Assembly: GCA_902550225.1 (NCBI GenBank)
Contig: CACCYL010000001.1
Span: 24,941 to 88,940, forward strand
Length of the DNA: 64,000 bases
Direction of reading: 5' to 3'
DNA from: an uncultured Alphaproteobacteria bacterium
GTDB taxonomy: Bacteria; Pseudomonadota; Alphaproteobacteria; Methylaequorales; Methylaequoraceae
The translations under genes and the position numbers were made by a program. Of this stretch, positions 1 to 64,000 are shown piece after piece. The notes under the pieces were generated by a model. The model was not told the origin of the DNA, did no database searches, and worked only from the letters and a program-made list of their open reading frames with translations. The number at the start of each line of letters is the position of its first letter. Position 1 is the stretch's first letter.

Positions 1-221
1 TTTGGCATTGAATTAAGGTTATTTACTACAATACTTCTGATAATTCTTTTTAGATAATTTCTTTTAACAGCATTGCCAATTTTTCTAGACACTGTTAAGC
101 CGAAATAAAAACCTGGTTGAGAGGATAAAAAATAATTTATTATAAAAAATTGTGCGTAAATGGTTTTGCCTTTTTTTCTTATATCAAGAAATTCTGCACG
201 CTTTTTTAAAACACAACAAGT
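1..221 (-). CDS. rnpA: RNase P protein component (partial, runs off the window; start codon unresolved)
   Basis: The minus-strand frame directly downstream of rpmH reads ..LKKRAEFLDIRKKGKTIYAQFFIINYF..GLTVSRKIGNAVKRNYLKRIIRS.., the basic RnpA motif. This is the classic rpmH-rnpA pair. There is no ATG at the 5' end. An in-frame TTG lies inside rpmH at 266..264. Confidence 0.7.
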
Positions 222-222
222 T

Positions 223-357
223 TTAGGCGGAGATTTTTTTTCTTCCTTTTTGTCTTCTTCTCGCAAGGACTTTTTTTCCTCCGGGAGACGACATTCTTGA
301 TCTAAAGCCATGTCTGTTCTTCCTGACTCTATTACTTGGTTGAAATGTTCTTTTCAT
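223..357 (-). CDS. rpmH: 50S ribosomal protein L34 (44 aa; too short for the ORF track)
   Basis: My own translation of the minus strand gives [44 protein letters not shown]. It closely resembles the L34 sequence as I recall it ([14 protein letters not shown]....G..VL.RRR.KGRK.L). ATG at 357..355, TAA at 225..223. Confidence 0.93.
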
Positions 358-410
358 AATATTACCAGACTATTGTTTATAACAGAAAAATACTTTTGTA
401 AATTAATTTG

Positions 411-2081
411 TTAATTTCCTCTAACTGTTCCATCTCTTCTAGAGTCAGCTACGGCTTCAAAATTCTTTTTTCTTTTAATTATGATTGCAAGTCCGCTTGT
501 TAAATTCCTTTTTAAAGCATTTTGTTTTACAATCTCTCTTAATGAATCAGTTTCAACAAATATCTTATCTTTGATTTTTATATAATTTGGCTCGTTGATT
601 GCTCTTTCGATATTTTTATTAAGATATAATGTTGAGATAAGCGATTTAAAAACGTAAGAAATAATTGCTTTGCCGCCTGGTGAACCTACTGTCATATAAA
701 AATTTTTATTATTATCAAATATAATCAAGGGAGACATAGAGCTTAATGGTTTTTTTTCAGCTTGAGGTCGATTTTTAATCAAAACACCTGAATCATCAGT
801 AATTTTAAATGAAAAATCTGTTAATTGATTATTTAAAAAAAATCCATTGGTAAATAATCTAGAACCAAATGAACTTTCAATGCTCGAAGTTGCTGATAAT
901 ACATTATTAAATTTATCAACTAAAGAAAAATGTGTTGTTGAGCTAAAGACCTCTTCAAAATTATGAATAAAAGATTTCTTTTTTAATTTTTTGAACTTTT
1001 CATAAGTTTCTACGAGATATTTTTCGTTAAGCAATTTTTCAATATTTACATCTACAAACTTAGGATCCGCCAGTTGATCATCTCTGATGGAATATACAAA
1101 ATTAAGAATTTCAAGTAATTCGTTGACGTTATTTTTTAGTTTTTCCTCGTAAAATTCATATAAAATTAGAGCTTGTATAATGCATATTGTTCCAGAGGAG
1201 GGTAAACTAGGTCCACAAATTTTATAATTATTTTTTAGTGTCCTACACAATGCAGCTTTTCTTTCAGGTTTAAATACTTTCAAATCATCAAGATTTAAGA
1301 ACCCAGGATTATTTGACTCATTTACAACAGATACGATATCTTGAGCAATTCTACCTTCATAAAAGCTTTGAATATTTTCAGAAATTATTTCTAATGTTTT
1401 AGTGTAATCGTTGTTAAAAAATTTTTTTTTAGGATGTGTTTTTATACTTTTGTAAATTGAGTCAGGATATATAGAGAATAAATATTTTTCTTTATTTACC
1501 GCATTGATCAGCCTGTCTGGGGGAAAGAAACCGTTTGAAGAAAATTCAATAACCGGTTTTATAACTTCACTCCAGTCAAGCTTACCATAACTCTTATGAA
1601 AACTATATAAAGTTTTCAAGGTTGATGGAGTTCCAACAGATGAACCGCCAACAACAGCTTCAAAAAATCTTTTTGGATTTCCATCTTTATTTAAAAAAAT
1701 ATTTTCTTTAAAAATTTTTGGTGCTTTTTCTCTTCCATCAAAACTTATAGTTTTGTTTGTCTTTTTATTATAGTAAGTAAGAAATATTCCACCGCCCAGA
1801 CCAGACGATTGAGGTTCTACTAAACCTAAAGTTAATTGAATTGCAACGGCAGCATCTGCAACAGTTCCGCCTTTTTCCAATATATCGTAACCTATTTTAG
1901 TGGCGTAATCATTAGCTGTGACAACAACAAAATTTTTGAATGTTCCCGACTTAAGACTTTTTTCAATTTTAACCTCTGAGGATTTTTCTGGTTGAATAGA
2001 TTGATAAATGTCATCACTCCATGCTTGATTTATTAAAATAGAAAAGAAGGAAAATAGGAAAAAAATTATTTTTTTTTTCAT
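411..2081 (-). CDS. ggt: gamma-glutamyltranspeptidase
   Basis: 556 aa with an N-terminal signal peptide. GGT-like core (LGGGIFL.., autoprocessing-site-like SSTTHFSLVD, GSPGG near the C-terminus). Confidence 0.85.
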   Translation of the reverse strand: MKKKIIFFLFSFFSILINQAWSDDIYQSIQPEKSSEVKIEKSLKSGTFKNFVVVTANDYATKIGYDILEKGGTVADAAVAIQLTLGLVEPQSSGLGGGIFLTYYNKKTNKTISFDGREKAPKIFKENIFLNKDGNPKRFFEAVVGGSSVGTPSTLKTLYSFHKSYGKLDWSEVIKPVIEFSSNGFFPPDRLINAVNKEKYLFSIYPDSIYKSIKTHPKKKFFNNDYTKTLEIISENIQSFYEGRIAQDIVSVVNESNNPGFLNLDDLKVFKPERKAALCRTLKNNYKICGPSLPSSGTICIIQALILYEFYEEKLKNNVNELLEILNFVYSIRDDQLADPKFVDVNIEKLLNEKYLVETYEKFKKLKKKSFIHNFEEVFSSTTHFSLVDKFNNVLSATSSIESSFGSRLFTNGFFLNNQLTDFSFKITDDSGVLIKNRPQAEKKPLSSMSPLIIFDNNKNFYMTVGSPGGKAIISYVFKSLISTLYLNKNIERAINEPNYIKIKDKIFVETDSLREIVKQNALKRNLTSGLAIIIKRKKNFEAVADSRRDGTVRGN

Positions 2082-2138
2082 AAATAAAAGTATAAATTAT
2101 TTAGACTCTCATTAAACAAAAATTATTTAAGGAACATT

Positions 2139-2924
2139 TTGAACAAAAGAAAAAAAAGAAATTCGTTAAAGAAGATTTTTTCAAAATCCAAGATTGTGTG
2201 TCTAACAGCTTACACTGCTCCGATAGCGAAAATTGCCGATAAATGTGCAGATATAATACTTGTAGGAGATTCAGTTGGTCCTGTGCTCTACGGGCATAAA
2301 ACAACAAGAAATGTCGACATGGATATGATCATAAGACACGCAAAATCAGTAGTTAAAAACACTAAAGAAGCTTTTATCGTTGTTGACATGCCATTTGGGA
2401 CTTACGAGACGTCCAAACATAAGGCACTAAAAAATGCAAGAAAAATAATTTCCTCATCCGGTGCTATGGCAGTAAAATTAGAAGGAGGTGAAAAGGTTGC
2501 TGATACTATAGAGTTTTTAACTCAGAATAAAATTAAAGTGATGGGACACTTGGGAATGCTTCCACAATCAATTACAGGTAGACCGAAGGTATATGGTAAA
2601 AGTGAAAAAGAAAAAAAACAGATCTTTAAAGATATAAGTATTTTAAAAAAAGTTGGCGTTTTTTCTGTGGTTGTTGAATGTACTCTCAAGAAGGTTGTAG
2701 ATGAATTGATAAAGGCTAGTGATTTGCCAATAATAGGCATAGGAGCATCTGAATATTGTAGAGGACAAATAATAGTTACAGAGGATATTTTGGGAATGAC
2801 CGAATTGAAAACTAAATTTTCAAAAAAATACTTTGATTTCTTTCCTGCAGCAGAACAAGCTGTTAAAAAATTTTCTTTAGAGGTTATAAATGGAAAATAC
2901 CCAAAAAAAAATCAATGTTATTAA
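2139..2924 (+). CDS. panB: 3-methyl-2-oxobutanoate hydroxymethyltransferase
   Basis: KIVCLTAYTAPIAKIADKCADIILVGDSVGPVLYGH and VVDMPFGTYE motifs typical of PanB. TTG start. Followed by panC. Confidence 0.9.
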   Translation: MNKRKKRNSLKKIFSKSKIVCLTAYTAPIAKIADKCADIILVGDSVGPVLYGHKTTRNVDMDMIIRHAKSVVKNTKEAFIVVDMPFGTYETSKHKALKNARKIISSSGAMAVKLEGGEKVADTIEFLTQNKIKVMGHLGMLPQSITGRPKVYGKSEKEKKQIFKDISILKKVGVFSVVVECTLKKVVDELIKASDLPIIGIGASEYCRGQIIVTEDILGMTELKTKFSKKYFDFFPAAEQAVKKFSLEVINGKYPKKNQCY

Positions 2925-3802
2925 TTAGAGACGAGAAAACTTTATCAAAAGAAATTGATAGTTTAAGAAAATCAGGAAAGCTAATTAATTTTATTCCTAC
3001 AATGGGTAACTTACATTTAGGACATTCAAGTTTATTTAAAAAATCAGAAAATACTGAAGAAATACGAGTAGTTAGCATTTTTGTAAATCCACTACAATTT
3101 AATGACAATAGAGATTTTGATAATTATCCCCGAACAATTGAGTCAGATAAAAAAAAACTTTTAGCAGAAAGAGTGGATGTTCTATTTCTGCCGGATGCGC
3201 AAATTATAAACGTAGTAAAGTTTGCATTTAGATTGGGCCATATTGCAAGAAAACTATGCGGTGTTGATAGAAGCGGGCATTTTGAGGGAGTCGCGAAAAT
3301 TATTCTTAAGTTTTTGGATATAATAAAACCAGACTCTATTACTTTAGGGGAAAAGGATTACCAACAGTTGCTAGTTATAAAAAAAATAATTAAAGACTTA
3401 AAACTTAAAACTGAAGTTAGGTCTTATCCAACGATACGAAATAAAGAAGGAATTGCGTTCTCTTCAAGAAATAAATTATTAGGAAAAAAAATTTTTCTTG
3501 CGAAATACATTCCAACTATTTTTAAGCAAATTAATTTAGAAATACTTGAAGGAAGTTTTGAACTTCGTAGATTAAACTATTTCAAAGACTTTTTAGAAAA
3601 ATCTGGAGTTGATCGTGTTCATTATTTAGAAATTTTAAACGAAAAAAATTTGTCTAAAGTAAAAAAAATTCCCTGTATATCCCGAATTTTTATAGCTATA
3701 TCAATAAGTGGAGTAAGACTGATTGATAACGTGCGAATTGAATCTAAATTGACATGCTCTAGAGATGGGCAAATAAAAATTTATAAAGATATTAATTCTT
3801 AA
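2915..3802 (+). CDS. panC: pantoate--beta-alanine ligase
   Basis: IPTMGNLHLGHSSL (PTMGxLHxGH nucleotidyl-transferase motif) and SIFVNPLQF. Overlaps the panB stop by 10 nt. Confidence 0.9.
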   Translation: MLLIRDEKTLSKEIDSLRKSGKLINFIPTMGNLHLGHSSLFKKSENTEEIRVVSIFVNPLQFNDNRDFDNYPRTIESDKKKLLAERVDVLFLPDAQIINVVKFAFRLGHIARKLCGVDRSGHFEGVAKIILKFLDIIKPDSITLGEKDYQQLLVIKKIIKDLKLKTEVRSYPTIRNKEGIAFSSRNKLLGKKIFLAKYIPTIFKQINLEILEGSFELRRLNYFKDFLEKSGVDRVHYLEILNEKNLSKVKKIPCISRIFIAISISGVRLIDNVRIESKLTCSRDGQIKIYKDINS

Positions 3803-4958
3803 GATAAATATGAACTTCTTCAGCCTGAGCAGAATTGCTGGTTGATGAAGCAATCGAAAGTCTTTCGGTTGGCACTCCCATTTCCACTATTTTAGAAAAC
3901 ACTTCTGCTGCTCTGTCCCTAGCTTGATCCGAGTAACTTGAGCCACCTGATGGACTAACGGCAACAACTTCAAAACCAGCAGATGGCATTTGTTCTAGCG
4001 CGCCGGAAATAGATTCAAACAAAGCTGTTGAATAATCAAAATTTGTATCATCAAATTTTATCACTAATATAGCATTATCATAGTTAATTGGGGCTACTTT
4101 TACTTGTTTTGGTTTAACTGTTTGGTCTGATTGTTCGACTGCTCCAGACGTAGATTTGGTGGGTGGAGCACTCACCGTTCCACCAAATTTACCAACCTCA
4201 ACATCTTCCGCTAGTCTTTTCATATACTGTCTTTCGTCATTCAGAATTTGAATTTCACGTGAGATTTTTTCTTCGAGTTCTGTCATTAATCTTTCATAAA
4301 GTACAGATGTTCTCTGGACATCATCTTTTAAAACTTTCAGCTGATTATGATCCTCATCAATTGCTCCAGATATAAAAAAGCTTGAATCAATTGCATTTTT
4401 CAAATGCCCGATCAAAGCTGCGTCAGCAGTTACTCTGTTATTAACAATCTGTAGGTTGTTGACATTATTTTGAATATCTTCTAAAGCTCTTTGAGCATCG
4501 TTCCATTGACCTACTAAAATAGGGTTTCCAGGTGTAGTTCCTATCTGTAATCTAGATCTAATAGCACTAGACAAACCTTGAAAAACTGATGTTTGTTCGT
4601 CAACGAGATCTTTAAACCTTAGAAAGTCGTTGTTGTGAGATGATATTGCATTTTGAATGCTGGTTAAATCTGCTCTGAATTGGTTGATTTTACCGCCTAC
4701 GAATGTTCCTGTAGGTCCCGCGTCGTTAACTACTTGGGTTGGAGCCATTGCAGGTGGAGGAGCATATTGTGAAGGGGGTATTTCTTGAGCATTAGCTTGA
4801 TTTATTTCCTCAACGGCCCCAGGTACTTCTTCGAGTGCCGGAGGAGCAGCAACTTCTTCATCAGAAAGTGAAGGAAAAACGTATTCTTGCACACCAGTAC
4901 ACGAATAGCTTGAAAATAGTAAAGCTAAAGCTAAAAAGTTAAAATATTTTTTGATCAT
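3792..4958 (-). CDS. putative lipoprotein: Pro/Ala-rich linker, coiled-coil region, degenerate OmpA-like C-terminal domain
   Basis: Signal peptide ending ..LLFSSYSC (lipobox-like). Followed by a PPALEEVPG..PPPAMAP low-complexity stretch. The C-terminus FEVVAVSPSGG..SDQARDRAAEV..GVPTERL.. loosely resembles OmpA_C. Function not assignable. Confidence 0.4.
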   Translation of the reverse strand: MIKKYFNFLALALLFSSYSCTGVQEYVFPSLSDEEVAAPPALEEVPGAVEEINQANAQEIPPSQYAPPPAMAPTQVVNDAGPTGTFVGGKINQFRADLTSIQNAISSHNNDFLRFKDLVDEQTSVFQGLSSAIRSRLQIGTTPGNPILVGQWNDAQRALEDIQNNVNNLQIVNNRVTADAALIGHLKNAIDSSFFISGAIDEDHNQLKVLKDDVQRTSVLYERLMTELEEKISREIQILNDERQYMKRLAEDVEVGKFGGTVSAPPTKSTSGAVEQSDQTVKPKQVKVAPINYDNAILVIKFDDTNFDYSTALFESISGALEQMPSAGFEVVAVSPSGGSSYSDQARDRAAEVFSKIVEMGVPTERLSIASSTSNSAQAEEVHIYLKN

Positions 4959-5122
4959 TTTTTTCGCATTTTTAAAGTGTTGTTAACAAAAGTTCGATTT
5001 TTAATTTATAGCCTATAAAATTTTGAAAATAAACAAAAAAAAATTTTAATAAAATTAATTTTTAAATTTTTTAAATTTATATAATGTGTTTTTTGATTTA
5101 AAGTTGTTTGAAAAAATACTTG

Positions 5123-5199
5123 GTGCCCGTAGCTCAACTGGATAGAGCATCTGACTACGAATCAGAAGGTTGGGAGTTCGACTCTCTCCGGGCACGCCA
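5123..5199 (+). tRNA. tRNA-Arg (anticodon ACG) with encoded CCA
   Basis: Folded by hand. Acceptor GTGCCCG/CGGGCAC, D arm GCTC..GAGC, anticodon stem TCTGA/TCAGA with loop CTACGAA (ACG), T arm GGGAG-TTCGACT-CTCTC, discriminator G plus CCA. Confidence 0.9.
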
Positions 5200-5220
5200 A
5201 AAAAACTTTAATACTACTGG

Positions 5221-5257
5221 TTGACAATATTTAATCTTTAATTACTATATATTGTGT
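5221..5257 (+). promoter_or_regulatory. candidate sigma70 promoter of nrdAB overlapping an NrdR-box-like palindrome
   Basis: TTGACA at 5221..5226, then an A/T-rich -10 region (ACTATATATT) about 17-20 nt downstream. ACTATATATTGTGT (5244..5257) resembles one half-degenerate NrdR box (recalled consensus acaCwAtATaTwgtgt). I found no convincing second box. Confidence 0.3.
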
Positions 5258-5293
5258 TTCACAATTTAATTTTAAGAGTAGGAAATTTTTCAA

Positions 5294-7156
5294 ATGAATC
5301 AATCTAATGCGAATATACTAGATCTAACTGCACAAAAACTAGAAAATAAGGAACCAAAACAAAACCCAAGCCAACTTCAAACTGAAAACTCTAGAGATAA
5401 GTTTTTAACTGATTTTGGAAAGGCAACACTGATAGACAGATATCTTCTTCCGGGAGAGAAGTTTCAAGATATGTTTATGAGGGTAGCAAAATGTTACAGT
5501 GACAATGATTCACACGCTCAGAGAATATATGAATATATTTCAAAGCTTTGGTTTATGCCAGCAACTCCTATCTTGTCAAATGGAGGAGCCAAAAGGGGGT
5601 TGCCAATATCCTGTTTTTTAAATACAGTTCACGACAGTCTTGATGGAATTCTATCAACATGGGGAGAAAATGTGTGGCTTGCGTCTAATGGTGGCGGCAT
5701 AGGAACATATTGGGGTGAAGTAAGATCGATTGGAGAAACAGTTAAAAAATCCGGACAAACCTCAGGCATCATTCCCTTTGTCAGAGTCATGGATTCTTTA
5801 ACACTAGCAATTTCTCAGGGCTCTCTCAGAAGAGGTTCAGCGGCATGCTATCTTGACATTCATCACCCAGAGATAGAGGAGTTCTTAGAAATTAGAAAAC
5901 CTTCAGGTGATTTTAATAGAAAAAGTTTAAATCTGCACCACGGCATAAACATAACAGATGAGTTCATGGAATGTGTTAAACATAACAAAGAGTTTTGTCT
6001 CAAAAGTCCCAAAACCAACGAAACACTAAGAAAAGTTAATGCTAGGGAACTCTGGCAAAAAATACTTGAGACAAGAATGCAGACTGGAGAGCCTTATTTG
6101 GTTTTTATGGATACAGTAAATAAAAATATGGCCAAACATCAACAAAAACTTGGGATGAAAGTTAGGACCTCTAATTTATGTAGTGAAATTATGCTTCACA
6201 CTGGCTTAGATCATCATGGAAAAGACAGAACTGCAGTATGTTGCCTTTCATCCGTTAATTTAGAAAAATGGGAGGAATGGTCAGGGGAAATAAACTTCAT
6301 AGAGGACATAATGAGATTTTTAGATAATGTACTTGAAGACTTTATTGATAATGCACCAGATTCAATGAAAAATGCAATTTACTCAGCTAAAATGGAAAGG
6401 TCAGTTGGACTTGGAGCAATGGGCTTTCACAGTTTTCTTCAGAAAAAAGGTGTTCCCTTTGAAAGCGCAGTTGCCAAAAGCTGGAATGCAAAATTCTTTA
6501 AGCACTTAAAAAAAGAAGCTGATAAAGCGTCTCTGATTCTTGCTATGGAAAGAGGAGCTTGTCCTGATGCTTCAGAGATGGGAGTAAAAGCTAGATTTAG
6601 TCACAAACTAGCGATAGCACCTACCGCTTCAATCAGTATTATTTGTGGTGGAACAAGTGCCTGCGTTGAACCTATACCTGCAAATATTTACACTCACAAA
6701 ACTCTTTCAGGATCTTTCACAGTAAAAAATAAATATCTTGAAGAATTGCTAGATTCGAAAGGTTTGAATAGTGAAAAAATTTGGCAAAGTATTTTGGAAA
6801 ATGATGGATCAATTTCTCATCTTAAGGAATTGAGTGAAAACGAGAAAGCAGTTTTCAAAACAGCATTTGAAATTGATCAGAGGTGGATAGTAGAAATGGC
6901 TGCAGATAGGACTCCATATATATGCCAAAGTCAATCAATAAATCTTTATTTATCAGCAGATATTGATAAATGGGACTTAATGATGCTTCATTGGAAGGCC
7001 TGGGAGTTAGGTATAAAAAGTTTGTATTATTGCCGATCTAAGTCTATACAAAGAGCCAGTTATGCAGGGGTAGAAGCCGACAATACAAAACAATGGCCCT
7101 CTAAAAATATAGTAGAAGAGAAAACAGATTATGAGGAATGTTTGTCGTGTCAATAA
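5294..7156 (+). CDS. nrdA: ribonucleoside-diphosphate reductase alpha subunit (class I, no N-terminal ATP-cone)
   Basis: 620 aa. RNR large-subunit core (..ATPILSNGG.., SNLCSEI, ..AIAPTASIS.., C-terminal ..YEECLSCQ redox tail). The N-terminus is low-complexity and lacks the VxKRDG ATP-cone motif. Confidence 0.88.
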   Translation: MNQSNANILDLTAQKLENKEPKQNPSQLQTENSRDKFLTDFGKATLIDRYLLPGEKFQDMFMRVAKCYSDNDSHAQRIYEYISKLWFMPATPILSNGGAKRGLPISCFLNTVHDSLDGILSTWGENVWLASNGGGIGTYWGEVRSIGETVKKSGQTSGIIPFVRVMDSLTLAISQGSLRRGSAACYLDIHHPEIEEFLEIRKPSGDFNRKSLNLHHGINITDEFMECVKHNKEFCLKSPKTNETLRKVNARELWQKILETRMQTGEPYLVFMDTVNKNMAKHQQKLGMKVRTSNLCSEIMLHTGLDHHGKDRTAVCCLSSVNLEKWEEWSGEINFIEDIMRFLDNVLEDFIDNAPDSMKNAIYSAKMERSVGLGAMGFHSFLQKKGVPFESAVAKSWNAKFFKHLKKEADKASLILAMERGACPDASEMGVKARFSHKLAIAPTASISIICGGTSACVEPIPANIYTHKTLSGSFTVKNKYLEELLDSKGLNSEKIWQSILENDGSISHLKELSENEKAVFKTAFEIDQRWIVEMAADRTPYICQSQSINLYLSADIDKWDLMMLHWKAWELGIKSLYYCRSKSIQRASYAGVEADNTKQWPSKNIVEEKTDYEECLSCQ

Positions 7157-7188
7157 TATTAACAATTAAAAACAAATAAGGAGAAAAA

Positions 7189-8223
7189 ATGGACGGAAAC
7201 AAAAATGATTTAATTGAAAATAAAAAACCAGGTCTTTTGACCTCTTCTCATTCTTATAAGCCTTTTAGGTACCCTTGGGCCTTCGATTTCTGGAAAAGAC
7301 AACAACAAGTTCACTGGATGCCGGAAGAAGTTCCTTTGGGTGAGGATTGCAAAGATTGGGTTATTAAATTAAATGATAATGAAAGAAATCTATTAACTCA
7401 GATTTTCAGATTTTTTACCCAATCTGATGTTGAAGTAAATGACAATTACATGGAGAGATATTCTCAGGTATTCAAACCTACAGAGGTAAAGATGATGATG
7501 TCTGCCTTTTCAAACATTGAAACTGTTCACATTGCAGCGTATGCGCTTTTGTTGGAAACAATCGGAATGCCAGATACGGAATTTTCTGCATTCTTAAAAT
7601 ATAAAGAGATGGCAGATAAGCATGATTACATGCAGCAGTTTACCATTGATTCAAATCACGAAATTGCAAAAACAGTTGCAATGTTTGGAGGATTTACCGA
7701 AGGATTACAACTTTTTGCAAGTTTTGCAATGCTTCTAAATTTTCCAAGACATAATAAAATGAGAGGGATGGGGCAAATTGTTACATGGTCTGTTAGAGAT
7801 GAATCTCTTCACTGCGAAGGAATGGTAAAACTCTTTCATGAATTTTTGAAAGAAACAAAATGCATGACCAAAAAATTGAAAAACGAAATAAACGAATGTT
7901 GCGAAAAAGTAGTAGAATTAGAGGATAATTTTATTGATTTAGCCTTTGAAATGGGACCAGTTGAAGGTATGGAGCCTAACGATATTAAAAATTATATCAG
8001 ATACATAGCTGACTGGAGACTTAAACAACTAAGTTTAGAACCAATGTTTGGGATAAAAGAACACCCTTTACCTTGGTTAACAGAAATATTAAATGGTGTT
8101 GAACATGCTAATTTCTTTGAGGCAAGAGCCACCGAATATTCTAAAGTCGCAACATCAGGAAATTGGGACGGAAAAGAGGGTGTCTGGTCAACGTTCGATA
8201 AAAAACTTAAGAGTTTTGGCTAA
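7189..8223 (+). CDS. nrdB: ribonucleoside-diphosphate reductase beta subunit
   Basis: Di-iron and radical motifs: NIETVHIAAY (ExxH followed by Tyr at +4) and RDESLH. AAGGAG SD upstream. Directly follows nrdA. Confidence 0.9.
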   Translation: MDGNKNDLIENKKPGLLTSSHSYKPFRYPWAFDFWKRQQQVHWMPEEVPLGEDCKDWVIKLNDNERNLLTQIFRFFTQSDVEVNDNYMERYSQVFKPTEVKMMMSAFSNIETVHIAAYALLLETIGMPDTEFSAFLKYKEMADKHDYMQQFTIDSNHEIAKTVAMFGGFTEGLQLFASFAMLLNFPRHNKMRGMGQIVTWSVRDESLHCEGMVKLFHEFLKETKCMTKKLKNEINECCEKVVELEDNFIDLAFEMGPVEGMEPNDIKNYIRYIADWRLKQLSLEPMFGIKEHPLPWLTEILNGVEHANFFEARATEYSKVATSGNWDGKEGVWSTFDKKLKSFG

Positions 8224-8226
8224 TTT

Positions 8227-9318
8227 TTATTTCTCTATATAAAGAGATTGGGATGGAAAGGCAAATGAGCTCTTTCTCTTCTCTATAATTTTCTTTATTT
8301 CAACTGCCAGTCCATCCTTGGCTTTGATAAATTTGTTATAATCATTGGTTTTGGTAAAACACCTAACTAATATATCTATAGAGCTTGGAGCAAACTCATT
8401 GATTTTAACAATTACAGGAGTTGACGCCGAAACAATAAATTCTTTCTTGTTAGTGCGAATCGAACTTTCGATATCAGAACAAATGTTTTTAAGTTGAATA
8501 ATCGTGGTTTTATATTCTACACCAATTATCCAATTTATTCTTCTATTTGATATTTCGGTAATATTAACAACGGCATTTTCCGCAAATTGGTAATTTGGAA
8601 TAAAGCATAAAGACTTGTCAAACTTTCGAATTGCCGTTGATCTAAAACCAATTTTTTCAACAGTCCCTTCAATGATACTTTCAATCATAACAACATCGCC
8701 TTTCTTAAACCTTTTTTCGACTAATACTAAAATACCTGAAATCAAATTTTTAAAAAGGTCTTGAGCCCCCAATGCTACTGCTACTCCAAATAAACCTAAA
8801 CCGGCAATTATAGGTCCAACTTTTATTCCCCACACCTCAAGAACAGCAGAAAATCCAAGTATAAAAATTATTATTTTGACAGCACTTATTAACCAATCTA
8901 ACAAGTCCTTCGTTAAAATTGTCTTAAGATTTTTTATTTTACGGCTTAAAGGTTCTATAGTTTTACTAATTAACCAAAATATTGATATAGTAAATAAGGA
9001 TAGATTAATATTTTGAAAAAAAAAATTAAATTTTTGAGACGCAGTTAATAAACTTGAAGAAGCAAAGACTCCCACTGAGACAACAAAGAATTCGATAGGC
9101 TTTTCGATGGATACTAAAAATGCTTCTTTAACTTTTTTTTCGGAAAAGCTCAAAATTAGTGAAATTTTTTTAATTATTAATTTTTTAATTAGATTCCTTG
9201 ATACAATGACCAAAACAAGAAGAGCTATACATGTTAATATATTTGAAAGAAGGAAACCAAAAAACGAAACGTCTGTAATAAAACTAATTTTTTCTAAAAT
9301 TTTGTTTAAAATTTCCAT
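8227..9318 (-). CDS. mechanosensitive ion channel (MscS family)
   Basis: Several N-terminal TM helices, then ..AGLGLFGVAVALGAQDLFKNLISGILVLVEKRFKKGDVV.., the MscS pore-helix and beta-domain signature. Confidence 0.85.
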   Translation of the reverse strand: MEILNKILEKISFITDVSFFGFLLSNILTCIALLVLVIVSRNLIKKLIIKKISLILSFSEKKVKEAFLVSIEKPIEFFVVSVGVFASSSLLTASQKFNFFFQNINLSLFTISIFWLISKTIEPLSRKIKNLKTILTKDLLDWLISAVKIIIFILGFSAVLEVWGIKVGPIIAGLGLFGVAVALGAQDLFKNLISGILVLVEKRFKKGDVVMIESIIEGTVEKIGFRSTAIRKFDKSLCFIPNYQFAENAVVNITEISNRRINWIIGVEYKTTIIQLKNICSDIESSIRTNKKEFIVSASTPVIVKINEFAPSSIDILVRCFTKTNDYNKFIKAKDGLAVEIKKIIEKRKSSFAFPSQSLYIEK

Positions 9319-9319
9319 T

Positions 9320-9832
9320 TTACATTATTTTATTGAGAATCTTAATAGAATCTTCATATTCAAAACCTTGTTGAGATAGTTTAAGTAATATTTTATCAAA
9401 AAGTTGTTTATCTGAAATATTTAATTTTTTTTGTTTTTCTACTATATTAGATTTATTTAAATAATTTATTAAAAGTGTTTGTTTAAGTGTCTCGTCTTTG
9501 AATTTTTTTTTTAAAAATAAATTAGCTTTATCTCTGTTAAATTTAGCAGAAAGAAATTTGTATTTGATTTTTTTTTGGGAATATCCTTTTTTAACAAAGT
9601 TATCGAATGAAACTTCCAACATTCTTTCCTCGTTGAAAAAACCAATTTCTTCGAAATATTTTAAAGCATCAGGAATTTCTTGAATTAACTTATGATAGTC
9701 TGATTCAGATATTTTTTTTTCTAAATAATCCTTGGTGATTTTTTTTTTTAATATATCCTCAAATTTTCTTTTAGTAACGTTGTACCTTGATAAATAATAG
9801 GTTGAATACTTTTTTAAATAGTCAGATATCAT
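9320..9832 (-). CDS. recX: RecX-like regulatory protein
   Basis: 170 aa, helical repeat pattern (YLSRYNVTKRKFEDILKKK.., ..GYSQKKIKYKFLSAKF.., ..LSQQGFEYEDSIKIL) resembling the three RecX repeats. Highly diverged and AT-biased, so only moderately confident. Confidence 0.5.
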   Translation of the reverse strand: MISDYLKKYSTYYLSRYNVTKRKFEDILKKKITKDYLEKKISESDYHKLIQEIPDALKYFEEIGFFNEERMLEVSFDNFVKKGYSQKKIKYKFLSAKFNRDKANLFLKKKFKDETLKQTLLINYLNKSNIVEKQKKLNISDKQLFDKILLKLSQQGFEYEDSIKILNKIM

Positions 9833-9875
9833 TGTTTATGTTTGATATTATTATTAAATTAAACATTTGTGAATT

Positions 9876-10664
9876 ATGTATAATATAAAAAGTTTTAAAG
9901 GATTCAATTGGATTGGTTTTTTTACACTATATAAAAAAGAAGTAAAAAGATTTTTTAATGTTTTCGCTCAAACAATTTTAGCTCCAGCAGTGACAACTAT
10001 CTTATTTTATTTGATATTCACATTATCAATGGATAGAGAATTTTTAGCTTCTGAAAGTCATTCTTACTCTCAATTTCTTGCCCCTGGTCTTATTTGTATG
10101 TCAATCATGCAAAATGCATTTGCAAATACATCTTCCTCAATATTAATTTCAAAAGTTCAAGGAAACATTGTAGATGTGTTAATGCCCCCAATGTCAGAAT
10201 TAGAATTAACCTTTTCGTACTGTTTAGGTGGAGTTACAAGAGGTTTACTTGTAGGTTTTTGTGTTGCAGCATTGATCTATCCTTTTGTTTCAATACAAAT
10301 TTATAATTTTTTTATAATATTTATTTTTGGAGTTTTTTCTTCTTTATTATTGTCATTGTTAGGAATTTTGTGTGGAATCTGGGCTAAAAAATTTGATCAC
10401 ATGGCATCAGTTACAAATTTTATTATTTTACCACTAACATTTCTTTCAGGCACTTTTTACACAATAGACAGATTACCTGAATTTTGGCATTTTTTAGCCA
10501 GTTGGAATCCATTTTTTTACATGATTGACGGTTTTAGGTTTGGTTTTTTAGGTTATAGTGATAGCAATCTTATAATAGGATTTCTAGTTTTATTGTTTTG
10601 CAATTTATTCCTATTAATTTTTACAATATATGTTTTTAAAAGAGGGTATGGCTTAAGATCATGA
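9876..10664 (+). CDS. ABC-2 type transporter permease (YadH-like)
   Basis: 262 aa, six predicted TM segments, ABC-2 pattern (..NPFFYMIDGFRFGFLG..). No adjacent ATPase gene. Confidence 0.7.
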   Translation: MYNIKSFKGFNWIGFFTLYKKEVKRFFNVFAQTILAPAVTTILFYLIFTLSMDREFLASESHSYSQFLAPGLICMSIMQNAFANTSSSILISKVQGNIVDVLMPPMSELELTFSYCLGGVTRGLLVGFCVAALIYPFVSIQIYNFFIIFIFGVFSSLLLSLLGILCGIWAKKFDHMASVTNFIILPLTFLSGTFYTIDRLPEFWHFLASWNPFFYMIDGFRFGFLGYSDSNLIIGFLVLLFCNLFLLIFTIYVFKRGYGLRS

Positions 10665-11824
10665 GTATATTAAAGGTATATAATCCTCTAAATATCGAAA
10701 TCGATCATGGAGACGGAGTGTACCTCTATTGTAAAAAAGGCACGAGATATTTAGATTTTACGAGCGGTATTGGTGTTACCAGTCTTGGGCACAGTCATCC
10801 ATCTCTAATTTCAGCACTAAAATCTCAAGCCGAAAAGATATGGCATTGTTCAAATCTTTTTAGAATTGAAAATCAACAAATCGTTGCTGATAAAATTACA
10901 CAAAATTCGTTTGCTGAATCTGTGTTTTTTTGCAATTCTGGAACTGAAGCAGTCGAAGCTGGTATAAAAGTAATAAGAAAATATTTTAATGCTGTAAATG
11001 AAAAAAGATTCAAAATTATTTGTGCAAAAAATTCTTTTCATGGAAGAACCTATGCAGCTATATCCGCAAGTGGAAAATCAAAATTAACAGAGGGATTTGA
11101 ACCAGTATTAAATGGATTCAAACAAGTCGCATTTAACGACAGTAAGGCAGTCTCCAGGAGTGTAGATAAAGAAACAGCTGCGATAATGATTGAAACAGTT
11201 CAAGGTGAGGGTGGAATAACTCCTGCAAAAAAAGACTATTTAAGGGATATCCAAAAAATAGCGAATGACAATAATCTTCTTTTATTTTTTGATGAGGTTC
11301 AGTGCGGTGTTGGTAGAACAGGAAAATTTTTAGCAACGGAGTGGGTCAAGGAGTTAAAACCAAATATTGTAGCTGTCGCTAAAGGAATAGGTGGAGGTTT
11401 CCCTATAGGAGCATTATTATTGGATAAAAAAACTTCCAAATCAATGGACTTAGGTTCTCATGGATCAACATTTGGAGGAAACCCTCTCGCAATGGCTGTT
11501 GCTCAAGAAGTTTTAAATTTTGTATTAAACGAAGAATTTTTAGATCATGTAAGAGAAATTGGTTTTAATTTGAGAAAACTCTTGAGGGAAAATATATTAA
11601 CTAAATTTCCAAAATTGGTTTCTGGTGTAAGAGGAATTGGGTTAATGGTTGGTTTAGAGGCAATTGAAAATAATGAAATTTTAATAAAGTCTTTAATTAA
11701 GGAAAAACTTCTTACTGTTAAGGCAGGACAGAATGTGATAAGGATGTTGCCCCCTTTAATTTTAGAAATGAAACATGTAGAAGAGGCAATTGAAAAAATC
11801 GATAAAGCATTTTCAAATTTATAA
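10661..11824 (+). CDS. argD: acetylornithine aminotransferase
   Basis: Class-III PLP aminotransferase motifs (FCNSGTEAVEAGIK, FDEVQCGVGRTGK, HGSTFGGNPLA). Immediately followed by argF. Confidence 0.88.
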   Translation: MSILKVYNPLNIEIDHGDGVYLYCKKGTRYLDFTSGIGVTSLGHSHPSLISALKSQAEKIWHCSNLFRIENQQIVADKITQNSFAESVFFCNSGTEAVEAGIKVIRKYFNAVNEKRFKIICAKNSFHGRTYAAISASGKSKLTEGFEPVLNGFKQVAFNDSKAVSRSVDKETAAIMIETVQGEGGITPAKKDYLRDIQKIANDNNLLLFFDEVQCGVGRTGKFLATEWVKELKPNIVAVAKGIGGGFPIGALLLDKKTSKSMDLGSHGSTFGGNPLAMAVAQEVLNFVLNEEFLDHVREIGFNLRKLLRENILTKFPKLVSGVRGIGLMVGLEAIENNEILIKSLIKEKLLTVKAGQNVIRMLPPLILEMKHVEEAIEKIDKAFSNL

Positions 11825-11825
11825 G

Positions 11826-12731
11826 ATGAAAAAATCATTTAGACATTTCTTAAACCTTCACGAAATTAGTAAAAAGGATATTGACTTAATTTTAAAGTAT
11901 AGTCACAGACTAAAGAAAAATTGTAAAACAAAACAATTAAAAGAAAAAAAAATCTTAGCGATTATTTTTGAAAAACCATCCACCAGAACCAAAATATCTT
12001 TTGAGGTAGGTATGAAACTCTTAAATGGAGATGTTGTTACATTGGATCACTCTGACTCCCAGCTTGGTAGAGGTGAATCTCTAGAAGATACAATGAAAGT
12101 TTTATCAAGTTATGTTGATATAATAGTATATAGAGGTTCAGACGAGTCAAAACTTTACAAACTTTCAGAAATTTCTACTGTACCAATAATAAACGGATTA
12201 ACTGATATAAGCCATCCATGTCAAATAATTGCTGATATAATGACATTACAAGAACAATTCAGATCTCTCAATAACTTGAATTTAAGCTGGATTGGAGATG
12301 GAAATAATGTTTGTAACTCTTGGATACATGCTTCTAAACACTTCGATTTCAATTTAAAAATTTCTTGCCCACCTGGAAATTTTCCGAAAAAAAAATTTTT
12401 AAAAAATCGTGATCTAGAAAAATTTGAACTTTTCAAAAGTCCAGTTGAAGCTGCACTAGATGCTGACGTAATAATTACAGATACTTGGGTGTCCATGGGA
12501 ATGAAAAGTAATCCAAAAAGATTAAAAAACTTTGAAAAATTTCAAATTAACAAAGATTTACTAGAGAAAACTGGAAGAACAACTTATTTTTTGCATTGTC
12601 TTCCAGCTCATAGAGGATGTGAAGTTACTGATGAGATTATTGACGGTGAAAATTCATTAGTTTGGGCAGAAGCTGAAAATAGGTTATATGCTCACCAATC
12701 AATACTTTTGTGGTGTTTAAAAAAAATATAA
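11826..12731 (+). CDS. argF: ornithine carbamoyltransferase
   Basis: FEKPSTRTKISFE (STRTR-type carbamoyl-P motif), HPCQIIAD, FLHCLPAHRG. I prefer the ATG at 11826 (MKKSFRHFLNL) over the ORF-track start at 11790, which overlaps argD. Confidence 0.9.
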   Translation: MKKSFRHFLNLHEISKKDIDLILKYSHRLKKNCKTKQLKEKKILAIIFEKPSTRTKISFEVGMKLLNGDVVTLDHSDSQLGRGESLEDTMKVLSSYVDIIVYRGSDESKLYKLSEISTVPIINGLTDISHPCQIIADIMTLQEQFRSLNNLNLSWIGDGNNVCNSWIHASKHFDFNLKISCPPGNFPKKKFLKNRDLEKFELFKSPVEAALDADVIITDTWVSMGMKSNPKRLKNFEKFQINKDLLEKTGRTTYFLHCLPAHRGCEVTDEIIDGENSLVWAEAENRLYAHQSILLWCLKKI

Positions 12732-12732
12732 G

Positions 12733-14181
12733 CTATTTTTTCCAAAGCTGCGGTGATAAAAGTATTAAAATTGGAAAAAGTTCTAATCTTCCAATAAGCA
12801 TGCCTAAACTTAAAAACAGTTTTGTAAAATCTGAAATAGAAGAATAATTACCACTTGGTCCAATTATTTCATTTAAACCAGGACCAACATTTGCTAGCGT
12901 AGCCGCAGCTCCAGATAGGGAAGTAAGAATTTCTTGTCCGTCGAACGCTAAAACTAGGCTGAGAGTTGCAAAAACAAAAATATACAAAAAAAAATAACCA
13001 GTAACAGAAGTCAGAATGTCTTCGCTAATTTCTCTAGAATTGTATGTAGGGATAAAAACACCTCTAGGTTGGATTATTTTTTTGATTAAATTTAATGAGG
13101 ATTTTATAAGTATCTGAATTCTAAAAATCTTAAGACCGCAACTTGATGAACCTGAACAACCACCTATAAGCATTAGAAAAAGAAAAAGGAGAGTGGTAAA
13201 TGATCCCCAAACACTAAAATCATATGTACTAAAACCACTTCCTGTTGATATTGATGTGACTGCAAATGCTGAAATTCTCAAAGATTGAAAAAAATCAACT
13301 TCGTAGTATCTCTTCAACCAGAAAGCAACTAATATTGTGACACTACAAATTAAAATTAAAAAAAATCGAACTTGAGAACTTGCTACAAGGTCCATTAACT
13401 TTCCTCTAATAGACTGAAATAATAGAATGAAAGGTAAGGAGGATAAAATCATGAAAAAAATTGTAACAACTTCGATGTAAACTGAATCAAAGAAACCAAT
13501 TGACATATCTTTTGTTGAAAAGCCACCTGTCGCAATTATTGTCATACCATGAGCTAAACTATCAAAACCTGACATTCCAGTTATAAATAATGAAAAGCTA
13601 CAAATAATAGTTAGAAAGAAATAAACGAATCCAATTCCAGTTGCAATTTTTGTTGTTCTGGGAAGAACTTTTTCTTCTTTTGAGCTAAATTCACTTTGAA
13701 ATAACTGCATGCCACCAATCTTTAAAATTGGGAAAATTGCAATTGCAATTACAATTATACCTATGCCACCCAACCATTGAAGCATTGCTCTCCAAATTAA
13801 AATTGACTTCGATGTTGAATCAAGATTCTGAATAACAGTCGCTCCAGTCGTAGTTAATCCAGACATTGATTCAAAGAATGCATCGATTAATGTTAGATTA
13901 GTTGTTCCAAGATAGAATGGTAATGCTCCAATAAATGTAAGAAGTACCCACGAAATCAGTGTAAGGAGGAAAGCCGATAAAACTTCTACATCCTTATCTT
14001 TTCTCTTAAAAATAAATGAAACATTTAGACCAGTAAATAAGCAAACAATAGAAATTACAAAAAAAACAACCCAGTCAGTTCCTTGGTAGAAGTAATCTAT
14101 TACTCCAGGTATGAAAGAATAAATGGAAAAAAAAACTAACAAGTTTCCGATTACAAACAGAGAGGATTTTAAGTTTTCCAT
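12733..14181 (-). CDS. trkH: Trk-type potassium uptake protein
   Basis: 482 aa polytopic membrane protein with repeated selectivity-filter-like TTGAT / ATGGFS / STGSGFS / NVGPGL motifs typical of TrkH. Confidence 0.88.
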   Translation of the reverse strand: MENLKSSLFVIGNLLVFFSIYSFIPGVIDYFYQGTDWVVFFVISIVCLFTGLNVSFIFKRKDKDVEVLSAFLLTLISWVLLTFIGALPFYLGTTNLTLIDAFFESMSGLTTTGATVIQNLDSTSKSILIWRAMLQWLGGIGIIVIAIAIFPILKIGGMQLFQSEFSSKEEKVLPRTTKIATGIGFVYFFLTIICSFSLFITGMSGFDSLAHGMTIIATGGFSTKDMSIGFFDSVYIEVVTIFFMILSSLPFILLFQSIRGKLMDLVASSQVRFFLILICSVTILVAFWLKRYYEVDFFQSLRISAFAVTSISTGSGFSTYDFSVWGSFTTLLFLFLMLIGGCSGSSSCGLKIFRIQILIKSSLNLIKKIIQPRGVFIPTYNSREISEDILTSVTGYFFLYIFVFATLSLVLAFDGQEILTSLSGAAATLANVGPGLNEIIGPSGNYSSISDFTKLFLSLGMLIGRLELFPILILLSPQLWKK

Positions 14182-14184
14182 TTC

Positions 14185-14571
14185 CTAGTTTAAGTTGTTA
14201 CCTTGATTTGGAATATCAAGAGAGAAAGCTGGGATATCAACCTTAAATTCTTCTCCATCGAAACTTAGCATCTGATAACTTCCGTGCATTATGCCAGAAC
14301 TTGTTTTTAAAGGTGTTCCACTTGTATATTCAAATTTATCCCCTGGCTCTATGGTTGGCTGCTCACCTACAACTCCTTTTCCTTTTACTTCTCTAAAATT
14401 TCCGTTGGAGTCGAATATTTTCCAGTGTCTGCTTATTAATTTGATTTTTTCCTTTTCATTATTTTTGATTATAACCTTGTATGACCACAAGTATGAATCT
14501 TCGTACGGATCTGAGTGGTCTTCAAGATATGTGGATTCAACAAAAACTTTAACGTTATATTTTTTTATCAT
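14185..14571 (-). CDS. apaG: ApaG (DUF525) protein
   Basis: 128 aa. ..SRHWKIFDSNGNFREVKGKGVVGEQPTIEPGDKFEYTSG.. matches the ApaG signature. Confidence 0.88.
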   Translation of the reverse strand: MIKKYNVKVFVESTYLEDHSDPYEDSYLWSYKVIIKNNEKEKIKLISRHWKIFDSNGNFREVKGKGVVGEQPTIEPGDKFEYTSGTPLKTSSGIMHGSYQMLSFDGEEFKVDIPAFSLDIPNQGNNLN

Positions 14572-14579
14572 TTCGATTA

Positions 14580-15767
14580 CTATTTTAAATTTTCTAAGGA
14601 GTTATCAATATCTTCAATTATATCTTCTGGATCCTCAAGACCTACTGAGAGTCTTATTAGATTTTTTGTAATTCCGAGCTCTCTTTTTTCTTTTTCATTT
14701 AGTCTATGGTGAGTTGTTGTTTCAGGATGTGTTATTAAGGATTTTGTATCTCCGAGATTATTAGAAATGTCTATTAAAGACAATTTATTTAAAAATGAAA
14801 ATGATTTTTGTTTTTTTTCACTTGTTTTAGCATTAATTTCGAAGGAAACAACATTACCTCCACCTTTCATTTGTTTCATAGCTAATTTTATTTGAGGCGA
14901 ATCATTTAGAAAAGGATAATAAATTTTATTTATATATTTAGATTTTTGTAAATACTCGATAACTAAGTTTGTATTTTTCATTTGTTGTTTAATTCTTAGT
15001 TCAAGTGTCTCAAGGCCTTTTATTAATACCCAGGCATTAAAGGGACTCATGGATGGACCAGTATTTCTGATGAAGGGTTTTATAAATTCATCACAATGAC
15101 TTCTTTTACCTAGAATGGCTCCTCCCAAAACTCTTCCCTGACCATCGATATGCTTGGTTGCAGAATACATAACTATATCTGCGCCATGTTTAATCGGTTT
15201 TTGTAATAAGGGTGTAGCAAAAACATTGTCAACTACAACTAAAACTCCTTTTTTTTTTGCTAACTTTGAAACTTCTTCTATGTCGATAATTTCTAAACAT
15301 GGATTTGAAGGGGTTTCAAAAAAAATTAATGAAGTTCTTTTTTTTAGAGCTTTTTCCCAGGCATTAAGATCTTTTCCATCTATTAATTCAACCTCAATTC
15401 CAAACCTTGGAAGAATTTTTGTAATTATGTGATGACAACTTCCAAAAAGTGCTCTTCCTGCAACAACTCTGTCACCTTTTTTTAAAAATGACATAAAAAT
15501 GGTAAAAACTGCAGCCATACCAGTAGAGGTACACCAACAAACTTCTGCACCTTCAATGTCTGCTAATTTATCTTGAAGCATTTGAACAGTTGGATTTCCA
15601 AACCTGGAATACATAAATCTTTTTTTTTGTTCTTTAAATGCGTCTTCAGCTTCTTCAGCTGAATTGTAAACAAAGCCAGATGTTAAAAATAATGGCTCGC
15701 TAGTCTCCATGAACTCAGTTCTTTTTAAACCAGATCTAATTAACTTAGTCGAATTATCTTTTTTCAT
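14580..15767 (-). CDS. metZ: O-succinylhomoserine sulfhydrylase (Cys/Met-metabolism PLP enzyme)
   Basis: 395 aa. ..YSRFGNPTV.., ..DNVFATPLLQKP..GADIVMYSATKHIDGQGR.. (PLP-lysine region). The MetZ versus MetB distinction is by overall resemblance only. Confidence 0.75.
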   Translation of the reverse strand: MKKDNSTKLIRSGLKRTEFMETSEPLFLTSGFVYNSAEEAEDAFKEQKKRFMYSRFGNPTVQMLQDKLADIEGAEVCWCTSTGMAAVFTIFMSFLKKGDRVVAGRALFGSCHHIITKILPRFGIEVELIDGKDLNAWEKALKKRTSLIFFETPSNPCLEIIDIEEVSKLAKKKGVLVVVDNVFATPLLQKPIKHGADIVMYSATKHIDGQGRVLGGAILGKRSHCDEFIKPFIRNTGPSMSPFNAWVLIKGLETLELRIKQQMKNTNLVIEYLQKSKYINKIYYPFLNDSPQIKLAMKQMKGGGNVVSFEINAKTSEKKQKSFSFLNKLSLIDISNNLGDTKSLITHPETTTHHRLNEKEKRELGITKNLIRLSVGLEDPEDIIEDIDNSLENLK

Positions 15768-15817
15768 ATGATTTTTAGATTAACATTTCCTAAAATTTAT
15801 TTATAGTAGTGTAAATA

Positions 15818-17086
15818 ATGAGATCAATTTATTTTTTACATATATTTTTAATTTATTTTTGTTTTGGCTTTTTTATATTAGAAGCAAGAGAACTTTCGAT
15901 TAAACAAATTGAAGAAAGGAAACAATCTGATTTAGAGAGACTTAAAGAAAGAGAGAAAAGAGGAAATAAAAAGTTTTCAAAAGAAATAACATTGTCAACC
16001 AAACTCATATTTTTGAGTATGGAAAGAAAAACTCCTCCCGTGCTCTCAAATCTTGATCCTATTCTTGATGACGAGGGTTTTTACGGAGTAAAGCTTGCAA
16101 TTGAGGATAATTTAACAACTGGAAGATTTGTTGGTCACGATTATAAAGCAGAGTTTCATAGAATATTACTTAACGAGAATTTAAAAAGTGAATTTCAAAA
16201 ATTATTAAACCAAGGAAATAAATTTTTTATTGTTGATTTAAATGAAAAAGAATTGAAAACTCTCTTTGAAACATCAAATTCGGAAGAAATTGTCATTTTT
16301 AATGTTAGATCGAAAGCAGATTCTTTAAGGAATGAGAATTGTAAAAAAAATCTACTACATATCCCACCAAGTTACTCGATGCTCTCTGATGCTTTAACAC
16401 AATACCTTGTAAAAAAAAAATGGAATAAATGGTTTTTAGTTACTGGACCGGATGAAAATGATAGAAAATATGCAGATGCTCTAAAAAAATCAGCAAAAAA
16501 ATTTAACATTAAAATTAAAAAAGAAAAAGTTTGGGATTTTTCAGCAGATTTGAGACGTACAGCAGGTAAAGAAGTACCAATTTTTACAAAAGGAGAAAAA
16601 TATGATGTTTTGGTGGTTGCAGACGAAAAAGGTGAATTTGGTGAATATTTAACATATAGAACCTGGGATCCACGTCCAATTGTTGGAACGCAGGGACTTA
16701 CCCCAACGTCTTGGCATAGAACTCATGAACAATGGGGAGCAACACAAATGCAAAACAGATTCAGAAGAGAAAGTGGAAGATGGATGACAGAAGTTGATTA
16801 CCATGCATGGACTGCAGTTCGGTCAATTGGAGAAGCTATAACAAGAACAAGTAGCAATGATGTAAAAGATATAAGAAAATATTTGTTAGGAGAAAAATTT
16901 GGTCTTGGAGCTTATAAGGGAGTGAAAGTTTCATTCAGATCATGGAATGGGCAAATGAGACAGCCTATTTTATTGGCAGCGCCAAGATCAATGGTATCTG
17001 TTTCACCACAGGAAGGTTATATTCATCCAGATAGTGAATTAGATACTATGGGTAAAGATCAACCTGAATCTACTTGTAAATTTTAA
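15818..17086 (+). CDS. periplasmic substrate-binding protein of the PQQ-dehydrogenase-associated ABC system (PedA1/LutA-like)
   Basis: Signal peptide, about 400 aa branched-chain-amino-acid-type binding-protein-like body. First gene of an SBP / YVTN-propeller / ATPase / ABC-2-permease set, whose order matches the PQQ-ADH-associated ABC family as I recall it. Confidence 0.65.
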   Translation: MRSIYFLHIFLIYFCFGFFILEARELSIKQIEERKQSDLERLKEREKRGNKKFSKEITLSTKLIFLSMERKTPPVLSNLDPILDDEGFYGVKLAIEDNLTTGRFVGHDYKAEFHRILLNENLKSEFQKLLNQGNKFFIVDLNEKELKTLFETSNSEEIVIFNVRSKADSLRNENCKKNLLHIPPSYSMLSDALTQYLVKKKWNKWFLVTGPDENDRKYADALKKSAKKFNIKIKKEKVWDFSADLRRTAGKEVPIFTKGEKYDVLVVADEKGEFGEYLTYRTWDPRPIVGTQGLTPTSWHRTHEQWGATQMQNRFRRESGRWMTEVDYHAWTAVRSIGEAITRTSSNDVKDIRKYLLGEKFGLGAYKGVKVSFRSWNGQMRQPILLAAPRSMVSVSPQEGYIHPDSELDTMGKDQPESTCKF

Positions 17087-17107
17087 AATTTTTAATACAT
17101 TAGTATC

Positions 17108-18073
17108 ATGACACGATTTATTTTCTGCCTGTTCTTTATATTTGTTGCAAAAACCTCTTTCGCCAACCTTGCGTATATAACAAACGAAAAAGACAATACC
17201 GTAAGCGTTATCGATATAAAAAAAAATAAAGTAATCAGAACAGTTGAAGTTGGTCAAAGACCAAGAGGCATAATCATGTCTAAGGACGGAAAGCTTGTGC
17301 TTATTTGTGCATCCGATGATGACAGAGTTGAAGTGCGTGAGGCTAAAACACTTAAATTAAAATATTATTTACCCTCTGGACCTGACCCCGAGTTATTCAT
17401 TTTGTCACCCAATGACGAAACCCTCTATATAGCTAACGAGGATGACGCTATGGTTACTGTAGTTGATATGAATGACAAAATGATCATTGATGATATACCG
17501 GTTGGTGTAGAACCTGAAGGAATGGGCTTAACAAATGATGGCAAAGTTTTAGTGAATACCTCTGAGACCACAAATATGGCTCACTTCATCGATACAAGCA
17601 CTTTAGATATTTTAGAGAATGTCCTAGTTGATGCTAGACCTAGAGTAGCTATGTTTACTCCTAATGACAAAGAAGTCTGGGTGTCTGCTGAGATTGGAGG
17701 AACTGTTAAAGTCATTAACCCATCAACGAAAGAAGTTACCCACACAATAGGTTTCGAAATTCCAGGAGTTAATGAAGAGAGTATTCAACCTGTTGGCGTT
17801 CGACACACCAATGATGGTAAGTATACCTTTGTTGCATTGGGGCCTGCCAATAGAATTGCAGTTATTGATCAAAAAACTAAGGAACTAATTAAATATTTAC
17901 TCGTTGGTCAAAGAGTTTGGCAATTAGCCTTTACTCCTGATCAGAAAACTCTACTCACTACTAATGGAGTAAGTAATGATGTTTCCATAATTGATGTGGA
18001 GAAACTAAAAGTAAAAAAATCCATCAAAGTTGGCCGTTTTCCCTGGGGCGTGGTAATAAGTCCTGAGTCCTAG
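17108..18073 (+). CDS. PQQ-dependent-catabolism-associated YVTN beta-propeller protein (PedA2/LutB-like)
   Basis: Signal peptide followed by repeated ..YITNEKDNTVSVID.., ..LYIANEDDAMVTVVD.., ..TTNGVSNDVSIID.. blades (YVTN repeats). Confidence 0.8.
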   Translation: MTRFIFCLFFIFVAKTSFANLAYITNEKDNTVSVIDIKKNKVIRTVEVGQRPRGIIMSKDGKLVLICASDDDRVEVREAKTLKLKYYLPSGPDPELFILSPNDETLYIANEDDAMVTVVDMNDKMIIDDIPVGVEPEGMGLTNDGKVLVNTSETTNMAHFIDTSTLDILENVLVDARPRVAMFTPNDKEVWVSAEIGGTVKVINPSTKEVTHTIGFEIPGVNEESIQPVGVRHTNDGKYTFVALGPANRIAVIDQKTKELIKYLLVGQRVWQLAFTPDQKTLLTTNGVSNDVSIIDVEKLKVKKSIKVGRFPWGVVISPES

Positions 18074-18085
18074 AGGACCATGTAA

Positions 18086-18832
18086 TTGGTCATAAGTCCT
18101 ATGAGTTCTGCCCTTCAAATTAAAAATGTTTCGCACAAATTTGGAGAATTTAAAGCACTTAAAAATGTTAGTATCAATATCGATTCTGGAGATTTCACAG
18201 TTTTACTTGGTCTAAATGGAGCGGGAAAAACTACACTTTACTCACTTATAACTAGACTATATAACAATAATTCTGGCTCTATAAAAATCCATAATTTTGA
18301 TGTTAGAGAAAAATCTTCAGATGCTCTCAAAAATATTGGAGTAGTTTTTCAACAACCTACACTTGATTTGGATCTCAGTGTCGAAGAAAATTTACATTAC
18401 CATTCGTCATTGCATGGTTTAAGTTTCGCTGATGCCACAGAAAGAATTGAAGAAGAAATTCAGAGAATAGATTTAACTGAAAAATTAAAAAATAAAGTAC
18501 GTTCTCTTTCGGGAGGTCAACGGAGACGAGTTGAGATCGCACGATCGCTTCTCCATAAACCAAAATTACTGCTTCTAGACGAGCCTACAGTTGGATTAGA
18601 TATTGGATCAAGGCAAATGATTCTTAAACACGTAAAATCACTTTGTAAAAAAAGAGAACTTGCAGTTTTATGGGCAACACACTTAATTGATGAAATTGAT
18701 AAAGGTGAAAAAGTTGTAATTATTCATAAAGGAGAAATAGTCGAATCGGGCGATGTATTAAAAATAGTAAAAAAAACGAAACAAAAAAATATCAGAGATG
18801 CCTTCAATAAGCTTGTTGGAGTGGAAGTATGA
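18086..18832 (+). CDS. ABC transporter ATP-binding protein (PedB/LutE-like)
   Basis: Walker A GLNGAGKTT, signature LSGGQRRR, Walker B LLLLDEPT. TTG at 18086 has an AGAGGA SD 8 nt upstream. An alternative ATG lies at 18101. Confidence 0.88.
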   Translation: MVISPMSSALQIKNVSHKFGEFKALKNVSINIDSGDFTVLLGLNGAGKTTLYSLITRLYNNNSGSIKIHNFDVREKSSDALKNIGVVFQQPTLDLDLSVEENLHYHSSLHGLSFADATERIEEEIQRIDLTEKLKNKVRSLSGGQRRRVEIARSLLHKPKLLLLDEPTVGLDIGSRQMILKHVKSLCKKRELAVLWATHLIDEIDKGEKVVIIHKGEIVESGDVLKIVKKTKQKNIRDAFNKLVGVEV

Positions 18833-19632
18833 AACCGATTATATATTTGAGATGTTTTAAAGGAATTGTATTAAGAGAGGCATTAAGATTCTTTCACCAA
18901 AAAGAACGATTTTTTTCAGCACTCGTTAGACCTTTAGTTTGGTTAGGAATATTTGCTGCAGGTTTCAGGTCTGTCCTTGGTGTGGCAATAATTCCTCCCT
19001 ATGAAACATATATTCCCTATGAGGTTTATATTGCTCCTGGTCTTATTGCAATGATTCAATTATTCAATGGGATGCAAAGCTCATTATCCATGGTTTATGA
19101 CAGAGAAATGGGGAGTATGAAAACGATGTTAGTTAGTCCCATTCCAAGGTGGTTTTTGCTAATATCGAAATTACTTGCTGGTGTATTTGTTTCTATACTT
19201 CAAGTCTATGCTTTCCTTATAATTGCGTCTTTCTGGGAGATTATACCTCCGATTACAGGTTATTTTACAATTTTACCAGCGTTGATATTTACTGGCTTAA
19301 TGTTAGGCTCGTTGGGGATGTTTCTTTCCTCGGCTATTAAACAATTAGAAAATTTTGCCGGGGTTATGAATTTTGTTATTTTTCCTATGTTTTTTGCCTC
19401 GTCAGCATTGTATCCACTTTGGAAGATTGAAGAAACTAGTGAATGGTTATATTACGTATGTTTTTATAATCCATTTACATATGCAGTTGAATCTATAAGA
19501 TTTTCTTTGTATTCTCAATTTAATTTTGAGTATACTGCAGGTATAGTAATTTTTACTGTAATATTTCTTATTCTATCAATTTTGGGATATGATCCTGCAA
19601 GAGGCTCTCTACAAAAAAAAGGAGGAAGTTAA
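18829..19632 (+). CDS. ABC-2 type permease (PedC/LutF-like)
   Basis: 267 aa, six TM segments, ABC-2 fold pattern. 4-nt ATGA overlap with the ATPase gene. Confidence 0.8.
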   Translation: MKPIIYLRCFKGIVLREALRFFHQKERFFSALVRPLVWLGIFAAGFRSVLGVAIIPPYETYIPYEVYIAPGLIAMIQLFNGMQSSLSMVYDREMGSMKTMLVSPIPRWFLLISKLLAGVFVSILQVYAFLIIASFWEIIPPITGYFTILPALIFTGLMLGSLGMFLSSAIKQLENFAGVMNFVIFPMFFASSALYPLWKIEETSEWLYYVCFYNPFTYAVESIRFSLYSQFNFEYTAGIVIFTVIFLILSILGYDPARGSLQKKGGS

Positions 19633-19635
19633 TAT

Positions 19636-20055
19636 ATGAATTTTTTAATGATTATAATCTTTTTATTTATTCAATTGCCAAGCGAGTCAAATGCAGAGGG
19701 TGATTTATCAATTCGGTCAAAAAAGTTAGTCTTAAATTTGGGATCTGACAAAAGCGATTACGATATGTCACAAAAAATTTTTAATATGGAAACTGGCAAA
19801 GCTTATAGATTAGAAATTACAAGTATGGGATTTAAAGAATATGAATTAGAAGCAGAGGATTTTTTTAGAAATATTTGGATTCGTTCAATTGAAATAGATG
19901 GGATTGAGTTAGATGCACCCGTAATTAATGAAATAGAATTTGAGAGAGAGGGTGAAATTGAAATTAAGTTTGTACCAATTAGGCCTGGAGAATATGATTT
20001 TGAAATTGAAAGGTTACAAAGTAAAGGAATGGTTGGTAAATTTATTGTTAAATAA
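19636..20055 (+). CDS. small secreted, strongly acidic protein with a cupredoxin-like C-terminal strand but no Cu ligands
   Basis: Strong SD (AGGAGG) inside the permease 3' end, ATG 4 nt after the permease stop. Signal peptide ..LPSESNA/EG. Glu/Asp-rich mature part. The C-terminus PGEYDFEIERLQSKGMVGKFIVK aligns by eye with the pseudoazurin PGIYLYQCSPHAAMGMIGLVVV, with Cys->Ile and His->Leu. Confidence 0.55.
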   Translation: MNFLMIIIFLFIQLPSESNAEGDLSIRSKKLVLNLGSDKSDYDMSQKIFNMETGKAYRLEITSMGFKEYELEAEDFFRNIWIRSIEIDGIELDAPVINEIEFEREGEIEIKFVPIRPGEYDFEIERLQSKGMVGKFIVK

Positions 20056-20073
20056 TTTTATTTGGGAGAAAAT

Positions 20074-20727
20074 ATGATGCAAAAAATAATTTTTAGTTTC
20101 TTTATTTACTTTACTATTATGCTCACGACAGCCAGTGATTCCTTATCGATCGAACTCGATAAAACACCAAAAAAATGGCCGTGCGATCAGGTGTATAACC
20201 CTAAACTAAATCTTGGATCAATATGGCAAGGGCCTTCTATAGAGGAATCTTTGAAAGATTGGTGGAAGCATGATGATGTGATTGAATACGTTAATATATT
20301 ATCTGAACCAACGTTAACCGAGGAGAACGGAACAGTTGTAATAGAGGAGTTTGCAAAAAAATATACTTATTTAGGTGTTTTAAAAAAACCTGAACAAAGA
20401 GAAAAGTTAATCTTTCTTTTTGCGGGTCTTTATCAAAAAGCTAAGGACAGAAGAGAAAGACAGTATAAGGGGATCATTAAATTTGTTGATAGGCAAGAAA
20501 GTCTAAGAAAGGCAATTGGTGAATCGTCAAAGTTAATAAGAAAATATAGAAAAAATAAAATGGATAAAAAAAGTAAAAAATATATTAATGCGAATTCCCA
20601 ATTAGAATGGAATACACGAGTTTTTGATCAGAGAACAAGATTAACGGAATATGTTTGTGAAGAACCAGTATTCAATACGCAAAGACTAGGATATCAAGCT
20701 AGAAAAATTCTATCTTATATCCAATAA
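20074..20727 (+). CDS. secreted or membrane-anchored hypothetical protein
   Basis: GGGAGA SD 5 nt before the ATG at 20074 (the ORF-track TTG at 20062 is less likely). N-terminal hydrophobic segment, K/R-rich helical C-terminal half. I recognise no family. Confidence 0.5.
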   Translation: MMQKIIFSFFIYFTIMLTTASDSLSIELDKTPKKWPCDQVYNPKLNLGSIWQGPSIEESLKDWWKHDDVIEYVNILSEPTLTEENGTVVIEEFAKKYTYLGVLKKPEQREKLIFLFAGLYQKAKDRRERQYKGIIKFVDRQESLRKAIGESSKLIRKYRKNKMDKKSKKYINANSQLEWNTRVFDQRTRLTEYVCEEPVFNTQRLGYQARKILSYIQ

Positions 20728-20812
20728 TTTCCCTTTAAATCATTACTTTGTTAATGAATTCAAAATGAATAAAAAAATCAGGTTTCTTTAATAAACAATC
20801 ACTATATATATC

Positions 20813-20831
20813 ATAGCCCAAGGTGGGCTAT
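20813..20831 (+). promoter_or_regulatory. perfect 8-bp stem-loop in the pqqA leader
   Basis: ATAGCCCA-agg-TGGGCTAT, immediately after a TATATATA -10-like tract and about 30 nt before the pqqA ATG. It could be a 5' stabilising hairpin or an operator. Confidence 0.4.
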
Positions 20832-20861
20832 ATTAATCTAAACCATAAAAAGGAGTAAATT

Positions 20862-20939
20862 ATGGCTTGGACAAAACCAATGATTTCTGAGATCTCTGTA
20901 GGTCTAGAAATCAATTCTTACGCTTGCGCTGAGAAGTAA
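20862..20939 (+). CDS. pqqA: PQQ precursor peptide PqqA (25 aa; absent from the ORF track)
   Basis: My own translation gives MAWTKPMISEISVGLEINSYACAEK*. It contains the conserved W-x-x-P and the E-x3-Y (E-I-N-S-Y) cross-link pair. AAGGAG SD 8 nt upstream. Directly precedes pqqB. Confidence 0.88.
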   Translation: MAWTKPMISEISVGLEINSYACAEK

Positions 20940-20958
20940 TCTCTGCAATAGCTATTGC

Positions 20959-20986
20959 CCCCTTAAGTCTAATTTGATTTAAGGGG
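20959..20986 (+). terminator. stem-loop between pqqA and pqqB (partial terminator or processing/stability element)
   Basis: CCCCTTAA-N12-TTAAGGGG, 20 nt after the pqqA stop. No strong T-run follows, so it is more likely an attenuating or stabilising hairpin than a full terminator. Confidence 0.45.
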
Positions 20987-21007
20987 TGCATTTAAAGTAG
21001 TATAATT

Positions 21008-21940
21008 ATGTTGAAAGTTTTGATTTTAGGTTCAGCTGCAGGAGGTGGTTCTCCACAATGGAACTGTAACAGTTCAGTGAGTAAAAAGGTCAGGGATGGA
21101 TTACCTGGAACTTCACCGAGAACTCAATCATCCATCGCAGTTACTTCAAATGACGAGGATTGGGTTTTGTTTAATGCTTCACCTGATTTAGGTTCACAAA
21201 TTTTAAATAATAAACAAATGCATCCGAAAAGAGATCTTAGGCATAGCCCTATCAAAGGTGTTGTTCTGACCAATGGCGATGTCGATCATGTTGCAGGTTT
21301 ATTATCACTGAGAGAAAGGCAAAATTTGTCTGTTTATGCTCACAAAAGAGTACATTCAGTTTTAAAAGAAAACTCGATTTTTAATGTTTTAAACCCAGAC
21401 TATGTAGATAGAAGAAATTTAGAAATGAATAAAAAATTCGAGGTTAAAAGTAAGGAAGGAAAAGATCTCAATATTGAAATAGAAGCATTTGAAGTCCCAG
21501 GAAAAATTGCACTTTGGCTAGAAGATGAATCAAAAGGGAAAAATTTTGGTACTGAAGAAGGAGATACAATTGGTTTAAAGATATTTTCATCGCAAAACAA
21601 TAAATCGTTTTTTTACATTCCAGCATGTGCAGACATGACAACTGATTTAGCTGAAAGAATTAAAGATTCAGATGTGGTGTTATTTGATGGAACTTTATGG
21701 GAAAATGACGAAATGGCTACCAGTAAGGTTGGTGAAAAAACTGGACAAAGAATGGGTCATATGAATAATTCTGGAAAAAATGGTTCAATACAAGCATTTA
21801 AAGATTTAGGGGTAAAAAGAAAAATTTTTATTCATATAAATACAACCAATCCAATACTTTTGGAAGATTCAAAAGAAAGAAAGATTGTTGAAGAAAATGG
21901 TTGGGAAGTAAGTTATGATGGAATGGAGATTGAAATATGA
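21008..21940 (+). CDS. pqqB: PQQ biosynthesis protein B (metallo-beta-lactamase fold)
   Basis: MLKVLILGSAAGGGSPQWNCN.. and ..LTNGDVDHVAGLL.. typical of PqqB. Position after pqqA. Confidence 0.92.
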   Translation: MLKVLILGSAAGGGSPQWNCNSSVSKKVRDGLPGTSPRTQSSIAVTSNDEDWVLFNASPDLGSQILNNKQMHPKRDLRHSPIKGVVLTNGDVDHVAGLLSLRERQNLSVYAHKRVHSVLKENSIFNVLNPDYVDRRNLEMNKKFEVKSKEGKDLNIEIEAFEVPGKIALWLEDESKGKNFGTEEGDTIGLKIFSSQNNKSFFYIPACADMTTDLAERIKDSDVVLFDGTLWENDEMATSKVGEKTGQRMGHMNNSGKNGSIQAFKDLGVKRKIFIHINTTNPILLEDSKERKIVEENGWEVSYDGMEIEI

Positions 21941-22722
21941 AAAGTATTGCTGAAGAAAAACTAAAAAACCAAATACTCATGACTAAAAATGAGTTTGAGC
22001 AGCGCCTTAGAAATATCGGTGCTGAACGTTACCACGATAATTGTAGATTTCATCATCTTCTTCATAGTGGAAAATTAAATAAAGGACAAGTACAGGCATG
22101 GGCGATCAATAGATATTATTATCAAATCAATATTTCTATTAAAGACTCTGCATTAATGTCCAGAATTAAAGATCCTGACCTCAGGAGAATTTGGATTAAA
22201 AGAATATTGGATCACGATGGAAGAAAAGGGGATGAAGGAGGTATTGAACGATGGTATAAATTAACTGATGGTCTTGATTTAGATCGAGATTATGTAAAAT
22301 CAACAGATGGTATTCTGCCAGCTACCAAATTTGCCGTTGATGCCTACGTGACTTTTGTAAGGGAGAAGCCAATTCTTGAAGGAGTAACATCTTCGCTAAC
22401 AGAGCTTTTTGCTCCTAAGATTCATAAAGAGCGAATTGTAGGCATGCTTGAAAACTATGATTTTATTAATGATATTACCATGGCTTATTTTAAAAAGAGA
22501 GTCGATCAGGCAACTGATGATGCCGATTTTGTCTTAAACTATGCACTAAAAAATGCGAAAACAAGAAAAGAACAAGATTCTGTTTGCGATGCTTTAAAAT
22601 TTAAAACTGATGTCCTATGGGTTATGCAGGACGCCCTATATCACTCTTATATCAATGGACATGTTCCACCAGGAGCTTTTATGCCAGAGGATTTTAATGA
22701 AAGATATACTGAAAATAAATGA
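21937..22722 (+). CDS. pqqC: pyrroloquinoline-quinone synthase
   Basis: ..RYHDNCRFHHLLHSGKLNKGQVQAWAINRYYYQ.. is the PqqC signature. ATGA overlap with pqqB. Confidence 0.92.
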   Translation: MKSIAEEKLKNQILMTKNEFEQRLRNIGAERYHDNCRFHHLLHSGKLNKGQVQAWAINRYYYQINISIKDSALMSRIKDPDLRRIWIKRILDHDGRKGDEGGIERWYKLTDGLDLDRDYVKSTDGILPATKFAVDAYVTFVREKPILEGVTSSLTELFAPKIHKERIVGMLENYDFINDITMAYFKKRVDQATDDADFVLNYALKNAKTRKEQDSVCDALKFKTDVLWVMQDALYHSYINGHVPPGAFMPEDFNERYTENK

Positions 22723-22984
22723 GAGCGTTAAACCAAAATTCCCAAAACATGTTAGATTTAGACATAATAAAGCAAGAGACGAATGGGTTATTTTGGCCCC
22801 TGAACGGCTTGTTAAACTTGATCCAGTCGCTGTTGAGATTCTCAAACTTGTCGATGGTAAAGTTTCTGTTGGTGAAATCTCAACTGACTTGTCAAAAAAG
22901 TTTAATGCACCTAAAGAGGTTATAATGAAAGATGTAATTGAAATGTTGCAAGAACTATCAGACAAAGGATTTATTGAAGAATGA
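22697..22984 (+). CDS. pqqD: PQQ biosynthesis peptide chaperone PqqD
   Basis: ..PKFPKHVRFRHNKARDEWVILAPERLVKLDPVAVEILKLVDG.. is PqqD-like. I chose the internal ATG at 22697 (95 aa, typical size). The ORF-track start at 22610 lies deep inside pqqC. Confidence 0.85.
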   Translation: MKDILKINESVKPKFPKHVRFRHNKARDEWVILAPERLVKLDPVAVEILKLVDGKVSVGEISTDLSKKFNAPKEVIMKDVIEMLQELSDKGFIEE

Positions 22985-24138
22985 AAAGCGATGAATTAAA
23001 ATCAGGTTCAAAACAGTTAAAGACTGCCTCTGAACACGGTATACAAGCGCCTTTGGCACTTCTAGCCGAACTCTCTCATAGATGTCCTCTGCAATGTCCT
23101 TATTGCTCAAACCCAGTCCAGCTTGAGAAAAAAACTGGTGAGTTAACAACAGATGAGTGGAAATCAGTTATTGACCAGGCTGTTGATATGGGCATGCATC
23201 AAATACATCTTTCAGGTGGAGAACCAACAGTCAGGCATGATCTTGAGGATATTGTTGAACATTGTACAGTCAAAGGTTTATATACGAATCTTATTACCTC
23301 TGGAGTTTTATTAAATCCTGATAGACTGAAAAAACTTGAGAAACTTGGTTTAGAGCATGTACAACTTTCCTTTCAAGATACTGACAACGAAAATGCAGAT
23401 AGAATTGGCGGCTATAAAGGAGGGCATGCAAAAAAACTTGAAGTAGCAAAATGGGTAAGAGAGGTTGAATTACCGTTAACTTGCAATTGTGTTGTTCATA
23501 GGCAAAATATAGATAATCTTGAAAATTTTATTCAAATGGCCCTTGACCTTGATGCTGAAAGGGTTGAGATTGCTCAGGTTCAATACTACGGTTGGGCCTT
23601 AAAAAATAGAGCAGCATTTATACCTACGCCCGAACAATTAGACCATGCCACTGAAATAGTTGAAAAAGCTAGAGTTGATCTCAAAGGAAAATTAGTTATT
23701 GATTACGTAATTCCCGATTATTACGCAAAGCATCCTAAAAATTGTATGGGAGGTTGGGGAAGAAGGTTTTTAAACATGAATCCAAAAGGAGAGGTATTAC
23801 CGTGTCACGCGGCAGAGACTATTCCCCACCTTAAGTTTGACAATGTTAGAGAAAAAAGCCTTAAATGGATTTGGGAGAACTCAGAGGCATTTAACTTATA
23901 CAGAGGTACCGATTGGATGCCTGATCCCTGTAAATCTTGTGATAGAAAAGAAATTGATTGGGGAGGTTGTAGATGCCAGGCGATGGCCCTAACTGGTGAC
24001 GCTAAAAATACTGATCCAGCGTGTTCTATATCACCTTTACACAAAGAAATATTTGCAATGGCAGCTGAAGAAGCTAGGCGTGCTCCACCAGAATTTATTT
24101 ACAGACGCTACGGCGTTAGATTTAATTCACCTATTTAA
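22981..24138 (+). CDS. pqqE: PqqA peptide cyclase (radical SAM/SPASM)
   Basis: CPLQCPYCSNP (CxxxCxxC) radical-SAM motif plus a C-terminal Cys-rich SPASM region (CKSCDRKEIDWGGCRCQA). ATGA overlap with pqqD. Confidence 0.93.
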   Translation: MKSDELKSGSKQLKTASEHGIQAPLALLAELSHRCPLQCPYCSNPVQLEKKTGELTTDEWKSVIDQAVDMGMHQIHLSGGEPTVRHDLEDIVEHCTVKGLYTNLITSGVLLNPDRLKKLEKLGLEHVQLSFQDTDNENADRIGGYKGGHAKKLEVAKWVREVELPLTCNCVVHRQNIDNLENFIQMALDLDAERVEIAQVQYYGWALKNRAAFIPTPEQLDHATEIVEKARVDLKGKLVIDYVIPDYYAKHPKNCMGGWGRRFLNMNPKGEVLPCHAAETIPHLKFDNVREKSLKWIWENSEAFNLYRGTDWMPDPCKSCDRKEIDWGGCRCQAMALTGDAKNTDPACSISPLHKEIFAMAAEEARRAPPEFIYRRYGVRFNSPI

Positions 24139-24235
24139 CTTTCGATAATTAATAGGCATTCTCATTATGATTGACAAACACCATTTTAATTATTAGATAT
24201 ATCTTTATATTTGAACAATAAAAAAAGGATGTAAA

Positions 24236-24667
24236 ATGAAAAAACTTTTTCTAACTTTATTTTTTGTAATGTTTTCAGCAAATTCTTTTGCCGCAGATGT
24301 TACAATAGAAATGCTAAATAAAAATAAAGAAACAAAAAAAAGAATGGTTTATAGTCAAGAACTTGTTAAGATTGACGTTGGTCAGTCCATTGAATGGGTT
24401 CCTACAGCTAAAGGACATAACGTAGAAATGCTAGCTGGTCCCGAAGGATATGAATTACCAAAAAAAACAAAATTAAACGACCCTGTGACCATAACTTTTG
24501 ACAAACCAGGTATTTACCTTTACCAATGTTCTCCTCACGCAGCAATGGGAATGATTGGTTTGGTTGTAGTTGGTGGCGACACCTCTAATATGGATGCTAT
24601 AAAAGCTTTGAAAGTTACAGGTGGAAAGTCTAAGAAAAAAAGAGACAAACTTTTAAGTGAAATTTAG
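24236..24667 (+). CDS. pseudoazurin (type-1 blue copper protein)
   Basis: Signal peptide. ..IEWVPTAKGHNVE.. (His ligand) and ..YQCSPHAAMGMIGLVVVG (C-x2-H-x4-M ligand set), as in pseudoazurins. Confidence 0.85.
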   Translation: MKKLFLTLFFVMFSANSFAADVTIEMLNKNKETKKRMVYSQELVKIDVGQSIEWVPTAKGHNVEMLAGPEGYELPKKTKLNDPVTITFDKPGIYLYQCSPHAAMGMIGLVVVGGDTSNMDAIKALKVTGGKSKKKRDKLLSEI

Positions 24668-24690
24668 AATTCTCTCGTTCCATTCACATA

Positions 24691-24723
24691 AAGCCCAGGC
24701 AAACCTAGCTGGGCTTTTTTTTT
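24691..24723 (+). terminator. rho-independent terminator after the pseudoazurin gene
   Basis: AAGCCCAG-gcaaaccta-CTGGGCTT followed by a T-run of at least 9. It lies between convergent genes, so it may also serve 24733..25641 weakly. Confidence 0.8.
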
Positions 24724-24732
24724 AACCAATTT

Positions 24733-25641
24733 CTATTCAGACAGGTTAACAGATACCCACCTTTCCAGCGATGGTCCAGGTTTAAATACATCCGGGTGTA
24801 TAATTTCGCATAAAATTTTTATACTTTCCAGTAATCGTGGTCCTGGTCTGTTAAAAAACTTGTTACCATCTACTACAAATACTTCTTTCTGTTTAAGTAA
24901 TGAATGAAAATTAAGATTTGACTTTTTAATTTCAAGTTTTGTTCTTCTTATATCAAATCCGCACGGCATAAATATAACAATGTCAAATTTATTTGATGAA
25001 AGTTCACTTGTAGAAATAAATTTTGAATTCTTTCCAGATTCAATTAAAACATTTTCTGCATTGCTTATACTCAAAATTTCAGGAATCCAATTACCAGCAA
25101 TCATTAGGGGCTCTATCCATTCAATACATAAAACCTTTTTCGTATTGGTAAAGTTTAACTTTTTCTTAATAACGTTAATTTCCTTGTTAATTATTTCAAT
25201 AACCTTTGAAGCTTCGTTATAGGCATTGAGTTTTTCTCCAACAAATAAAATATCGTTGATGACGTCTTTAAAATAATTAGGTTTTAAATCTATTAAGATT
25301 GGCTTTTTTTTGAGCCAGAGATTTAAACATTTTTTTACATCTTCAATTGAAACTGCACATACCGAACAATGAGATTGAGTTATAATGACATCTGGATTAA
25401 TTTTTTGGAGAAGTTCTGAATCAACCTCATATACAGACAGTCCTTTTTCTAAAATGCTTTGAATATTTTGGTTAATATTATAAGAAGTTTCATTGACATC
25501 AACTTTACTTTTTGTAAGTTTAGGAAGTTTTTCAATACCTTGTGGATAATCGCATTCGTGCGAAATACCAACCAGGTTATTAATTAGCCCTAGAGAACAA
25601 ACAATTTCAGTGGCACTAGGGATAAGACTTACTATCTTCAT
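24733..25641 (-). CDS. TroA/BtuF-like (cobalamin / Fe-siderophore type) binding protein without a signal peptide
   Basis: MKIVSLIPSATEIVCSLGL..VGISHECDYP.. is the class-8 periplasmic-binding-protein N-terminal pattern. There is no hydrophobic leader. Confidence 0.6.
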   Translation of the reverse strand: MKIVSLIPSATEIVCSLGLINNLVGISHECDYPQGIEKLPKLTKSKVDVNETSYNINQNIQSILEKGLSVYEVDSELLQKINPDVIITQSHCSVCAVSIEDVKKCLNLWLKKKPILIDLKPNYFKDVINDILFVGEKLNAYNEASKVIEIINKEINVIKKKLNFTNTKKVLCIEWIEPLMIAGNWIPEILSISNAENVLIESGKNSKFISTSELSSNKFDIVIFMPCGFDIRRTKLEIKKSNLNFHSLLKQKEVFVVDGNKFFNRPGPRLLESIKILCEIIHPDVFKPGPSLERWVSVNLSE

Positions 25642-25709
25642 TTATCAAAATTTTTGTTTTGCAACTTGAGAAAGACGTCGAGTAATGGATAAAGACACAA
25701 AAAAAATAT

Positions 25710-26591
25710 CTATTGGACTGGAGCTCTGCCTTTTATCAACGCGTCTGTGGTGCTGTCAGATTTTTTTCTTTTTCCAGGTCTTAGGCTTAAGATCGGAATG
25801 TTGTGTTTTACAAGAATTTCGTCGATTTCTTTCTGATTTTCCTTTATAAATTTATTTAGTTTTTTCTTCCAATCAGTTTCACCATCTCTTACACCCATTG
25901 TTGTGTAATAATCCATCCTACCCCAACCCTGATCGGTAGTTTCTAGGGGAATAAATTCATATTTGCTTTTGTCATAACCCTTTTTTTCAAGATAGTATAC
26001 AGCAATGGGTCCAGACATAAATACGATGTCGACTAAACCATCAATTAGATCTTCTATCATTGACTCCCCAATCACCGCTTTTCTAGGGTCAAATGTGAGG
26101 TTGTAAGGCCTTACCCTACCCATAAGATTATATCTTTGTAGAACAAAAGTAGGAGGGGTGCCAGCTTGAACTCCAATACTTAGATCAGCTAACTGAGGAT
26201 GATTAGGTCTATCAACTTCTATTCCATTTTCTTTGAGAAAAATCATCCCATATGACCATCTCATGTAAGGTATGGTATTTAGCACCAGATCGTTACCAGC
26301 AGTAATTCCAATTAAAATGTCACACTTTTTCTTGTTAAGTGTGTTTCTAACATATCCAATTACCTGAGGAAAGTATTCATAGACTACTGGAATATTTAGC
26401 TTTTCACCGAGCAAATCGGCTATAGCGTTTTCGAAACCTTCCCCTTTTTCATTTGAAAAAGGGAGGTTTGAGGGGTCTGCGCAAACTCGTAAATTTTCCG
26501 TATCAACAGCTTCAATAGCAGATTCTCTAGATTTTACATCCATTGTGAGCAACATTACTAGAGATAATGTAAGTATGAAGACTCGTTGCAT
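25710..26591 (-). CDS. xoxJ: XoxJ/MoxJ-type quinoprotein-dehydrogenase-associated periplasmic binding protein
   Basis: Signal peptide. LRVCADPSNLPFSNEKGEGFENAIADLL.. is the family-3 SBP pattern seen in MxaJ/XoxJ. Downstream of xoxF-xoxG. Confidence 0.8.
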   Translation of the reverse strand: MQRVFILTLSLVMLLTMDVKSRESAIEAVDTENLRVCADPSNLPFSNEKGEGFENAIADLLGEKLNIPVVYEYFPQVIGYVRNTLNKKKCDILIGITAGNDLVLNTIPYMRWSYGMIFLKENGIEVDRPNHPQLADLSIGVQAGTPPTFVLQRYNLMGRVRPYNLTFDPRKAVIGESMIEDLIDGLVDIVFMSGPIAVYYLEKKGYDKSKYEFIPLETTDQGWGRMDYYTTMGVRDGETDWKKKLNKFIKENQKEIDEILVKHNIPILSLRPGKRKKSDSTTDALIKGRAPVQ

Positions 26592-26614
26592 TTGAAATTT
26601 AAGTAAAATTGAAT

Positions 26615-27229
26615 TTAGTCAACTTCTTTAAATTTTGGAAGCTTTGGTAGTCTAACTCCACGTCTTATTTTACCGTCAGCTCTAGCTTTAACATAGCGAA
26701 ATATGTCTTCAACGTGTGGAGCAACATTTGTATTTGCACCGTAAGCAGGCATCACATTACCTTTTTGTGCACCTTCATCTTCGCCTCTTCCATTCATAAT
26801 TACGTTAAAGAAATCGTCATATGATAAGCCTTGTGTAACCGATACCATTAAAGAAGGAGCGTAAGTACTTCCCATTGCATCAGGCCCGTGACATACGTGG
26901 CATTCGGCATGGTAAGCTCTCCATCCTTTATAAGTTGCAAAATCCATCCAACCATATTGCATTTCAACCAAGCTATCATCACCTCTGCACTCTTCTAAGT
27001 CATCTTCTGATACCATATCAACTGCTTTGCCTTTACAATTAATTTGGATTAGATTCAGAGGAGTACCATCTTCTTTTAATCTGTCGCCCTTACCATATTT
27101 AATAATGTAAGTTGGGTTGTCATCTTCATCGAAAGCAGGTTCAACTGCTTCTGGAGTTGGGATCGCTTTAGCACTAAATCCTACGACTAGTGATGCAACT
27201 AAAGCAAATTTATTAAATTTAAAGTTCAT
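26615..27229 (-). CDS. xoxG: cytochrome c (cL-type, XoxG)
   Basis: Signal peptide, single haem motif CHVCHG, about 200 aa. Located between xoxF and xoxJ. Confidence 0.8.
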   Translation of the reverse strand: MNFKFNKFALVASLVVGFSAKAIPTPEAVEPAFDEDDNPTYIIKYGKGDRLKEDGTPLNLIQINCKGKAVDMVSEDDLEECRGDDSLVEMQYGWMDFATYKGWRAYHAECHVCHGPDAMGSTYAPSLMVSVTQGLSYDDFFNVIMNGRGEDEGAQKGNVMPAYGANTNVAPHVEDIFRYVKARADGKIRRGVRLPKLPKFKEVD

Positions 27230-27281
27230 GTTTCAAAGTCCTAATTAATCATTAAAAAAATAGTTATTATTTATATTGTAA

Positions 27282-27290
27282 ATTATATCA
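27282..27290 (-). promoter_or_regulatory. candidate extended -10 promoter element for xoxG-xoxJ
   Basis: The minus strand reads TGATATAAT (TGn plus a perfect TATAAT) about 50 nt upstream of the xoxG ATG and downstream of the xoxF terminator. Confidence 0.35.
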
Positions 27291-27319
27291 AAATCTCAAG
27301 AAATTTAAAAAATTTTTTT

Positions 27320-27349
27320 CAAAAAAAAAGCCCGACTGAAAAGCCGGGC
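27320..27349 (-). terminator. rho-independent terminator immediately downstream of xoxF
   Basis: The minus strand reads AGCCCG-gcttttcagt-CGGGCT followed by T9, starting about 24 nt after the xoxF stop. Confidence 0.8.
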
Positions 27350-27373
27350 TTCTTTTAAATACTGTTTACGCTA

Positions 27374-29206
27374 CTACGGTAAAGCGAAGACAGTTAATAC
27401 GCCACCTAATGCAGTGTGGTTACTTAGTGCAGAGTATGCACCAACAGCACCTAAACCTGCAGTTGGGTCAGTAAGACCAGCAGCAAGACCGATTCCAGCC
27501 CAACCACCAACACCTGATAAGATACCTACATATTGCTTACCTTTATGAGAGTAAGCCATGAAGTTACCGATAATACCAGAAGGTGTTTTGAACGAGAATA
27601 GTTCTTTACCAGTTTTACTTTCAACAGCTTTAGCGTATCCTTCTAACGTACCGTAGAATGTAATTCCACCAGCTGTAGCTAATGCACCACTCCATACAGA
27701 GAAAGGCTCAGGGTTAGACCATGCGATCTTACCTTTGTCAGCATCCCATGCAATGAAGTTACCTAGGTGTGTTCCGCCTGGAGCTGGGTACATAGATAAT
27801 GTAGCACCAACATAAGCGTTACCAGCAACGTAGTCTACTTTGAATGGTTCGTAGTCCATGCAAACGTGGTTTGTTGGAACCATGAACAATCCAGATAGTC
27901 TATCGTAAGCAGCAGGCTGTTGGTCTTTAGTACCTAGAGCCGCTGGGCAGATGTTAGTAGTGTTAACATCTTCACCTTGGTGTGCAGTTGAATATCTGTC
28001 TACCACTTGTGGACGACCTGTTTTCATGTCAACGTGAGTTGCCCAGTTCACAGCTGGATCATACTTCTCAGCAACTAATAGCTCACCAGAAGCTCTATCC
28101 ATTGTGTAAGCAAAACCGTTTCTGTCAAAGTGTACAAGTGCTTGACGGTTTTTACCTTTTACTTTCATGTCAACAAGAATCATCTCGTTAACACCGTCGT
28201 AATCCCACTCATCGTAAGGAGTCATTTGATATAACCATTTAGCCATACCGTTGTCTGGGTTACGAGCCATAATCGTCATAGACCATTTGTTGTCACCAGG
28301 ACGAACAACTGGGTTCCATGTTGATGGGTTACCTGTACCGTAGTACAAAGTGTTTAATTTAGAGTCATAACCGTAGAAACCCCAAATTGAACCACCACCA
28401 ATTTTCCATGCATCACCAGGCCAAGTTTTCAATGAAGAATCTTTACCAATTGGTTTTAACATAGAAGTAGTTTTGTTTGGATCAACTAGCATGTCCTTAT
28501 CTGGACCCATGCTGTAAGCTCTCCAAAGTCTCTTACCACTGTTGATATCGTACTGTGTCCAGTTACATCTCACACCGAATTCAGCACCAGAACAACCAAC
28601 ACCTACCATGTCTTTGATGATGAATGGTTGACCTGAACCAGTAGAAGCAGAGACACCATATTTACCAGTACCAGAGTGTAGGTTAGTTGTAATCCACTTC
28701 TCTTTACCAGTTTTAGCGTCTAGCGCAATTACTGAAGTATCAGCAGCATGTAGAACGATAGTTCCATTAGGGTGATAGTTAACACCACGGTTTACGTTAT
28801 CGCAGCACATAACTGAAATAACTCTATCCATAGTTTCACCACCTGGATACTTACCACCTTTTACAGGGTTGTATTTCCACATGATTCTTTGGTTATCATT
28901 TAGATCTAAAGCGTACACTATGTTTGGAATTGCAGTGTGAACATACATTACATCACCAATTACTAGTGGACCACCTTCGTGTCCTCTAAGTACACCAGTA
29001 GAAAAAGTCCAAGCGACTTTTAAGCTACCAACGTTACTTTTATTGATTTGATCAAGGTTTGAGAAACGGTGACCAGCGTAATCGCCAGACTGTTGTACCC
29101 ATTGTCCTGGATCTTTCATCATTTTTTCAAGCTTTGAGTTAGCACTTACAGCAAATGGAAGAGCTAAAGCAGCTGAAGCAATGATGCTTTTTTTCAAAAT
29201 ACTCAT
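27374..29206 (-). CDS. xoxF: lanthanide-dependent PQQ methanol/alcohol dehydrogenase, XoxF type
   Basis: Eight-bladed PQQ-ADH signatures, vicinal-disulfide CC ([10 protein letters not shown]), and active site ..[11 protein letters not shown].. with D-Y-D (MxaF has D-x-A). Start chosen at MSILKKSII.. (AGGAGA SD, signal peptide). The ORF-track N-terminal 34 aa are rejected. Confidence 0.92.
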
Positions 29207-29311
29207 AAAGTATTTCTCCTTTATTACGATTAATATTTGGGCGACTGCCCGGTTATTGATTGGAATCAAAAACAAACAAAAATCGTTAGTTATTTGATTT
29301 CCTCCCACCTC

Positions 29312-29342
29312 ATTATATTATGTCTGAATATCGTAAATTCAA
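29312..29342 (-). promoter_or_regulatory. candidate xoxF promoter
   Basis: The minus strand reads TTGAAT (29342..29337), then N16 to TAATAT or N19 to TATAAT (29317..29312). This would give a 5' UTR of about 100 nt containing the imperfect inverted repeat GGAATCAAA (29262..29270) / TTTGATTTCC (29293..29302). Confidence 0.3.
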
Positions 29343-29351
29343 GATAAAAAT

Positions 29352-29371
29352 ATGAATGTAACATGAACAAA
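29352..29371. repeat. tandem direct repeat ATGAATGTA-N2-ATGAACAAA (11-bp phasing)
   Basis: Read directly. It sits just upstream (relative to xoxF) of the candidate -35. Confidence 0.4.
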
Positions 29372-29479
29372 ATAAGGTGAAGGAAAAAAGATATATTATT
29401 TTAATAATAAAATCAATGGGTTAGGGCTAGATTTGCCTTGTAAAAAAGTTGTGGATAAGTCCAAAAAAAAATGTAGTAA

Positions 29480-29499
29480 ATGAACGTTAGATGAATGTT
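29480..29499. repeat. tandem direct repeat ATGAACGTT-N2-ATGAATGTT (11-bp phasing)
   Basis: Read directly. Same ATGAAYGT core and same 11-bp spacing as the pair at 29352..29371. Confidence 0.4.
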
Positions 29500-29649
29500 T
29501 AAATTAACTTTTGTTCAGAATTCAAAAAAATTAAGTGAAATCAATTACTTACACACATAAAAAATTTGGTCATTTTATTGAACTGCATTTTACAACGATT
29601 TATGCAAAAAAATTCTTAAATATCTACTCAATATGTGTATATTAATCTT

Positions 29650-30453
29650 ATGAATGCAATAAATAATAAGTTAATTTTTTTATTTTTATTATTTTCAATT
29701 ACTTTTGTATTTGCAAATGATAAAAAACCTGAACCCGTGACGTGGGAACAAAACGTAAAAGGGTTATTATATGATGATGGTGTTAAAATTAGGGATGGTT
29801 CAGACCTTATGGTTCTAGAAACACCCTACAGAGCTCTAGACGCAGCAATTGTTCCAATTTCAATAAACTTTCTAAAAGATCAACTACCTACTGATTATAT
29901 AAAACATCTAACAATTGTTATTGATGAAAATCCATCACCTATAGTCGGTAAATTTGAATTTAGTCCTAAAGTCGGTAATGCAAGTTTTTCAACAAGAGTT
30001 CGCATTGACAAATATACATATGTTAGAGCCATTGCTGAAAATAACAAAGGAGAAAAGTATATGGTTTCTAATTTTGTTAAAGCTGCTGGAGGTTGTTCAG
30101 CACCAAGTCTTGCTGACATGGATTCTGTTATGGCTCGATTAGGAAAAATGAAAATGAAATTTATAAAAACAAGTGATGCGACTGATAAATTAAATAAAGC
30201 TAAATTTTTAATAAGTCATCCTAACTTTTCTGGGTTACAGTTCAACCAACTGACTCGCTCGGAGATACCGGCACATTTCATAAATTTTGTTAGAATAGAG
30301 CAGGATGGAGACTTAATTTTTGAAGCTTCACCCGATATCTCTCTATCAGAAGATCCCTCTTTTACCTTTAATTATTTAAATACTGGCGGTTCACTGACAG
30401 TAAAAGTCAATGACAGTGAAGGACAAAGTTTTTCAAAAGAATTTTCTTTTTAA
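29650..30453 (+). CDS. quinoprotein-dehydrogenase-associated SoxYZ-like fusion carrier protein
   Basis: Signal peptide. The SoxY-like half ends in ..FVKAAGGCSAPS (GGC carrier-cysteine motif) and is followed by a SoxZ-like half. Divergent from xoxF. The start at 29650 (ATG) versus 29635 (GTG) is unresolved. Confidence 0.7.
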   Translation: MNAINNKLIFLFLLFSITFVFANDKKPEPVTWEQNVKGLLYDDGVKIRDGSDLMVLETPYRALDAAIVPISINFLKDQLPTDYIKHLTIVIDENPSPIVGKFEFSPKVGNASFSTRVRIDKYTYVRAIAENNKGEKYMVSNFVKAAGGCSAPSLADMDSVMARLGKMKMKFIKTSDATDKLNKAKFLISHPNFSGLQFNQLTRSEIPAHFINFVRIEQDGDLIFEASPDISLSEDPSFTFNYLNTGGSLTVKVNDSEGQSFSKEFSF

Positions 30454-30473
30454 CAAATTTTAACGATAAATAA

Positions 30474-30815
30474 TTAAAAACACTCTAATTCAGAAGCTGC
30501 TTGAGCTCTGAACAGCTTTTGCATCCTATCTTTTGAAAGTCCAACACTTTTAAAAGCTTCTTCTCTAGGACTGTTTCCTTCCCAGAGTCTTGCTATGGCT
30601 TCAGCTTGCGCGTATTCTTTAAAAGTAATCCTTTTAGCAATTTCATCAATTGCACATGAACACTTTGCCATAAAATCTCTATTCGAGGCATTTGAAGACA
30701 TGCATGCAAACACAAATTCAGACCGTGCTAGCGTTGGGAAATCATTTGAATGAGATTTATTAAACAGTAATGTTGCTAGGATTAAACTGATTGAAACAAA
30801 TAATTTATTTATCAT
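30474..30815 (-). CDS. small secreted 4-Cys protein, unknown function
   Basis: Signal peptide (..LLFNKSHS/ND). Cys residues in FACMSS, AKCSCAIDE and C-terminal ELECF. ATGA overlap with the upstream gene. Confidence 0.5.
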   Translation of the reverse strand: MINKLFVSISLILATLLFNKSHSNDFPTLARSEFVFACMSSNASNRDFMAKCSCAIDEIAKRITFKEYAQAEAIARLWEGNSPREEAFKSVGLSKDRMQKLFRAQAASELECF

Positions 30816-31645
30816 GATTTATTTTTATCCTTTCTTTTTTTATATTCTTCTCTAAGTTCTTTGTTGGTTCTAATGCCCTGAAACTGAAGTACTTCTTTAA
30901 CCATGTCATCAGGGTTTTCCAAATCCTTGATAAAGGCTTCAATTTTAAAAATAACACCAGGAATTTCTTCGGACATTGTAATAATAAATTTTTTTGTCTT
31001 GTATCTAGAAACTCGGTTTTTTAATTCAGTTTTAGTAAATGGCTGAAAGGCAATTTCTTTGGCTGAGATTTCCTGATTGTTGTAGTTAATTTTAATGTCT
31101 TTTACATCAGTAGCTGCAATTGTATGTCGTATTCTGCTCCGAAAAAAAAGAGCATTGCCCCCAGTCAATCTTTGCATATCTCTTGAGTCCCTCTCAAAAA
31201 AAAGCATAAAAACTGGGTTTCCTTTAGCGCCTATCTGAGGAGGAAATCTTACTTTATTTCTTCCTTTGAGATATCTAAAAGTAATGTGTTTCGTGTTATC
31301 ATCGTCAATTTTAACGATATTTAAAACAACATTACCAACAAAATTATCTTCTCTAGTGGATTCCTTTTGAAATTTGTAAAATATTCTCGACGGTTCTGTA
31401 ATAGTTTTTAGATGTTCGTCTATGAAAAGTGCGATATTTGCACTTGACATTTCTTTTATCAGCTCAAGTTTGAATTCCTCTGTTCCCCATTTAACTCTTT
31501 TTTCTTCAGCATTTTCAGCATTTGAGAAATCATCTGGATTGGCATCACTGTCAGCAGCAAAAGAGAGATTTGACAATAAACAAAAAAATACCAATAAAAT
31601 AACTGATAGATTATTTGAAGAATTTAATTTGTTATTATTTATCAT
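30812..31645 (-). CDS. secreted protein of unknown function
   Basis: The internal ATG (MINNNKLNSS..ILLVFFCLLSNLSFA/AD) gives a clean signal peptide. The ORF-track start at 31714 would overlap the divergent folB-like gene. I recognise no family. Confidence 0.5.
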   Translation of the reverse strand: MINNNKLNSSNNLSVILLVFFCLLSNLSFAADSDANPDDFSNAENAEEKRVKWGTEEFKLELIKEMSSANIALFIDEHLKTITEPSRIFYKFQKESTREDNFVGNVVLNIVKIDDDNTKHITFRYLKGRNKVRFPPQIGAKGNPVFMLFFERDSRDMQRLTGGNALFFRSRIRHTIAATDVKDIKINYNNQEISAKEIAFQPFTKTELKNRVSRYKTKKFIITMSEEIPGVIFKIEAFIKDLENPDDMVKEVLQFQGIRTNKELREEYKKRKDKNKS

Positions 31646-31697
31646 TACGTTATATTTATGATCTATAATTGTATGATTTTCAATAAAGATTTTACTT

Positions 31698-32192
31698 ATG
31701 TCAAATAAATACAAAAATATTTCAGTTATTTCAACAGGTTCTTGGGTACCATCTGACCAAAATTTTCTTGCAGATAAAAAAGGAACGTATCAAGTTCAAA
31801 TCAACGAACTTGTTCTTATGGTATCGATCGGAATTCATGAACATGAGAAAGTAAAAAAACAAAGAGTTTCTATTTCTTTATCTATTCAAGCCCTCGACAA
31901 TTTAGATAAAGTCGATGAGAATATAAATAATGTTGTTTCATACGAGCAGATCATAAAAAAATTAAAAAATATAATTTCGAAGGGACATATTGAACTACTG
32001 GAAACCCTTGGTGAAAAAATTATGGATATGTGTTTTGAAGAATCAAGAATTATGTCAGTATGGATGAAACTGGAAAAGTTAGATGTTTTTTCTGAAACAA
32101 AGAGTGTGGGCATTGAACTAGTTAGAAGTAAAAGGGATCATTTAGTAAGAAAATCTACTAGGACTAATATCGAAAAAATAAAAAAAAAATAA
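31698..32192 (+). CDS. folB: dihydroneopterin aldolase family protein (pterin branch of H4MPT synthesis)
   Basis: ..LVLMVSIGIHEHEKVKKQRVSISLSI.. and ..VVSYEQIIKKLKNII..GHIELLETLGEKI.. match the FolB fold pattern. Confidence 0.7.
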   Translation: MSNKYKNISVISTGSWVPSDQNFLADKKGTYQVQINELVLMVSIGIHEHEKVKKQRVSISLSIQALDNLDKVDENINNVVSYEQIIKKLKNIISKGHIELLETLGEKIMDMCFEESRIMSVWMKLEKLDVFSETKSVGIELVRSKRDHLVRKSTRTNIEKIKKK

Positions 32193-32211
32193 CTCCATTT
32201 CAAAAAACATT

Positions 32212-32823
32212 ATGTGGATTGTAAAAATAGGTGGTAGTTGGATAAATAACCCCAATTTAAGCAATTTAATTAAGAATCTTCAAAGATTATCTAACAAAGA
32301 CAATATTATCATCGTTAATGGCGGAGGGGTGTTTTCAGATTCAGTCAGATTAGTTTATGAAAGTAAAAGAATGTCTGAGAAAACAGGTAATTATATTGCA
32401 TTGAAAGCCACAGAATTATTTTCGCATCTTTTAAAAGAAATCGATAAAAATATTTGTTTAGTTGATGACATTGAATCCCTGAGATTCTCGAATAAAATGT
32501 TAAAAATTTGGCTTCCTTCTATGATTTTAAAAAACGATTCTACTTTTATAAAAAATTGGGAATCAACATCTGACTCAGTTGCTGCTTGGCTTCACAGCAA
32601 AATTAATTCATTAGGATTACTTTATGTAAAATCTTTAACCTTTGAAAAAAAAAAATATAAATTAAAATATCTTCAAGATAATGGAGTGTTGGATAAAAAC
32701 GTTGACAAGTATTTGATTAAGTCATCAAACATAAAAATTATCGGACAAGAAATAATAAATTTAATTGGAGCTTCTGACACTTTCAGAGAACTTTTTTTAG
32801 AATTAAATGAGATTAAACTTTGA
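32212..32823 (+). CDS. amino-acid-kinase-family protein, MfnE-like (furan-methanol phosphate kinase candidate)
   Basis: MWIVKIGGSW.. N-terminal glycine loop of the AA-kinase fold, about 200 aa. Context among methanofuran/H4MPT genes. Confidence 0.55.
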   Translation: MWIVKIGGSWINNPNLSNLIKNLQRLSNKDNIIIVNGGGVFSDSVRLVYESKRMSEKTGNYIALKATELFSHLLKEIDKNICLVDDIESLRFSNKMLKIWLPSMILKNDSTFIKNWESTSDSVAAWLHSKINSLGLLYVKSLTFEKKKYKLKYLQDNGVLDKNVDKYLIKSSNIKIIGQEIINLIGASDTFRELFLELNEIKL

Positions 32824-33377
32824 TGAACAAAAAAATTGAAAAAAGATGGGCTTGGGTTTTAACAGGGTCAGGACATTTCTTCTCTGAAACAATAGATCTA
32901 ATAAACAATTTAGAAAAAGTAGATTTATTTATTTCTAAAGCAGCAGAAGAAGTTTTAGTTATGTATAAAAAAAAGGGCAAAGTGTCAAAGAGCGTTAAAG
33001 TTTACCAAGATAATTCTGCCAGTTCGGCATCTGTTGGAAATTTTTACAAGGGAACATATCATACTCTTGTTATGGCTCCTACATCTAGTAACACAGTAGC
33101 AAAATGTGTTTATGGCATTTCAGACACCCTTGCAACTAATATTTTTGCACAGTCAGGAAAATGCAACGTTAATTGTATTTTTTTTCCATGTGATACTGCT
33201 CCGGAATTAAAAACAATGGCACCTGGTGGTCTTGTAGACGTATTTCCCCGAGCAATAGATTTAGAAAATGTTGAGAAATTAAAAAAATTTTCTATTACAA
33301 AAGTTGTAATGAGTTTTAAAGAGCTCGAGTCAGAAATAATTGAAAGAGAAAAATGTCTGAAAAAATCTTATTCCTGA
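32820..33377 (+). CDS. flavoprotein (AfpA/DmrB-like; dihydromethanopterin reductase candidate)
   Basis: ..WAWVLTGSGHFFSETIDLIN.. and ..VMAPTSSNTVAKCVYGISDTLATN.. match the PF02441-type flavoprotein pattern. Confidence 0.6.
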   Translation: MMNKKIEKRWAWVLTGSGHFFSETIDLINNLEKVDLFISKAAEEVLVMYKKKGKVSKSVKVYQDNSASSASVGNFYKGTYHTLVMAPTSSNTVAKCVYGISDTLATNIFAQSGKCNVNCIFFPCDTAPELKTMAPGGLVDVFPRAIDLENVEKLKKFSITKVVMSFKELESEIIEREKCLKKSYS

Positions 33378-34732
33378 CAGGAAAACTTGCTGAAAGACAA
33401 TTGAAAAGAATCTTATCTTCGATGAAACCTGAGTTTAGATATAAAATTAACCAGATTGGGGTTAACGTTGCCGCTTTAATGTCTGAAAACATTATAATGA
33501 GAAGATTAGACAAAGAGCAAAATGCAGACAGAATTATTGTTCCTGGGAAATTTAGAGGTGATCTTAAAAAACTTAGCAGATATTTTAATATTCCTGTAGA
33601 AAGGGGACCGGATGACATAAGCCATTTACCTGATTATTTTGGTCTAAAAAAACCAGATAATGAATTACTAGAATATGAATGTGAAATATTTGCAGAAATT
33701 GTAGATGCTGCAGATATGAGTATTAGAAAAATAATACAAGTTGCTAAAGATTATAAAAATCAGGGAGCTAATGTTATAGATCTTGGTTGCATGCCTGATA
33801 CCAAATTTGATCATCTAGAAGACACAATTAAAGCACTGAAGTGTAATGGATTTAAAGTGTCTGTAGATTCAGCAAATTCAGAGGAATTAATTCGTGGCGC
33901 TAACTCTGGTGCAGACTTCATTTTAAGTGTAAATGAGAAAAATCTTAATATTTTAGATGAAGTCAAAAGTGTTCCAGTAGTAATCCCTTCTAAGCCAGGC
34001 GATTTGAAGTCTCTGGAGCGAACGATTAAAAAACTAGAAATTAATAAAAGAGCCTTTTTTGCAGATCCAATTCTTGATCCCATTCATTACGGATTTTCCG
34101 AATCAATTATGCGTTATATTAAGTTAAGGAAAAATTATCCTAAAATTAATATTTTCATGGGAACAGGAAATTTAACTGAACTTACTGACAGTGATTCAGC
34201 GGGTGTGAATGCTACATTGATGGGATTAGTTTCAGAATTATCTATCGATGCTGTTCTTGTGGTTCAAGTAAGTGGTCATTGTAAAAATTCAATTAGAGAA
34301 ACTGATGCCGCAAGAAAAATAATGCACTTTTCAAAACAAAATAAACGATTACCATTTAGAATTGATAACAGTCTTATGGGAATGGCTGAGAGAAAACCTT
34401 CAAGAAAATCAAAAAAAGAGATCAAAGAAATAAAAAGTTTTATTAAAGATAAAAATTTTAGAATTTATGTAGGTGAGGATGGCATAAATATTTTTAATTC
34501 CGAAACTCATTTAGTTAAAATTGATCCATTTGATTTTTATGATAAGCTTAAAGTTGAAAATGATGCTAGCCATGCTTTTTATCTAGGTGTAGAGCTTGCT
34601 AGAGCCCAAATTGCATGGCAACTGGGTAAAAATTACGATCAAGATAATGAATTAAAATGGGGTGTTGCATCAAAAGTAAAAAAAGTTAGTTTGAAAAAGC
34701 GCCCAAAATTAAAATCAACGCAAAAAAAATGA
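33353..34732 (+). CDS. dihydropteroate-synthase-like pterin-binding protein (H4MPT biosynthesis)
   Basis: 459 aa. ..YKNQGANVIDLGCMPD.. pterin-binding barrel motif with an extra N-terminal domain, as in methylotroph and archaeal DHPS-like proteins. Confidence 0.65.
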   Translation: MSEKILFLTGKLAERQLKRILSSMKPEFRYKINQIGVNVAALMSENIIMRRLDKEQNADRIIVPGKFRGDLKKLSRYFNIPVERGPDDISHLPDYFGLKKPDNELLEYECEIFAEIVDAADMSIRKIIQVAKDYKNQGANVIDLGCMPDTKFDHLEDTIKALKCNGFKVSVDSANSEELIRGANSGADFILSVNEKNLNILDEVKSVPVVIPSKPGDLKSLERTIKKLEINKRAFFADPILDPIHYGFSESIMRYIKLRKNYPKINIFMGTGNLTELTDSDSAGVNATLMGLVSELSIDAVLVVQVSGHCKNSIRETDAARKIMHFSKQNKRLPFRIDNSLMGMAERKPSRKSKKEIKEIKSFIKDKNFRIYVGEDGINIFNSETHLVKIDPFDFYDKLKVENDASHAFYLGVELARAQIAWQLGKNYDQDNELKWGVASKVKKVSLKKRPKLKSTQKK

Positions 34733-35280
34733 TTATTGAAACAATAATTTGTACAAAGAATAATCAAGGAAATGTTAATTTTGCACCTTTTGGAATAAAA
34801 AAAAATAAAAATTACATATTAATTTCACCTTATATTCCCTCAACTACATTGAATAACCTCAGAGCAACAGGTAATGCATCAATTAATTATACTGATGACG
34901 CTACCTTTTTTGTAAATTGTTTATTAGGAAAGAAGAACTTTCAGAAAAAAAAATGTTCAAAAATTAATAGTTATTTTTTAAAAGATGCTTTGGCGCATGA
35001 TGAGGTTGTTGTTGAATCCGTCAAAGAAAATAAAGTAAGACCAATTTTCAAATGTAAGATCATAAATCAAGAAGAACACAAGCGATTTGAGGGCTTTAAC
35101 AGAGCAAGAAACTCTTTGATTGAAGCATGTATTTTAGCTTCGAGGGTGAAAATTTTAAAGAAAAAGCAAATATTAAAAGAATTGGAAGGCTTAAAAAATT
35201 CTGTCGAAAAAACAGCTGGGATTAAAGAGAGAAAAAGTTGGAATCTAATAAGTAAATTTATTTTAAATGAAACCAGGTGA
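34729..35280 (+). CDS. DUF447-like (FMN-binding split-barrel-like) protein, H4MPT-linked
   Basis: 183 aa. ..IIETIICTKNNQGNVNFAPFGI.. N-terminus typical of DUF447. ATGA overlap with the DHPS-like gene. Confidence 0.5.
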   Translation: MIIETIICTKNNQGNVNFAPFGIKKNKNYILISPYIPSTTLNNLRATGNASINYTDDATFFVNCLLGKKNFQKKKCSKINSYFLKDALAHDEVVVESVKENKVRPIFKCKIINQEEHKRFEGFNRARNSLIEACILASRVKILKKKQILKELEGLKNSVEKTAGIKERKSWNLISKFILNETR

Positions 35281-35290
35281 GTATAAAAAA

Positions 35291-36022
35291 ATGTCAGTTA
35301 GAACTAATTTGCTGGTTAGCTTAAGAAAACTTGATGAGCTTTCTGAGGAAATTATCAATAATGTGGATATTCTTGATTTAAAAGATCCTCTGAATGGTTC
35401 CATAGGCGCGTGGGATTTACAAGATATAAAAAAAGTAATATTTAGATTTAAAAATCAAATTCAGATTTCGGCAACTTTAGGCGATATTTTTATTAATCAG
35501 AAATTTCTTATTAAATTAAAACAATTTGATAAGTTAAATTTAGATTATATAAAGTTTGGTTTGTTATCTATGAATATAAAAAATTTGTTTGATAAAATAA
35601 AATTTTTAGGAGAAAGAAAGTTTAAAACAAAATTGGTATGTGTTGTATTTGTAGACATTTCCGATCACTTTAATTTAGTATATAAAAAGTTAGATTTATT
35701 TGAATCATGTGGAATCAAATATATAATGTTAGATACATATAACAAAAATAATGGTGACCTTTTATCATTTTGTAATGTTTCTAATCTTGATAAATTCATT
35801 TCTAAATGTAAAAAGTTTGATATAAAAATCGGTTTGGCTGGCTCTTTAAAAGAAACTCACATTCCTTTAATGATGAAGCTTAAACCAAATATTCTCGGGT
35901 TTAGGTCTGCAATTTGTAAATTTAACAAAAGAATGTCTGAGGTTGATACAAGAAAATTAAAGAAAATATCACGTTATTTCAATCTTTGTAATAATAAAGC
36001 AATTGAAACTGCGGGAGCATGA
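35291..36022 (+). CDS. mfnB: (5-formylfuran-3-yl)methyl phosphate synthase (MfnB/DUF556)
   Basis: ..NLLVSLRKLDELSE..VDILDLKDPLNGSIGAW.. (DxKxP Schiff-base lysine region) and ..MLDTYNK... Start chosen at MSVRT. Confidence 0.7.
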   Translation: MSVRTNLLVSLRKLDELSEEIINNVDILDLKDPLNGSIGAWDLQDIKKVIFRFKNQIQISATLGDIFINQKFLIKLKQFDKLNLDYIKFGLLSMNIKNLFDKIKFLGERKFKTKLVCVVFVDISDHFNLVYKKLDLFESCGIKYIMLDTYNKNNGDLLSFCNVSNLDKFISKCKKFDIKIGLAGSLKETHIPLMMKLKPNILGFRSAICKFNKRMSEVDTRKLKKISRYFNLCNNKAIETAGA

Positions 36023-36996
36023 AAAGAGGCCTCCTTAATAAGTCTTGATTTATTTAAAAATTGTTTAAAGTAAAAGGTTTCTAATTTTTTTTTTTTAAAA
36101 TAATTATATAGAACATCTTGACCAATGCCTGAAATAACAACCGGTTGTTTTTTCAATAAAAATTTTTTTTGAAGTTCCAATGTTATTCGAAAGATTTGGT
36201 TTAATTGTATAGATGATATTTTTTGTGAAATTATTTTAAGTTTTTTTAAATTTTTTGATTTGTAATCAAATCCAAAACTTCTCGATAATCTAATTAGACT
36301 TTGTGTAATATTTTTTCTAGATTTGTCAGCGGTGTCATCCAGATCAATTTTTTTATCTAATCTACCTAAAACTCTATAAATATCTGATGTATTTGAGAAA
36401 AATTCCGGAATAATTTTTAGTATTTTTTTTTTATAATCTATTTGGTTTGTTACACCAAATATAGGAGTTCTTGTAAAACCTGTGTATAAAAGCTCAGCAT
36501 TATTTATTCTCGAATAATCATCTGAAAATCTATTTACGATTTTATTTTTTTTAATACATATAAAATCCGTGGTTGTTGACCCAAAATCTATAGCAATACA
36601 GCTTTCAATTTTACTTTCTAAAAATCTGCCAATACTATGCCAATTAAGTGAAATAAGGTGTTTATAGTTAGGTTTTTTTGTAAAAACCTCTTTAGAGCTA
36701 ACGTAAAAAAAATTGTTAAATCGGAGTTTATTACATTCCTTGATTAGGACTTTTGCACCTATAAGTCTGTTTTTAAAATTATCACACATTTCACCAGACA
36801 TGGTAATTCCACATTTTACTGAATTATTATTTATTATATTATTTATATTCCGGATCTTTGCTTGTAGTTTTTCTATTCCTTCCCATATCGCGCAACTTAT
36901 ATAATCAACAAATACTACCTTGTTCCTTTTATCGACACCAATGACTTTTAAGTGTGCACCACCAATATCTATTCCTAAGTGTGAAACTTTAAGCAT
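35974..36996 (-). CDS. hydantoinase/ASKHA-fold H4MPT-linked C1 transfer pathway protein (MfnF-like)
   Basis: ..LGIDIGGAHLKVIG.. and ..AIDFGSTTTDFI.. are ASKHA phosphate motifs. Its 3' end overlaps the convergent mfnB by 49 nt. Confidence 0.65.
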   Translation of the reverse strand: MLKVSHLGIDIGGAHLKVIGVDKRNKVVFVDYISCAIWEGIEKLQAKIRNINNIINNNSVKCGITMSGEMCDNFKNRLIGAKVLIKECNKLRFNNFFYVSSKEVFTKKPNYKHLISLNWHSIGRFLESKIESCIAIDFGSTTTDFICIKKNKIVNRFSDDYSRINNAELLYTGFTRTPIFGVTNQIDYKKKILKIIPEFFSNTSDIYRVLGRLDKKIDLDDTADKSRKNITQSLIRLSRSFGFDYKSKNLKKLKIISQKISSIQLNQIFRITLELQKKFLLKKQPVVISGIGQDVLYNYFKKKKLETFYFKQFLNKSRLIKEASFHAPAVSIALLLQRLK

Positions 36997-37952
36997 TAAA
37001 AATAATACTCGTATTTTTTCAAAAATATGGGTTGCGTGTCATTTAATTTTTTATGAACGTAGAAATCTGTAATATCTTTAATTGTCAATGAACTGTAAGA
37101 TTTGTTAAGTCCACTGTAGGCACTTGTGAACCTAGGATTAATTTCTATTATTAGCCATTTTTTATTTTCTATCACTATATCAACACCGACAATCCCAAAA
37201 AGACCTTTAAAATTTTTGGATATTTTATTTGCTAGTATTTCAATTTCATTTCGATACTTTTCTAACCCTCCCATAATGCAGCCTACTTGTTGAATTTTTT
37301 CTTTTTTTAAATTTAATAATTGTTCATTGCAACAAATTACTTTTGATTTACCGTTTTTACATAACATAAGAAAACTTCCTTTTTTTCCATTATAAAATTT
37401 TTGAACAAGATATCCTTTTTTTTTTTCGTAATTATTCTTGTTTATAACAAATGTATTTTCTGAACCTGCACTAGTGTCTGGCTTGCAAATAATTTTTCCT
37501 TTATAGTTAAGATTCAAATTGTAATTTTCGACAATAGGTAAATTTAATCTCCTCAACTTCATTAGCATTTTGGTTTTAGAAGAAAATGTATTTAAAGAAG
37601 AAATATTCGGGCCTAATACCTTATGATTTTGCGAAACATGAGAGTAGATTTTTGAAGAAAGATTATTTGTTTCAGGTGCGATTATAATAACTTCACTTTT
37701 CTTCTTGAATCTTTTTAAAATATCAGTGTATGATATTTCAGGATTGGTAAAGTAAGTTTTTACTTTTTTCGATTCAATTGTTTTTAAGTTTTTATTTCTA
37801 ATCACATAGATTTTTTCAATGTCACGACTCTTTATAAAATTTCTAATAATTGAATTTGTGAGATTTAGCGCTTCTCTAAAAATTTCTTTATCTCTATTTT
37901 TTAATATTGAAGACTGTGAAGTGAAGTACTCAAGTAAAATTAGTTTTTTCAT
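36996..37952 (-). CDS. ATP-grasp ligase (MfnD-like tyramine-glutamate ligase candidate)
   Basis: 318 aa. ..YLVQKFYNGKKGS.. and ..GIVGVDIVIENKKWLIIEINPRFTSAY.. are ATP-grasp C-terminal motifs. Confidence 0.55.
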   Translation of the reverse strand: MKKLILLEYFTSQSSILKNRDKEIFREALNLTNSIIRNFIKSRDIEKIYVIRNKNLKTIESKKVKTYFTNPEISYTDILKRFKKKSEVIIIAPETNNLSSKIYSHVSQNHKVLGPNISSLNTFSSKTKMLMKLRRLNLPIVENYNLNLNYKGKIICKPDTSAGSENTFVINKNNYEKKKGYLVQKFYNGKKGSFLMLCKNGKSKVICCNEQLLNLKKEKIQQVGCIMGGLEKYRNEIEILANKISKNFKGLFGIVGVDIVIENKKWLIIEINPRFTSAYSGLNKSYSSLTIKDITDFYVHKKLNDTQPIFLKKYEYYF

Positions 37953-37964
37953 AAGTTAAATATA

Positions 37965-38651
37965 ATGAGTGTTATATTAGCAGTTGATATTGTAAATGGT
38001 AAAGCTGTAAAAGCATATGCGGGAATAAGAAGTAACTACAAGCCGTTACAAATTAAAGACGAAGACTTTTCAAATCCCATCAAACTAATACGAAGTTTTC
38101 AAGAAAAGATAAATTTAAAAAGAATTTATATAGCTGACCTTGACGCAATAAGAAAAATTGGTAACAACGATGTTATTATTGAAAAAATTCTTCAAACTTT
38201 TTCTGAACTTTTTTTTTTGATAGACGCTGGATTTGATTATCCAAAAAATGTCTATAGTTATCACAAAAAAAAAATTGAGAAAAAGTTGAACAATTATGAA
38301 CTAGTCTTAGGTACAGAAACTATAAAGAATTTTAATTTCAAATGTTTTGAATTTATTAAAAAGTGCAAAATATCTGTTGATTTTAATGGAAGGGAATCCA
38401 TTTGGATAAGGAAACTTGAAAGAAAAAAACACCCAATGGATATTATTTTGATGTTCGTAAGAAAGGTTGGTGGAAGGGGGGTGGATATGAAATTTATAAG
38501 AAACCTTAACAAAAAATTATCGTGCCACAGATTATCTCTAGCTGGTGGTGTAAAAACGGATAAGGAAATTCAACAATTGTTGAAGCTTGGGTTTTGCAAC
38601 GTTATATCATCAACATTACTTCACAAGAGGTTGTCTAGGGACGGTTTGTGA
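37965..38651 (+). CDS. HisA/HisF-family (beta/alpha)8-barrel protein, H4MPT-cluster type
   Basis: MSVILAVDIVNGKAVKAY.. and ..IYIADLDAI.., ..SLAGGVKT.. follow the HisA/HisF phosphate-binding pattern. Confidence 0.6.
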   Translation: MSVILAVDIVNGKAVKAYAGIRSNYKPLQIKDEDFSNPIKLIRSFQEKINLKRIYIADLDAIRKIGNNDVIIEKILQTFSELFFLIDAGFDYPKNVYSYHKKKIEKKLNNYELVLGTETIKNFNFKCFEFIKKCKISVDFNGRESIWIRKLERKKHPMDIILMFVRKVGGRGVDMKFIRNLNKKLSCHRLSLAGGVKTDKEIQQLLKLGFCNVISSTLLHKRLSRDGL

Positions 38652-38746
38652 GTCCCTAGAATTTACTTACCTTTAAAAAAAGAGAGCAACCTTGAAAGCC
38701 ATCCGCCACCATTAGCTTTATCTGATGGCTTCATGTTGGATGAATC

Positions 38747-39256
38747 TCATTTTGCTGCAAAAGGATGTTCTGCCGAATCTTTTTCAGAAACAACGTCCTT
38801 GGCTTTTGGTTCGCCAGCAACAGCTCTTTCAATTGATTCTTTAGTAGCTTGATAATTATATTCTTGAATTTTTTTATCATCTTCAGCTAACCAGTGAATA
38901 AATACACCAACTGAAATAAACAAATCATCAGCTTCGTCTGCTGGGATTGTGCCTTCAGCCACACAATCCATAACTGCTTTTGCAACTCCGTGTTGAGCTG
39001 GACCAAACATTTGGACTGCTTGCTTTGCACCCTTGATAGTAACTTTGTTAAACATACAAGTTGCAGGCTTGGTCATTAAATTCGGTGCGACAACAGCAAG
39101 TAGTGCTGTAAAACCGTCTTTGTTGTTAGTTAAGCTATTTGCAAATGCAGTTTCAGCTGGAGTACCTCTTGGACCAATTATTAAGTCTATGTGAGCTACT
39201 TCGTTTCCATCACCTACGAGTGACTCGCCGACTAGCATTTTTGTGATTTTTGCCAT
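38747..39256 (-). CDS. fae: formaldehyde-activating enzyme
   Basis: [55 protein letters not shown] is a very close match to Fae as I recall it. Strong AAGGAGG SD. Confidence 0.93.
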
Positions 39257-39298
39257 ATTTCCTCCTTTTAGAGATTACTATAAATTCAATATAAATAA

Positions 39299-40138
39299 TT
39301 ATAATGAAAACTTGAATATATCTCTAATTTTGTCTATTAGCAAGGTTGTAACAGTTAAATCAGCACAAGTCCCCGGATTAAGATGAAATTTTTTCAAGTA
39401 AAAATCTAAATCTTTCAATAAAATTCTATTGTTTTTCAGAATTTTAATTTTTTTTTTAAGATTTTGAGCTTTTTTCATTACTATTTGTGCTTTTTCCTTG
39501 CCAAATTTTCTTTTTAAATGACTGTCTAAAGAGTTGGATAAATAGTTTATATACAAGATTTCGGTTGCTATTTGTTTGGATGTTTTTTGCTTTATTGATT
39601 CGAGTATTGGGAGTCCAAAATCAAATATTTCTTTATAATTATCAATATAACATTTTGATATTCTATCCCAATTAGATCCAATTTGCATAATTTCATTAAA
39701 GTTAAGTTTTGAGGATGCAAATACATTTCCAGAACCTTTGTAGTTTTTTATTCCTCCTGGTTCAACCAATTTAATTGCATTAAAAATTTGTTCCCCGTCT
39801 TTTTCTGAAATGGAATTTAAAAAATTATTTAATCTTTGTTTAAAATTTTTAAAACCATCGATGTAAACTCTCAAAATTGGAGCACATAAAATTATTATTC
39901 CTAAATTATAGTTTGAATTAAGGGCAATTTTACATTTTTTAGCTGAAAGGAATATAGATTCCCCAAAGGATAGTTTTTTATTTGCTAAAAAATTTGATGA
40001 AATTTTGGCTGCATATTTAAATTTCAATTCACTCATTCCGTGAATTTTTGAGTAAACACTATGATTTCCTGGTTTAAATGCTTTTAATTCGTAACAGCAT
40101 GTCTGGTAGTATATCTTTTTAAGAATTTGTGAATTCAT
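39299..40138 (-). CDS. triphosphoribosyl-dephospho-CoA synthase (CitG/MdcB)-family protein, H4MPT/methanofuran-linked
   Basis: ..ELKAFKPGNHSVYS.. (the KPG motif near the N-terminus of CitG-like proteins). 279 aa. Confidence 0.55.
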   Translation of the reverse strand: MNSQILKKIYYQTCCYELKAFKPGNHSVYSKIHGMSELKFKYAAKISSNFLANKKLSFGESIFLSAKKCKIALNSNYNLGIIILCAPILRVYIDGFKNFKQRLNNFLNSISEKDGEQIFNAIKLVEPGGIKNYKGSGNVFASSKLNFNEIMQIGSNWDRISKCYIDNYKEIFDFGLPILESIKQKTSKQIATEILYINYLSNSLDSHLKRKFGKEKAQIVMKKAQNLKKKIKILKNNRILLKDLDFYLKKFHLNPGTCADLTVTTLLIDKIRDIFKFSL

Positions 40139-40140
40139 TT

Positions 40141-41016
40141 TTACTCTAATACTTTTAGAAAATCACTTACTAAAACTTCTGTGATATTTTTCTTACTTAT
40201 CTTTTGTATTGCTTTCCAAGATGGAATACTATTAACTTCCAAAACATAATATTTTCCTTTATTTTTTTTTATATCAATTCCTCCATAACCTAGTTTGAAA
40301 AGTTTTGAAACTTTAATACACATTTTTTTGACTTCGTCGGTTATAGCGAATTTTTCTAATACGGCACCTTGATAAGCATTTGTGAGAATCTTTCTTGAAG
40401 ACCTCTTCATACTTGTTACATGTTTATGATTACTTACTAAGACTCTAACATCCCAGTGTTTTTTTTGGTTTAAATCTCCAATAAAATCTTGAAGATAAGA
40501 AACATTTCCTACTGGTTTATTTTTACTTAAGTTTGATTTATTTTTTATGAAAGCAATATTTTTACCCTGTGATCCAAAAATTGGTTTTAGCAAATAATTT
40601 TTTTTTTTTAACATTTTAATTTTTCCAATCTTTACCAATGTACTTGGAGAGTTTATAGAAGCTATTTCTAAAAGCCCTGTTGTTCTAACTTTATCAACGG
40701 TCATTTCAATTGTTTTTGGAGAATTATGAATGTAAATACCAACTTTTTCTAAAAGATGAAGAAAAGTTAATTTTGTGGTTACCTCCTCTAATGTTCCATT
40801 GTTGATAAATCTTAACCAAACCCCTTTTATTTTTTTTAGTTCCGGATTAAGAAAAAATTTACCTCTTTGAAAGTTTGCTTGTAGTTCATCAAATTTTAAT
40901 TTTATAACTTTGCAACCTCTCTTTTTTAAACTTGATTCTATTTGTTGACTATGCCAATCGTGTAAATCACCAATGATTGCTACAGATAGCATATTATGAT
41001 CTGAACGATTGCTCAA
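40141..41016 (-). CDS. RimK/MptN-type ATP-grasp alpha-L-glutamate ligase
   Basis: ..LLKPIFGSQGKNI.., ..YLQDFI.., ..GYGGIDIKKNKGKYYVLEVNSIPSW.. follow the RimK-family pattern. Confidence 0.65.
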   Translation of the reverse strand: MSNRSDHNMLSVAIIGDLHDWHSQQIESSLKKRGCKVIKLKFDELQANFQRGKFFLNPELKKIKGVWLRFINNGTLEEVTTKLTFLHLLEKVGIYIHNSPKTIEMTVDKVRTTGLLEIASINSPSTLVKIGKIKMLKKKNYLLKPIFGSQGKNIAFIKNKSNLSKNKPVGNVSYLQDFIGDLNQKKHWDVRVLVSNHKHVTSMKRSSRKILTNAYQGAVLEKFAITDEVKKMCIKVSKLFKLGYGGIDIKKNKGKYYVLEVNSIPSWKAIQKISKKNITEVLVSDFLKVLE

Positions 41017-41959
41017 CTAGCTCAAGACTAACTTCACCAGACGAGTATGATTGACCAGATTTCTTTGAGTTTAATAAAACTGTTGCTGGACTGAATAAAG
41101 AGCCATCGATTTTATAAAAATCTTTTTCATAATCCAAGAAAATTTGTTTAAATGGTTTTCCGTAGTCTTTTGAATTAAAGCTTGGAAGATTTTCCGCTAA
41201 TTTTTTTATTTCATTATCATCATCATCTATGCAAAGATAGACTCTTCCTCCATAAATTATAGCGTCATTTGTTCTTCCCATCCCTGAAATAAAATCACTT
41301 GCAACTGGAGGTAGAGGCGCAGTGGCGATGCCAAATAAAACTTTTTCAAGAGGGTAATTTAGTTCATGTATTTTGTGAATTGCAACCTCTAAAACTCTAG
41401 AGACTATTTGAATAGTTCCACAAATAGAGGTGGTTGGTGTTAAAATAAAAGTTATTTCTTCTGCTGGAACATTACAATCAAAAGAAACTTTTTTTACAAT
41501 TTCATCTGGCGGGGTTTTATCGACTTCAAGAACTATTGAGGTTGCAGAACTTTTATCAGTATACTTTAACTTTGAGAAGATTTCTTCTTTTTGTGCCAAC
41601 GATCTGGCTGGTCCCGATCCTAGAGAAAAGAAATCCTTATGACTTAAGCTCCAACCAGCATATTGAGACCCCAAACATGCCAATACCGGGTTTGAAGCAT
41701 GCACTGAAATATTATTAAATGAAGATTTTGTTTCAAATGAAGGTGTAACACTTACCTTTCCTAGACCACCAAGACAAATTTCCGAAATTTTTATTCCAGC
41801 TTCGATACTTCCATAAGTGTCAATGCCAGCATCAACAATTATTGAATTAAGGGGACCCTTTTTGATAATTAAGCCAAGACCATCTGCGTTTTTGATTAGA
41901 TTGTTTAGTAGAAAATTAGAATGTTTATTAATACTATATTTCACCATCTGGAAGCTCAA
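40994..41959 (-). CDS. mch: methenyl-H4MPT cyclohydrolase
   Basis: 321 aa. ..VDAGIDTYGSIEAGIKISEICLGGLG.. and ..ACLGSQYAGWSL.. match Mch. Confidence 0.88.
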   Translation of the reverse strand: MSFQMVKYSINKHSNFLLNNLIKNADGLGLIIKKGPLNSIIVDAGIDTYGSIEAGIKISEICLGGLGKVSVTPSFETKSSFNNISVHASNPVLACLGSQYAGWSLSHKDFFSLGSGPARSLAQKEEIFSKLKYTDKSSATSIVLEVDKTPPDEIVKKVSFDCNVPAEEITFILTPTTSICGTIQIVSRVLEVAIHKIHELNYPLEKVLFGIATAPLPPVASDFISGMGRTNDAIIYGGRVYLCIDDDDNEIKKLAENLPSFNSKDYGKPFKQIFLDYEKDFYKIDGSLFSPATVLLNSKKSGQSYSSGEVSLELVEQSFRS

Positions 41960-42902
41960 GATTTCTAGTAAATTTATACGATATTTTTTTTAATTTATCT
42001 CTTAGAATTTTTAATTTTTTTGATTTGCAATGAACAAGGCAAATTGGTTCGTCCTTTTCTATGATCTCATTCTCACGAGGGAGCTCAGAGAAATTTTTAC
42101 TAAATTGAATATTTTTAATATATTTATATTTGTTTTTATCTAATGTTATTTTTTTCTTACTGTAAATTATATGAGTTCCAAAAAAAAAATTTGGATTTTT
42201 AAACTCTTGTTTTTCAAAAGATTTTTTAAAAATTGCTTTGTGTTTCGAGTAAATCATGTTGGTGCTTAAACCTGGTCGAGCATTAAGTTCAATAACGAAC
42301 AATTTTTTTGTTTTAAATTCCAAAATTAAGTCTAAATTATTGATACCATTTAAGTTGTAGAAACGACTTATCTTTAGACAAATTTTATTTAATTTATTAA
42401 TTATAGTCTTTTTTAATTTCTTTGATACGATAGACTCAATGATAAAGGGATTACAATGGTCTTTTCTAAAAAGCTGTTTACATATCGATAAAATTTTAAT
42501 GTCAAGATCCTTGCTGTAAAATTGAATTGAAATATGTTCACCTTTAATTATTTTTTGAAAATATTGAGTTTTATTTAGTTTTATTTTTTTTATGTAATTG
42601 TGGATCATGTTACCTCCAAAAGATTTAAAATCTTTCACCAGGTAATTTGATGAAATGTCTTTTTTAAATGTCCAATGAGGTATACAGATTTTATTTTTCT
42701 TTAAATCTAAAAAAAAATTCTCAGACTTAATTTTTTTATGTAAATAAATACTGTTTCCTTTGTTTAATTTTAGGTTTAGCGGCAACTCTCTCTCTAGAGA
42801 TTCAGAAAAGCCAGACCCAATTATAAACTCTAGGTCTTCATTTTTTTTTATTAAATTTATAAAATTAGAAATTTTTTTATATTCATGAAAATCAGCTAGC
42901 AA
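41934..42902 (-). CDS. ATP-grasp domain protein (H4MPT/methylofuran cluster). The true N-terminus probably extends to about 43022 or 43046
   Basis: ..FVIELNARPGLS.. ATP-grasp motif. The ORF-track start is TTG at 42902. The in-frame upstream sequence KKKILLIALSCEDLAKIFFRLNYNVYAVCKY.. looks like the genuine pre-ATP-grasp domain but contains no ATG/GTG/TTG. Confidence 0.6.
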   Translation of the reverse strand: MLADFHEYKKISNFINLIKKNEDLEFIIGSGFSESLERELPLNLKLNKGNSIYLHKKIKSENFFLDLKKNKICIPHWTFKKDISSNYLVKDFKSFGGNMIHNYIKKIKLNKTQYFQKIIKGEHISIQFYSKDLDIKILSICKQLFRKDHCNPFIIESIVSKKLKKTIINKLNKICLKISRFYNLNGINNLDLILEFKTKKLFVIELNARPGLSTNMIYSKHKAIFKKSFEKQEFKNPNFFFGTHIIYSKKKITLDKNKYKYIKNIQFSKNFSELPRENEIIEKDEPICLVHCKSKKLKILRDKLKKISYKFTRNLELPDGEI

Positions 42903-43033
42903 TATTTTATAACAATATTTTTCAAGGTTAAGACTTTTATATTTACAGACAGCGTAAACATTATAATTGAGTCTAAAAAATATTTTAGCTAAATCTTCGC
43001 AAGATAATGCGATTAATAAAATTTTTTTTTTTG

Positions 43034-43930
43034 CTAAAGTGTCAATATTTCTCTTGCGGTAGTTAGTGCTTCTTCAAAATTTAAATAAAGTGGTTTATTA
43101 GCTGTACACATTTTTTCAAACATCCTATATTGTGTTTTTACTTTTATATCGCCCGAGGTTAATGGCCCAATTGATAACCCGCCACAACTATGTTCTGTAT
43201 CGTCGTCTTTCAAATCCACTCCACCCAATCCTGCAGGTGGAACTGCATTAACATCTGCAAGAACTTTTGTATTCTTTGCAAGTTTTAATTGTTCCTCGCT
43301 AATGACTTGGGTTCCAGCCCTGGCAGCACAAAAAATTATATCTGCCTGAGGTAAATATGAAGAATTTAATTCGTCTGTTGTTCCGTCTGCTGGAATTATA
43401 TCAACACCAAATCGAGATTTGTATTCTTCGGCTTTTTTTTTAACATTTGTGATACCGTCGTAACCGACTATTGTACATTTTGAACCCTCTTTGGCACACA
43501 TTATTGCTGAAATTCCACCAACTATTCCTTTTCCACCGTAAATAATTATATTTTTATCTTTTAAGTTTGTATTAAATTTATTCTTTAATGTTTTTTCTGT
43601 ACAAGCAACCATGGCAGCCGCTGTTGTAAATGAACCTGCTGGGTCAGGAAAAACTGATATTTCAAAAGGCGGAACCATAGATTCTTTTGCAGTATTCATC
43701 ATATCTAACGCTAAGGACGCGTCTTTTCCGCAAATAAAAACTCCGGTTTTTTTTGCATTATTAATTGATCTAGAAAAAATTGCATCCTGAACCAAACCTT
43801 TTACATCAGTAAGATTAACATTTGTGTAAGGGATAACTAAATCATAACCAGCATCGCATGCCATGTTGACATCAAATGGACTCACATTACCTTGGGGGCT
43901 AATCATATGAAGAATATTTTTTTTAGTCAT
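43034..43930 (-). CDS. mtdB: NAD(P)-dependent methylene-H4MPT dehydrogenase
   Basis: ..ILHMISPQGNVSPFDVNMACDAGYDLVIPYTNVNLTDV..QDAIFSR.. and ..FPDPAGSFTTAAAMVA.. match MtdB rather than MtdA. Confidence 0.88.
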   Translation of the reverse strand: MTKKNILHMISPQGNVSPFDVNMACDAGYDLVIPYTNVNLTDVKGLVQDAIFSRSINNAKKTGVFICGKDASLALDMMNTAKESMVPPFEISVFPDPAGSFTTAAAMVACTEKTLKNKFNTNLKDKNIIIYGGKGIVGGISAIMCAKEGSKCTIVGYDGITNVKKKAEEYKSRFGVDIIPADGTTDELNSSYLPQADIIFCAARAGTQVISEEQLKLAKNTKVLADVNAVPPAGLGGVDLKDDDTEHSCGGLSIGPLTSGDIKVKTQYRMFEKMCTANKPLYLNFEEALTTAREILTL

Positions 43931-44901
43931 AACCTTTCTTTCTTTATCAATTTCTTTCCAAAATTCCTTCCATCAACTTTAAATAATTCTATTCCTCTCA
44001 TTCCACTTAAATTAATATAATTTTCTAAATATTTTAACAACTCATTTCTTTTTTTTGCGTTTTCAAAAAAAATAAAACCGGTTGGTCCCCATGAAGACTG
44101 CCCAAAACAATTAATACCATTTATTTTTAAATTTAAAAAAATTTTTGCTATAATTGGGCTCGCAAATTTATTCTTGTTTCCATAAAAAAACTTTGACATG
44201 TTATCTTGAATTTCTCTGAGACCGTTTGAAAATTCTATGAAGTTTTTCTCAATAATTCCTGGAATAATATTCATAACAAGTGACTTAAAGTTGGAATTTG
44301 AATAAGTGTGTTTTGATTTTTTTAATTCTCTAAATTCTTTTAATTCTGTTTCTCCGTGAACACCTGTAATATTTTGATCCATTATGAGAAGAATTTTCCA
44401 GTCACTTGGCCACTTTAAATTCAAAATATTCAGGGGAGGATATGGAGATCCGTCTAATTTTCCAACATCAATATTAAATCCGCCTTTCTTGAATGATTCG
44501 ATACCAATCCCAGAACGTACTCCACGATTAAAAATTTGAGAAATATGATTAACATTCATATTTAAATTAAAAAATTCACTTATCAAATATCCTAATGATA
44601 ACGTAAGTTGCGTTCCAGATCCTAAACCATTATGAAGTGGGATTTTACTTAAAATTGTAATTTTAAAATTTGAAATACTTTTTTCTAAACTAAGAAATTT
44701 AATAATTTTCATTGTTTTTTTTTTAATTGAAAGACAGTTTGAAACAACCTCAATATTTTGAGATTTTTCAATTCTTATCCTAAAGAAAAAATCTGATATA
44801 GTTAAACCCAGACTCCCAAACTTTCTATTACTATTAAAATTTAAATCTAAAAACCCGATGTGGATTCTAGCCGGTGATTTAATTTCAAAGATTTTTTCCA
44901 T
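43927..44901 (-). CDS. mptG: beta-ribofuranosylaminobenzene 5'-phosphate synthase
   Basis: GHMP-kinase-like ..PLHNGLGSGTQLTLS.. and an N-terminal ..SPARIHIGFLDL.. pattern. ATGA overlap with mtdB. Confidence 0.75.
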   Translation of the reverse strand: MEKIFEIKSPARIHIGFLDLNFNSNRKFGSLGLTISDFFFRIRIEKSQNIEVVSNCLSIKKKTMKIIKFLSLEKSISNFKITILSKIPLHNGLGSGTQLTLSLGYLISEFFNLNMNVNHISQIFNRGVRSGIGIESFKKGGFNIDVGKLDGSPYPPLNILNLKWPSDWKILLIMDQNITGVHGETELKEFRELKKSKHTYSNSNFKSLVMNIIPGIIEKNFIEFSNGLREIQDNMSKFFYGNKNKFASPIIAKIFLNLKINGINCFGQSSWGPTGFIFFENAKKRNELLKYLENYINLSGMRGIELFKVDGRNFGKKLIKKERL

Positions 44902-44981
44902 AAAATTATTTTTTCTTTTAGAATTAAACTATACTAATATTAAATTTTCATTTTGCATAAAAAAAAAGTGGAGGAAATCTA

Positions 44982-45356
44982 GTGAATAAAAAAATTAAAG
45001 TATTCAATGAATCAGAAATTAATGAAATTTTAAGCGAAAAACTTAAAGGGTGGGAATATGACGGAAAATGGATAAGAAAAACTTTTAAGACACATAGTTG
45101 GAAATCAACTTTGATGGTTGTAAATTCAATAGGTCATCTTGCTGAATCGGCATGGCATCATCCTGACCTTCAGGTTTCATATGCTTTTGTTGAAGTTAAA
45201 CTTATGAATCATTCTATGAAAGGCATAACTCAGCTCGACTTCGATCTAGCAGAAAAAATTGATGAATTTATATTATGGAATCCAAAAAACGAAGATTCTT
45301 CTTTGGAAGGCACTCCAACAGATCCAAGATTTGCGTACATCAAATATAATAAATAA
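44982..45356 (+). CDS. pterin-4a-carbinolamine dehydratase family protein
   Basis: ..AESAWHHPDLQVSY..V.V.L.. matches the PCD/DCoH motif. GTG start with a GGAGGA SD. Confidence 0.8.
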   Translation: MNKKIKVFNESEINEILSEKLKGWEYDGKWIRKTFKTHSWKSTLMVVNSIGHLAESAWHHPDLQVSYAFVEVKLMNHSMKGITQLDFDLAEKIDEFILWNPKNEDSSLEGTPTDPRFAYIKYNK

Positions 45357-46459
45357 TGCAAAAAAACCTTGATGATTTCTATTTGTTTGGATCTACAAAC
45401 AAAAATTTAATTACAAATGACGAAATTAAAAACTATAAGTTAAACCAATCTCCTTTAGTAAACGGAAAAAAAACAGGAATGACGACTGCTATCAACAAAA
45501 TTAAGAAAATAATTAAGAGCAGAACATTACATTTCGATGGATTAATTTGCGATCAAAGATCTCAACATTCAATTTTGGATTTGGCAGAGAGTCTAAAATC
45601 ATCAATAAATCATTGTGAAGCTGAAGAAATTAATAATTTTTATGCTGCTTATCAAACTTACGGAGGATCATTAGTTTCATTTAATGAATTAAGAAAAAGA
45701 GCTGATTTGATAATCTTTATTGGAACTTTTGATAGTTATGTTCTAGAGAGATTTTCAAAAAACCTAAATTGGAGTAGTAAAAAAACACAGAGGAAAATTT
45801 ATTATATCAGCACTAGAAAAATATCTCTTTTTAAACAAAAAATAACCTTGAAAGGCAATTCATCAATTTACAATCTTTTTGTCGATCTTTTTAAACAGAA
45901 GAAATTGCACGTCAATCATCAATTATTGCAAAAAGAATTAAAATCATCAAGATATCCTGTATTAGTTATTAACCCAACGAACGGATTTATGTTCACACAT
46001 CAATTGTTAAAGTTGACGGAATTCATAAACAATAAAATTAGAAAGTTAAGAATTTTTAAAATTTCTGGTTTAAATAATTCTTCAGGATTTGTTAATAGCT
46101 GTGTAATTAAAACTGGTTTTCCAGCTTCCGTTTCATTTAACGATTGGGGACTTTCATATAATCCAATTAAATATACAGCAAATGTTCAAAAATCAGAAAA
46201 ACCGATTCAGATTTATACATCAAATTTAAACTCAAATCCAAAAATTGAAAAATTTAAACAAAATATATTTATTGGTCACCCAAATATTATAAAAAAAGAA
46301 AAATTTGATATTTTTATTCCTGTAAAAACTCCAGGAATAGATTCAAATGGAATGGCATTGAGATCAGACGGAATTGGTGTGTTAAAGCTAGAAAAAAAGA
46401 TAGATTCTAACTACATTCAGCTTGATGAACTTGTAAAAGAATTAACAAATAATGATTGA
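45356..46459 (+). CDS. fhcB: formyltransferase/hydrolase complex subunit B (FwdB-like, cofactor-less)
   Basis: 367 aa. ..INKIKKIIKSRTLHFDGLICDQRSQHSILDLAESL..INH.. parallels the FhcB N-terminus (..L..sr.PlI.Gl.tD....raai.LAe.lg..vDH) as I recall it. Confidence 0.7.
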   Translation: MQKNLDDFYLFGSTNKNLITNDEIKNYKLNQSPLVNGKKTGMTTAINKIKKIIKSRTLHFDGLICDQRSQHSILDLAESLKSSINHCEAEEINNFYAAYQTYGGSLVSFNELRKRADLIIFIGTFDSYVLERFSKNLNWSSKKTQRKIYYISTRKISLFKQKITLKGNSSIYNLFVDLFKQKKLHVNHQLLQKELKSSRYPVLVINPTNGFMFTHQLLKLTEFINNKIRKLRIFKISGLNNSSGFVNSCVIKTGFPASVSFNDWGLSYNPIKYTANVQKSEKPIQIYTSNLNSNPKIEKFKQNIFIGHPNIIKKEKFDIFIPVKTPGIDSNGMALRSDGIGVLKLEKKIDSNYIQLDELVKELTNND

Positions 46460-47336
46460 AATTGAAAATACTTTTGCTGAGGCATTCCCAATGAAAGCTT
46501 CAAGGCTAATAATAACAGCATTGAATATTAATTGGGCAAAAAAAGCAGCTCAATCTTTTTGTGGTTTTGCAACATCTGTAATTGCATGTGGTTGTGAAGC
46601 GGGTATAGAATCTGAACTATCACATAAAGAGACGCCAGATGGAAGACCAGGAGTTTCGATCCTTATATTTTCTATGTCCTCAAATGAATTGAAAAAACAA
46701 ATTTTGAACAGGACAGGACAATGTATTATGACAAGCCCAACATCAGCAGTTTTTTCAGGAAATATAAGCGCTGATAAAATACCTCTTGGTAATTCACTTA
46801 GATATTTTGGAGATGGTTATCAACTCTCAAAATTTTTTGATAATAAAAGGTTTTGGAGAATACCGGTTATGGACGGCGAATTTATTTGTGAGGACTTCGC
46901 ATATCAAATGAAAGGGATTGGTGGAGGAAATTTTATTGTTCTAGGGAATAATATTGAGAGTGTTCTTGGAGCAGTTGAACGAGCAGTTAAGAAAATGAAT
47001 GAGGTTAAAAATGTAATATTACCCTTCCCAGGTGGTATTGTTAGGTCTGGATCAAAAGTAGGTTCAAAATATAAAAATTTAATAGCTTCGACGAATTTTG
47101 AATATTGTCCTAGTTTGAGAGGAGTTGTCACCAAATCTAAACTGGATAAAGAAACTAACTGTGTATTAGAAATTGTAATTGATGGTATTAATCGAGAAGA
47201 TATAGAATTGGCTATGAGAGAAGGTATCTCAGAAATTTTAAACTCTAGAATTACAAAAGGTATTTCAAAAATATCAGCTGGTAATTATGGTGGAAAACTT
47301 GGACCTTATTTATTTAAATTGAAGGATTTAATTTAA
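46452..47336 (+). CDS. fhcD: formylmethanofuran--H4MPT N-formyltransferase
   Basis: ..ENTFAEAFPMKASRLIITA..W...AA....GFATSVIACGCEAGIE....ETPDGRPGVSILIF.. is a clear Ftr/FhcD match. Confidence 0.88.
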   Translation: MIEIENTFAEAFPMKASRLIITALNINWAKKAAQSFCGFATSVIACGCEAGIESELSHKETPDGRPGVSILIFSMSSNELKKQILNRTGQCIMTSPTSAVFSGNISADKIPLGNSLRYFGDGYQLSKFFDNKRFWRIPVMDGEFICEDFAYQMKGIGGGNFIVLGNNIESVLGAVERAVKKMNEVKNVILPFPGGIVRSGSKVGSKYKNLIASTNFEYCPSLRGVVTKSKLDKETNCVLEIVIDGINREDIELAMREGISEILNSRITKGISKISAGNYGGKLGPYLFKLKDLI

Positions 47337-48142
47337 TGAAAAAGGTTATCTTGAAAGCCAAAATTAATTTTAAATCAGAGTTAAATTTAAAAAATTTAAA
47401 TAAAATTAATTTTGAAGAAAAAATTATTTCTAAGATAAATATTTTATACGATAACAAAGAATTCGAACTTCAAGAATTATTCAAAATTCAAGTTCAAAAA
47501 AGTGATAAAAATGAATTGATAATTTTTGGTACAAACAGAAATTGTGATTATTTAGGGTGGAAATGGCGAAAAGGTACTTTGAGAATTAAATCTGACGTAG
47601 GATCATTTTTAGGAGTGCAAATGACTAACGGAAAAATTATTGTTGAGGGTTCGTGTGAGCATCACGTTGGCTCGGGGATGACAGGCGGCATGATTTTTCT
47701 AAAATCTAATGCTTGCGACTTTGTAGGTTCTCCTTTGCCAGGAAGTAAGATCGGAATGAACGGAGGATTGATAGTTATTAATGGAAAGGCAGGAAATTTT
47801 TTAGGTCTACAAATGAGACGAGGAGTCATTTTTGTAGGTGAAGATGTTGGAAATAATTGCTGTAATAATATGATTGCTGGAACTGTAATATTAAAAAAGA
47901 GCTTTGGAGATCAACTTGGTTTGGGAATGAAAAGAGGTTCAATAATCTTATTTAGAAAAAAAATTAAATGCGCAAATTTTGTTGATTCTGGAGAATTTCG
48001 GTCACTTTTTTTAAGTTTGTTAAATAATTATCTTTTAAAAGTTTCAAGTTTAAAACCTTTTAGTAACAAAGATAAATTTATAAGATTAATTGGCGACATC
48101 AAAATGGATGGAATGGGAGAAATTTTTGTAAAAAAAAACTAA
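47336..48142 (+). CDS. fhcC: formyltransferase/hydrolase complex subunit C (FwdC-like)
   Basis: Repeated G-x-x-G-x-x-M-x-G-G beta-helix repeats (VGSGMTGGMIFL, GMNGGLIVINGKAGNFLG, MRRGVIFV), as in FwdC and the GltB C-terminal domain. Confidence 0.82.
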   Translation: MKKVILKAKINFKSELNLKNLNKINFEEKIISKINILYDNKEFELQELFKIQVQKSDKNELIIFGTNRNCDYLGWKWRKGTLRIKSDVGSFLGVQMTNGKIIVEGSCEHHVGSGMTGGMIFLKSNACDFVGSPLPGSKIGMNGGLIVINGKAGNFLGLQMRRGVIFVGEDVGNNCCNNMIAGTVILKKSFGDQLGLGMKRGSIILFRKKIKCANFVDSGEFRSLFLSLLNNYLLKVSSLKPFSNKDKFIRLIGDIKMDGMGEIFVKKN

Positions 48143-48744
48143 AATTGGTTTCTAATGCGCAGATTTTTTACTAGACCGCTCACGCCTTCATCTTTAATGA
48201 TTTTTTTAAAATCTGATTTTTTTGTTGCTACTTCACTTATGGACCCATCTAACAAAACATCAAATATTTTCCATTTTTCATTTTTAAAACCTAATAAATA
48301 ATCTATTTTAAACTTTTCGTTATCCGCAGTAAGGATTACTCTGGCTAATTTAAATTTATCTTCTATATCTGTTATTGTTTGGTGCTCAAAATCCAATTTA
48401 TTGATTTTATTGAATCTTCTAAAATAATTTACTGAAATAAATCTTTTAAAAACATTTATAAATTCTTTCCGAGTTTTTGTATCCATTTGCTTCCAATCAA
48501 TTCCAATTATTATTTTCCCCATTTTTTCTAAATCATAACTATTTTTTACCACATCATCGATCATTGCTAAATTGTTACTTTTAATTGTTTTATCAGATAT
48601 TTTTATGAGACTTTCATGCAACTCATTAACACCTGCCAGAACAGTACTTTCACTTTTGGTTTCAGAATAAAAAACAATAAAGATGCTTGTTATAAGACAT
48701 GTCAGGAAAATATTATAAAAAAAGTTGGATAAAAATATTTTCAT
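48139..48744 (-). CDS. MlaC/Ttg2D-family lipid-binding protein (HpnM-like)
   Basis: Signal/anchor, then ..DLEKMGKIIIGIDWKQMDTKTRKEFINVFKRFISVNYFRRF.. Ttg2D pattern. Position at the edge of the hopanoid cluster. Confidence 0.65.
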   Translation of the reverse strand: MKIFLSNFFYNIFLTCLITSIFIVFYSETKSESTVLAGVNELHESLIKISDKTIKSNNLAMIDDVVKNSYDLEKMGKIIIGIDWKQMDTKTRKEFINVFKRFISVNYFRRFNKINKLDFEHQTITDIEDKFKLARVILTADNEKFKIDYLLGFKNEKWKIFDVLLDGSISEVATKKSDFKKIIKDEGVSGLVKNLRIRNQF

Positions 48745-48782
48745 TTATTATCTTTTATACACAATACATCAATTAAAATAAA

Positions 48783-49778
48783 ATGAATAAAAAAATCCTT
48801 ATCACAGGAGCAAATGGTTTTTTAGGCTCAGCTATCACTAGGATAGCTTTAAAAAAAAAATTTAAGGTCAATGTTTTAGTTCGAAAAAATACAAATATAA
48901 AAAATCTAGAAAGAATTAGGTCAAAAATAAACTTTTTTTACGGTGACTTGAGAGATATTTCTAGTTTAGAAAAACCAATAGCTAATTCAGACGTTATTTT
49001 TCATGTCGCAGCAGATTACAGACTTTGGTCACGAGCACCAAAAGAACTTTACGATTCAAATGTAAGAGGAACCGAGAATATTTGTATAATAACATCTGAT
49101 TTAAATAAAACTCTGATATATACCTCAAGTGTAGCTACACTTGGATTAAACAAAAGTAACGAATCTAACGAAGAAACTCCTGTTACTTTTTCAGATATGA
49201 TTGGTGATTATAAAAAATCAAAATATCTAGCTGAGAAGATTGTTGAAAAATTCATAAAAAAAAAAAAAATGAAATGTATCATTGTTAATCCCTCTACTCC
49301 GATTGGTCCTGGTGATTACAAACCAACACCAACTGGAAGAATCATTTATGATGTATTAAGAGGGAAAATGCCAGCTTATGTTGACACTGGATTAAATATT
49401 GTTCATGTAGATGATGTAGCAGACGGACATTTCCTTGCTCTTAAAAATGGAAAGATTGGAGATAAATATATTTTAGGAGGTGAAAACTTAAAATTTAAAG
49501 ATTTTTTGGATTACATTTGCGAATATGGAAAGAAATCTAAAATAGTTATAAAGCTTAATCCAAAGTTACTGATACCTCTAGCTCATGTAAATGAGGTTTT
49601 ATTTAAATATTTTATAAGCAAAGAACCAAAACTTACTTTGGATGGCTTAAAAATGTCCACTAAAAATATGTTTTTTTCATCTGAAAAAGCAAAAAAGAAA
49701 CTTCAGTATAGACCTAGATCTATTAAAGATGCTATAAAGGATGCTGTAAACTGGTTTGAAAATTTTGAAAGTTTATAA
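48783..49778 (+). CDS. hpnA: hopanoid-associated NAD-dependent sugar epimerase
   Basis: ILITGANGFLGS Rossmann motif and a YxxxK (YKKSKYLAE) SDR extended family. Cluster context. Confidence 0.75.
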   Translation: MNKKILITGANGFLGSAITRIALKKKFKVNVLVRKNTNIKNLERIRSKINFFYGDLRDISSLEKPIANSDVIFHVAADYRLWSRAPKELYDSNVRGTENICIITSDLNKTLIYTSSVATLGLNKSNESNEETPVTFSDMIGDYKKSKYLAEKIVEKFIKKKKMKCIIVNPSTPIGPGDYKPTPTGRIIYDVLRGKMPAYVDTGLNIVHVDDVADGHFLALKNGKIGDKYILGGENLKFKDFLDYICEYGKKSKIVIKLNPKLLIPLAHVNEVLFKYFISKEPKLTLDGLKMSTKNMFFSSEKAKKKLQYRPRSIKDAIKDAVNWFENFESL

Positions 49779-49780
49779 TT

Positions 49781-50740
49781 ATGAAACAAACACTTAAACC
49801 ATTAAAGGTATTTTTAGCCCAACCTCGAGGGTTCTGCGCTGGGGTAGAACGAGCTATCGAGATTGTTGAGAGAGCTCTAAAAATTTATGGCCCACCAGTC
49901 TACGTTAGACACGAAATAGTTCACAATAAGAGAGTGGTAAATAATCTTAGCTCCAAAGGTGCAGTTTTTGTTCAAGAACTAGACGAGATCCCCCCTGGGG
50001 CCGTTACTATCTTCAGCGCTCATGGAGTTGCTCAAAGAATTGAAGACACTGCTAAAGATAGAAAACTCCCTATTCTGGATGCAACGTGTCCTCTTGTAGC
50101 GAAGGTTCATAAAGAAGGTCAAAGATACTCATCTAAAGGTTATGAGGTTGTTTTAATTGGTCACGAAGGTCATCCAGAAGTTGAAGGTACGATGGGAAGA
50201 ATTTCTGGAGACGTTTATCTTGTTTCAAACACAGAAGATGTTTTTAAACTTAAAGTGAAAAATCCAAAAAAACTTTCATATATAAGTCAAACCACACTCT
50301 CTGTCGATGACACCAAAGTAGTAATAGAAGCTTTAAAAAAAAGATTTCCAGCAATCGAGGGTCCAGACGTCAAAGATATCTGTTATGCAACACAGAACAG
50401 ACAATCCGCCGTTAGGGATCTCGTGGATCATGTCAATTTAATCTTAGTAGTTGGAGCAAAAAATAGCTCTAATTCCAATAGGTTGAGAGACTTAGGAGAA
50501 GAGTCAGGGGTTGATACTTATTTGATAGAAACTGCTGATGATCTCGATAGTCGATGGTTTGACAATGTCGAATCTATAGGAATATCTTCAGGTGCATCAA
50601 CTCCTGACGAACTTGTTAAAGAGGTTATTAAGAGAATTTCGTCATTTAGAGAGGTTAAAATTGAGAAAAGGCCTGGTATTGAAGAAAACATAGTTTTTAA
50701 ACTTCCTCGAGAGCTAACAAATATTGAGGCACTAAATTAA
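49781..50740 (+). CDS. ispH: 4-hydroxy-3-methylbut-2-enyl diphosphate reductase
   Basis: ..PRGFCAGVERAIEIVE.., ..VRHEIVHN.., ..DATCPLV.KVH.., ..SSNSNRL.. are canonical IspH/LytB motifs. Confidence 0.93.
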   Translation: MKQTLKPLKVFLAQPRGFCAGVERAIEIVERALKIYGPPVYVRHEIVHNKRVVNNLSSKGAVFVQELDEIPPGAVTIFSAHGVAQRIEDTAKDRKLPILDATCPLVAKVHKEGQRYSSKGYEVVLIGHEGHPEVEGTMGRISGDVYLVSNTEDVFKLKVKNPKKLSYISQTTLSVDDTKVVIEALKKRFPAIEGPDVKDICYATQNRQSAVRDLVDHVNLILVVGAKNSSNSNRLRDLGEESGVDTYLIETADDLDSRWFDNVESIGISSGASTPDELVKEVIKRISSFREVKIEKRPGIEENIVFKLPRELTNIEALN

Positions 50741-50777
50741 ACTTTACATTTTAATAACAATTAATTAAATTTAGACG

Positions 50778-51977
50778 ATGGGTATACCACTAATACAACA
50801 AATAAGAGTTGGTTCTTATATCTTAAAACAGAAAATCCTTGGTAGGTCTAAATATCCGCTTGTTTTGATGTTAGAACCTCTTTTTAGATGCAATCTTGCA
50901 TGTGCTGGATGTGGCAAAATTGATTATCCAAAAGAAATCTTAAACCAAAGACTCTCTACTCAAGAATGTATAGATTCTGTCGAGGAATGTGGGGCCCCAA
51001 TTGTTTCTATACCAGGAGGTGAGCCACTAATTCATAGAGAAATGCCAGAAATTGTAAGAGAGTTGATAAAAAGGAAAAAGTTTGTTTATCTCTGCACAAA
51101 CGCAGTTTTAATGGAAAAAAAGTTGTCTGAATACAAGCCTAGTCCGTATTTTACCTGGTCAGTACATCTCGATGGTATGAAAGAAGAACATGACAAAGCA
51201 GTTTGTCAAGAAGGTGTTTTTGACCGATGCGTTTCTGCTATTAAAAAAGCAAAATCATTAGGCTTTAGATGCAATGTTAATTGCACTATTTTCGACAATG
51301 CTCATGCAGATGATTTGAAAACATTTTTAAACTACGTCACTGATGAGCTAAAAGTAGATGGTATAACCATTTCACCTGGTTTTGCTTACGAGAGAGCTCC
51401 TGATCAAGAGCATTTTATTAAAAGATCTAATACCAAAAATTTTTTTAGAAATATTTTTAAGTCAAAAGATTTTAAAAAATGGGATTTCAGTCATTCTGGA
51501 CTCTACCTTGATTTTCTTGCTGGCAATCAATCTTATAAGTGTACGCCCTGGGGTAACCCTACTAGAAATATCTTTGGTTGGCAAAAACCATGCTATCTTC
51601 TTGGAGAAGGTTATGTGAAATCATTTAAAGAACTTATGACTGAAACAGAATGGGACAAATACGGAACAGGAAATTACGACAAGTGTTCCGATTGCATGGC
51701 ACATTGTGGTTACGAAGCTTCAGCTGTTACAGATGTTTTCACCAATCCTCTAAAAGCAGTAACTGTTGCAATAAAAGGACCTAAAACAGAGGGGGCGATG
51801 GCCGAAGAAATTGATATAAGTAAATCTAGAGACCCAGACTTTTTTCACGATACGCATGTAAGCGAGATGATGAAAAAACTGAATGCACAACAAAAGAATA
51901 ATGAATCAAACAATTCACCCATTCCATCTGCTGGTGCAGCAATCAATCCACAAAGTCATTTAGCTAAAAAGCAGTAG
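50778..51977 (+). CDS. hpnH: adenosyl-hopene transferase (radical SAM)
   Basis: ..LEPLFRCNLACAGCGKIDYP.. (CxxxCxxC). About 400 aa with the C-terminal Cys motif CSDCMAHCGYE, typical of HpnH. Confidence 0.88.
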   Translation: MGIPLIQQIRVGSYILKQKILGRSKYPLVLMLEPLFRCNLACAGCGKIDYPKEILNQRLSTQECIDSVEECGAPIVSIPGGEPLIHREMPEIVRELIKRKKFVYLCTNAVLMEKKLSEYKPSPYFTWSVHLDGMKEEHDKAVCQEGVFDRCVSAIKKAKSLGFRCNVNCTIFDNAHADDLKTFLNYVTDELKVDGITISPGFAYERAPDQEHFIKRSNTKNFFRNIFKSKDFKKWDFSHSGLYLDFLAGNQSYKCTPWGNPTRNIFGWQKPCYLLGEGYVKSFKELMTETEWDKYGTGNYDKCSDCMAHCGYEASAVTDVFTNPLKAVTVAIKGPKTEGAMAEEIDISKSRDPDFFHDTHVSEMMKKLNAQQKNNESNNSPIPSAGAAINPQSHLAKKQ

Positions 51978-51988
51978 CATAAGATTAT

Positions 51989-52660
51989 TTAAAAAGAATT
52001 AACAAGACTCTCGAGAACTTTTTTACTTTTTGAAAATTTGAAGTTTACATCCATAAGTTCAAAAACTCTTTTTGGTTTTAGGATTAACTTTGTCAAAAAG
52101 TGAACTATTTTTAGTTCACCCCTATCATTGATACAATCTGAAATATAAGAAGGTATGTCAAAAGACAGGTCATCGAATATTACTTTGAAAGATAACATCG
52201 GAATATTTACTTTCAAAAGTTCTTTTTTAATATAATAAGCTTCCATATCAATCACTGAGATTGATTTATATTTTTTTACAAGTTTTAATTTTGCTCCTTT
52301 GCCGCCAACAATTTTTTGTACAGTAAGAAGATTACATTTCACAAATTTAATTTTTTTTTCTAAATTTTTGAAGAAATCTTGATTAAATTTCGAAGGTGTA
52401 AGTTTTTTATTTCTTTCATTTAATATTTTATTAACAAATACGATGTCGCCATTTTTTAAACTCTTTGATACTGAACCGGCAAAACCAAAATTTACAACAA
52501 TATCTACTCCTAACTTCAACAATTTTTTTGTTGCTTCTTTCGAAGATCTTCCATAACCGTAGACACAAAATTTATTATTGTTTGTACTTGAGACTAATTT
52601 CATTTCCTTCTTCAAGCCAAAAATGAAACCAATTTTTTTGAATTCTTTTTTATGTTCCAT
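51989..52660 (-). CDS. hpnG: hopanoid-associated phosphorylase/nucleosidase
   Basis: PNP_UDP-fold pattern (..IGFIFGLKKE.., ..NFGFAGS.., ..VIDMEAY..). Downstream of shc, overlapping it by 11 nt. Confidence 0.75.
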   Translation of the reverse strand: MEHKKEFKKIGFIFGLKKEMKLVSSTNNNKFCVYGYGRSSKEATKKLLKLGVDIVVNFGFAGSVSKSLKNGDIVFVNKILNERNKKLTPSKFNQDFFKNLEKKIKFVKCNLLTVQKIVGGKGAKLKLVKKYKSISVIDMEAYYIKKELLKVNIPMLSFKVIFDDLSFDIPSYISDCINDRGELKIVHFLTKLILKPKRVFELMDVNFKFSKSKKVLESLVNSF

Positions 52661-54560
52661 AAGTTGGAAAAATTGAATTTTTTGTTAATTGGTTTTTTAC
52701 TTTTGAAATTGCAAGAAGTGGAAAATATTCGGCATAACCGTGGTATTTCAAGTAAAAAACTTTTGGAAACCCCACAGCTGTATAATAATCTTCTTGATAT
52801 TTTGTATTTTTATTTGTTAAAAATTTTAACCCTTTTTCTACCTCTGGACTGTTTATCTGACCTCCCGCTAAAAGGCCCATGATAGCCCATGAAGTTTGAG
52901 AAGGGGTGCTTTGTTTTGATAAATTCTCAAAATTCTTATAATATGACTTTCCGTCTTCACCCCAACCACCATCACTTCTTTGATTATTTTTCAAATAATT
53001 AATTGCTTTATCAAAAACTTCTTTTTTATTTCTAAATTCTACCAAATTTAAGGCAGACAAAACTGACCACGTTCCGTAGATATAATTCGTTCCCCACCTT
53101 CCAAACCAACTTCCATCTTTCTCTTGTTCAGATAAAAGATACTTTGTTGCTCTTTCAATACAAATTTTATCTCTTGGGTTATTTAGTTGTTTAAGGAAAC
53201 TGAGGCAACGCGCTGAAACGTCTGCAGTCGGAGGATCAAGCAGTGCCCCATGGTCAGCGAATGGTATTGAATTAAGAGAATAATGTGTATTATCAATATC
53301 AAATGCACCCCAACCTCCATTCTTAGATTGCATACCAATAATCCATTTTCTTGTTCTCTCGATTGCAAGTTGAATTGATTTTTTTTTCTTTATTCTATTG
53401 TATCTGTCCAAAAACATACCCACTAATGCTGTATCGTCAACATCAGGGTAGTAATCATTATTAAATTGGAAAGCCCAACCTCCTTCATCAATTTCACTAT
53501 TTTTGTGTGACCAATCACCTTTTATCTTTATTTCTTTTTTTAAAAACCATTCTGCAAGCCTATCATCTAAAATTCCGTTCTCAATATTAACTATACCCAT
53601 CCATCCAGAGTCCCAAACAGGAGAAAAACAGGGTTGGCAGTAGGCATAGTCTTTCTTTTCGATAATAAGCTTGTCTAGAGCTTTTTGAGCTATTTTAATC
53701 TCTTGAGCATATTTATTTTTATCTAAAATTGTCAGGGAAATTAAGGCATTTACCATAGCTGGGAAAATCCCACCTAAACCATCCACCCCATTCAGTCTTT
53801 TTAGAATCCATTTCAAGGCAAAATTTTCACCTTTATCCTTTAAGCCTTTAGTTAAGAGTGAAAAAACAAATCTTGCTATCTTATCTGAATAAATAAATAT
53901 TCTCGAAAGGAAATTTTTTTTTGAAATTAATTTAATTTTTCCTGAATGGTTTTTTTGGTTTTTAAACAATTCTTTTATGAAAACTCGATTAGGGTTTTGC
54001 GCAATTGGTTGTCTTCGCATTATGATAAGAAGTGGTACGAGAACAGTTCTTGACCAATAAGATATTTTATAAATATTGAATGGGAACCAATTTGGAAAAA
54101 GCATAATTTCAATTGGCATGAAAGGAATTGAATTCCATGTAATTTGACCATAAAGTGCTAGAGTTATTCTTGTAAACACATTTACTTTTTCTGCCCCTCC
54201 TCTAAATAATATACATTTTTTTGCTTTAATCATTTCGTGCGAGTTCTCATCTAAACCTGCAAGCTTTAAAGCATAATAAGCCTTAACTGAAGCGCTGAGA
54301 TCAGTCTCGCCATCATAAAAAAGTGGCCAACCTCCTTCTTGATTTTGCTTACTTAAGATATATTTAACCATTTTTTCTTGCAATTTTATCTCAATTTTTC
54401 CAAGAAAATGCATTAGCAGAATATATTCTGATGTGATTGTAGTGTCTGCTTCTAATTCATATACGTAACAACCTTGCTTAAGTTTTTTTTGATTTTGATT
54501 TTTAAGGAGGTTGTCATACGAATGTTGAAAATTATTAATAATATCTTTTAAACTTTTCAT
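52650..54560 (-). CDS. shc: squalene-hopene cyclase
   Basis: The catalytic DxDD motif occurs in ..YYPDVDDTALVG... Multiple QW repeats are present (QNQEGGW, MQSKNGGWGAFD, EQEKDGSWFGRWG, NQRSDGGWGE). Confidence 0.95.
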   Translation of the reverse strand: MKSLKDIINNFQHSYDNLLKNQNQKKLKQGCYVYELEADTTITSEYILLMHFLGKIEIKLQEKMVKYILSKQNQEGGWPLFYDGETDLSASVKAYYALKLAGLDENSHEMIKAKKCILFRGGAEKVNVFTRITLALYGQITWNSIPFMPIEIMLFPNWFPFNIYKISYWSRTVLVPLLIIMRRQPIAQNPNRVFIKELFKNQKNHSGKIKLISKKNFLSRIFIYSDKIARFVFSLLTKGLKDKGENFALKWILKRLNGVDGLGGIFPAMVNALISLTILDKNKYAQEIKIAQKALDKLIIEKKDYAYCQPCFSPVWDSGWMGIVNIENGILDDRLAEWFLKKEIKIKGDWSHKNSEIDEGGWAFQFNNDYYPDVDDTALVGMFLDRYNRIKKKKSIQLAIERTRKWIIGMQSKNGGWGAFDIDNTHYSLNSIPFADHGALLDPPTADVSARCLSFLKQLNNPRDKICIERATKYLLSEQEKDGSWFGRWGTNYIYGTWSVLSALNLVEFRNKKEVFDKAINYLKNNQRSDGGWGEDGKSYYKNFENLSKQSTPSQTSWAIMGLLAGGQINSPEVEKGLKFLTNKNTKYQEDYYTAVGFPKVFYLKYHGYAEYFPLLAISKVKNQLTKNSIFPTYGT

Positions 54561-54572
54561 TTTAAACTTTTT

Positions 54573-55805
54573 CTACTGTAAAATAGCTCGCTTACCTGAC
54601 AAAATTGAACCTTCAATTGTACAAGGATGTGTTGTTTGAGTCCAATCACCAGATATCCTAACATTATTTGGGATTTCTTTTAATTTTCTAACGAGATTAA
54701 AGTTTGTGGGTGACTGTTCTAAGGTTGCTTTTTTTTCTTTAACAACTTGAAAACTTGTAATTCTATGTTTGATTTTCATGTAGCTACAAAGTTCTTTCCA
54801 AATAATATTAGCAATTTCTCTAGAATCGAGATTATTTAGGTAATTAGCATTACTTATAGTAACAGACAAATAATTTTTTTTTATAAATAACCAATGTGTA
54901 TGTGAGTTAATAAACCCAATTATTTTCTTTGAAAAATTTTCTTTTATAGTTTTTGTTAACTTGAAGTGAACGTTAACAATTGAATTGTAATTTTTTGGTA
55001 ATGAAAGGTTTGGAAAAAATTTTGAAAAATTTGACGGTGGTATTGCAAAAATAACTATATCATTCTCCTTAATTTCAACTGAATTATTAATAAATTCTAA
55101 CTTTGTAATAAAATTATTTTTTATTTGAATACTTTTTAAAATGTGTCTTAAATTAACTTCACACCCCCTTTTTTTTAGAAAATTAGTACATGGTTTGATA
55201 ACTGAGTCATTCCAATTCACCTTTGGTTGATAAATACTGCAATTTTTTTTTCCTTTTAGAATTGTCTCTTTAAGCACAAAAGCTAATATCTTTGCTGAAG
55301 CATTTTCACTGGAAGTATTCATAACAGCTAAAGTCAAAGGATCCCAAAATGTATGGTAGATATTTGAATTTCCAATGATTTCATGCACAGTACTATTTTC
55401 TTTTGCAAAAAAAAATTTAAAAATTGACAAATAATCTAATAAATTGGTCCCTGGAATTAATTCTAAGTTATTCATAATAATTTTAAAAAGGTTGATCTTT
55501 TCTAAATTTAAATTCCAATAAATAGACTGCTTTTTATCATAGAAATCAAGATCAAATGGTAATAACTGAAGACTATGCAATGACCTTACAATTTTACATA
55601 ATTCATAAAAATTTTTATTAGCTGAAAAGACCAGATGGTTCCCGTTATCAATCTCTTGTCCTATTTTCTTATCGAAGAATGACCGACATCTTCCGCCTAT
55701 TAGATTTGACGATTCGAAGACGTTTACTTTGTAATTTCTATTTACTGCGTGGACAGAAGCAGATAAACCTGCAAGTCCTGCACCTATAATATAAATATTT
55801 TTCAA
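54573..55805 (-). CDS. hpnE: hydroxysqualene dehydroxylase (FAD amine-oxidase family)
   Basis: N-terminal IYIIGAGLAGLSAS..FESSNLIGGR dinucleotide motif. Position between hpnD and shc. Confidence 0.85.
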   Translation of the reverse strand: MKNIYIIGAGLAGLSASVHAVNRNYKVNVFESSNLIGGRCRSFFDKKIGQEIDNGNHLVFSANKNFYELCKIVRSLHSLQLLPFDLDFYDKKQSIYWNLNLEKINLFKIIMNNLELIPGTNLLDYLSIFKFFFAKENSTVHEIIGNSNIYHTFWDPLTLAVMNTSSENASAKILAFVLKETILKGKKNCSIYQPKVNWNDSVIKPCTNFLKKRGCEVNLRHILKSIQIKNNFITKLEFINNSVEIKENDIVIFAIPPSNFSKFFPNLSLPKNYNSIVNVHFKLTKTIKENFSKKIIGFINSHTHWLFIKKNYLSVTISNANYLNNLDSREIANIIWKELCSYMKIKHRITSFQVVKEKKATLEQSPTNFNLVRKLKEIPNNVRISGDWTQTTHPCTIEGSILSGKRAILQ

Positions 55806-55809
55806 AATT

Positions 55810-56646
55810 TTAGTACCTTACTGCAAATAAAACTAATATATAAATTTTTTCAAAATAATTAAGTTTAATTTTTTTTTCTATATCAATCTTCTTTTTAAAC
55901 ATTTTTGTGTGAATTGCTTTGTAAAATGTTTTCATAATTTCAGATGCAACAATCTGCTTCTTACTTATTTTTTTTGCTTCAATATTAGATTTCTCAAAAA
56001 ATATATTTGCTTCATGCAAAATGTCTTGCAGGATATTTTGAAGTTTTGGATCATGCTTTATTGTTTTAATATCTCTCTTGACTCCATATATTGATAAATA
56101 TTCTGATGCAAGATAACACCTACCTCTTTTAAGATCTTCATAAAAGTCTCTTACAATATTTGTAAGTTGGAAAGCCCTCCCAAGGTAAAATGCATATTTT
56201 TTTCCTTTTTCCGACAATCCAAATATTCTTATAGATAAATAGCCAACTGCAACGGCTACTCTGTCGCAGTATAATTCAAGGTTCTTTTTTTTCGGAAACT
56301 TTATGTCACTTTTTGCGTCCATCATCATTCCATCAATGATAGCGTAAAAATCAAGTCTTTCTAGCTGAAATTTTTCAACGGCAATTTTAAGCTCCTTTTC
56401 TATGCTAGATTTTAGTTTTTTTGACTCAAAGATATTGTTAATTTTTTTTTTCCAGGATTTAAGTTTTTCTATTTTTAATCTTTTATTTTTTGTTTCGTCA
56501 GCTATGTCATCAACAATTCTGCAAAAAGCATAAATAGAAAACATAGCTCTCTTTCTTTCTGAATCTAAAATATTCATTCCCCAAAAGAACGAAGAACCAG
56601 ATTTTTTTACAATCTTTTTAACCTCGATTTGGTCATCGACTTTCAT
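55810..56646 (-). CDS. hpnD: presqualene diphosphate synthase
   Basis: Squalene/phytoene synthase motifs ..YAFCRIVDDIADE.. and ..QLTNIVRDFYEDLKRGRCYL... Confidence 0.88.
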   Translation of the reverse strand: MKVDDQIEVKKIVKKSGSSFFWGMNILDSERKRAMFSIYAFCRIVDDIADETKNKRLKIEKLKSWKKKINNIFESKKLKSSIEKELKIAVEKFQLERLDFYAIIDGMMMDAKSDIKFPKKKNLELYCDRVAVAVGYLSIRIFGLSEKGKKYAFYLGRAFQLTNIVRDFYEDLKRGRCYLASEYLSIYGVKRDIKTIKHDPKLQNILQDILHEANIFFEKSNIEAKKISKKQIVASEIMKTFYKAIHTKMFKKKIDIEKKIKLNYFEKIYILVLFAVRY

Positions 56647-56665
56647 ATTTACGAATTAAATGTAA

Positions 56666-58588
56666 TTAAGCTCTTTCAAGATTAAATTTTCTGGGATAAG
56701 AAATTCCTAAGGCCCCAAGTGCGGTCTTCACGATGCCGTCAGTGTCAACACCACATTCAATATTTTGCGCATCTGGTTTTCCATGGTTTACAAATTTATC
56801 AGGGAAGAAAATTGGTCTAAATTTAAGACCCTGATCTAGTGCACCAGATTTAGTTAAGAATGACATTACTTGAGCTGAAAAACCACCGATTGAACCTTCC
56901 TCAACAGTAATTAAAACTTCATGATCCCTAGCTAGTTGAGTTATAAGAAGTTGATCAATAGGTTTTGCAAACCTTGCATCAGCAACTGTAGTTGGTAAAC
57001 CATAAGATGCTAAAACTTGAGAGGCGTCTATGGAGTCTTTTAATCTAGTTCCCAATGATAAGATGCAAATCTTATTTCCCTCCGTAATAATTTTACCTTT
57101 TCCGATTTTCCATATTTCAGGTTGTTCACTTATTTTAACACCAATTCCTTCCCCTCTAGGATATCTAAATGCTGATGGTCTATCATTGATAGTAGCTGAG
57201 GTAGCTATACTATTCACAAGTTCGTTTTCGTTACTTGGTGCCATTACTATAAAGTTTGGTAGCGTACAGAGATACGCTAAATCAAAGGACCCAGCGTGTG
57301 TAGCACCGTCAGCGCCAACCTGACCAGCTCTGTCAATTGCAAATCTTACAGGTAAGGACTGAATTGCAACATCATGAACAACTTGATCGTAAGCTCTTTG
57401 AAGAAAGGTTGAATAAATAGCTGCGTATGGTTTCATCCCTCTCGAAGCAAGTCCTGCAGCAAAAGTTACTGCGTGCTGTTCTGCAATTCCTACATCGAAT
57501 GTTCTTGAAGGATGTACTTTTTGAAAATGATCTAATCCGGTACCAGAAGGCATTGCAGCTGTTATAGCAACTATCGATTTATCTTTTTTCGCTAACTTAA
57601 TAAGTGAATCTGCAAAAACTTTTGTATAACTTGGTACTTTAGAAGAAGATTTGACTTGTTCACCAGTTACAACGTTGAACTTACTCACTCCATGATACTT
57701 GTCTTCAGATTTCTCAGCTGGCTCATAACCATAACCTTTTTTGGTAACAACATGGAGAAAGACTGGACCATCCCATTTTGATTTTTCTAAGTTTCTTAGA
57801 ACAGGAAGAAGGTGATCTATATTATGACCGTCAATAGGGCCAAGATAGAAAAAACCAAGTTCCTCGAATAACGTGCCACCTGTAACCATACCTCTTACAT
57901 ACTCATCAGCTTTAGCTGCCATATTCTGAAAACTTTTTGGGAATTTTTTTGCCATTTGTTTGGCTAAAGTTCTTGCAGACTGAAAGGTTTTTGTTGACAA
58001 AAGTCTTGATAAATAAGCGCTCATTGCACCAACAGGTGGAGCAATAGACATATCGTTATCATTTAAAATAACAATCAATCGAGCATTCATTGAGCCTGCG
58101 TTATTCATGGCCTCATAAGCCATTCCAGCACTTATTGCACCATCACCTATAACGCAAACTACATTATGGTTCTCCTTTTTTAGATCTCTTGCTACAGCCA
58201 TACCAAGGCCGGCTGAAATGGAAGTGGATGAGTGTGCAGCACCGAATGGATCATATTCGCTTTCGGATCTTTTTGTAAAACCATAGAGACCACCTGGTTG
58301 TCTAATTGTTCTAATTTTGTCTCTTCTTCCGGTAATAACTTTATGGGGATAACACTGATGGCCAACGTCCCATATCAATTTATCCTTTGGTGTATTAAAA
58401 ACACTGTGAATTGCAACGGTTAACTCAACAACTCCAAGCCCAGCACCCAAATGCCCACCTGTCACAGAAACAGCATCGATAACTTCGTTTCTTAATTCTT
58501 TGCAAAGAGTTTTTAATTCGTTATCAGATAGGTTTTTTAGGTCTTTAGGGTATTTGATATTGTCAAGAAGTTTTGTTTGATGTTTCAT
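56666..58588 (-). CDS. dxs: 1-deoxy-D-xylulose-5-phosphate synthase
   Basis: ..[18 protein letters not shown].., ..[19 protein letters not shown].. (ThDP motif), ..[17 protein letters not shown]... Confidence 0.95.
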
Positions 58589-58620
58589 TGTATTTTATAC
58601 TTTCATAAGAGAAATAATCC

Positions 58621-59481
58621 CTAATCCCATATTATTCCTTTTATAAAGCAAAAAATCAAATCAATACTAGATAATTTTATTTTTTTTTTTAAAGGATCAT
58701 TTACTTTTAGCAGAAAACACAATCTTTTGGCAATATTTAAAATAATAAGTGTTTCTTTCTTTAATTTCCAAATATCAATAAGTTGAAGATTTTCTTTAAT
58801 ATCCGCAAGTAAATTTTCGATTTTGGATAGAATCTCAATTTTCATTTTATCGAAATTTTGACATGAACTTTTTTTTGTTAATATATTTACATTTAGTTGA
58901 TGTTTTTTCAAAAAAATTTCTGGGATATAAACTCTATCCAAATTTCTAAAATCATCTTTACAATCCTGAATATGGTTTATAATTTGAAGTGCGGTGCAAA
59001 GCATATCTGAGGCATGTAATATTTTACTTTCATTAATTTTTTTTCTTTTTTGACTGTATGTAGTATTTATAACAAATCTTCCAACAGGATTTGCAGAGAA
59101 TTTACAGTAGTGTAGTAATTCAGACCAGTCTTTATATCTTTTTTTAGTAGCATCAAGCTTGAATGCTACCAAAAGATCTCTTGAATATTTTTTGGAAAAT
59201 TTGTATTCATCAAAGTAAGAAATTAAATTATTCACAACTGATATTTCTGATTGTTTTTTATTTTTTAAACAACTATCAAAAAAATTTAATATCCGTAACT
59301 TTTCCTTTTTCTTAATTGACGCGTGGTCTGCTATATCATCAGCAGTCCTGGCATAAAAATAGAAAACTCTAATAATTTGTTGGAGTTTTTTATCAATTAA
59401 AAAAGAGGAAACTGGAAAGTTCTCATCTTTGTAATTTTTACCTGATAATAAAGAAGAAATATATTTTTGGGTTATTTTAAT
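58621..59481 (-). CDS. hpnC: squalene synthase HpnC (start proposed at ATT 59481..59479; the ORF track starts at GTG 59235)
   Basis: The downstream part has ..YCKFSANPVGRF.., ..HIQDCKDDF..RVYIP... The in-frame upstream 246 nt encode ..YKDENFPVSSFLIDKK..FYFYARTADDIADH.., the conserved HpnC N-terminus and first Asp-rich motif, with no ATG/GTG/TTG. AAGGAAG SD 5 nt before the ATT. Confidence 0.75.
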   Translation of the reverse strand: MKITQKYISSLLSGKNYKDENFPVSSFLIDKKLQQIIRVFYFYARTADDIADHASIKKKEKLRILNFFDSCLKNKKQSEISVVNNLISYFDEYKFSKKYSRDLLVAFKLDATKKRYKDWSELLHYCKFSANPVGRFVINTTYSQKRKKINESKILHASDMLCTALQIINHIQDCKDDFRNLDRVYIPEIFLKKHQLNVNILTKKSSCQNFDKMKIEILSKIENLLADIKENLQLIDIWKLKKETLIILNIAKRLCFLLKVNDPLKKKIKLSSIDLIFCFIKGIIWD

Positions 59482-60661
59482 ATTTTCTTCCTTTCCAGTT
59501 GTTTCCTTTGAAGAAAAAATAATTAATTGCTGATGACAATGTCATGCACCCATAAATTATAGCTGAAAAAGGTAAAGTAAAGGTAAAAAATTTTTCTATT
59601 TTATAGAACTTAACTGTTGGTGAAAAAATAAATATCATCATAGAAATTGAAAGCATATTTATTGTAAACAAAAGTATTGAAGGTTCATTTGTTTCAAAAC
59701 TTTGTAAAGAAAATATTAGTCCCAAAAATGGTAGAACATAAACTAAAAATAACCCAAAAAGAGATAGAAGTAATCGAAATACAGAGTGATTTAGTTGCTC
59801 AAATGCAGTTCTTGAAACCATCTTCCATATTTCCTTTAAATTGTTATATTGCCTTTTACTTTGAACTTTATTAGTAAGACCCAACCAAATATCACCTTTT
59901 TTTTTAATTAACTTTGCTATGTTACAATCATCAATAAGTTTGTTAGGAATTAAATCATATAAGTTCTGATCTCTGAAAATCTTTGCTTTGCAAAAGATAA
60001 AACCTCCAGCAGCTGCAGCTATTTTCGATTTTTTATCAATGACAAGGTTAAAAGGATAAATTTTTTGAAAAAAAAATATAAACGGAGGAATTAAAATTTT
60101 TTCCCAAATTGTTTTGCAATTTAATTTTGCCATCAAAGAAACCATCTCAAAATCGTTTGAATTTATAAAAGTGTTTACTTTAACGAGTAAATTTTTGGTC
60201 AGTACTATATCAGAATCTATAAAAACATAAAAATCGTAATTTTTGTGGTTAGCAAAATCAACGCCTTGTTTTAATGCCCAGGTTTTACCTACCCAACCTT
60301 GTGGAAGTTTTTTGCCTGAAAGAAGTGAGACTTTTATGAATTCTTTTTTAAAATTATTAATAATATTTGAAGTATTATCCGTACTGTTATCATCAATGAC
60401 TATTATTTCTAAATTATTAATTTTTTGATCTTTAAGAGATTTAAGAGTTTTTAGAATTGTTTTCTCTTCGTTTCGTGCAGGAATAATTACGCAAATTTTT
60501 TCATGAACTGTTTTATTTTTGGAGTTGAATTTTACATTTTCAAAGACAACTCTATTTGACCAAAAATTTAAGTTTTTATAAATTTTTCTTTTCCCATGAC
60601 AAAAAGTCAAGTATAGCCATAGGGTTAGAGACAAAATCGAACCTAAAAAATAAAAACCCAT
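59477..60661 (-). CDS. hpnB: hopene-associated family-2 glycosyltransferase
   Basis: ..ICVIIPARNEE..LKSL..Q....EIIVIDDNSTDNT.. GT2 motif with flanking TM segments. Located upstream of hpnC, as in classical hpnABC clusters. Confidence 0.75.
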   Translation of the reverse strand: MGFYFLGSILSLTLWLYLTFCHGKRKIYKNLNFWSNRVVFENVKFNSKNKTVHEKICVIIPARNEEKTILKTLKSLKDQKINNLEIIVIDDNSTDNTSNIINNFKKEFIKVSLLSGKKLPQGWVGKTWALKQGVDFANHKNYDFYVFIDSDIVLTKNLLVKVNTFINSNDFEMVSLMAKLNCKTIWEKILIPPFIFFFQKIYPFNLVIDKKSKIAAAAGGFIFCKAKIFRDQNLYDLIPNKLIDDCNIAKLIKKKGDIWLGLTNKVQSKRQYNNLKEIWKMVSRTAFEQLNHSVFRLLLSLFGLFLVYVLPFLGLIFSLQSFETNEPSILLFTINMLSISMMIFIFSPTVKFYKIEKFFTFTLPFSAIIYGCMTLSSAINYFFFKGNNWKGRKY

Positions 60662-60893
60662 AAAATTATTATATAGAATAATTTGATATAGTTAATCAAT
60701 TACCTTTCCATAAATTATGTTGCAAAAAAACAACAAAATGAAAATTAAAAATTTATTTTATAAATAATGCTTGAAAACCAGGATAATCTGTAATAATTTC
60801 TAATTATTGATTAATTTATAAACAAAATTACGTAATGCCTAAAATTTAAGCACTAGCTAAAATTTATGCATTAATTATAGGAAAGGACTTGTA

Positions 60894-61706
60894 ATGTTAA
60901 AAAAATTAATTCTAGCCAGTGCTCTGTCTTTACCATTTGTAATAACTACTGGTCCAGCAAATGCTTTTGAATTTCCTGATAAACCTCCGGTTGGTGAATT
61001 ATCAGCAAATGTCAGTTACTACACAAACTATATTTGGAGAGGTGAAGAGCAAACTGGTGGTATGTCTATTCAAGGCGGATTTGACTATTCTGTTAATCTA
61101 GTTGAAACATATATAGATGCATATGTAGGCACATGGGCTGCTAACTTAAATACTAATGGTTTTGGTATGGAACTGGATTACTATGGTGGTTTTACTGGTG
61201 CAATCCCTCTTGTGGAAGATTATTTATCTTATGACGTAGGTATATTGTATTATGATTATCCAGGAGCTTCCTCACAACATAGTGGTGATAACGTAGACGG
61301 AACTGGTGGTTCTGGTACTCAAGGTATGGAATTCTTAGAATGGTACGGTTCTGTTGGGATTTCAGGTCTACCATATGACTTAGGAATTTCTTACTATTTC
61401 GGGTATTCCCCAACTGGTTTTGCTCAAAACTATGATTACACATATCATAATATTTCTGCAGAAATACCTGTTCCTTCAACACCATTCACTTTATATGGTG
61501 GAGTTGGTTTCACTGATTCGGATCTTGACGATAACACAACAGGATACGGTTTTACTGATTACCTAGTTGGTGTATCAACATCTGCTTTCGGTCTTGACTG
61601 GGGTGTTCAGTATACTACAACCTCTGATTATGCTGGAACTGGTGTAGATGCAGACACAACAGCTGGTGGTGACCACGTTGTTGGATACGTTTCGGCAAGT
61701 TTTTAA
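60894..61706 (+). CDS. outer-membrane beta-barrel protein (TorF / Gcw_chp-like family)
   Basis: Signal peptide ..GPANA/FE. Alternating aromatic and Gly-rich strands (..NVSYYTNYIWRGEEQT.., ..GGFDYS..) and a C-terminal Phe. Confidence 0.65.
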   Translation: MLKKLILASALSLPFVITTGPANAFEFPDKPPVGELSANVSYYTNYIWRGEEQTGGMSIQGGFDYSVNLVETYIDAYVGTWAANLNTNGFGMELDYYGGFTGAIPLVEDYLSYDVGILYYDYPGASSQHSGDNVDGTGGSGTQGMEFLEWYGSVGISGLPYDLGISYYFGYSPTGFAQNYDYTYHNISAEIPVPSTPFTLYGGVGFTDSDLDDNTTGYGFTDYLVGVSTSAFGLDWGVQYTTTSDYAGTGVDADTTAGGDHVVGYVSASF

Positions 61707-61708
61707 AC

Positions 61709-62785
61709 TTAATAAAAACCTTTAGAGTTTTTTGATGGGGCGTTTAGCCCCATTTTTTTTGCTTCACACAAAGATATAACCAAAAGTGATAAAATTAAAA
61801 GTGCGCCAATTTGATGCATTAAACCTAACAAAATAGGGACATATAATATAAGGATTATAACTCCAAGAGTATACTGAAAAACTATCATAAAAAATAAAAA
61901 ATAAAAAAGTTGCCTGAAATTATTAAAGAAACGATCTTTATTAGCCTTAAATATTGTATGAAGAAGATAAAATAAGGTTATTGTCGCGACAAGTCTGTGT
62001 AAGAATTGGAGAAACCCTTGATCATTAAATAGATTTTTAAGATTGGTTGATTCCCCTGATATTAAAATCGGGGGCAAAAATCCATCTCCCATGTATGGGA
62101 AGTTATTGTATGATAACCCTGCTTCTGTGCCAGAAACTAAAGCACCAGCTAAAACAGTGGTTAATAAAAGAAGTAATGAGATCAAAAAATTTTTTTTATG
62201 TAAGTTGGTTTTGTAGGAGTTAATACTATAAACAACTTTTTTTTTCCCTAAATGAATATTCCAAAAGTAGTACAACAGTAGAGAATAGATGATAAAGGCA
62301 GTTATTAAATGTACAGACAATCGAAAATGACTAACGTCAGGTTGATCAATTAACCCACTTTCTACCATGTACCACCCCATAAAAGCCTGGAAGAAACCAA
62401 GAAATGTTATAAGTAAAATAAGTTTTTTTTCATTTTTATTAAAGTTACCTTTAAGCCAAAAATAAAAAAGGGGAATGAAAAACGTAAAGCCAATAAGGCG
62501 ACCCCAAATTCTATGGATATATTCCCAAAAAAAGATTTTTTTAAACTCTTCTAAGGTCATTGAAAAATTTTTTAAATTATATTCCGGATAATTTTTATAC
62601 AAATTGAAAACATTAATCCATTCTTCTTGATTAAGGGGGGGAATTACACCTTTAATGAGGTTCCAAGTTGTCATTGACAATCCGGAATCTGTTAGTCTTG
62701 TAATTCCGCCTATTATTACCATTGACAAAACCATAAAAAGGTTTGTTCCTAGCCAAGCTAATTTTTTATTTTCTAAAGTATTCAT
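61709..62785 (-). CDS. ctaA: heme A synthase (COX15/CtaA)
   Basis: 358 aa, eight TM segments. ..GGITRLTDSGLSM..W.. and the conserved His-containing helices (EYIHRIWGR, FLHRLVA, LMHQIGA). Confidence 0.85.
   Translation of the reverse strand: MNTLENKKLAWLGTNLFMVLSMVIIGGITRLTDSGLSMTTWNLIKGVIPPLNQEEWINVFNLYKNYPEYNLKNFSMTLEEFKKIFFWEYIHRIWGRLIGFTFFIPLFYFWLKGNFNKNEKKLILLITFLGFFQAFMGWYMVESGLIDQPDVSHFRLSVHLITAFIIYSLLLYYFWNIHLGKKKVVYSINSYKTNLHKKNFLISLLLLLTTVLAGALVSGTEAGLSYNNFPYMGDGFLPPILISGESTNLKNLFNDQGFLQFLHRLVATITLFYLLHTIFKANKDRFFNNFRQLFYFLFFMIVFQYTLGVIILILYVPILLGLMHQIGALLILSLLVISLCEAKKMGLNAPSKNSKGFY
61737..61760 (+). terminator. rho-independent terminator after the beta-barrel gene
   Basis: GGGGC-gttta-GCCCC followed by A plus T8. 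It lies within the 3' end of the convergent ctaA reading frame. Confidence 0.7.
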
Positions 62786-62862
62786 ATTTAATTAATAATT
62801 CTTAATTTTAAAAATAAAATACATTATTTTAATGTAGTTTAATTTATATAACATAATTTTTG

Positions 62863-62893
62863 TTGACAAATATGATTTATTGTAATTTATAAA
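62863..62893 (+). promoter_or_regulatory. candidate sigma70 promoter for cysH-cysD
   Basis: TTGACA (62863..62868), then 17-19 nt, then TTTATAAA containing TATAAA. The promoter element ends 4 nt before the cysH ATG at 62898, so the leader would be very short or the mRNA effectively leaderless. Confidence 0.3.
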
Positions 62894-62897
62894 CATT

Positions 62898-63596
62898 ATG
62901 AACATAGACGAAAACCTTTCAAATCAATTGAATGAAGATAATAAGGATTTGTTGCCACAAAATATTTTAGAGCATTCCATTAATAACATTTTTAGAAAAA
63001 AATTGGTTTATGTTTGTTCTTTTGGAACTGAGTCAGCAATCATCCTTCACATGATATCTGAAATTGATAGATCACTTCCAGTCATATTGTTGAACACAAA
63101 CTATCTTTTTAAAGAAACAATTGATTACAAAAACTTTTTAATTAGTAAATTTAAGTTTTCAAATTTTAAAGAAATTTTTCCAAGTACTAAAGATTTGAAA
63201 ATTAAAGATAGTAAGCGAACATTGTGGAAAGAAAACCCTGATTTGTGTTGTAATATTAGAAAAGTATTACCGTTACAAAAAGAACTAAAAAAATATGATG
63301 CTTGGGTTTCAGGGAGAAAATCATATCATGAAGGAGAAAGAAAAAATTTAAAATTTTTTGAATATATAAATCATAAGATAGTTGTAAACCCCCTTGCTAA
63401 AGTAAATCAAAATTTTATTAATTCATATTTTAAAAAATATAATCTAGATAGACATCCTCTTTATGAATCAGGGTACTTGTCAGTAGGATGCACTCATTGT
63501 ACTATTAAAACCTCTAGTGTTGATAATCCCAGATCAGGAAGATGGGCTGACAAAATTAAAACTGAATGCGGCATTCACTATAATTTAAAGAGATAA
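62898..63596 (+). CDS. cysH: adenylyl-sulfate (APS/PAPS) reductase, thioredoxin-dependent, Fe-S type
   Basis: PP-loop-like ..VCSFGTESAI... The Cys pair CC in ..DLCCNIRKVLPL.. plus CTHC suggest the 4Fe-4S (APS-reductase) subtype. C-terminal catalytic ECGIH. Confidence 0.85.
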   Translation: MNIDENLSNQLNEDNKDLLPQNILEHSINNIFRKKLVYVCSFGTESAIILHMISEIDRSLPVILLNTNYLFKETIDYKNFLISKFKFSNFKEIFPSTKDLKIKDSKRTLWKENPDLCCNIRKVLPLQKELKKYDAWVSGRKSYHEGERKNLKFFEYINHKIVVNPLAKVNQNFINSYFKKYNLDRHPLYESGYLSVGCTHCTIKTSSVDNPRSGRWADKIKTECGIHYNLKR

Positions 63597-64000
63597 ATGC
63601 AATACAATCTTAAAAAGTTGGAAAATGAAAGTATTTACATTTTTAGACAAGCTTTCAGATCAATTCCGAATATAGCTCTCCTTTGGTCTTTGGGAAAAGA
63701 TTCAAACGTAATGCTATGGCTTGCTTTTAAAGCTTTTCTAGGAAGAATACCTTTTCCACTAGTTCATGTTGACACAGGAAAAAAATTCAAAGAAATGTAT
63801 TCTTTCAGAGATAGATATGTAAAAAGATGGAATTTAAATTTAATAAAGGGATCTTGTCCCCCCATCAATAAAATTGATCCATCATTACCGCCTGCTGCCC
63901 GTTCCGCTGCAAGAAAGACAGAAGGTTTGAGAAAAATAATAAAGGAAAATAAATTTCGTGGAATTATTGCAGGAATTCGAAGAGATGAGCAAGGGACAAG
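63597..64000 (+). CDS. cysD: sulfate adenylyltransferase subunit 2 (partial, continues beyond the window)
   Basis: ATG immediately after the cysH stop. ..LENESIYIFRQAF....NIALLWSLGKDSNVMLWLA.KAF......FPLVHVDTG.KF.EMY.FRD.. matches the CysD N-terminus. Confidence 0.88.
   Translation, partial: MQYNLKKLENESIYIFRQAFRSIPNIALLWSLGKDSNVMLWLAFKAFLGRIPFPLVHVDTGKKFKEMYSFRDRYVKRWNLNLIKGSCPPINKIDPSLPPAARSAARKTEGLRKIIKENKFRGIIAGIRRDEQGT

Follow-up and report, generated by a model that had tools for sequence, protein, structure and literature searches.

ABC transporters of the PedA1A2BC/LutABEF type, which are associated with PQQ-dependent dehydrogenases, have been tied genetically to lanthanide-dependent growth and to cytoplasmic lanthanide uptake (PMC6839425; PMC7391723). 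In Pseudomonas putida KT2440, growth at nanomolar lanthanide depends genetically on pedA1A2BC, whose deletion increases the La demand of PedH-dependent growth about 100-fold, a phenotype that its authors attribute to the loss of a La-specific importer (PMC6839425). The lut cluster of Methylorubrum extorquens AM1 (META1p1778-1787) has been mapped as lutA-B-C-D-E-F-G-H; its lutE and lutF mutants do not grow on methanol with La, loss of lutG lowers the growth rate under the same conditions from 0.16 to 0.03 per hour, and the effect of losing lutC is small (PMC7391723). Cytoplasmic rare-earth uptake in M. extorquens needs the LutABEF-type transporter, according to Wehrmann et al. The lutD product, landiscernin (LanD, META1p1781), is encoded by a gene that overlaps the ATPase gene (PMC11551332). 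No report on metal binding or interactions of LutC or LutG was found in the searchable literature.

A lut-type block joined to the pqq genes

The window analyzed here (the whole stretch of DNA, 64 kb) carries at 15818-20727 six genes that run in one direction with tight spacing, all coordinates having been confirmed, and that constitute a single operon-like, transcription-unit-like block. With a probability of about 0.78, this block encodes a compact lut-type lanthanide uptake system composed of LutA, LutB, LutE and LutF together with a LutC-family (ORF5) and a LutG-family protein (ORF6). On the forward strand, it opens with a LutA/PedA1-type periplasmic substrate-binding protein of 422 aa (15818..17086; Pfam Peripla_BP_6) that scores 476.4 bits against TIGR03863 (curated NCBIfam cut-off 413.6), followed by an exported LutB/PedA2-type YVTN beta-propeller of 321 aa (17108..18073; TIGR03866, 488.1 bits, cut-off 287.3), a LutE/PedB-type ATPase (18086/18101..18832; TIGR03864, 331.9 bits, cut-off 302.25) and a LutF/PedC-type ABC-2 permease of 267 aa (18829..19632; TIGR03861, 399.7 bits, cut-off 241.35). 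The ATPase reading frame opens at TTG 18086, and ATG 18101 is the likelier start, in agreement with independent gene calls of 243 aa. The best generic exporter models, drrA (193.8) and drrB (120.2), fall far below the PQQ-system models, so that the four genes do not side with unrelated ABC-2 exporters. Judged by these profile scores, they are a PQQ-dehydrogenase-associated, PedA1A2BC/LutABEF-type system, as the original prediction had proposed from gene order, and the connection to lanthanide uptake that it drew for such systems agrees with the literature (PMC6839425; PMC7391723).

The last 4 nt of the ATPase gene, stop codon included, are shared with the permease gene. ORF5 (19636..20055, forward strand) begins with an ATG 3 nt past the permease stop, with AGGAGG at 19620-19625, and 18 nt separate its stop from ORF6 (20074..20727, forward strand, 217 aa), which is preceded by GGGAGA at 20064-20069. 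No terminator-like site was detected from 15600 to 21100, and hence none ahead of pqqA. The gene order in lut naming is A-B-E-F-C-G instead of the A-B-C-D-E-F-G of AM1, and this order is the only feature of the block that departs from the usual lut pattern. The AM1 cluster and the present block share the same four core families, LutC- and LutG-position exported families and a link to an XoxF-type methanol dehydrogenase and to pqq genes. Here, however, pqqABCDE directly adjoins the operon, which belongs to a marine alphaproteobacterium of low GC content (~31%) and with contigs of ~1.5 Mb, as opposed to a plant-associated methylotroph of 6-7 Mb. The P. putida system agrees with the core in all four NCBIfam families and in their order (A1, A2, B, C), but the gene beyond pedC is PP_2666, which encodes a rhodanese-domain protein and not a member of the LutG family (PMC12997753); no LutC-family gene has been described for the ped system, and its partner enzyme is the ethanol-type PedH instead of XoxF5.

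The lut-type block heads a methanol-oxidation island. The pqq operon starts 135 nt downstream of ORF6 with pqqA, read directly from the sequence (20862..20939; 25 aa, MAWTKPMISEISVGLEINSYACAEK, with the E-x3-Y motif), and continues on the same forward strand with pqqB (21008-21940; TIGR02108, 392.7 bits) and, according to precomputed gene calls, with pqqC (21937-22722; Pfam TENA_THI-4), pqqD (22697-22984; Pfam PqqD) and pqqE (22981-24138; Pfam Radical_SAM/SPASM). A pseudoazurin-like blue copper protein with an intact ligand region follows at 24236..24667 (forward strand; Pfam Copper-bind, 56.2 bits; TIGR02375, 99.4 bits, below the cut-off of 109.85). The reverse strand encodes a XoxJ-like periplasmic binding protein (25710..26591; TIGR03871, 239.8 bits, cut-off 212.15), a XoxG-like c-type cytochrome (26615..27229; Pfam Cytochrome_CBB3; TIGR03874, 123.8 bits, below the cut-off of 161.75) and a XoxF5-like, lanthanide-type PQQ methanol dehydrogenase of 644 aa (27374..29308; TIGR03075, 669.1 bits, cut-off 480), which carries DEWDYDG with the D-x-D motif and has M. 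extorquens XoxF1 (6oc5, 875 bits) as its best PDB match. A quinoprotein-dehydrogenase-associated SoxYZ-like carrier (29635..30453, forward strand; TIGR04557, 235.8 bits, cut-off 140) and H4MPT pathway genes, including fae, are also part of the island. The XoxF-type dehydrogenase (27374-29308), the pqq operon, the xoxG/J-like genes and the H4MPT pathway had all been missed in the first reading of the window.

As ABC-2 permeases usually export their substrates, the direction of transport and the true substrate of this system rest on genetics carried out in other organisms. It could be argued that the whole ABC system, together with ORF5 and ORF6, functions in a different step of quinoprotein biogenesis, for instance by exporting PQQ or a chelator into the periplasm. 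The exporter-type permease with its DrrB-like second-best matches, the lack of a terminator ahead of pqqA, the adjacency to pqqABCDE, which recurs in a few other loci (L022, L036, L082), and the original model names, which mention only a "PQQ-dependent alcohol dehydrogenase system", would all fit such a role. We nonetheless regard it as unlikely, because it is at odds with the ~100-fold higher La need of the pedA1A2BC deletion in PedH-dependent growth (PMC6839425), with the failure of lutE and lutF mutants on methanol with La (PMC7391723) and with the transporter dependence of cytoplasmic rare-earth uptake in M. extorquens (Wehrmann et al.), and because a dedicated substrate-binding protein is typical of importers (as argued in PMC6839425).

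The two exported proteins downstream of the permease

ORF5 and ORF6 are real, exported proteins under purifying selection. Independent gene calls on metagenome contigs of 1.2-1.5 Mb give the same products (139 and 217 aa), dN/dS against a relative of 76% identity amounts to 0.107 (ORF5) and 0.105 (ORF6), both ~0.11, and both proteins start with a hydrophobic leader that varies among relatives while the mature part is near-invariant. Neither reaches the threshold of any Pfam or NCBIfam model or matches a solved structure. The first reading of these two frames, with their leaders, ribosome-binding sites, short gaps and lack of a curated family, is thereby upheld.

The same reading saw them as unassigned proteins extending the operon, and here the comparative data point elsewhere. 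In Methylobacterium sp. J-068 (L006), the genes run in the order substrate-binding protein, propeller, ORF5 homolog (3520-3975), an 80-aa reading frame that matches landiscernin (PDB 9c8w, E 1e-20), ATPase, permease, ORF6 homolog and TonB receptor. Methylorubrum podarium (L102) shows LanD, ATPase, permease and ORF6 homolog in succession, and in a further locus (L033) the ORF6 homolog precedes a TonB-dependent receptor. In 26 of 56 lut loci, an ORF5 homolog separates the propeller gene from lanD or the ATPase gene; in an ORF5-anchored sample, all 120 pattern matches were true family members, and lut neighbors were present at every one of the 31 loci with more than 1.2 kb on either side. The ORF6 family amounts to 394 clusters at 50% identity in a library of 1.84 billion proteins, and is found directly 3' of the permease in Methylobacterium, Methylorubrum, Bradyrhizobium, Paracoccus, Hyphomicrobium and others. 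Among 107 genome loci retrieved with the motif WPCxQ-x11-WxGP, 98 have a lut, xox or pqq neighbor, and the permease gene is immediately upstream in 64 of the 91 with enough sequence. Both families thus occur near-exclusively beside this ABC system or xoxF/pqq genes, and not mostly in genomes devoid of them. Sequence and synteny thus show ORF5 to be the lutC-position gene and ORF6 the lutG-position gene of the published cluster; both appear to be relatives of the poorly understood LutC and LutG rather than new additions, with orthology to the AM1 proteins themselves inferred through the Methylobacterium and M. podarium loci.

These data also bear on the proposal that ORF5 and ORF6, as additions specific to this lineage, take over the periplasmic metal handling of the missing lanmodulin and TonB receptor in a streamlined genome. 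Within the 64 kb, a LanD search of the open reading frames, an EF-hand motif scan and inspection of the five reading frames of at least 550 aa yielded no LanD, lanmodulin-like EF-hand protein or LutH-like TonB receptor, as the original prediction had noted for receptor and EF-hand protein. Such absence, the export of both proteins, their lack of a curated family and the unusual placement of both genes after the permease can be read in favor of replacement. Yet the two families are widespread beyond this lineage and sit in the same Methylobacterium and Methylorubrum clusters as LanD and the LutH-type receptor; hence, they should not be taken for substitutes for those proteins, and they predate streamlining instead of being specific to it. 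Replacement is already contradicted by this co-occurrence, and we consider it highly improbable.

Predicted roles of the LutC- and LutG-like proteins

LanD and lanmodulin resemble ORF5 and ORF6 in being small, exported and encoded among or next to the transporter genes, but they are known periplasmic lanthanide binders, a function that is only putative for ORF5 and ORF6. LanD is a 6.8-kDa three-helix bundle, as opposed to a beta-rich ORF5 of 13.9 kDa and a predicted helical hairpin of 23 kDa in ORF6; LanD and ORF6 share a helical nature and two cysteines each, which form a solved disulfide in LanD. The AlphaFold2 model of ORF6 (pLDDT 81) is entirely alpha-helical, two of its helices being long (106-160 and 168-216), and the invariant residues of the family are Trp35, Cys37, Trp51, Gly53, Cys195 and Pro198. 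Charge is not conserved in the LutG family (pI 4.7-10.7), which counts against a simple electrostatic metal role.

Mature ORF5 (~119 aa) is acidic (pI 4.6), is predicted to be beta-rich and contains neither Cys nor His; its structure model is poor (pLDDT 53). Across 129 non-redundant family members, Y57, E68, E91, E101, G106 and G118 (precursor numbering) are fully conserved, and position 103 holds an acidic residue throughout, Asp in 96% and Glu in SAR11-type and several other sequences. The family pI lies between 4.3 and 6.9, and about half of the relatives carry a poly-Asp tract, with four or more consecutive D/E after the leader in 58 of 120 members. Some homologs are labeled "copper-binding protein" in their NCBI records, and weak matches to Cupredoxin_1 (5 of 22 members, best E 4.6e-4), plastocyanin C-termini and domain 2 of nitrite reductase, together with a predicted beta content, a size and a C-terminal strand motif (...KGMxGK(F/I)xVK, akin to plastocyanin ...GAGMVGKIIV) reminiscent of cupredoxins (plastocyanin, pseudoazurin; Pfam Cupredoxin_1, Copper-bind), might suggest a blue-copper electron carrier for XoxF/XoxG acting outside the transporter. 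We give this idea very little credence. Without Cys and His, a type-1 copper site is impossible in mature ORF5; the residues fixed across the family are Glu, Gly and aromatics instead of copper ligands, every Pfam and NCBIfam match is sub-threshold, and hhalign pairs ORF5 with the window's own pseudoazurin at a probability of 3.7%. Moreover, the ORF5-family gene resides inside the transporter operon in every lineage, and a genuine pseudoazurin-like gene is present at 24236-24667.

Taken as parts of a lut-type uptake system, ORF5 and ORF6 would be periplasmic accessory components of the transporter and not replacements for lanmodulin or the TonB receptor. The LutG-like ORF6, modeled as a two-Cys helical hairpin, would most likely act at the periplasmic face of LutEF. 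Some of its relatives are N-terminally extended and bear a low-complexity linker, and in some lineages an N-terminal hydrophobic segment followed by a long linker may thus tether the protein to the inner membrane. The LutC-like ORF5, a putative acidic beta-sandwich with three invariant Glu (68, 91, 101) and a fourth, always-acidic position, seems the better candidate for a carboxylate-based hand-off site for lanthanides or lanthanide chelates.

The lut system type is already known. Given that genes for a TonB receptor, LanD or a lanmodulin-like protein are absent from the 64 kb, the operon described here is a minimal lutABEFCG version of it in a low-GC marine alphaproteobacterium, in which ORF5 and ORF6 look like core lut parts that streamlining has kept.

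The lut-type operon and its methanol-oxidation island

The operon comprises six forward-strand ORFs (15818-20727) in a window of about 31% G+C, with successive gaps of 21, 12, -4, 3 and 18 nt, the second of which becomes 27 nt if the ATPase begins at the ATG at 18101. The substrate-binding protein (SBP) and the YVTN beta-propeller score 476.4 bits against TIGR03863 (curated NCBIfam cut-off 413.6) and 488.1 bits against TIGR03866 (287.3), and the ATPase and the permease reach 331.9 bits against TIGR03864 (302.25) and 399.7 bits against TIGR03861 (241.35). For these last two the next best models are generic exporter families, drrA at 193.8 and drrB at 120.2 bits, both under their own cut-offs. 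The original prediction that the core genes constitute the PQQ-dehydrogenase-associated ABC system is thus borne out, with all four TIGR models above cut-off, the generic exporter models far below, and no unrelated ABC-2 exporter family outscoring TIGR03863, TIGR03866, TIGR03864 or TIGR03861. ORF5 (19636-20055) begins 3 nt past the permease stop behind an AGGAGG, and ORF6 (20074-20727) begins 18 nt past ORF5 behind a GGGAGA; the six-ORF layout stands as first described, in its coordinates, Shine-Dalgarno sites and these two gaps. A terminator scan found no terminator-like site in 15600-21100, and promoter-like sites turn up at least as often in shuffled sequence, so that the limits of the transcription unit are drawn from spacing only.

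Downstream, 135 nt separate ORF6 from the start of pqqA (20862-20939), behind which come pqqBCDE and then a pseudoazurin-like gene (24236-24667). Genes for a XoxJ-like binding protein, a XoxG-like cytochrome c and a 644-aa PQQ dehydrogenase lie on the strand opposite to the operon, and the set is completed by a SoxYZ-like carrier (TIGR04557), then tetrahydromethanopterin-pathway genes and fae. The operon hence heads a lanthanide-type methanol-oxidation island, whose pqq genes, XoxF-type dehydrogenase and other members had been overlooked in the initial account of the surroundings. The dehydrogenase scores 669.1 bits against TIGR03075 (cut-off 480) and is closest to Methylorubrum extorquens XoxF1 (PDB 6oc5; 875 bits), in which DEWDFDG aligns with DEWDYDG of the window enzyme; as judged from this alignment, the latter carries the D-x-D signature of lanthanide enzymes, including the extra lanthanide-coordinating Asp. 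A block of tetrahydromethanopterin/methanofuran-type cofactor biosynthesis genes at 31698-41016 (FolB-like, MfnE-like, AfpA-like, dihydropteroate-synthase-like, MfnF-like and MptN-like), together with the formaldehyde-activating enzyme Fae (38747-39256; TIGR03126, 255 bits), extends the island over the full route from methanol to formate, in a genome that is low in G+C and very small.

Several features of the region merit separate mention. The XoxG-like cytochrome c (26615-27229, reverse strand) attains 123.8 bits against TIGR03874, under the cut-off of 161.75, and its N-terminus is about 60 aa longer than the model; a pseudoazurin-like gene lies nearby, and XoxF may therefore pass on its electrons by another route than in model organisms. 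The pseudoazurin and xoxJ-like genes flank a gene for a Peripla_BP_2-type (BtuF/FecB-like) binding-protein homolog (24733-25641, reverse strand), beginning MKIVSLIPSATEIV, which has no N-terminal leader and is therefore probably cytoplasmic. A 300-aa ORF without Pfam or NCBIfam match (30812-31714, reverse strand), convergent with the SoxYZ-like carrier gene, contains an internal hydrophobic leader-like segment, LSVILLVFFCLLSNLSFAADSD, followed by an acidic mature N-terminus. A perfect inverted repeat, CCCCTTAA...TTAAGGGG, at about 20950-20990 between the pqqA stop and pqqB, looks like the stem-loop often found there, and the terminator scan missed it because no T-run follows. Farther away, both Pfam domains of a squalene-hopene cyclase are recognized at E < 1e-110 (52650-54560, reverse strand). 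A streamlined genome of the Pelagibacter kind would not be expected to encode this enzyme, which may aid in placing the lineage.

Correspondence with the published lut cluster

The cluster of M. extorquens AM1 runs lutA (SBP), lutB (exported), lutC, lutD, lutE (ATPase), lutF (permease), lutG (exported) and lutH (TonB receptor) (PMC7391723). LutD is landiscernin (LanD), a three-helix bundle of 6.8 kDa with a disulfide link, and its gene overlaps that of the ATPase (PMC11551332). The homologous locus of Methylobacterium sp. J-068 (L006) encodes an SBP, a propeller, an ORF5 homolog (3520-3975), an 80-aa ORF (4019-4261) that overlaps the ATPase gene and matches landiscernin (PDB 9c8w, E 1e-20), the ATPase, the permease, an ORF6 homolog and a LutH-like receptor. 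The Methylorubrum podarium locus (L102) shows LanD, ATPase, permease and ORF6 homolog, and in that of M. longum (L033) the ORF6 homolog is followed by a TonB-dependent receptor (Plug and barrel domains); in Methylobacterium the TonB receptor gene comes after this homolog. Since these gene orders match the AM1 map, ORF6 falls in the lutG position and ORF5 in the lutC position, and synteny in sister taxa points to AM1 LutC and LutG themselves as their counterparts. The ORF5 homolog of the J-068 locus sits where LutC is expected, as an exported protein between lutB and lanD, and the same arrangement recurs in 34 metagenome loci among the matches listed; in the window the LutC-family gene is displaced to after the permease. 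ORF6, for its part, encodes an exported protein right after the permease, as lutG does, AM1 LutG itself not having been aligned.

The operon thus adds a member to the known lut-type systems and is not a new system. It departs from its closest known relative, the M. extorquens cluster, in its order (A-B-E-F-C-G), in being joined directly to the pqq operon, and in the absence of LanD, a LutH-like receptor and EF-hand proteins from its 64 kb. A phmmer search with LanD against all window ORFs of at least 35 aa gave no match at E <= 10, and among the 120 genome loci listed LanD appears only in Methylobacterium, Methylorubrum and an unclassified Methylobacteriaceae MAG (L062). No LutH-like match or EF-hand motif, and hence no adjacent lutH or lanmodulin gene, was found within the 64 kb, nor is there a receptor among the five window ORFs of at least 550 aa; the original prediction was right in this respect. 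In Pseudomonas putida, by comparison, the gene past pedC encodes a rhodanese-domain protein and not a LutG relative (PMC12997753).

The LutC and LutG families

Comparative data mark ORF5 and ORF6 as genuine genes: their leader peptides differ within the lineage and the mature parts are almost invariant, dN/dS against the homologous locus L114 (76% DNA identity) is 0.107 for ORF5 and 0.105 for ORF6, and products of 139 and 217 aa also appear in independent gene calls on reef seawater metagenome contigs of 1.2-1.5 Mb. The host is abundant in reef seawater assemblies, and public records of homologs are labelled Pelagibacteraceae, Rickettsiales or Alphaproteobacteria bacterium. As initially stated, neither protein can be placed in a curated family, for neither reaches any threshold in Pfam or NCBIfam searches, and no PDB sequence was matched significantly in profile searches with either family.

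The ORF6 family was sampled in genomes by a degenerate DNA motif for WPCxQ-x11-WxGP, which leaves out members without it. At least 120 loci were found, and 109 of the 120 listed hold a true family member. The hosts among the matches listed are Methylobacterium, Methylorubrum, Bradyrhizobium, Paracoccus, Hyphomicrobium, Xanthobacter, Ancylobacter, Azospirillum and a few Gammaproteobacteria. A PedC/LutF-type permease gene lies directly upstream in 64 of the 91 listed loci with enough sequence; in most others listed the gene adjoins xoxJ-xoxG-xoxF or follows the propeller gene or pqqE, and 98 of 107 strong loci among the matches listed have a lut, xox or pqq neighbour. An ORF5 homolog is present, normally between the propeller and ATPase genes, in 26 of the 56 listed ORF6-anchored loci showing both of these. 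The ORF5-anchored sample, drawn from metagenome contigs with a motif restricted to the 10-residue-spacer subtype of LutC, yielded at least 120 matches. All 120 listed are true family members, and lut neighbours flank every one of the 31 listed that have more than 1.2 kb on both sides. Homologs of both proteins thus occur mostly beside this ABC system or xox and pqq genes in the listed loci, as originally anticipated.

Six residues of ORF5 (precursor numbering) are fully conserved in 129 non-redundant family members, Tyr57, Glu68, Glu91, Glu101, Gly106 and Gly118, and at position 103 Asp stands in 96% of them, with Glu in the sequences of SAR11 type and in several others; the resulting LutC signature is Y57, E68, E91, E101, an acidic residue at 103, G106 and G118. 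The domain is acidic across the family (pI 4.3-6.9). An Asp/Glu run of at least four residues separates leader and domain in 58 of the 120 listed members, the window copy being without it; among others, the LutC-family genes of loci L040, L087, L092, L104, L143, L151, L180 and L197 carry such a poly-Asp/Glu tract directly behind the signal peptide. In the metagenome loci L126, L163, L218, L229 and L238 a divergent ATPase gene is followed by the LutC-family gene, propeller, SBP and permease. This second arrangement, whose proteins score markedly lower to the window's core proteins (about 210-300 bits), may represent a distinct subtype. The LutC score is unusually high, at about 207-218 bits, in L126, L163 and L200.

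The AF2 model of ORF5, built on a 21-sequence alignment, is beta-rich and unreliable (pLDDT 53), and Foldseek gave uninformative, weak Ig-like matches only (E >= 0.012); the fold is probably a beta-sandwich. Some public homologs are labelled 'copper-binding protein', and we considered whether ORF5 is a blue-copper protein. This identification fails the ligand test: the type-1 set (His, Cys, His, Met) is missing from a mature protein with no Cys and no His, and the label hence cannot be right in the blue-copper sense. None of the matches to Cupredoxin_1 (14.9 bits, gathering score 27), plastocyanin and nitrite reductase domain 2 reaches its threshold, and hhalign against the window's own pseudoazurin gives a probability of 3.7%. 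LanD was likewise discarded as an identity for ORF5, LanD being a 6.8-kDa three-helix bundle whose separate gene adjoins the ORF5 homolog in Methylobacterium.

A profile built from relatives of ORF6 retrieves 394 clusters at 50% identity from a library of 1.84 billion proteins, mostly full-length and of about 200-215 aa. Trp35, Cys37, Trp51, Gly53, Cys195 and Pro198 are invariant in 61 diverse members, giving the signature W35-P-C37, W51-x-G53, C195-E-x-P198, and none of the 61 matched a Pfam family. The DUF1311/LprI_N label borne by some UniRef homologs was rejected, as three labelled proteins and ORF6 have no PF07007 match at E <= 10 and the 61 members show none either. Structure prediction produced a good, all-alpha AF2 model (pLDDT 81), composed of a small N-terminal part plus a pair of long helices (106-160 and 168-216) that run antiparallel, and no informative PDB relative, Foldseek returning generic coiled-coil/BAR-domain matches only (E >= 0.29). 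Of the two invariant cysteines, the N-terminal part and the helical pair hold one each in the model, an arrangement that would allow a putative clamp disulfide. The LutG-family proteins P0257, P0259, P0262 and P0248 reach 250-365 aa owing to a long Ala/Pro/Glu-rich low-complexity region that links an N-terminal hydrophobic segment to the conserved domain; this architecture, seen in some high-GC relatives, suggests inner-membrane tethering.

Function and ecological meaning

The genetic tie of this ABC system to lanthanides, invoked from the outset, is established in two organisms. P. putida without it requires about 100-fold more La for growth (PMC6839425), and in M. extorquens lutE and lutF mutants show no lanthanide-dependent methanol growth, the rate falls from 0.16 to 0.02-0.03 per hour on loss of lutA, lutB or lutG, and lutC mutants have a small defect (PMC7391723). 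The ABC-2 fold of the permease and the adjoining pqqA-E genes would fit a system that exports PQQ or a chelator, a role at odds with the published genetics (PMC6839425). ORF5 and ORF6 would instead be periplasmic accessory parts of a lanthanide importer. ORF6 would probably act at the membrane face of the permease, and ORF5 is the more plausible candidate of the two for a carboxylate-based hand-off of metal or metal chelate. The coexistence of the same families with LanD and LutH-type receptors in Methylobacterium contradicts the original proposal that, in a streamlined genome, both proteins stand in for lanmodulin or the TonB receptor.

A broader reading, to which we assign roughly one chance in five, joins four propositions: that lutABEFCG is the complete periplasm-to-cytoplasm lanthanide machinery, that LutC is a new lanthanide binder, that LutG is an adaptor, and that the system has a role in the ocean. 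In this marine lineage the gene set may then dispense with lanmodulin, LanD and a dedicated TonB receptor. The LutC-family protein would be a new kind of binder for lanthanides or their chelates, a copper-less, cupredoxin-like beta-sandwich with a site made of the three invariant Glu and the fourth acidic residue, and the LutG-family protein an obligatory periplasmic adaptor that would let an exporter-type ABC-2 permease import.

LutC and LutG have gene names but no Pfam or NCBIfam model and no structure, even though the model organism is severely impaired in lanthanide-dependent growth when lutG is lost. Exactly these two are retained alongside LutABEF in the very small and low-GC genome of a marine bacterium, and their retention while LanD, lanmodulin and a TonB receptor are absent nearby marks them as core transporter parts. 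The family signatures and the strict co-occurrence pattern could seed family models and guide mutagenesis, and lutABEFCG provides a natural minimal gene set suited to reconstitution. To our knowledge, lanthanide uptake systems of the ocean are undescribed. Marine methanol-oxidation transcripts are dominated by lanthanide methanol dehydrogenases, and the most highly expressed xoxF5 genes belong to alphaproteobacterial genomes once called Rickettsiales, in a survey of marine lanthanide enzymes that did not cover the lut-type transporter (PMC11996626). If the broader reading is true and the host belongs to this group, dominant in oceanic xoxF5 transcription, the operon would be a main biological route of lanthanide uptake in surface seawater.

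Follow-up and report, generated by a model that had tools for sequence, protein, structure and literature searches.

CupL, the 139-residue product of a gene at 19636..20055 (+ strand, stop codon included) of the window, by which we mean the whole 64,000-nucleotide stretch of DNA that was analysed, is an acidic, exported cupredoxin that has no copper ligand set, and cupL is a real gene. It is well supported that CupL works together with the transporter, propeller and binding protein of the Ped/Lut system in the periplasm, in organisms whose PQQ alcohol dehydrogenases depend on lanthanides. In this compartment, it would act on or beside the lanthanide cargo. We picture CupL as a LutC-type periplasmic accessory protein of the Ped/Lut lanthanide-uptake ABC system. 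It descends from type-1 blue copper proteins. The mechanism that we favour, with a probability of about 0.45, is hand-off or buffering of the lanthanide via carboxylates at the 'northern' end of the protein, as judged from cupredoxin topology. CupL is a further member of an already known, uncharacterised kind of protein, and is a worthwhile target for experiments more than a surprise.

The cupL gene and its neighbours

The sequence-only reading had placed the start codon of cupL 4 nt past the stop codon of a permease gene, with a strong ribosome binding site inside the latter. Both details are correct. The permease TAA occupies 19630-19632 and the ATG begins at 19636, and a Shine-Dalgarno sequence, AGGAGG, is read at 19620..19625 (+), which puts it 10 nt ahead of the start codon and still inside the permease gene, at its 3' end. 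The N-terminus of CupL, MNFLMIIIFLFIQLPSESNA followed by EGDL, resembles a Sec signal peptide with putative cleavage after S-N-A (residue 20). The cleavage site was placed by eye and by alignment of homologues (A-x-A / [EKA]-G-[DN]-L, the slash marking the cut). The hydrophobic N-terminus, the low pLDDT of residues 1-20 and the aligned junction are all consistent with a predicted signal peptide at residues 1-20 (19636..19695, +), and the protein is thus likely secreted, as had been proposed.

The mature protein has 119 residues, a pI of 4.6 and 17 Lys+Arg. Its Asp and Glu residues number 26 (21.8%), in agreement with an earlier count of about 26 in about 118. By comparison, the 59 long open reading frames of the window, which has a G+C content of about 30%, average 11% Asp+Glu and have a median pI of 9.3. 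Protein identical to CupL is encoded on 455 contigs, and a comparison with orthologues from related single-cell and metagenome assemblies gives cupL a dN/dS of 0.03-0.12, which indicates strong purifying selection. On both grounds, cupL is a genuine gene under selection.

The four genes upstream, all on the + strand, score above the cut-offs of their TIGR models. They encode a periplasmic substrate-binding protein of the PedA1/LutA type (15818..17086; TIGR03863, 476 bits against a cut-off of 413.6), a YVTN beta-propeller protein of the PedA2/LutB type (17108..18073; TIGR03866, 488 bits against 287), an ABC ATPase of the PedB/LutE type (18086..18832; TIGR03864, 332 bits against 302) and an ABC-2 permease of the PedC/LutF type (18829..19632; TIGR03861, 400 bits against 241), the last with a 4-nt overlap with the ATPase gene. 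These genes are homologous to PedA1A2BC and LutABEF, which supports the proposed coupling of cupL to a lanthanide-import system. PedA1A2BC of Pseudomonas putida and LutA/B/E/F of Methylorubrum extorquens are genetically required for lanthanide-dependent growth (PMC6839425; PMC6850437; PMC7391723).

Downstream of cupL, an exported protein of 217-221 aa with conserved Cys residues in WPC and YVCE motifs is encoded at the lutG position (20062..20727, +, with a likely ATG at 20074). It resembles the product of the post-permease gene of a Beijerinckiaceae locus (BLASTP E 2e-19), and tblastn matches to it are found at the equivalent position in about 30 loci. Its single-sequence AlphaFold2 model (pLDDT 48.9) was set aside. 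The cluster continues with pqqA (20862..20939, +), which encodes a 25-aa precursor, MAWTKPMISEISVGLEINSYACAEK, with an E-x-x-x-Y motif and lies just upstream of pqqB, and with pqqB, pqqC, pqqD and pqqE (21008..24138, +), which were identified as open reading frames with tblastn matches in related loci and named by similarity. The genes xoxJ, xoxG and xoxF (TIGR03871, TIGR03874 and TIGR03075) lie on the opposite strand (25710..29308, -). The XoxF of the window is a lanthanide-type PQQ methanol dehydrogenase, with a W-D-Y-D-G motif at residue 368. A promoter-like site is present ahead of pedA1 (15780-15807), and no terminator-like site was found between 15500 and 21100. Probably, pedA1-pedA2-pedB-pedC-cupL-lutG are co-transcribed as a single operon. 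The window cluster contains no lanD, lanM or TonB receptor gene.

Fold and former copper site

Scans with the CupL sequence alone stay below threshold (PF13473, E 0.027; TIGR02656, E 0.0096). We found no Pfam or NCBIfam model for the CupL family itself, and no EF-hand, PepSY or LanD-type match for CupL in either collection. An exhaustive search of 1.84 billion representatives (E <= 0.001) collects CupL homologues in 278 clusters at 50% identity, most of them of 140-150 aa. Source databases list family members as "hypothetical", as "copper-binding protein" (PGAP) or as "uncharacterized cupredoxin-like copper-binding protein". For most of the family, the name "copper-binding protein" is misleading.

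That CupL has a cupredoxin scaffold had been suggested from the sequence alone, and structure prediction followed by a fold search agrees. The AlphaFold2 model, calculated with a 40-sequence alignment (A1), is all-beta with ten strands; its mean pLDDT is 90.8, with values of at least 92 for the blocks from residue 31 on. In a Foldseek search with this model, the best 50 PDB matches listed are all cupredoxin domains, with a probability of 1.00 and E-values down to 4e-7. They include the Bacillus Cupredoxin_1 protein 4hcf, copper nitrite reductase, plastocyanins, AcoP, multicopper oxidases and N2O reductase. The A1 family profile also matches plastocyanins in the PDB, with E-values from 1.3e-5 to 1e-3.

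A remnant of the copper loop spans P117 to M132 (19984..20031, +), as judged by alignment to the pseudoazurin that is encoded in the window at 24236..24667 (+) and to family members that retain copper ligands. The pseudoazurin, which has its type-1 copper ligands intact (PF00127, E 4.9e-15; TIGR02375, 99 bits, slightly under the cut-off of 109.85), served as the comparator. The C-terminus of CupL aligns to its copper loop without gaps (pairwise BLASTP E 0.005), and the ligand replacements that the sequence-only reading had described are found as stated: Ile124 stands in for Cys and Leu127 for His. The upstream His ligand is also gone. Tyr69 takes its place, in a protein that contains no His and no Cys at all. 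The axial Met132 is the sole type-1 copper ligand that is kept.

CupL thus has a Greek-key beta-sandwich, a C-terminal PGxYxF...GMxGxhxV motif and an axial Met in common with type-1 blue copper proteins such as plastocyanin and pseudoazurin (Cupredoxin_1/Copper-bind). It differs from them by the absence of the His/Cys/His ligands, by scores under the Pfam and NCBIfam cut-offs, and by its acidity. Moreover, cupL is linked to transporter genes and not to a redox chain. The full His...Cys...His...Met set is present in 4 of 77 full-length representatives (P0193, P0208, P0222 and P0267) and missing in the other 73. Three of the ligand-retaining members, P0193, P0208 and P0267, sit on contigs of 1-2 kb. 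The match of the family profile to plastocyanins, the cupredoxin model and the four ligand-retaining members together mark the family as an offshoot of type-1 copper proteins that has lost the ligands. In most members from Hyphomicrobiales and Halomonas, the places once held by a His and the Cys ligand, 69 and 124, are both Cys, and this pair could form a disulfide or a residual thiolate site.

A Pfam scan of the longer family matches revealed no fusion to a part of the transporter (Rosetta-stone). The apparent fusions are ordinary multi-cupredoxin copper proteins, apart from one match to a short-chain dehydrogenase and four proteins that have no Pfam match.

Genomic context and relation to LutC

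Further cupL loci were collected from genomes, one per species, by a pattern scan that was seeded on CupL motifs and not on gene context. The patterns, [RE][EK]GE[AIC]E[IL][FKY]F and a second one, were derived from a 4-sequence alignment, and the resulting 69 loci are biased toward one subgroup. For this reason, all conservation figures given here are drawn solely from the unbiased representative set.

In 68 of the 69 loci, the neighbours of cupL are Ped/Lut genes, and when divergent family members are included, the gene orders number at least five. The order of the window, A1-A2-B-C-cupL-lutG, is that of SAR11-like marine Alphaproteobacteria. In Hyphomicrobiaceae, Bosea, Azorhizobium, Ancylobacter and Beijerinckiaceae, the order is A1-A2-cupL-B-C-lutG, and in Halomonas/Billgrantia it is cupL-A1-A2-B-C. 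Marinobacterium, Motiliproteus and Sedimenticola have cupL divergent from the transporter genes (C-B-A2-A1 <> cupL). In a separate sample of divergent family members, P0301 and a tandem-duplicated form of 258 aa are found in the order cupL-A2-A1-C. On a Microvirga contig, the propeller gene and cupL form a pair (A2-cupL) that is not followed by the ATPase and permease genes. An orphan cupL copy in Grimontia celer is an exception to the association, and so is a cupL on a Roseomonas plasmid, which is located behind a different three-gene ABC system, near pqqBC and formaldehyde-detoxification genes. In Paracoccus alcaliphilus, the slot after cupL is taken by a gene for a PepSY-domain protein.

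Lanthanide-dependent PQQ dehydrogenases are marked by the second Asp of a W-D-x-D motif. This Asp is present in 47 of the 48 loci that have a motif-covering PQQ dehydrogenase within the 10-kb flanks, and the gammaproteobacterial PedH/ExaF-like enzymes near cupL are among those that have it. The sole exception, locus L060, has W-D-F-S-G instead. The sequence-only reading had tied the protein to xoxF, and had held that homologues common in non-methylotrophs without xoxF would refute its proposal. Homologues in non-methylotrophs do exist, in Halomonas/Billgrantia, Marinobacterium and Sedimenticola, yet they are encoded beside lanthanide-type PedH/ExaF-like PQQ dehydrogenases. What the family is linked to is thus the whole class of lanthanide-dependent PQQ enzymes, and not xoxF alone.

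In all likelihood, CupL is equivalent to LutC of M. extorquens, in view of the gene position and of a published remark on the fold. Mext_1848 and Mext_1849 of the lut cluster are exported hypothetical proteins for which a putative cupredoxin fold was remarked upon (PMC6850437). LanD (META1p1781) is a 6.8-kDa three-helix bundle (PMC11551332), so that the cupredoxin-like member of the pair must be LutC (MexAM1_META1p1780/Mext_1848), and an identification of CupL with LanD is ruled out. LutC and CupL are both small exported proteins encoded inside a lutA-lutB-(...)-lutE-lutF-lutG cluster. In M. extorquens, lutC lies between lutB and lutE, which is the position of cupL in other Hyphomicrobiales, Beijerinckiaceae and Microvirga included. 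In the window, by contrast, cupL follows the permease gene, whereas lutC of M. extorquens precedes the ATPase gene. The window protein also has Tyr69 and Ile124 where most Hyphomicrobiales members have the Cys69/Cys124 pair. The Beijerinckiaceae member P0137 is 42% identical to CupL of the window, and the Microvirga member P0364 is 70% identical to P0137.

The sequence-only reading had considered the protein undescribed. This does not hold for the fold and the deletion phenotype of LutC, which have been published (PMC6850437, PMC7391723). It does hold for the biochemistry: a literature search outside subscription journals found no paper on the biochemistry of LutC or on metal binding by any family member. 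Loss of lutC in M. extorquens causes a mild defect during growth with La, with a lag of 9 h and a growth rate of 0.11 versus 0.16 h-1, whereas mutants without lutA, lutB or lutG are severely impaired and those without lutE or lutF do not grow (PMC7391723). The mild effect of the deletion implies that the role of LutC in M. extorquens is auxiliary or redundant.

Carboxylates predicted at the former copper end and possible roles

Acidity is a property of the family. The median pI is 5.1, 68 of the 77 representatives have a pI below 7, and the mean Asp+Glu content is 15%, with CupL of the window at the high end. The best conserved acidic positions in the representative set are E91 (94%), E101 (88%), E/D103 (87%), E68 (82%), D75 (77%) and E52 (61%). 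Conserved basic residues (K55, R58, R78 and R116) are about as numerous as the conserved acidic ones.

The sequence-only reading had assumed that carboxylates were gained when the copper ligands were lost. This is so for a part of them only. E68 and Y69 are encoded at 19837..19842 (+). Y69 is at the position of the upstream His ligand, and E68 is a clade-specific carboxylate: 86% of the 73 ligand-less representatives have an acidic residue there, compared with Lys in all four relatives that retain the copper ligands. Position 103 is at the turn of an acidic beta-hairpin, E99-I-E-F-E-R-E-G-E-I-E109 (19930..19962, +; strands 99-102 and 106-114 in the model), and is acidic in 92% of the ingroup versus L/P/K/K in the four-sequence outgroup. 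Positions 104 and 105 follow the same clade-specific pattern in part. E52, D75, E86, E91, E99, E101 and E109, however, are acidic in the copper-ligand-retaining relatives as well (n=4), which marks them as ancestral and not newly gained. Quite possibly, the carboxylates that are common to CupL and its copper-type relatives are structural.

In the profile alignment, residues 103-105 of CupL correspond to residues ~64-66 of plastocyanin, a region that we take, from cupredoxin topology, to be at the copper ('northern') end. The former copper loop of CupL is itself acidic in the window protein (D121, E123 and E125). By the same topology, E68 and E103 would both be at the former copper end, and would cluster in space with E123. 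Soft ligands were thus lost and carboxylates gained at one and the same end of the sandwich, a coincidence that lends modest support to the idea of a re-purposed site. The clade-specific E68 and E103 modestly support a candidate hard-cation site there, the outgroup for this comparison consisting of only four sequences.

In the mechanism that we favour, E68, E/D103-105 and E123/E125 at the carboxylate-rich northern end would form a weak, exposed hard-cation site. Ln3+, either free or partly chelated, could be bound at this site and be passed on to the propeller (LutB/PedA2), to the binding protein (LutA/PedA1) or to apo-XoxF. The role would then be one of buffering and hand-off, similar to the role that has been proposed for LanD.

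Like CupL, LanD, LanM (lanmodulin) and LanPepSY are small and exported, and are encoded in or beside lanthanide-uptake clusters. The slot beside cupL/lutC is occupied by LanD (landiscernin) in M. extorquens (PMC11551332) and by the PepSY protein in Paracoccus, which are both of types known to bind lanthanides. LanD binds Ln3+ weakly, via a few surface glutamates. The folds are unrelated: LanD is a disulfide-linked three-helix bundle, LanM is built from EF-hands and PepSY is again different from the beta-sandwich of CupL, for which lanthanide binding is only putative. A bolder version of the favoured mechanism would make CupL/LutC a fourth, structurally new natural class of lanthanide-binding proteins, with a beta-sandwich site built on the remains of type-1 copper (E68, E103-105 and the former copper loop), and the protein that hands lanthanides on in the periplasm of streamlined marine methylotrophs without LanM and LanD. 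We regard this version as doubtful.

The most serious alternative, although an unlikely one in our judgement, is that CupL does not bind metal at all and is an adaptor, whose conserved acidic face would dock onto a basic surface of PedA2/LutB, PedA1/LutA or the periplasmic face of the permease in order to stabilise or gate the transporter. The corresponding region of plant plastocyanin is an acidic patch for protein docking and not for metal binding. In addition, many of the conserved charged residues are common to the copper-type relatives, cupL most often directly adjoins the propeller gene, and on the Microvirga contig these two form a pair with no ATPase or permease gene behind it. In NosZ-like enzymes, a cupredoxin is fused to a propeller of the lactonase/YVTN type, and PedA2 partially matches the NCBIfam models of these enzymes; however, no fused propeller-cupL protein was found among the 150 representatives listed. 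The adaptor role also leaves unexplained why E68 and E103 were gained at the end that once bound metal just where the copper ligands were lost.

It is rather improbable that CupL binds an organic ligand, either a lanthanophore-Ln complex or PQQ, through Arg/Lys together with carboxylates, and serves as a chelate or cofactor shuttle. Conserved K55, R58, R78 and R116 would suit such a ligand, the cluster adjoins pqqABCDE, and the ABC system is presumed to import chelated lanthanide (PMC11551332; PMC7391723). By topology, however, the conserved basic residues are at the opposite (southern) turns, and the former copper pocket appears to be filled by the hydrophobic residues Y69, I124, L127 and M132, with no obvious cavity. 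In the examined portion of the window, no genes for lanthanophore biosynthesis were noticed.

A genuine copper-binding or electron-transfer cupredoxin, which could for example take electrons from XoxG, would fit the fold, the database names, the retained Met132 and the few family members with all four ligands, but we reject this function as extremely improbable, because the His/Cys/His ligands are lost from a protein devoid of Cys and His as they are from 73 of 77 representatives, the gene of a true pseudoazurin follows 4 kb further downstream, and cupL tracks the ABC transporter and not the dehydrogenase/cytochrome pair.

Periplasmic lanthanide trafficking is only partly understood, and each of LanM, LanD and LanPepSY occurs in some lineages only. 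A CupL-type protein, by contrast, is found with the Ped/Lut transporter in both Alpha- and Gammaproteobacteria, including marine methanol oxidisers with streamlined genomes. Should CupL bind lanthanides, no other soluble lanthanide-handling protein of the pathway would be as widely conserved; it would also show cleanly how a copper site can become one for hard cations, and would offer rare-earth separation a new scaffold. Should it not bind metal, it would still be a conserved subunit for which any model of Lut/Ped transport has to find a place. The lineage of the window may be 'Clade X', which has been reported to have the most highly expressed marine xoxF5 genes (PMC11996626).

Cupredoxin modules are also found in iron uptake, namely the N-terminal Cup domain of EfeO and FtrB (described in PMC11966278), which, like CupL, are periplasmic and recruited to metal uptake. 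They belong to Fe2+/Fe3+ systems with other transporters, and their copper sites are kept or altered for ferroxidase-type chemistry. One member of the CupL family has a weak match to EfeO. [quoted passage not shown] PedA2 of the window has a weak match to AztD, and since AztD is a propeller and not a cupredoxin, the analogy concerns the partner of CupL.

Accessory genes and exceptions around cupL

In the Paracoccus alcaliphilus plasmid p429813 (locus L071, 8920-9594), cupL, which encodes the exported, acidic cupredoxin-fold protein without copper ligands, is followed by a gene for an 83-aa PepSY-domain protein, and both genes sit between those for the propeller and the ATPase. Because the PepSY protein occupies the slot that is held in M. 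extorquens by the lanthanide-binding protein LanD, the arrangement suggests that the position after cupL is a hot spot where different lineages place lanthanide-binding accessories of their own. The synteny rule for cupL has two exceptions. In Grimontia celer (L024, 9980-10414), cupL is an orphan amid purine-catabolism and glyoxalase genes, and on a Roseomonas marmotae plasmid (L070, 8911-9363) it lies behind an unrelated three-gene ABC system, in a region that adjoins pqqBC and formaldehyde-detoxification genes. Among the cupL loci, the sole neighbouring PQQ dehydrogenase with the calcium-type Ser in place of the lanthanide-type Asp (W-D-F-S-G) is encoded in a Marinobacterium MAG (L060, about 13217-14761).

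Most CupL proteins of Hyphomicrobiales and Halomonas/Billgrantia carry a Cys pair (KEC...WxC) at the former His and Cys ligand positions (69 and 124 in the numbering of the window protein, which has Tyr and Ile there). The pair, seen among loci L027-L069, for example in L031 (9947-10384) and L040 (9797-10366), could form a disulfide or make up a residual metal-binding site. A tandem-duplicated, two-domain CupL of 258 aa is found in a Devosia-like MAG and in metagenomes (L073-L075, gene at 972-1750), where its gene is directly 5' of propeller, binding protein and ABC-2 permease genes.

The propeller and the lutG-position protein

The PedA2/LutB-type beta-propeller of the window (17108-18073, forward strand) is 63% identical to its counterpart in a Microvirga MAG (L081), a conservation far above that of CupL, for which identity is about 40-50% at this distance. 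In NCBIfam it matches the zinc metallochaperone AztD and lactonase-type NosZ, in both cases weakly. Acidic motifs (NEKDN, NEDD, SETTN) are present at the start of the blades, and the propeller may itself be the periplasmic lanthanide chaperone.

The gene in the lutG position (20062-20727, likely start 20074, forward strand) encodes an exported protein of 217 aa with two conserved cysteines (in WPC and YVCE), which resembles the protein encoded after the permease in a Beijerinckiaceae locus (BLASTP, E 2e-19). It matched no Pfam or NCBIfam family. The AF2 model from the single sequence, which is predicted as helical, is unusable (pLDDT 48.9).

The pqq, xox and putative pterin genes of the window

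Between the lutG-like gene and pqqB, a small unlisted ORF (20862-20939, forward strand) encodes PqqA, MAWTKPMISEISVGLEINSYACAEK. Within the xox/pqq island, directly 3' of pqqE, lies the gene for a true pseudoazurin that keeps all its type-1 copper ligands (24236-24667, forward strand). This protein could carry electrons for the XoxF/XoxG chain; some of the related marine loci encode it and others do not. Between its gene and xoxJ, the reverse strand (24733-25641) encodes a 302-aa protein that matches periplasmic ABC binding proteins weakly, has no obvious signal peptide, and is restricted to the closest relatives (L002-L006). A fused SoxYZ-like 'quinoprotein dehydrogenase-associated carrier' (29635-30453, forward strand; TIGR04557, 236 bits) is encoded divergently from xoxF, and is kept beside xoxF in many related loci.

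A run of forward-strand genes (31698-34732) resembles tetrahydromethanopterin biosynthesis, which fits a methylotrophy island. It encodes a FolB-domain protein, an MfnE-like kinase and two further proteins, one resembling archaeoflavoprotein/dihydromethanopterin reductase and the other dihydropteroate synthase.
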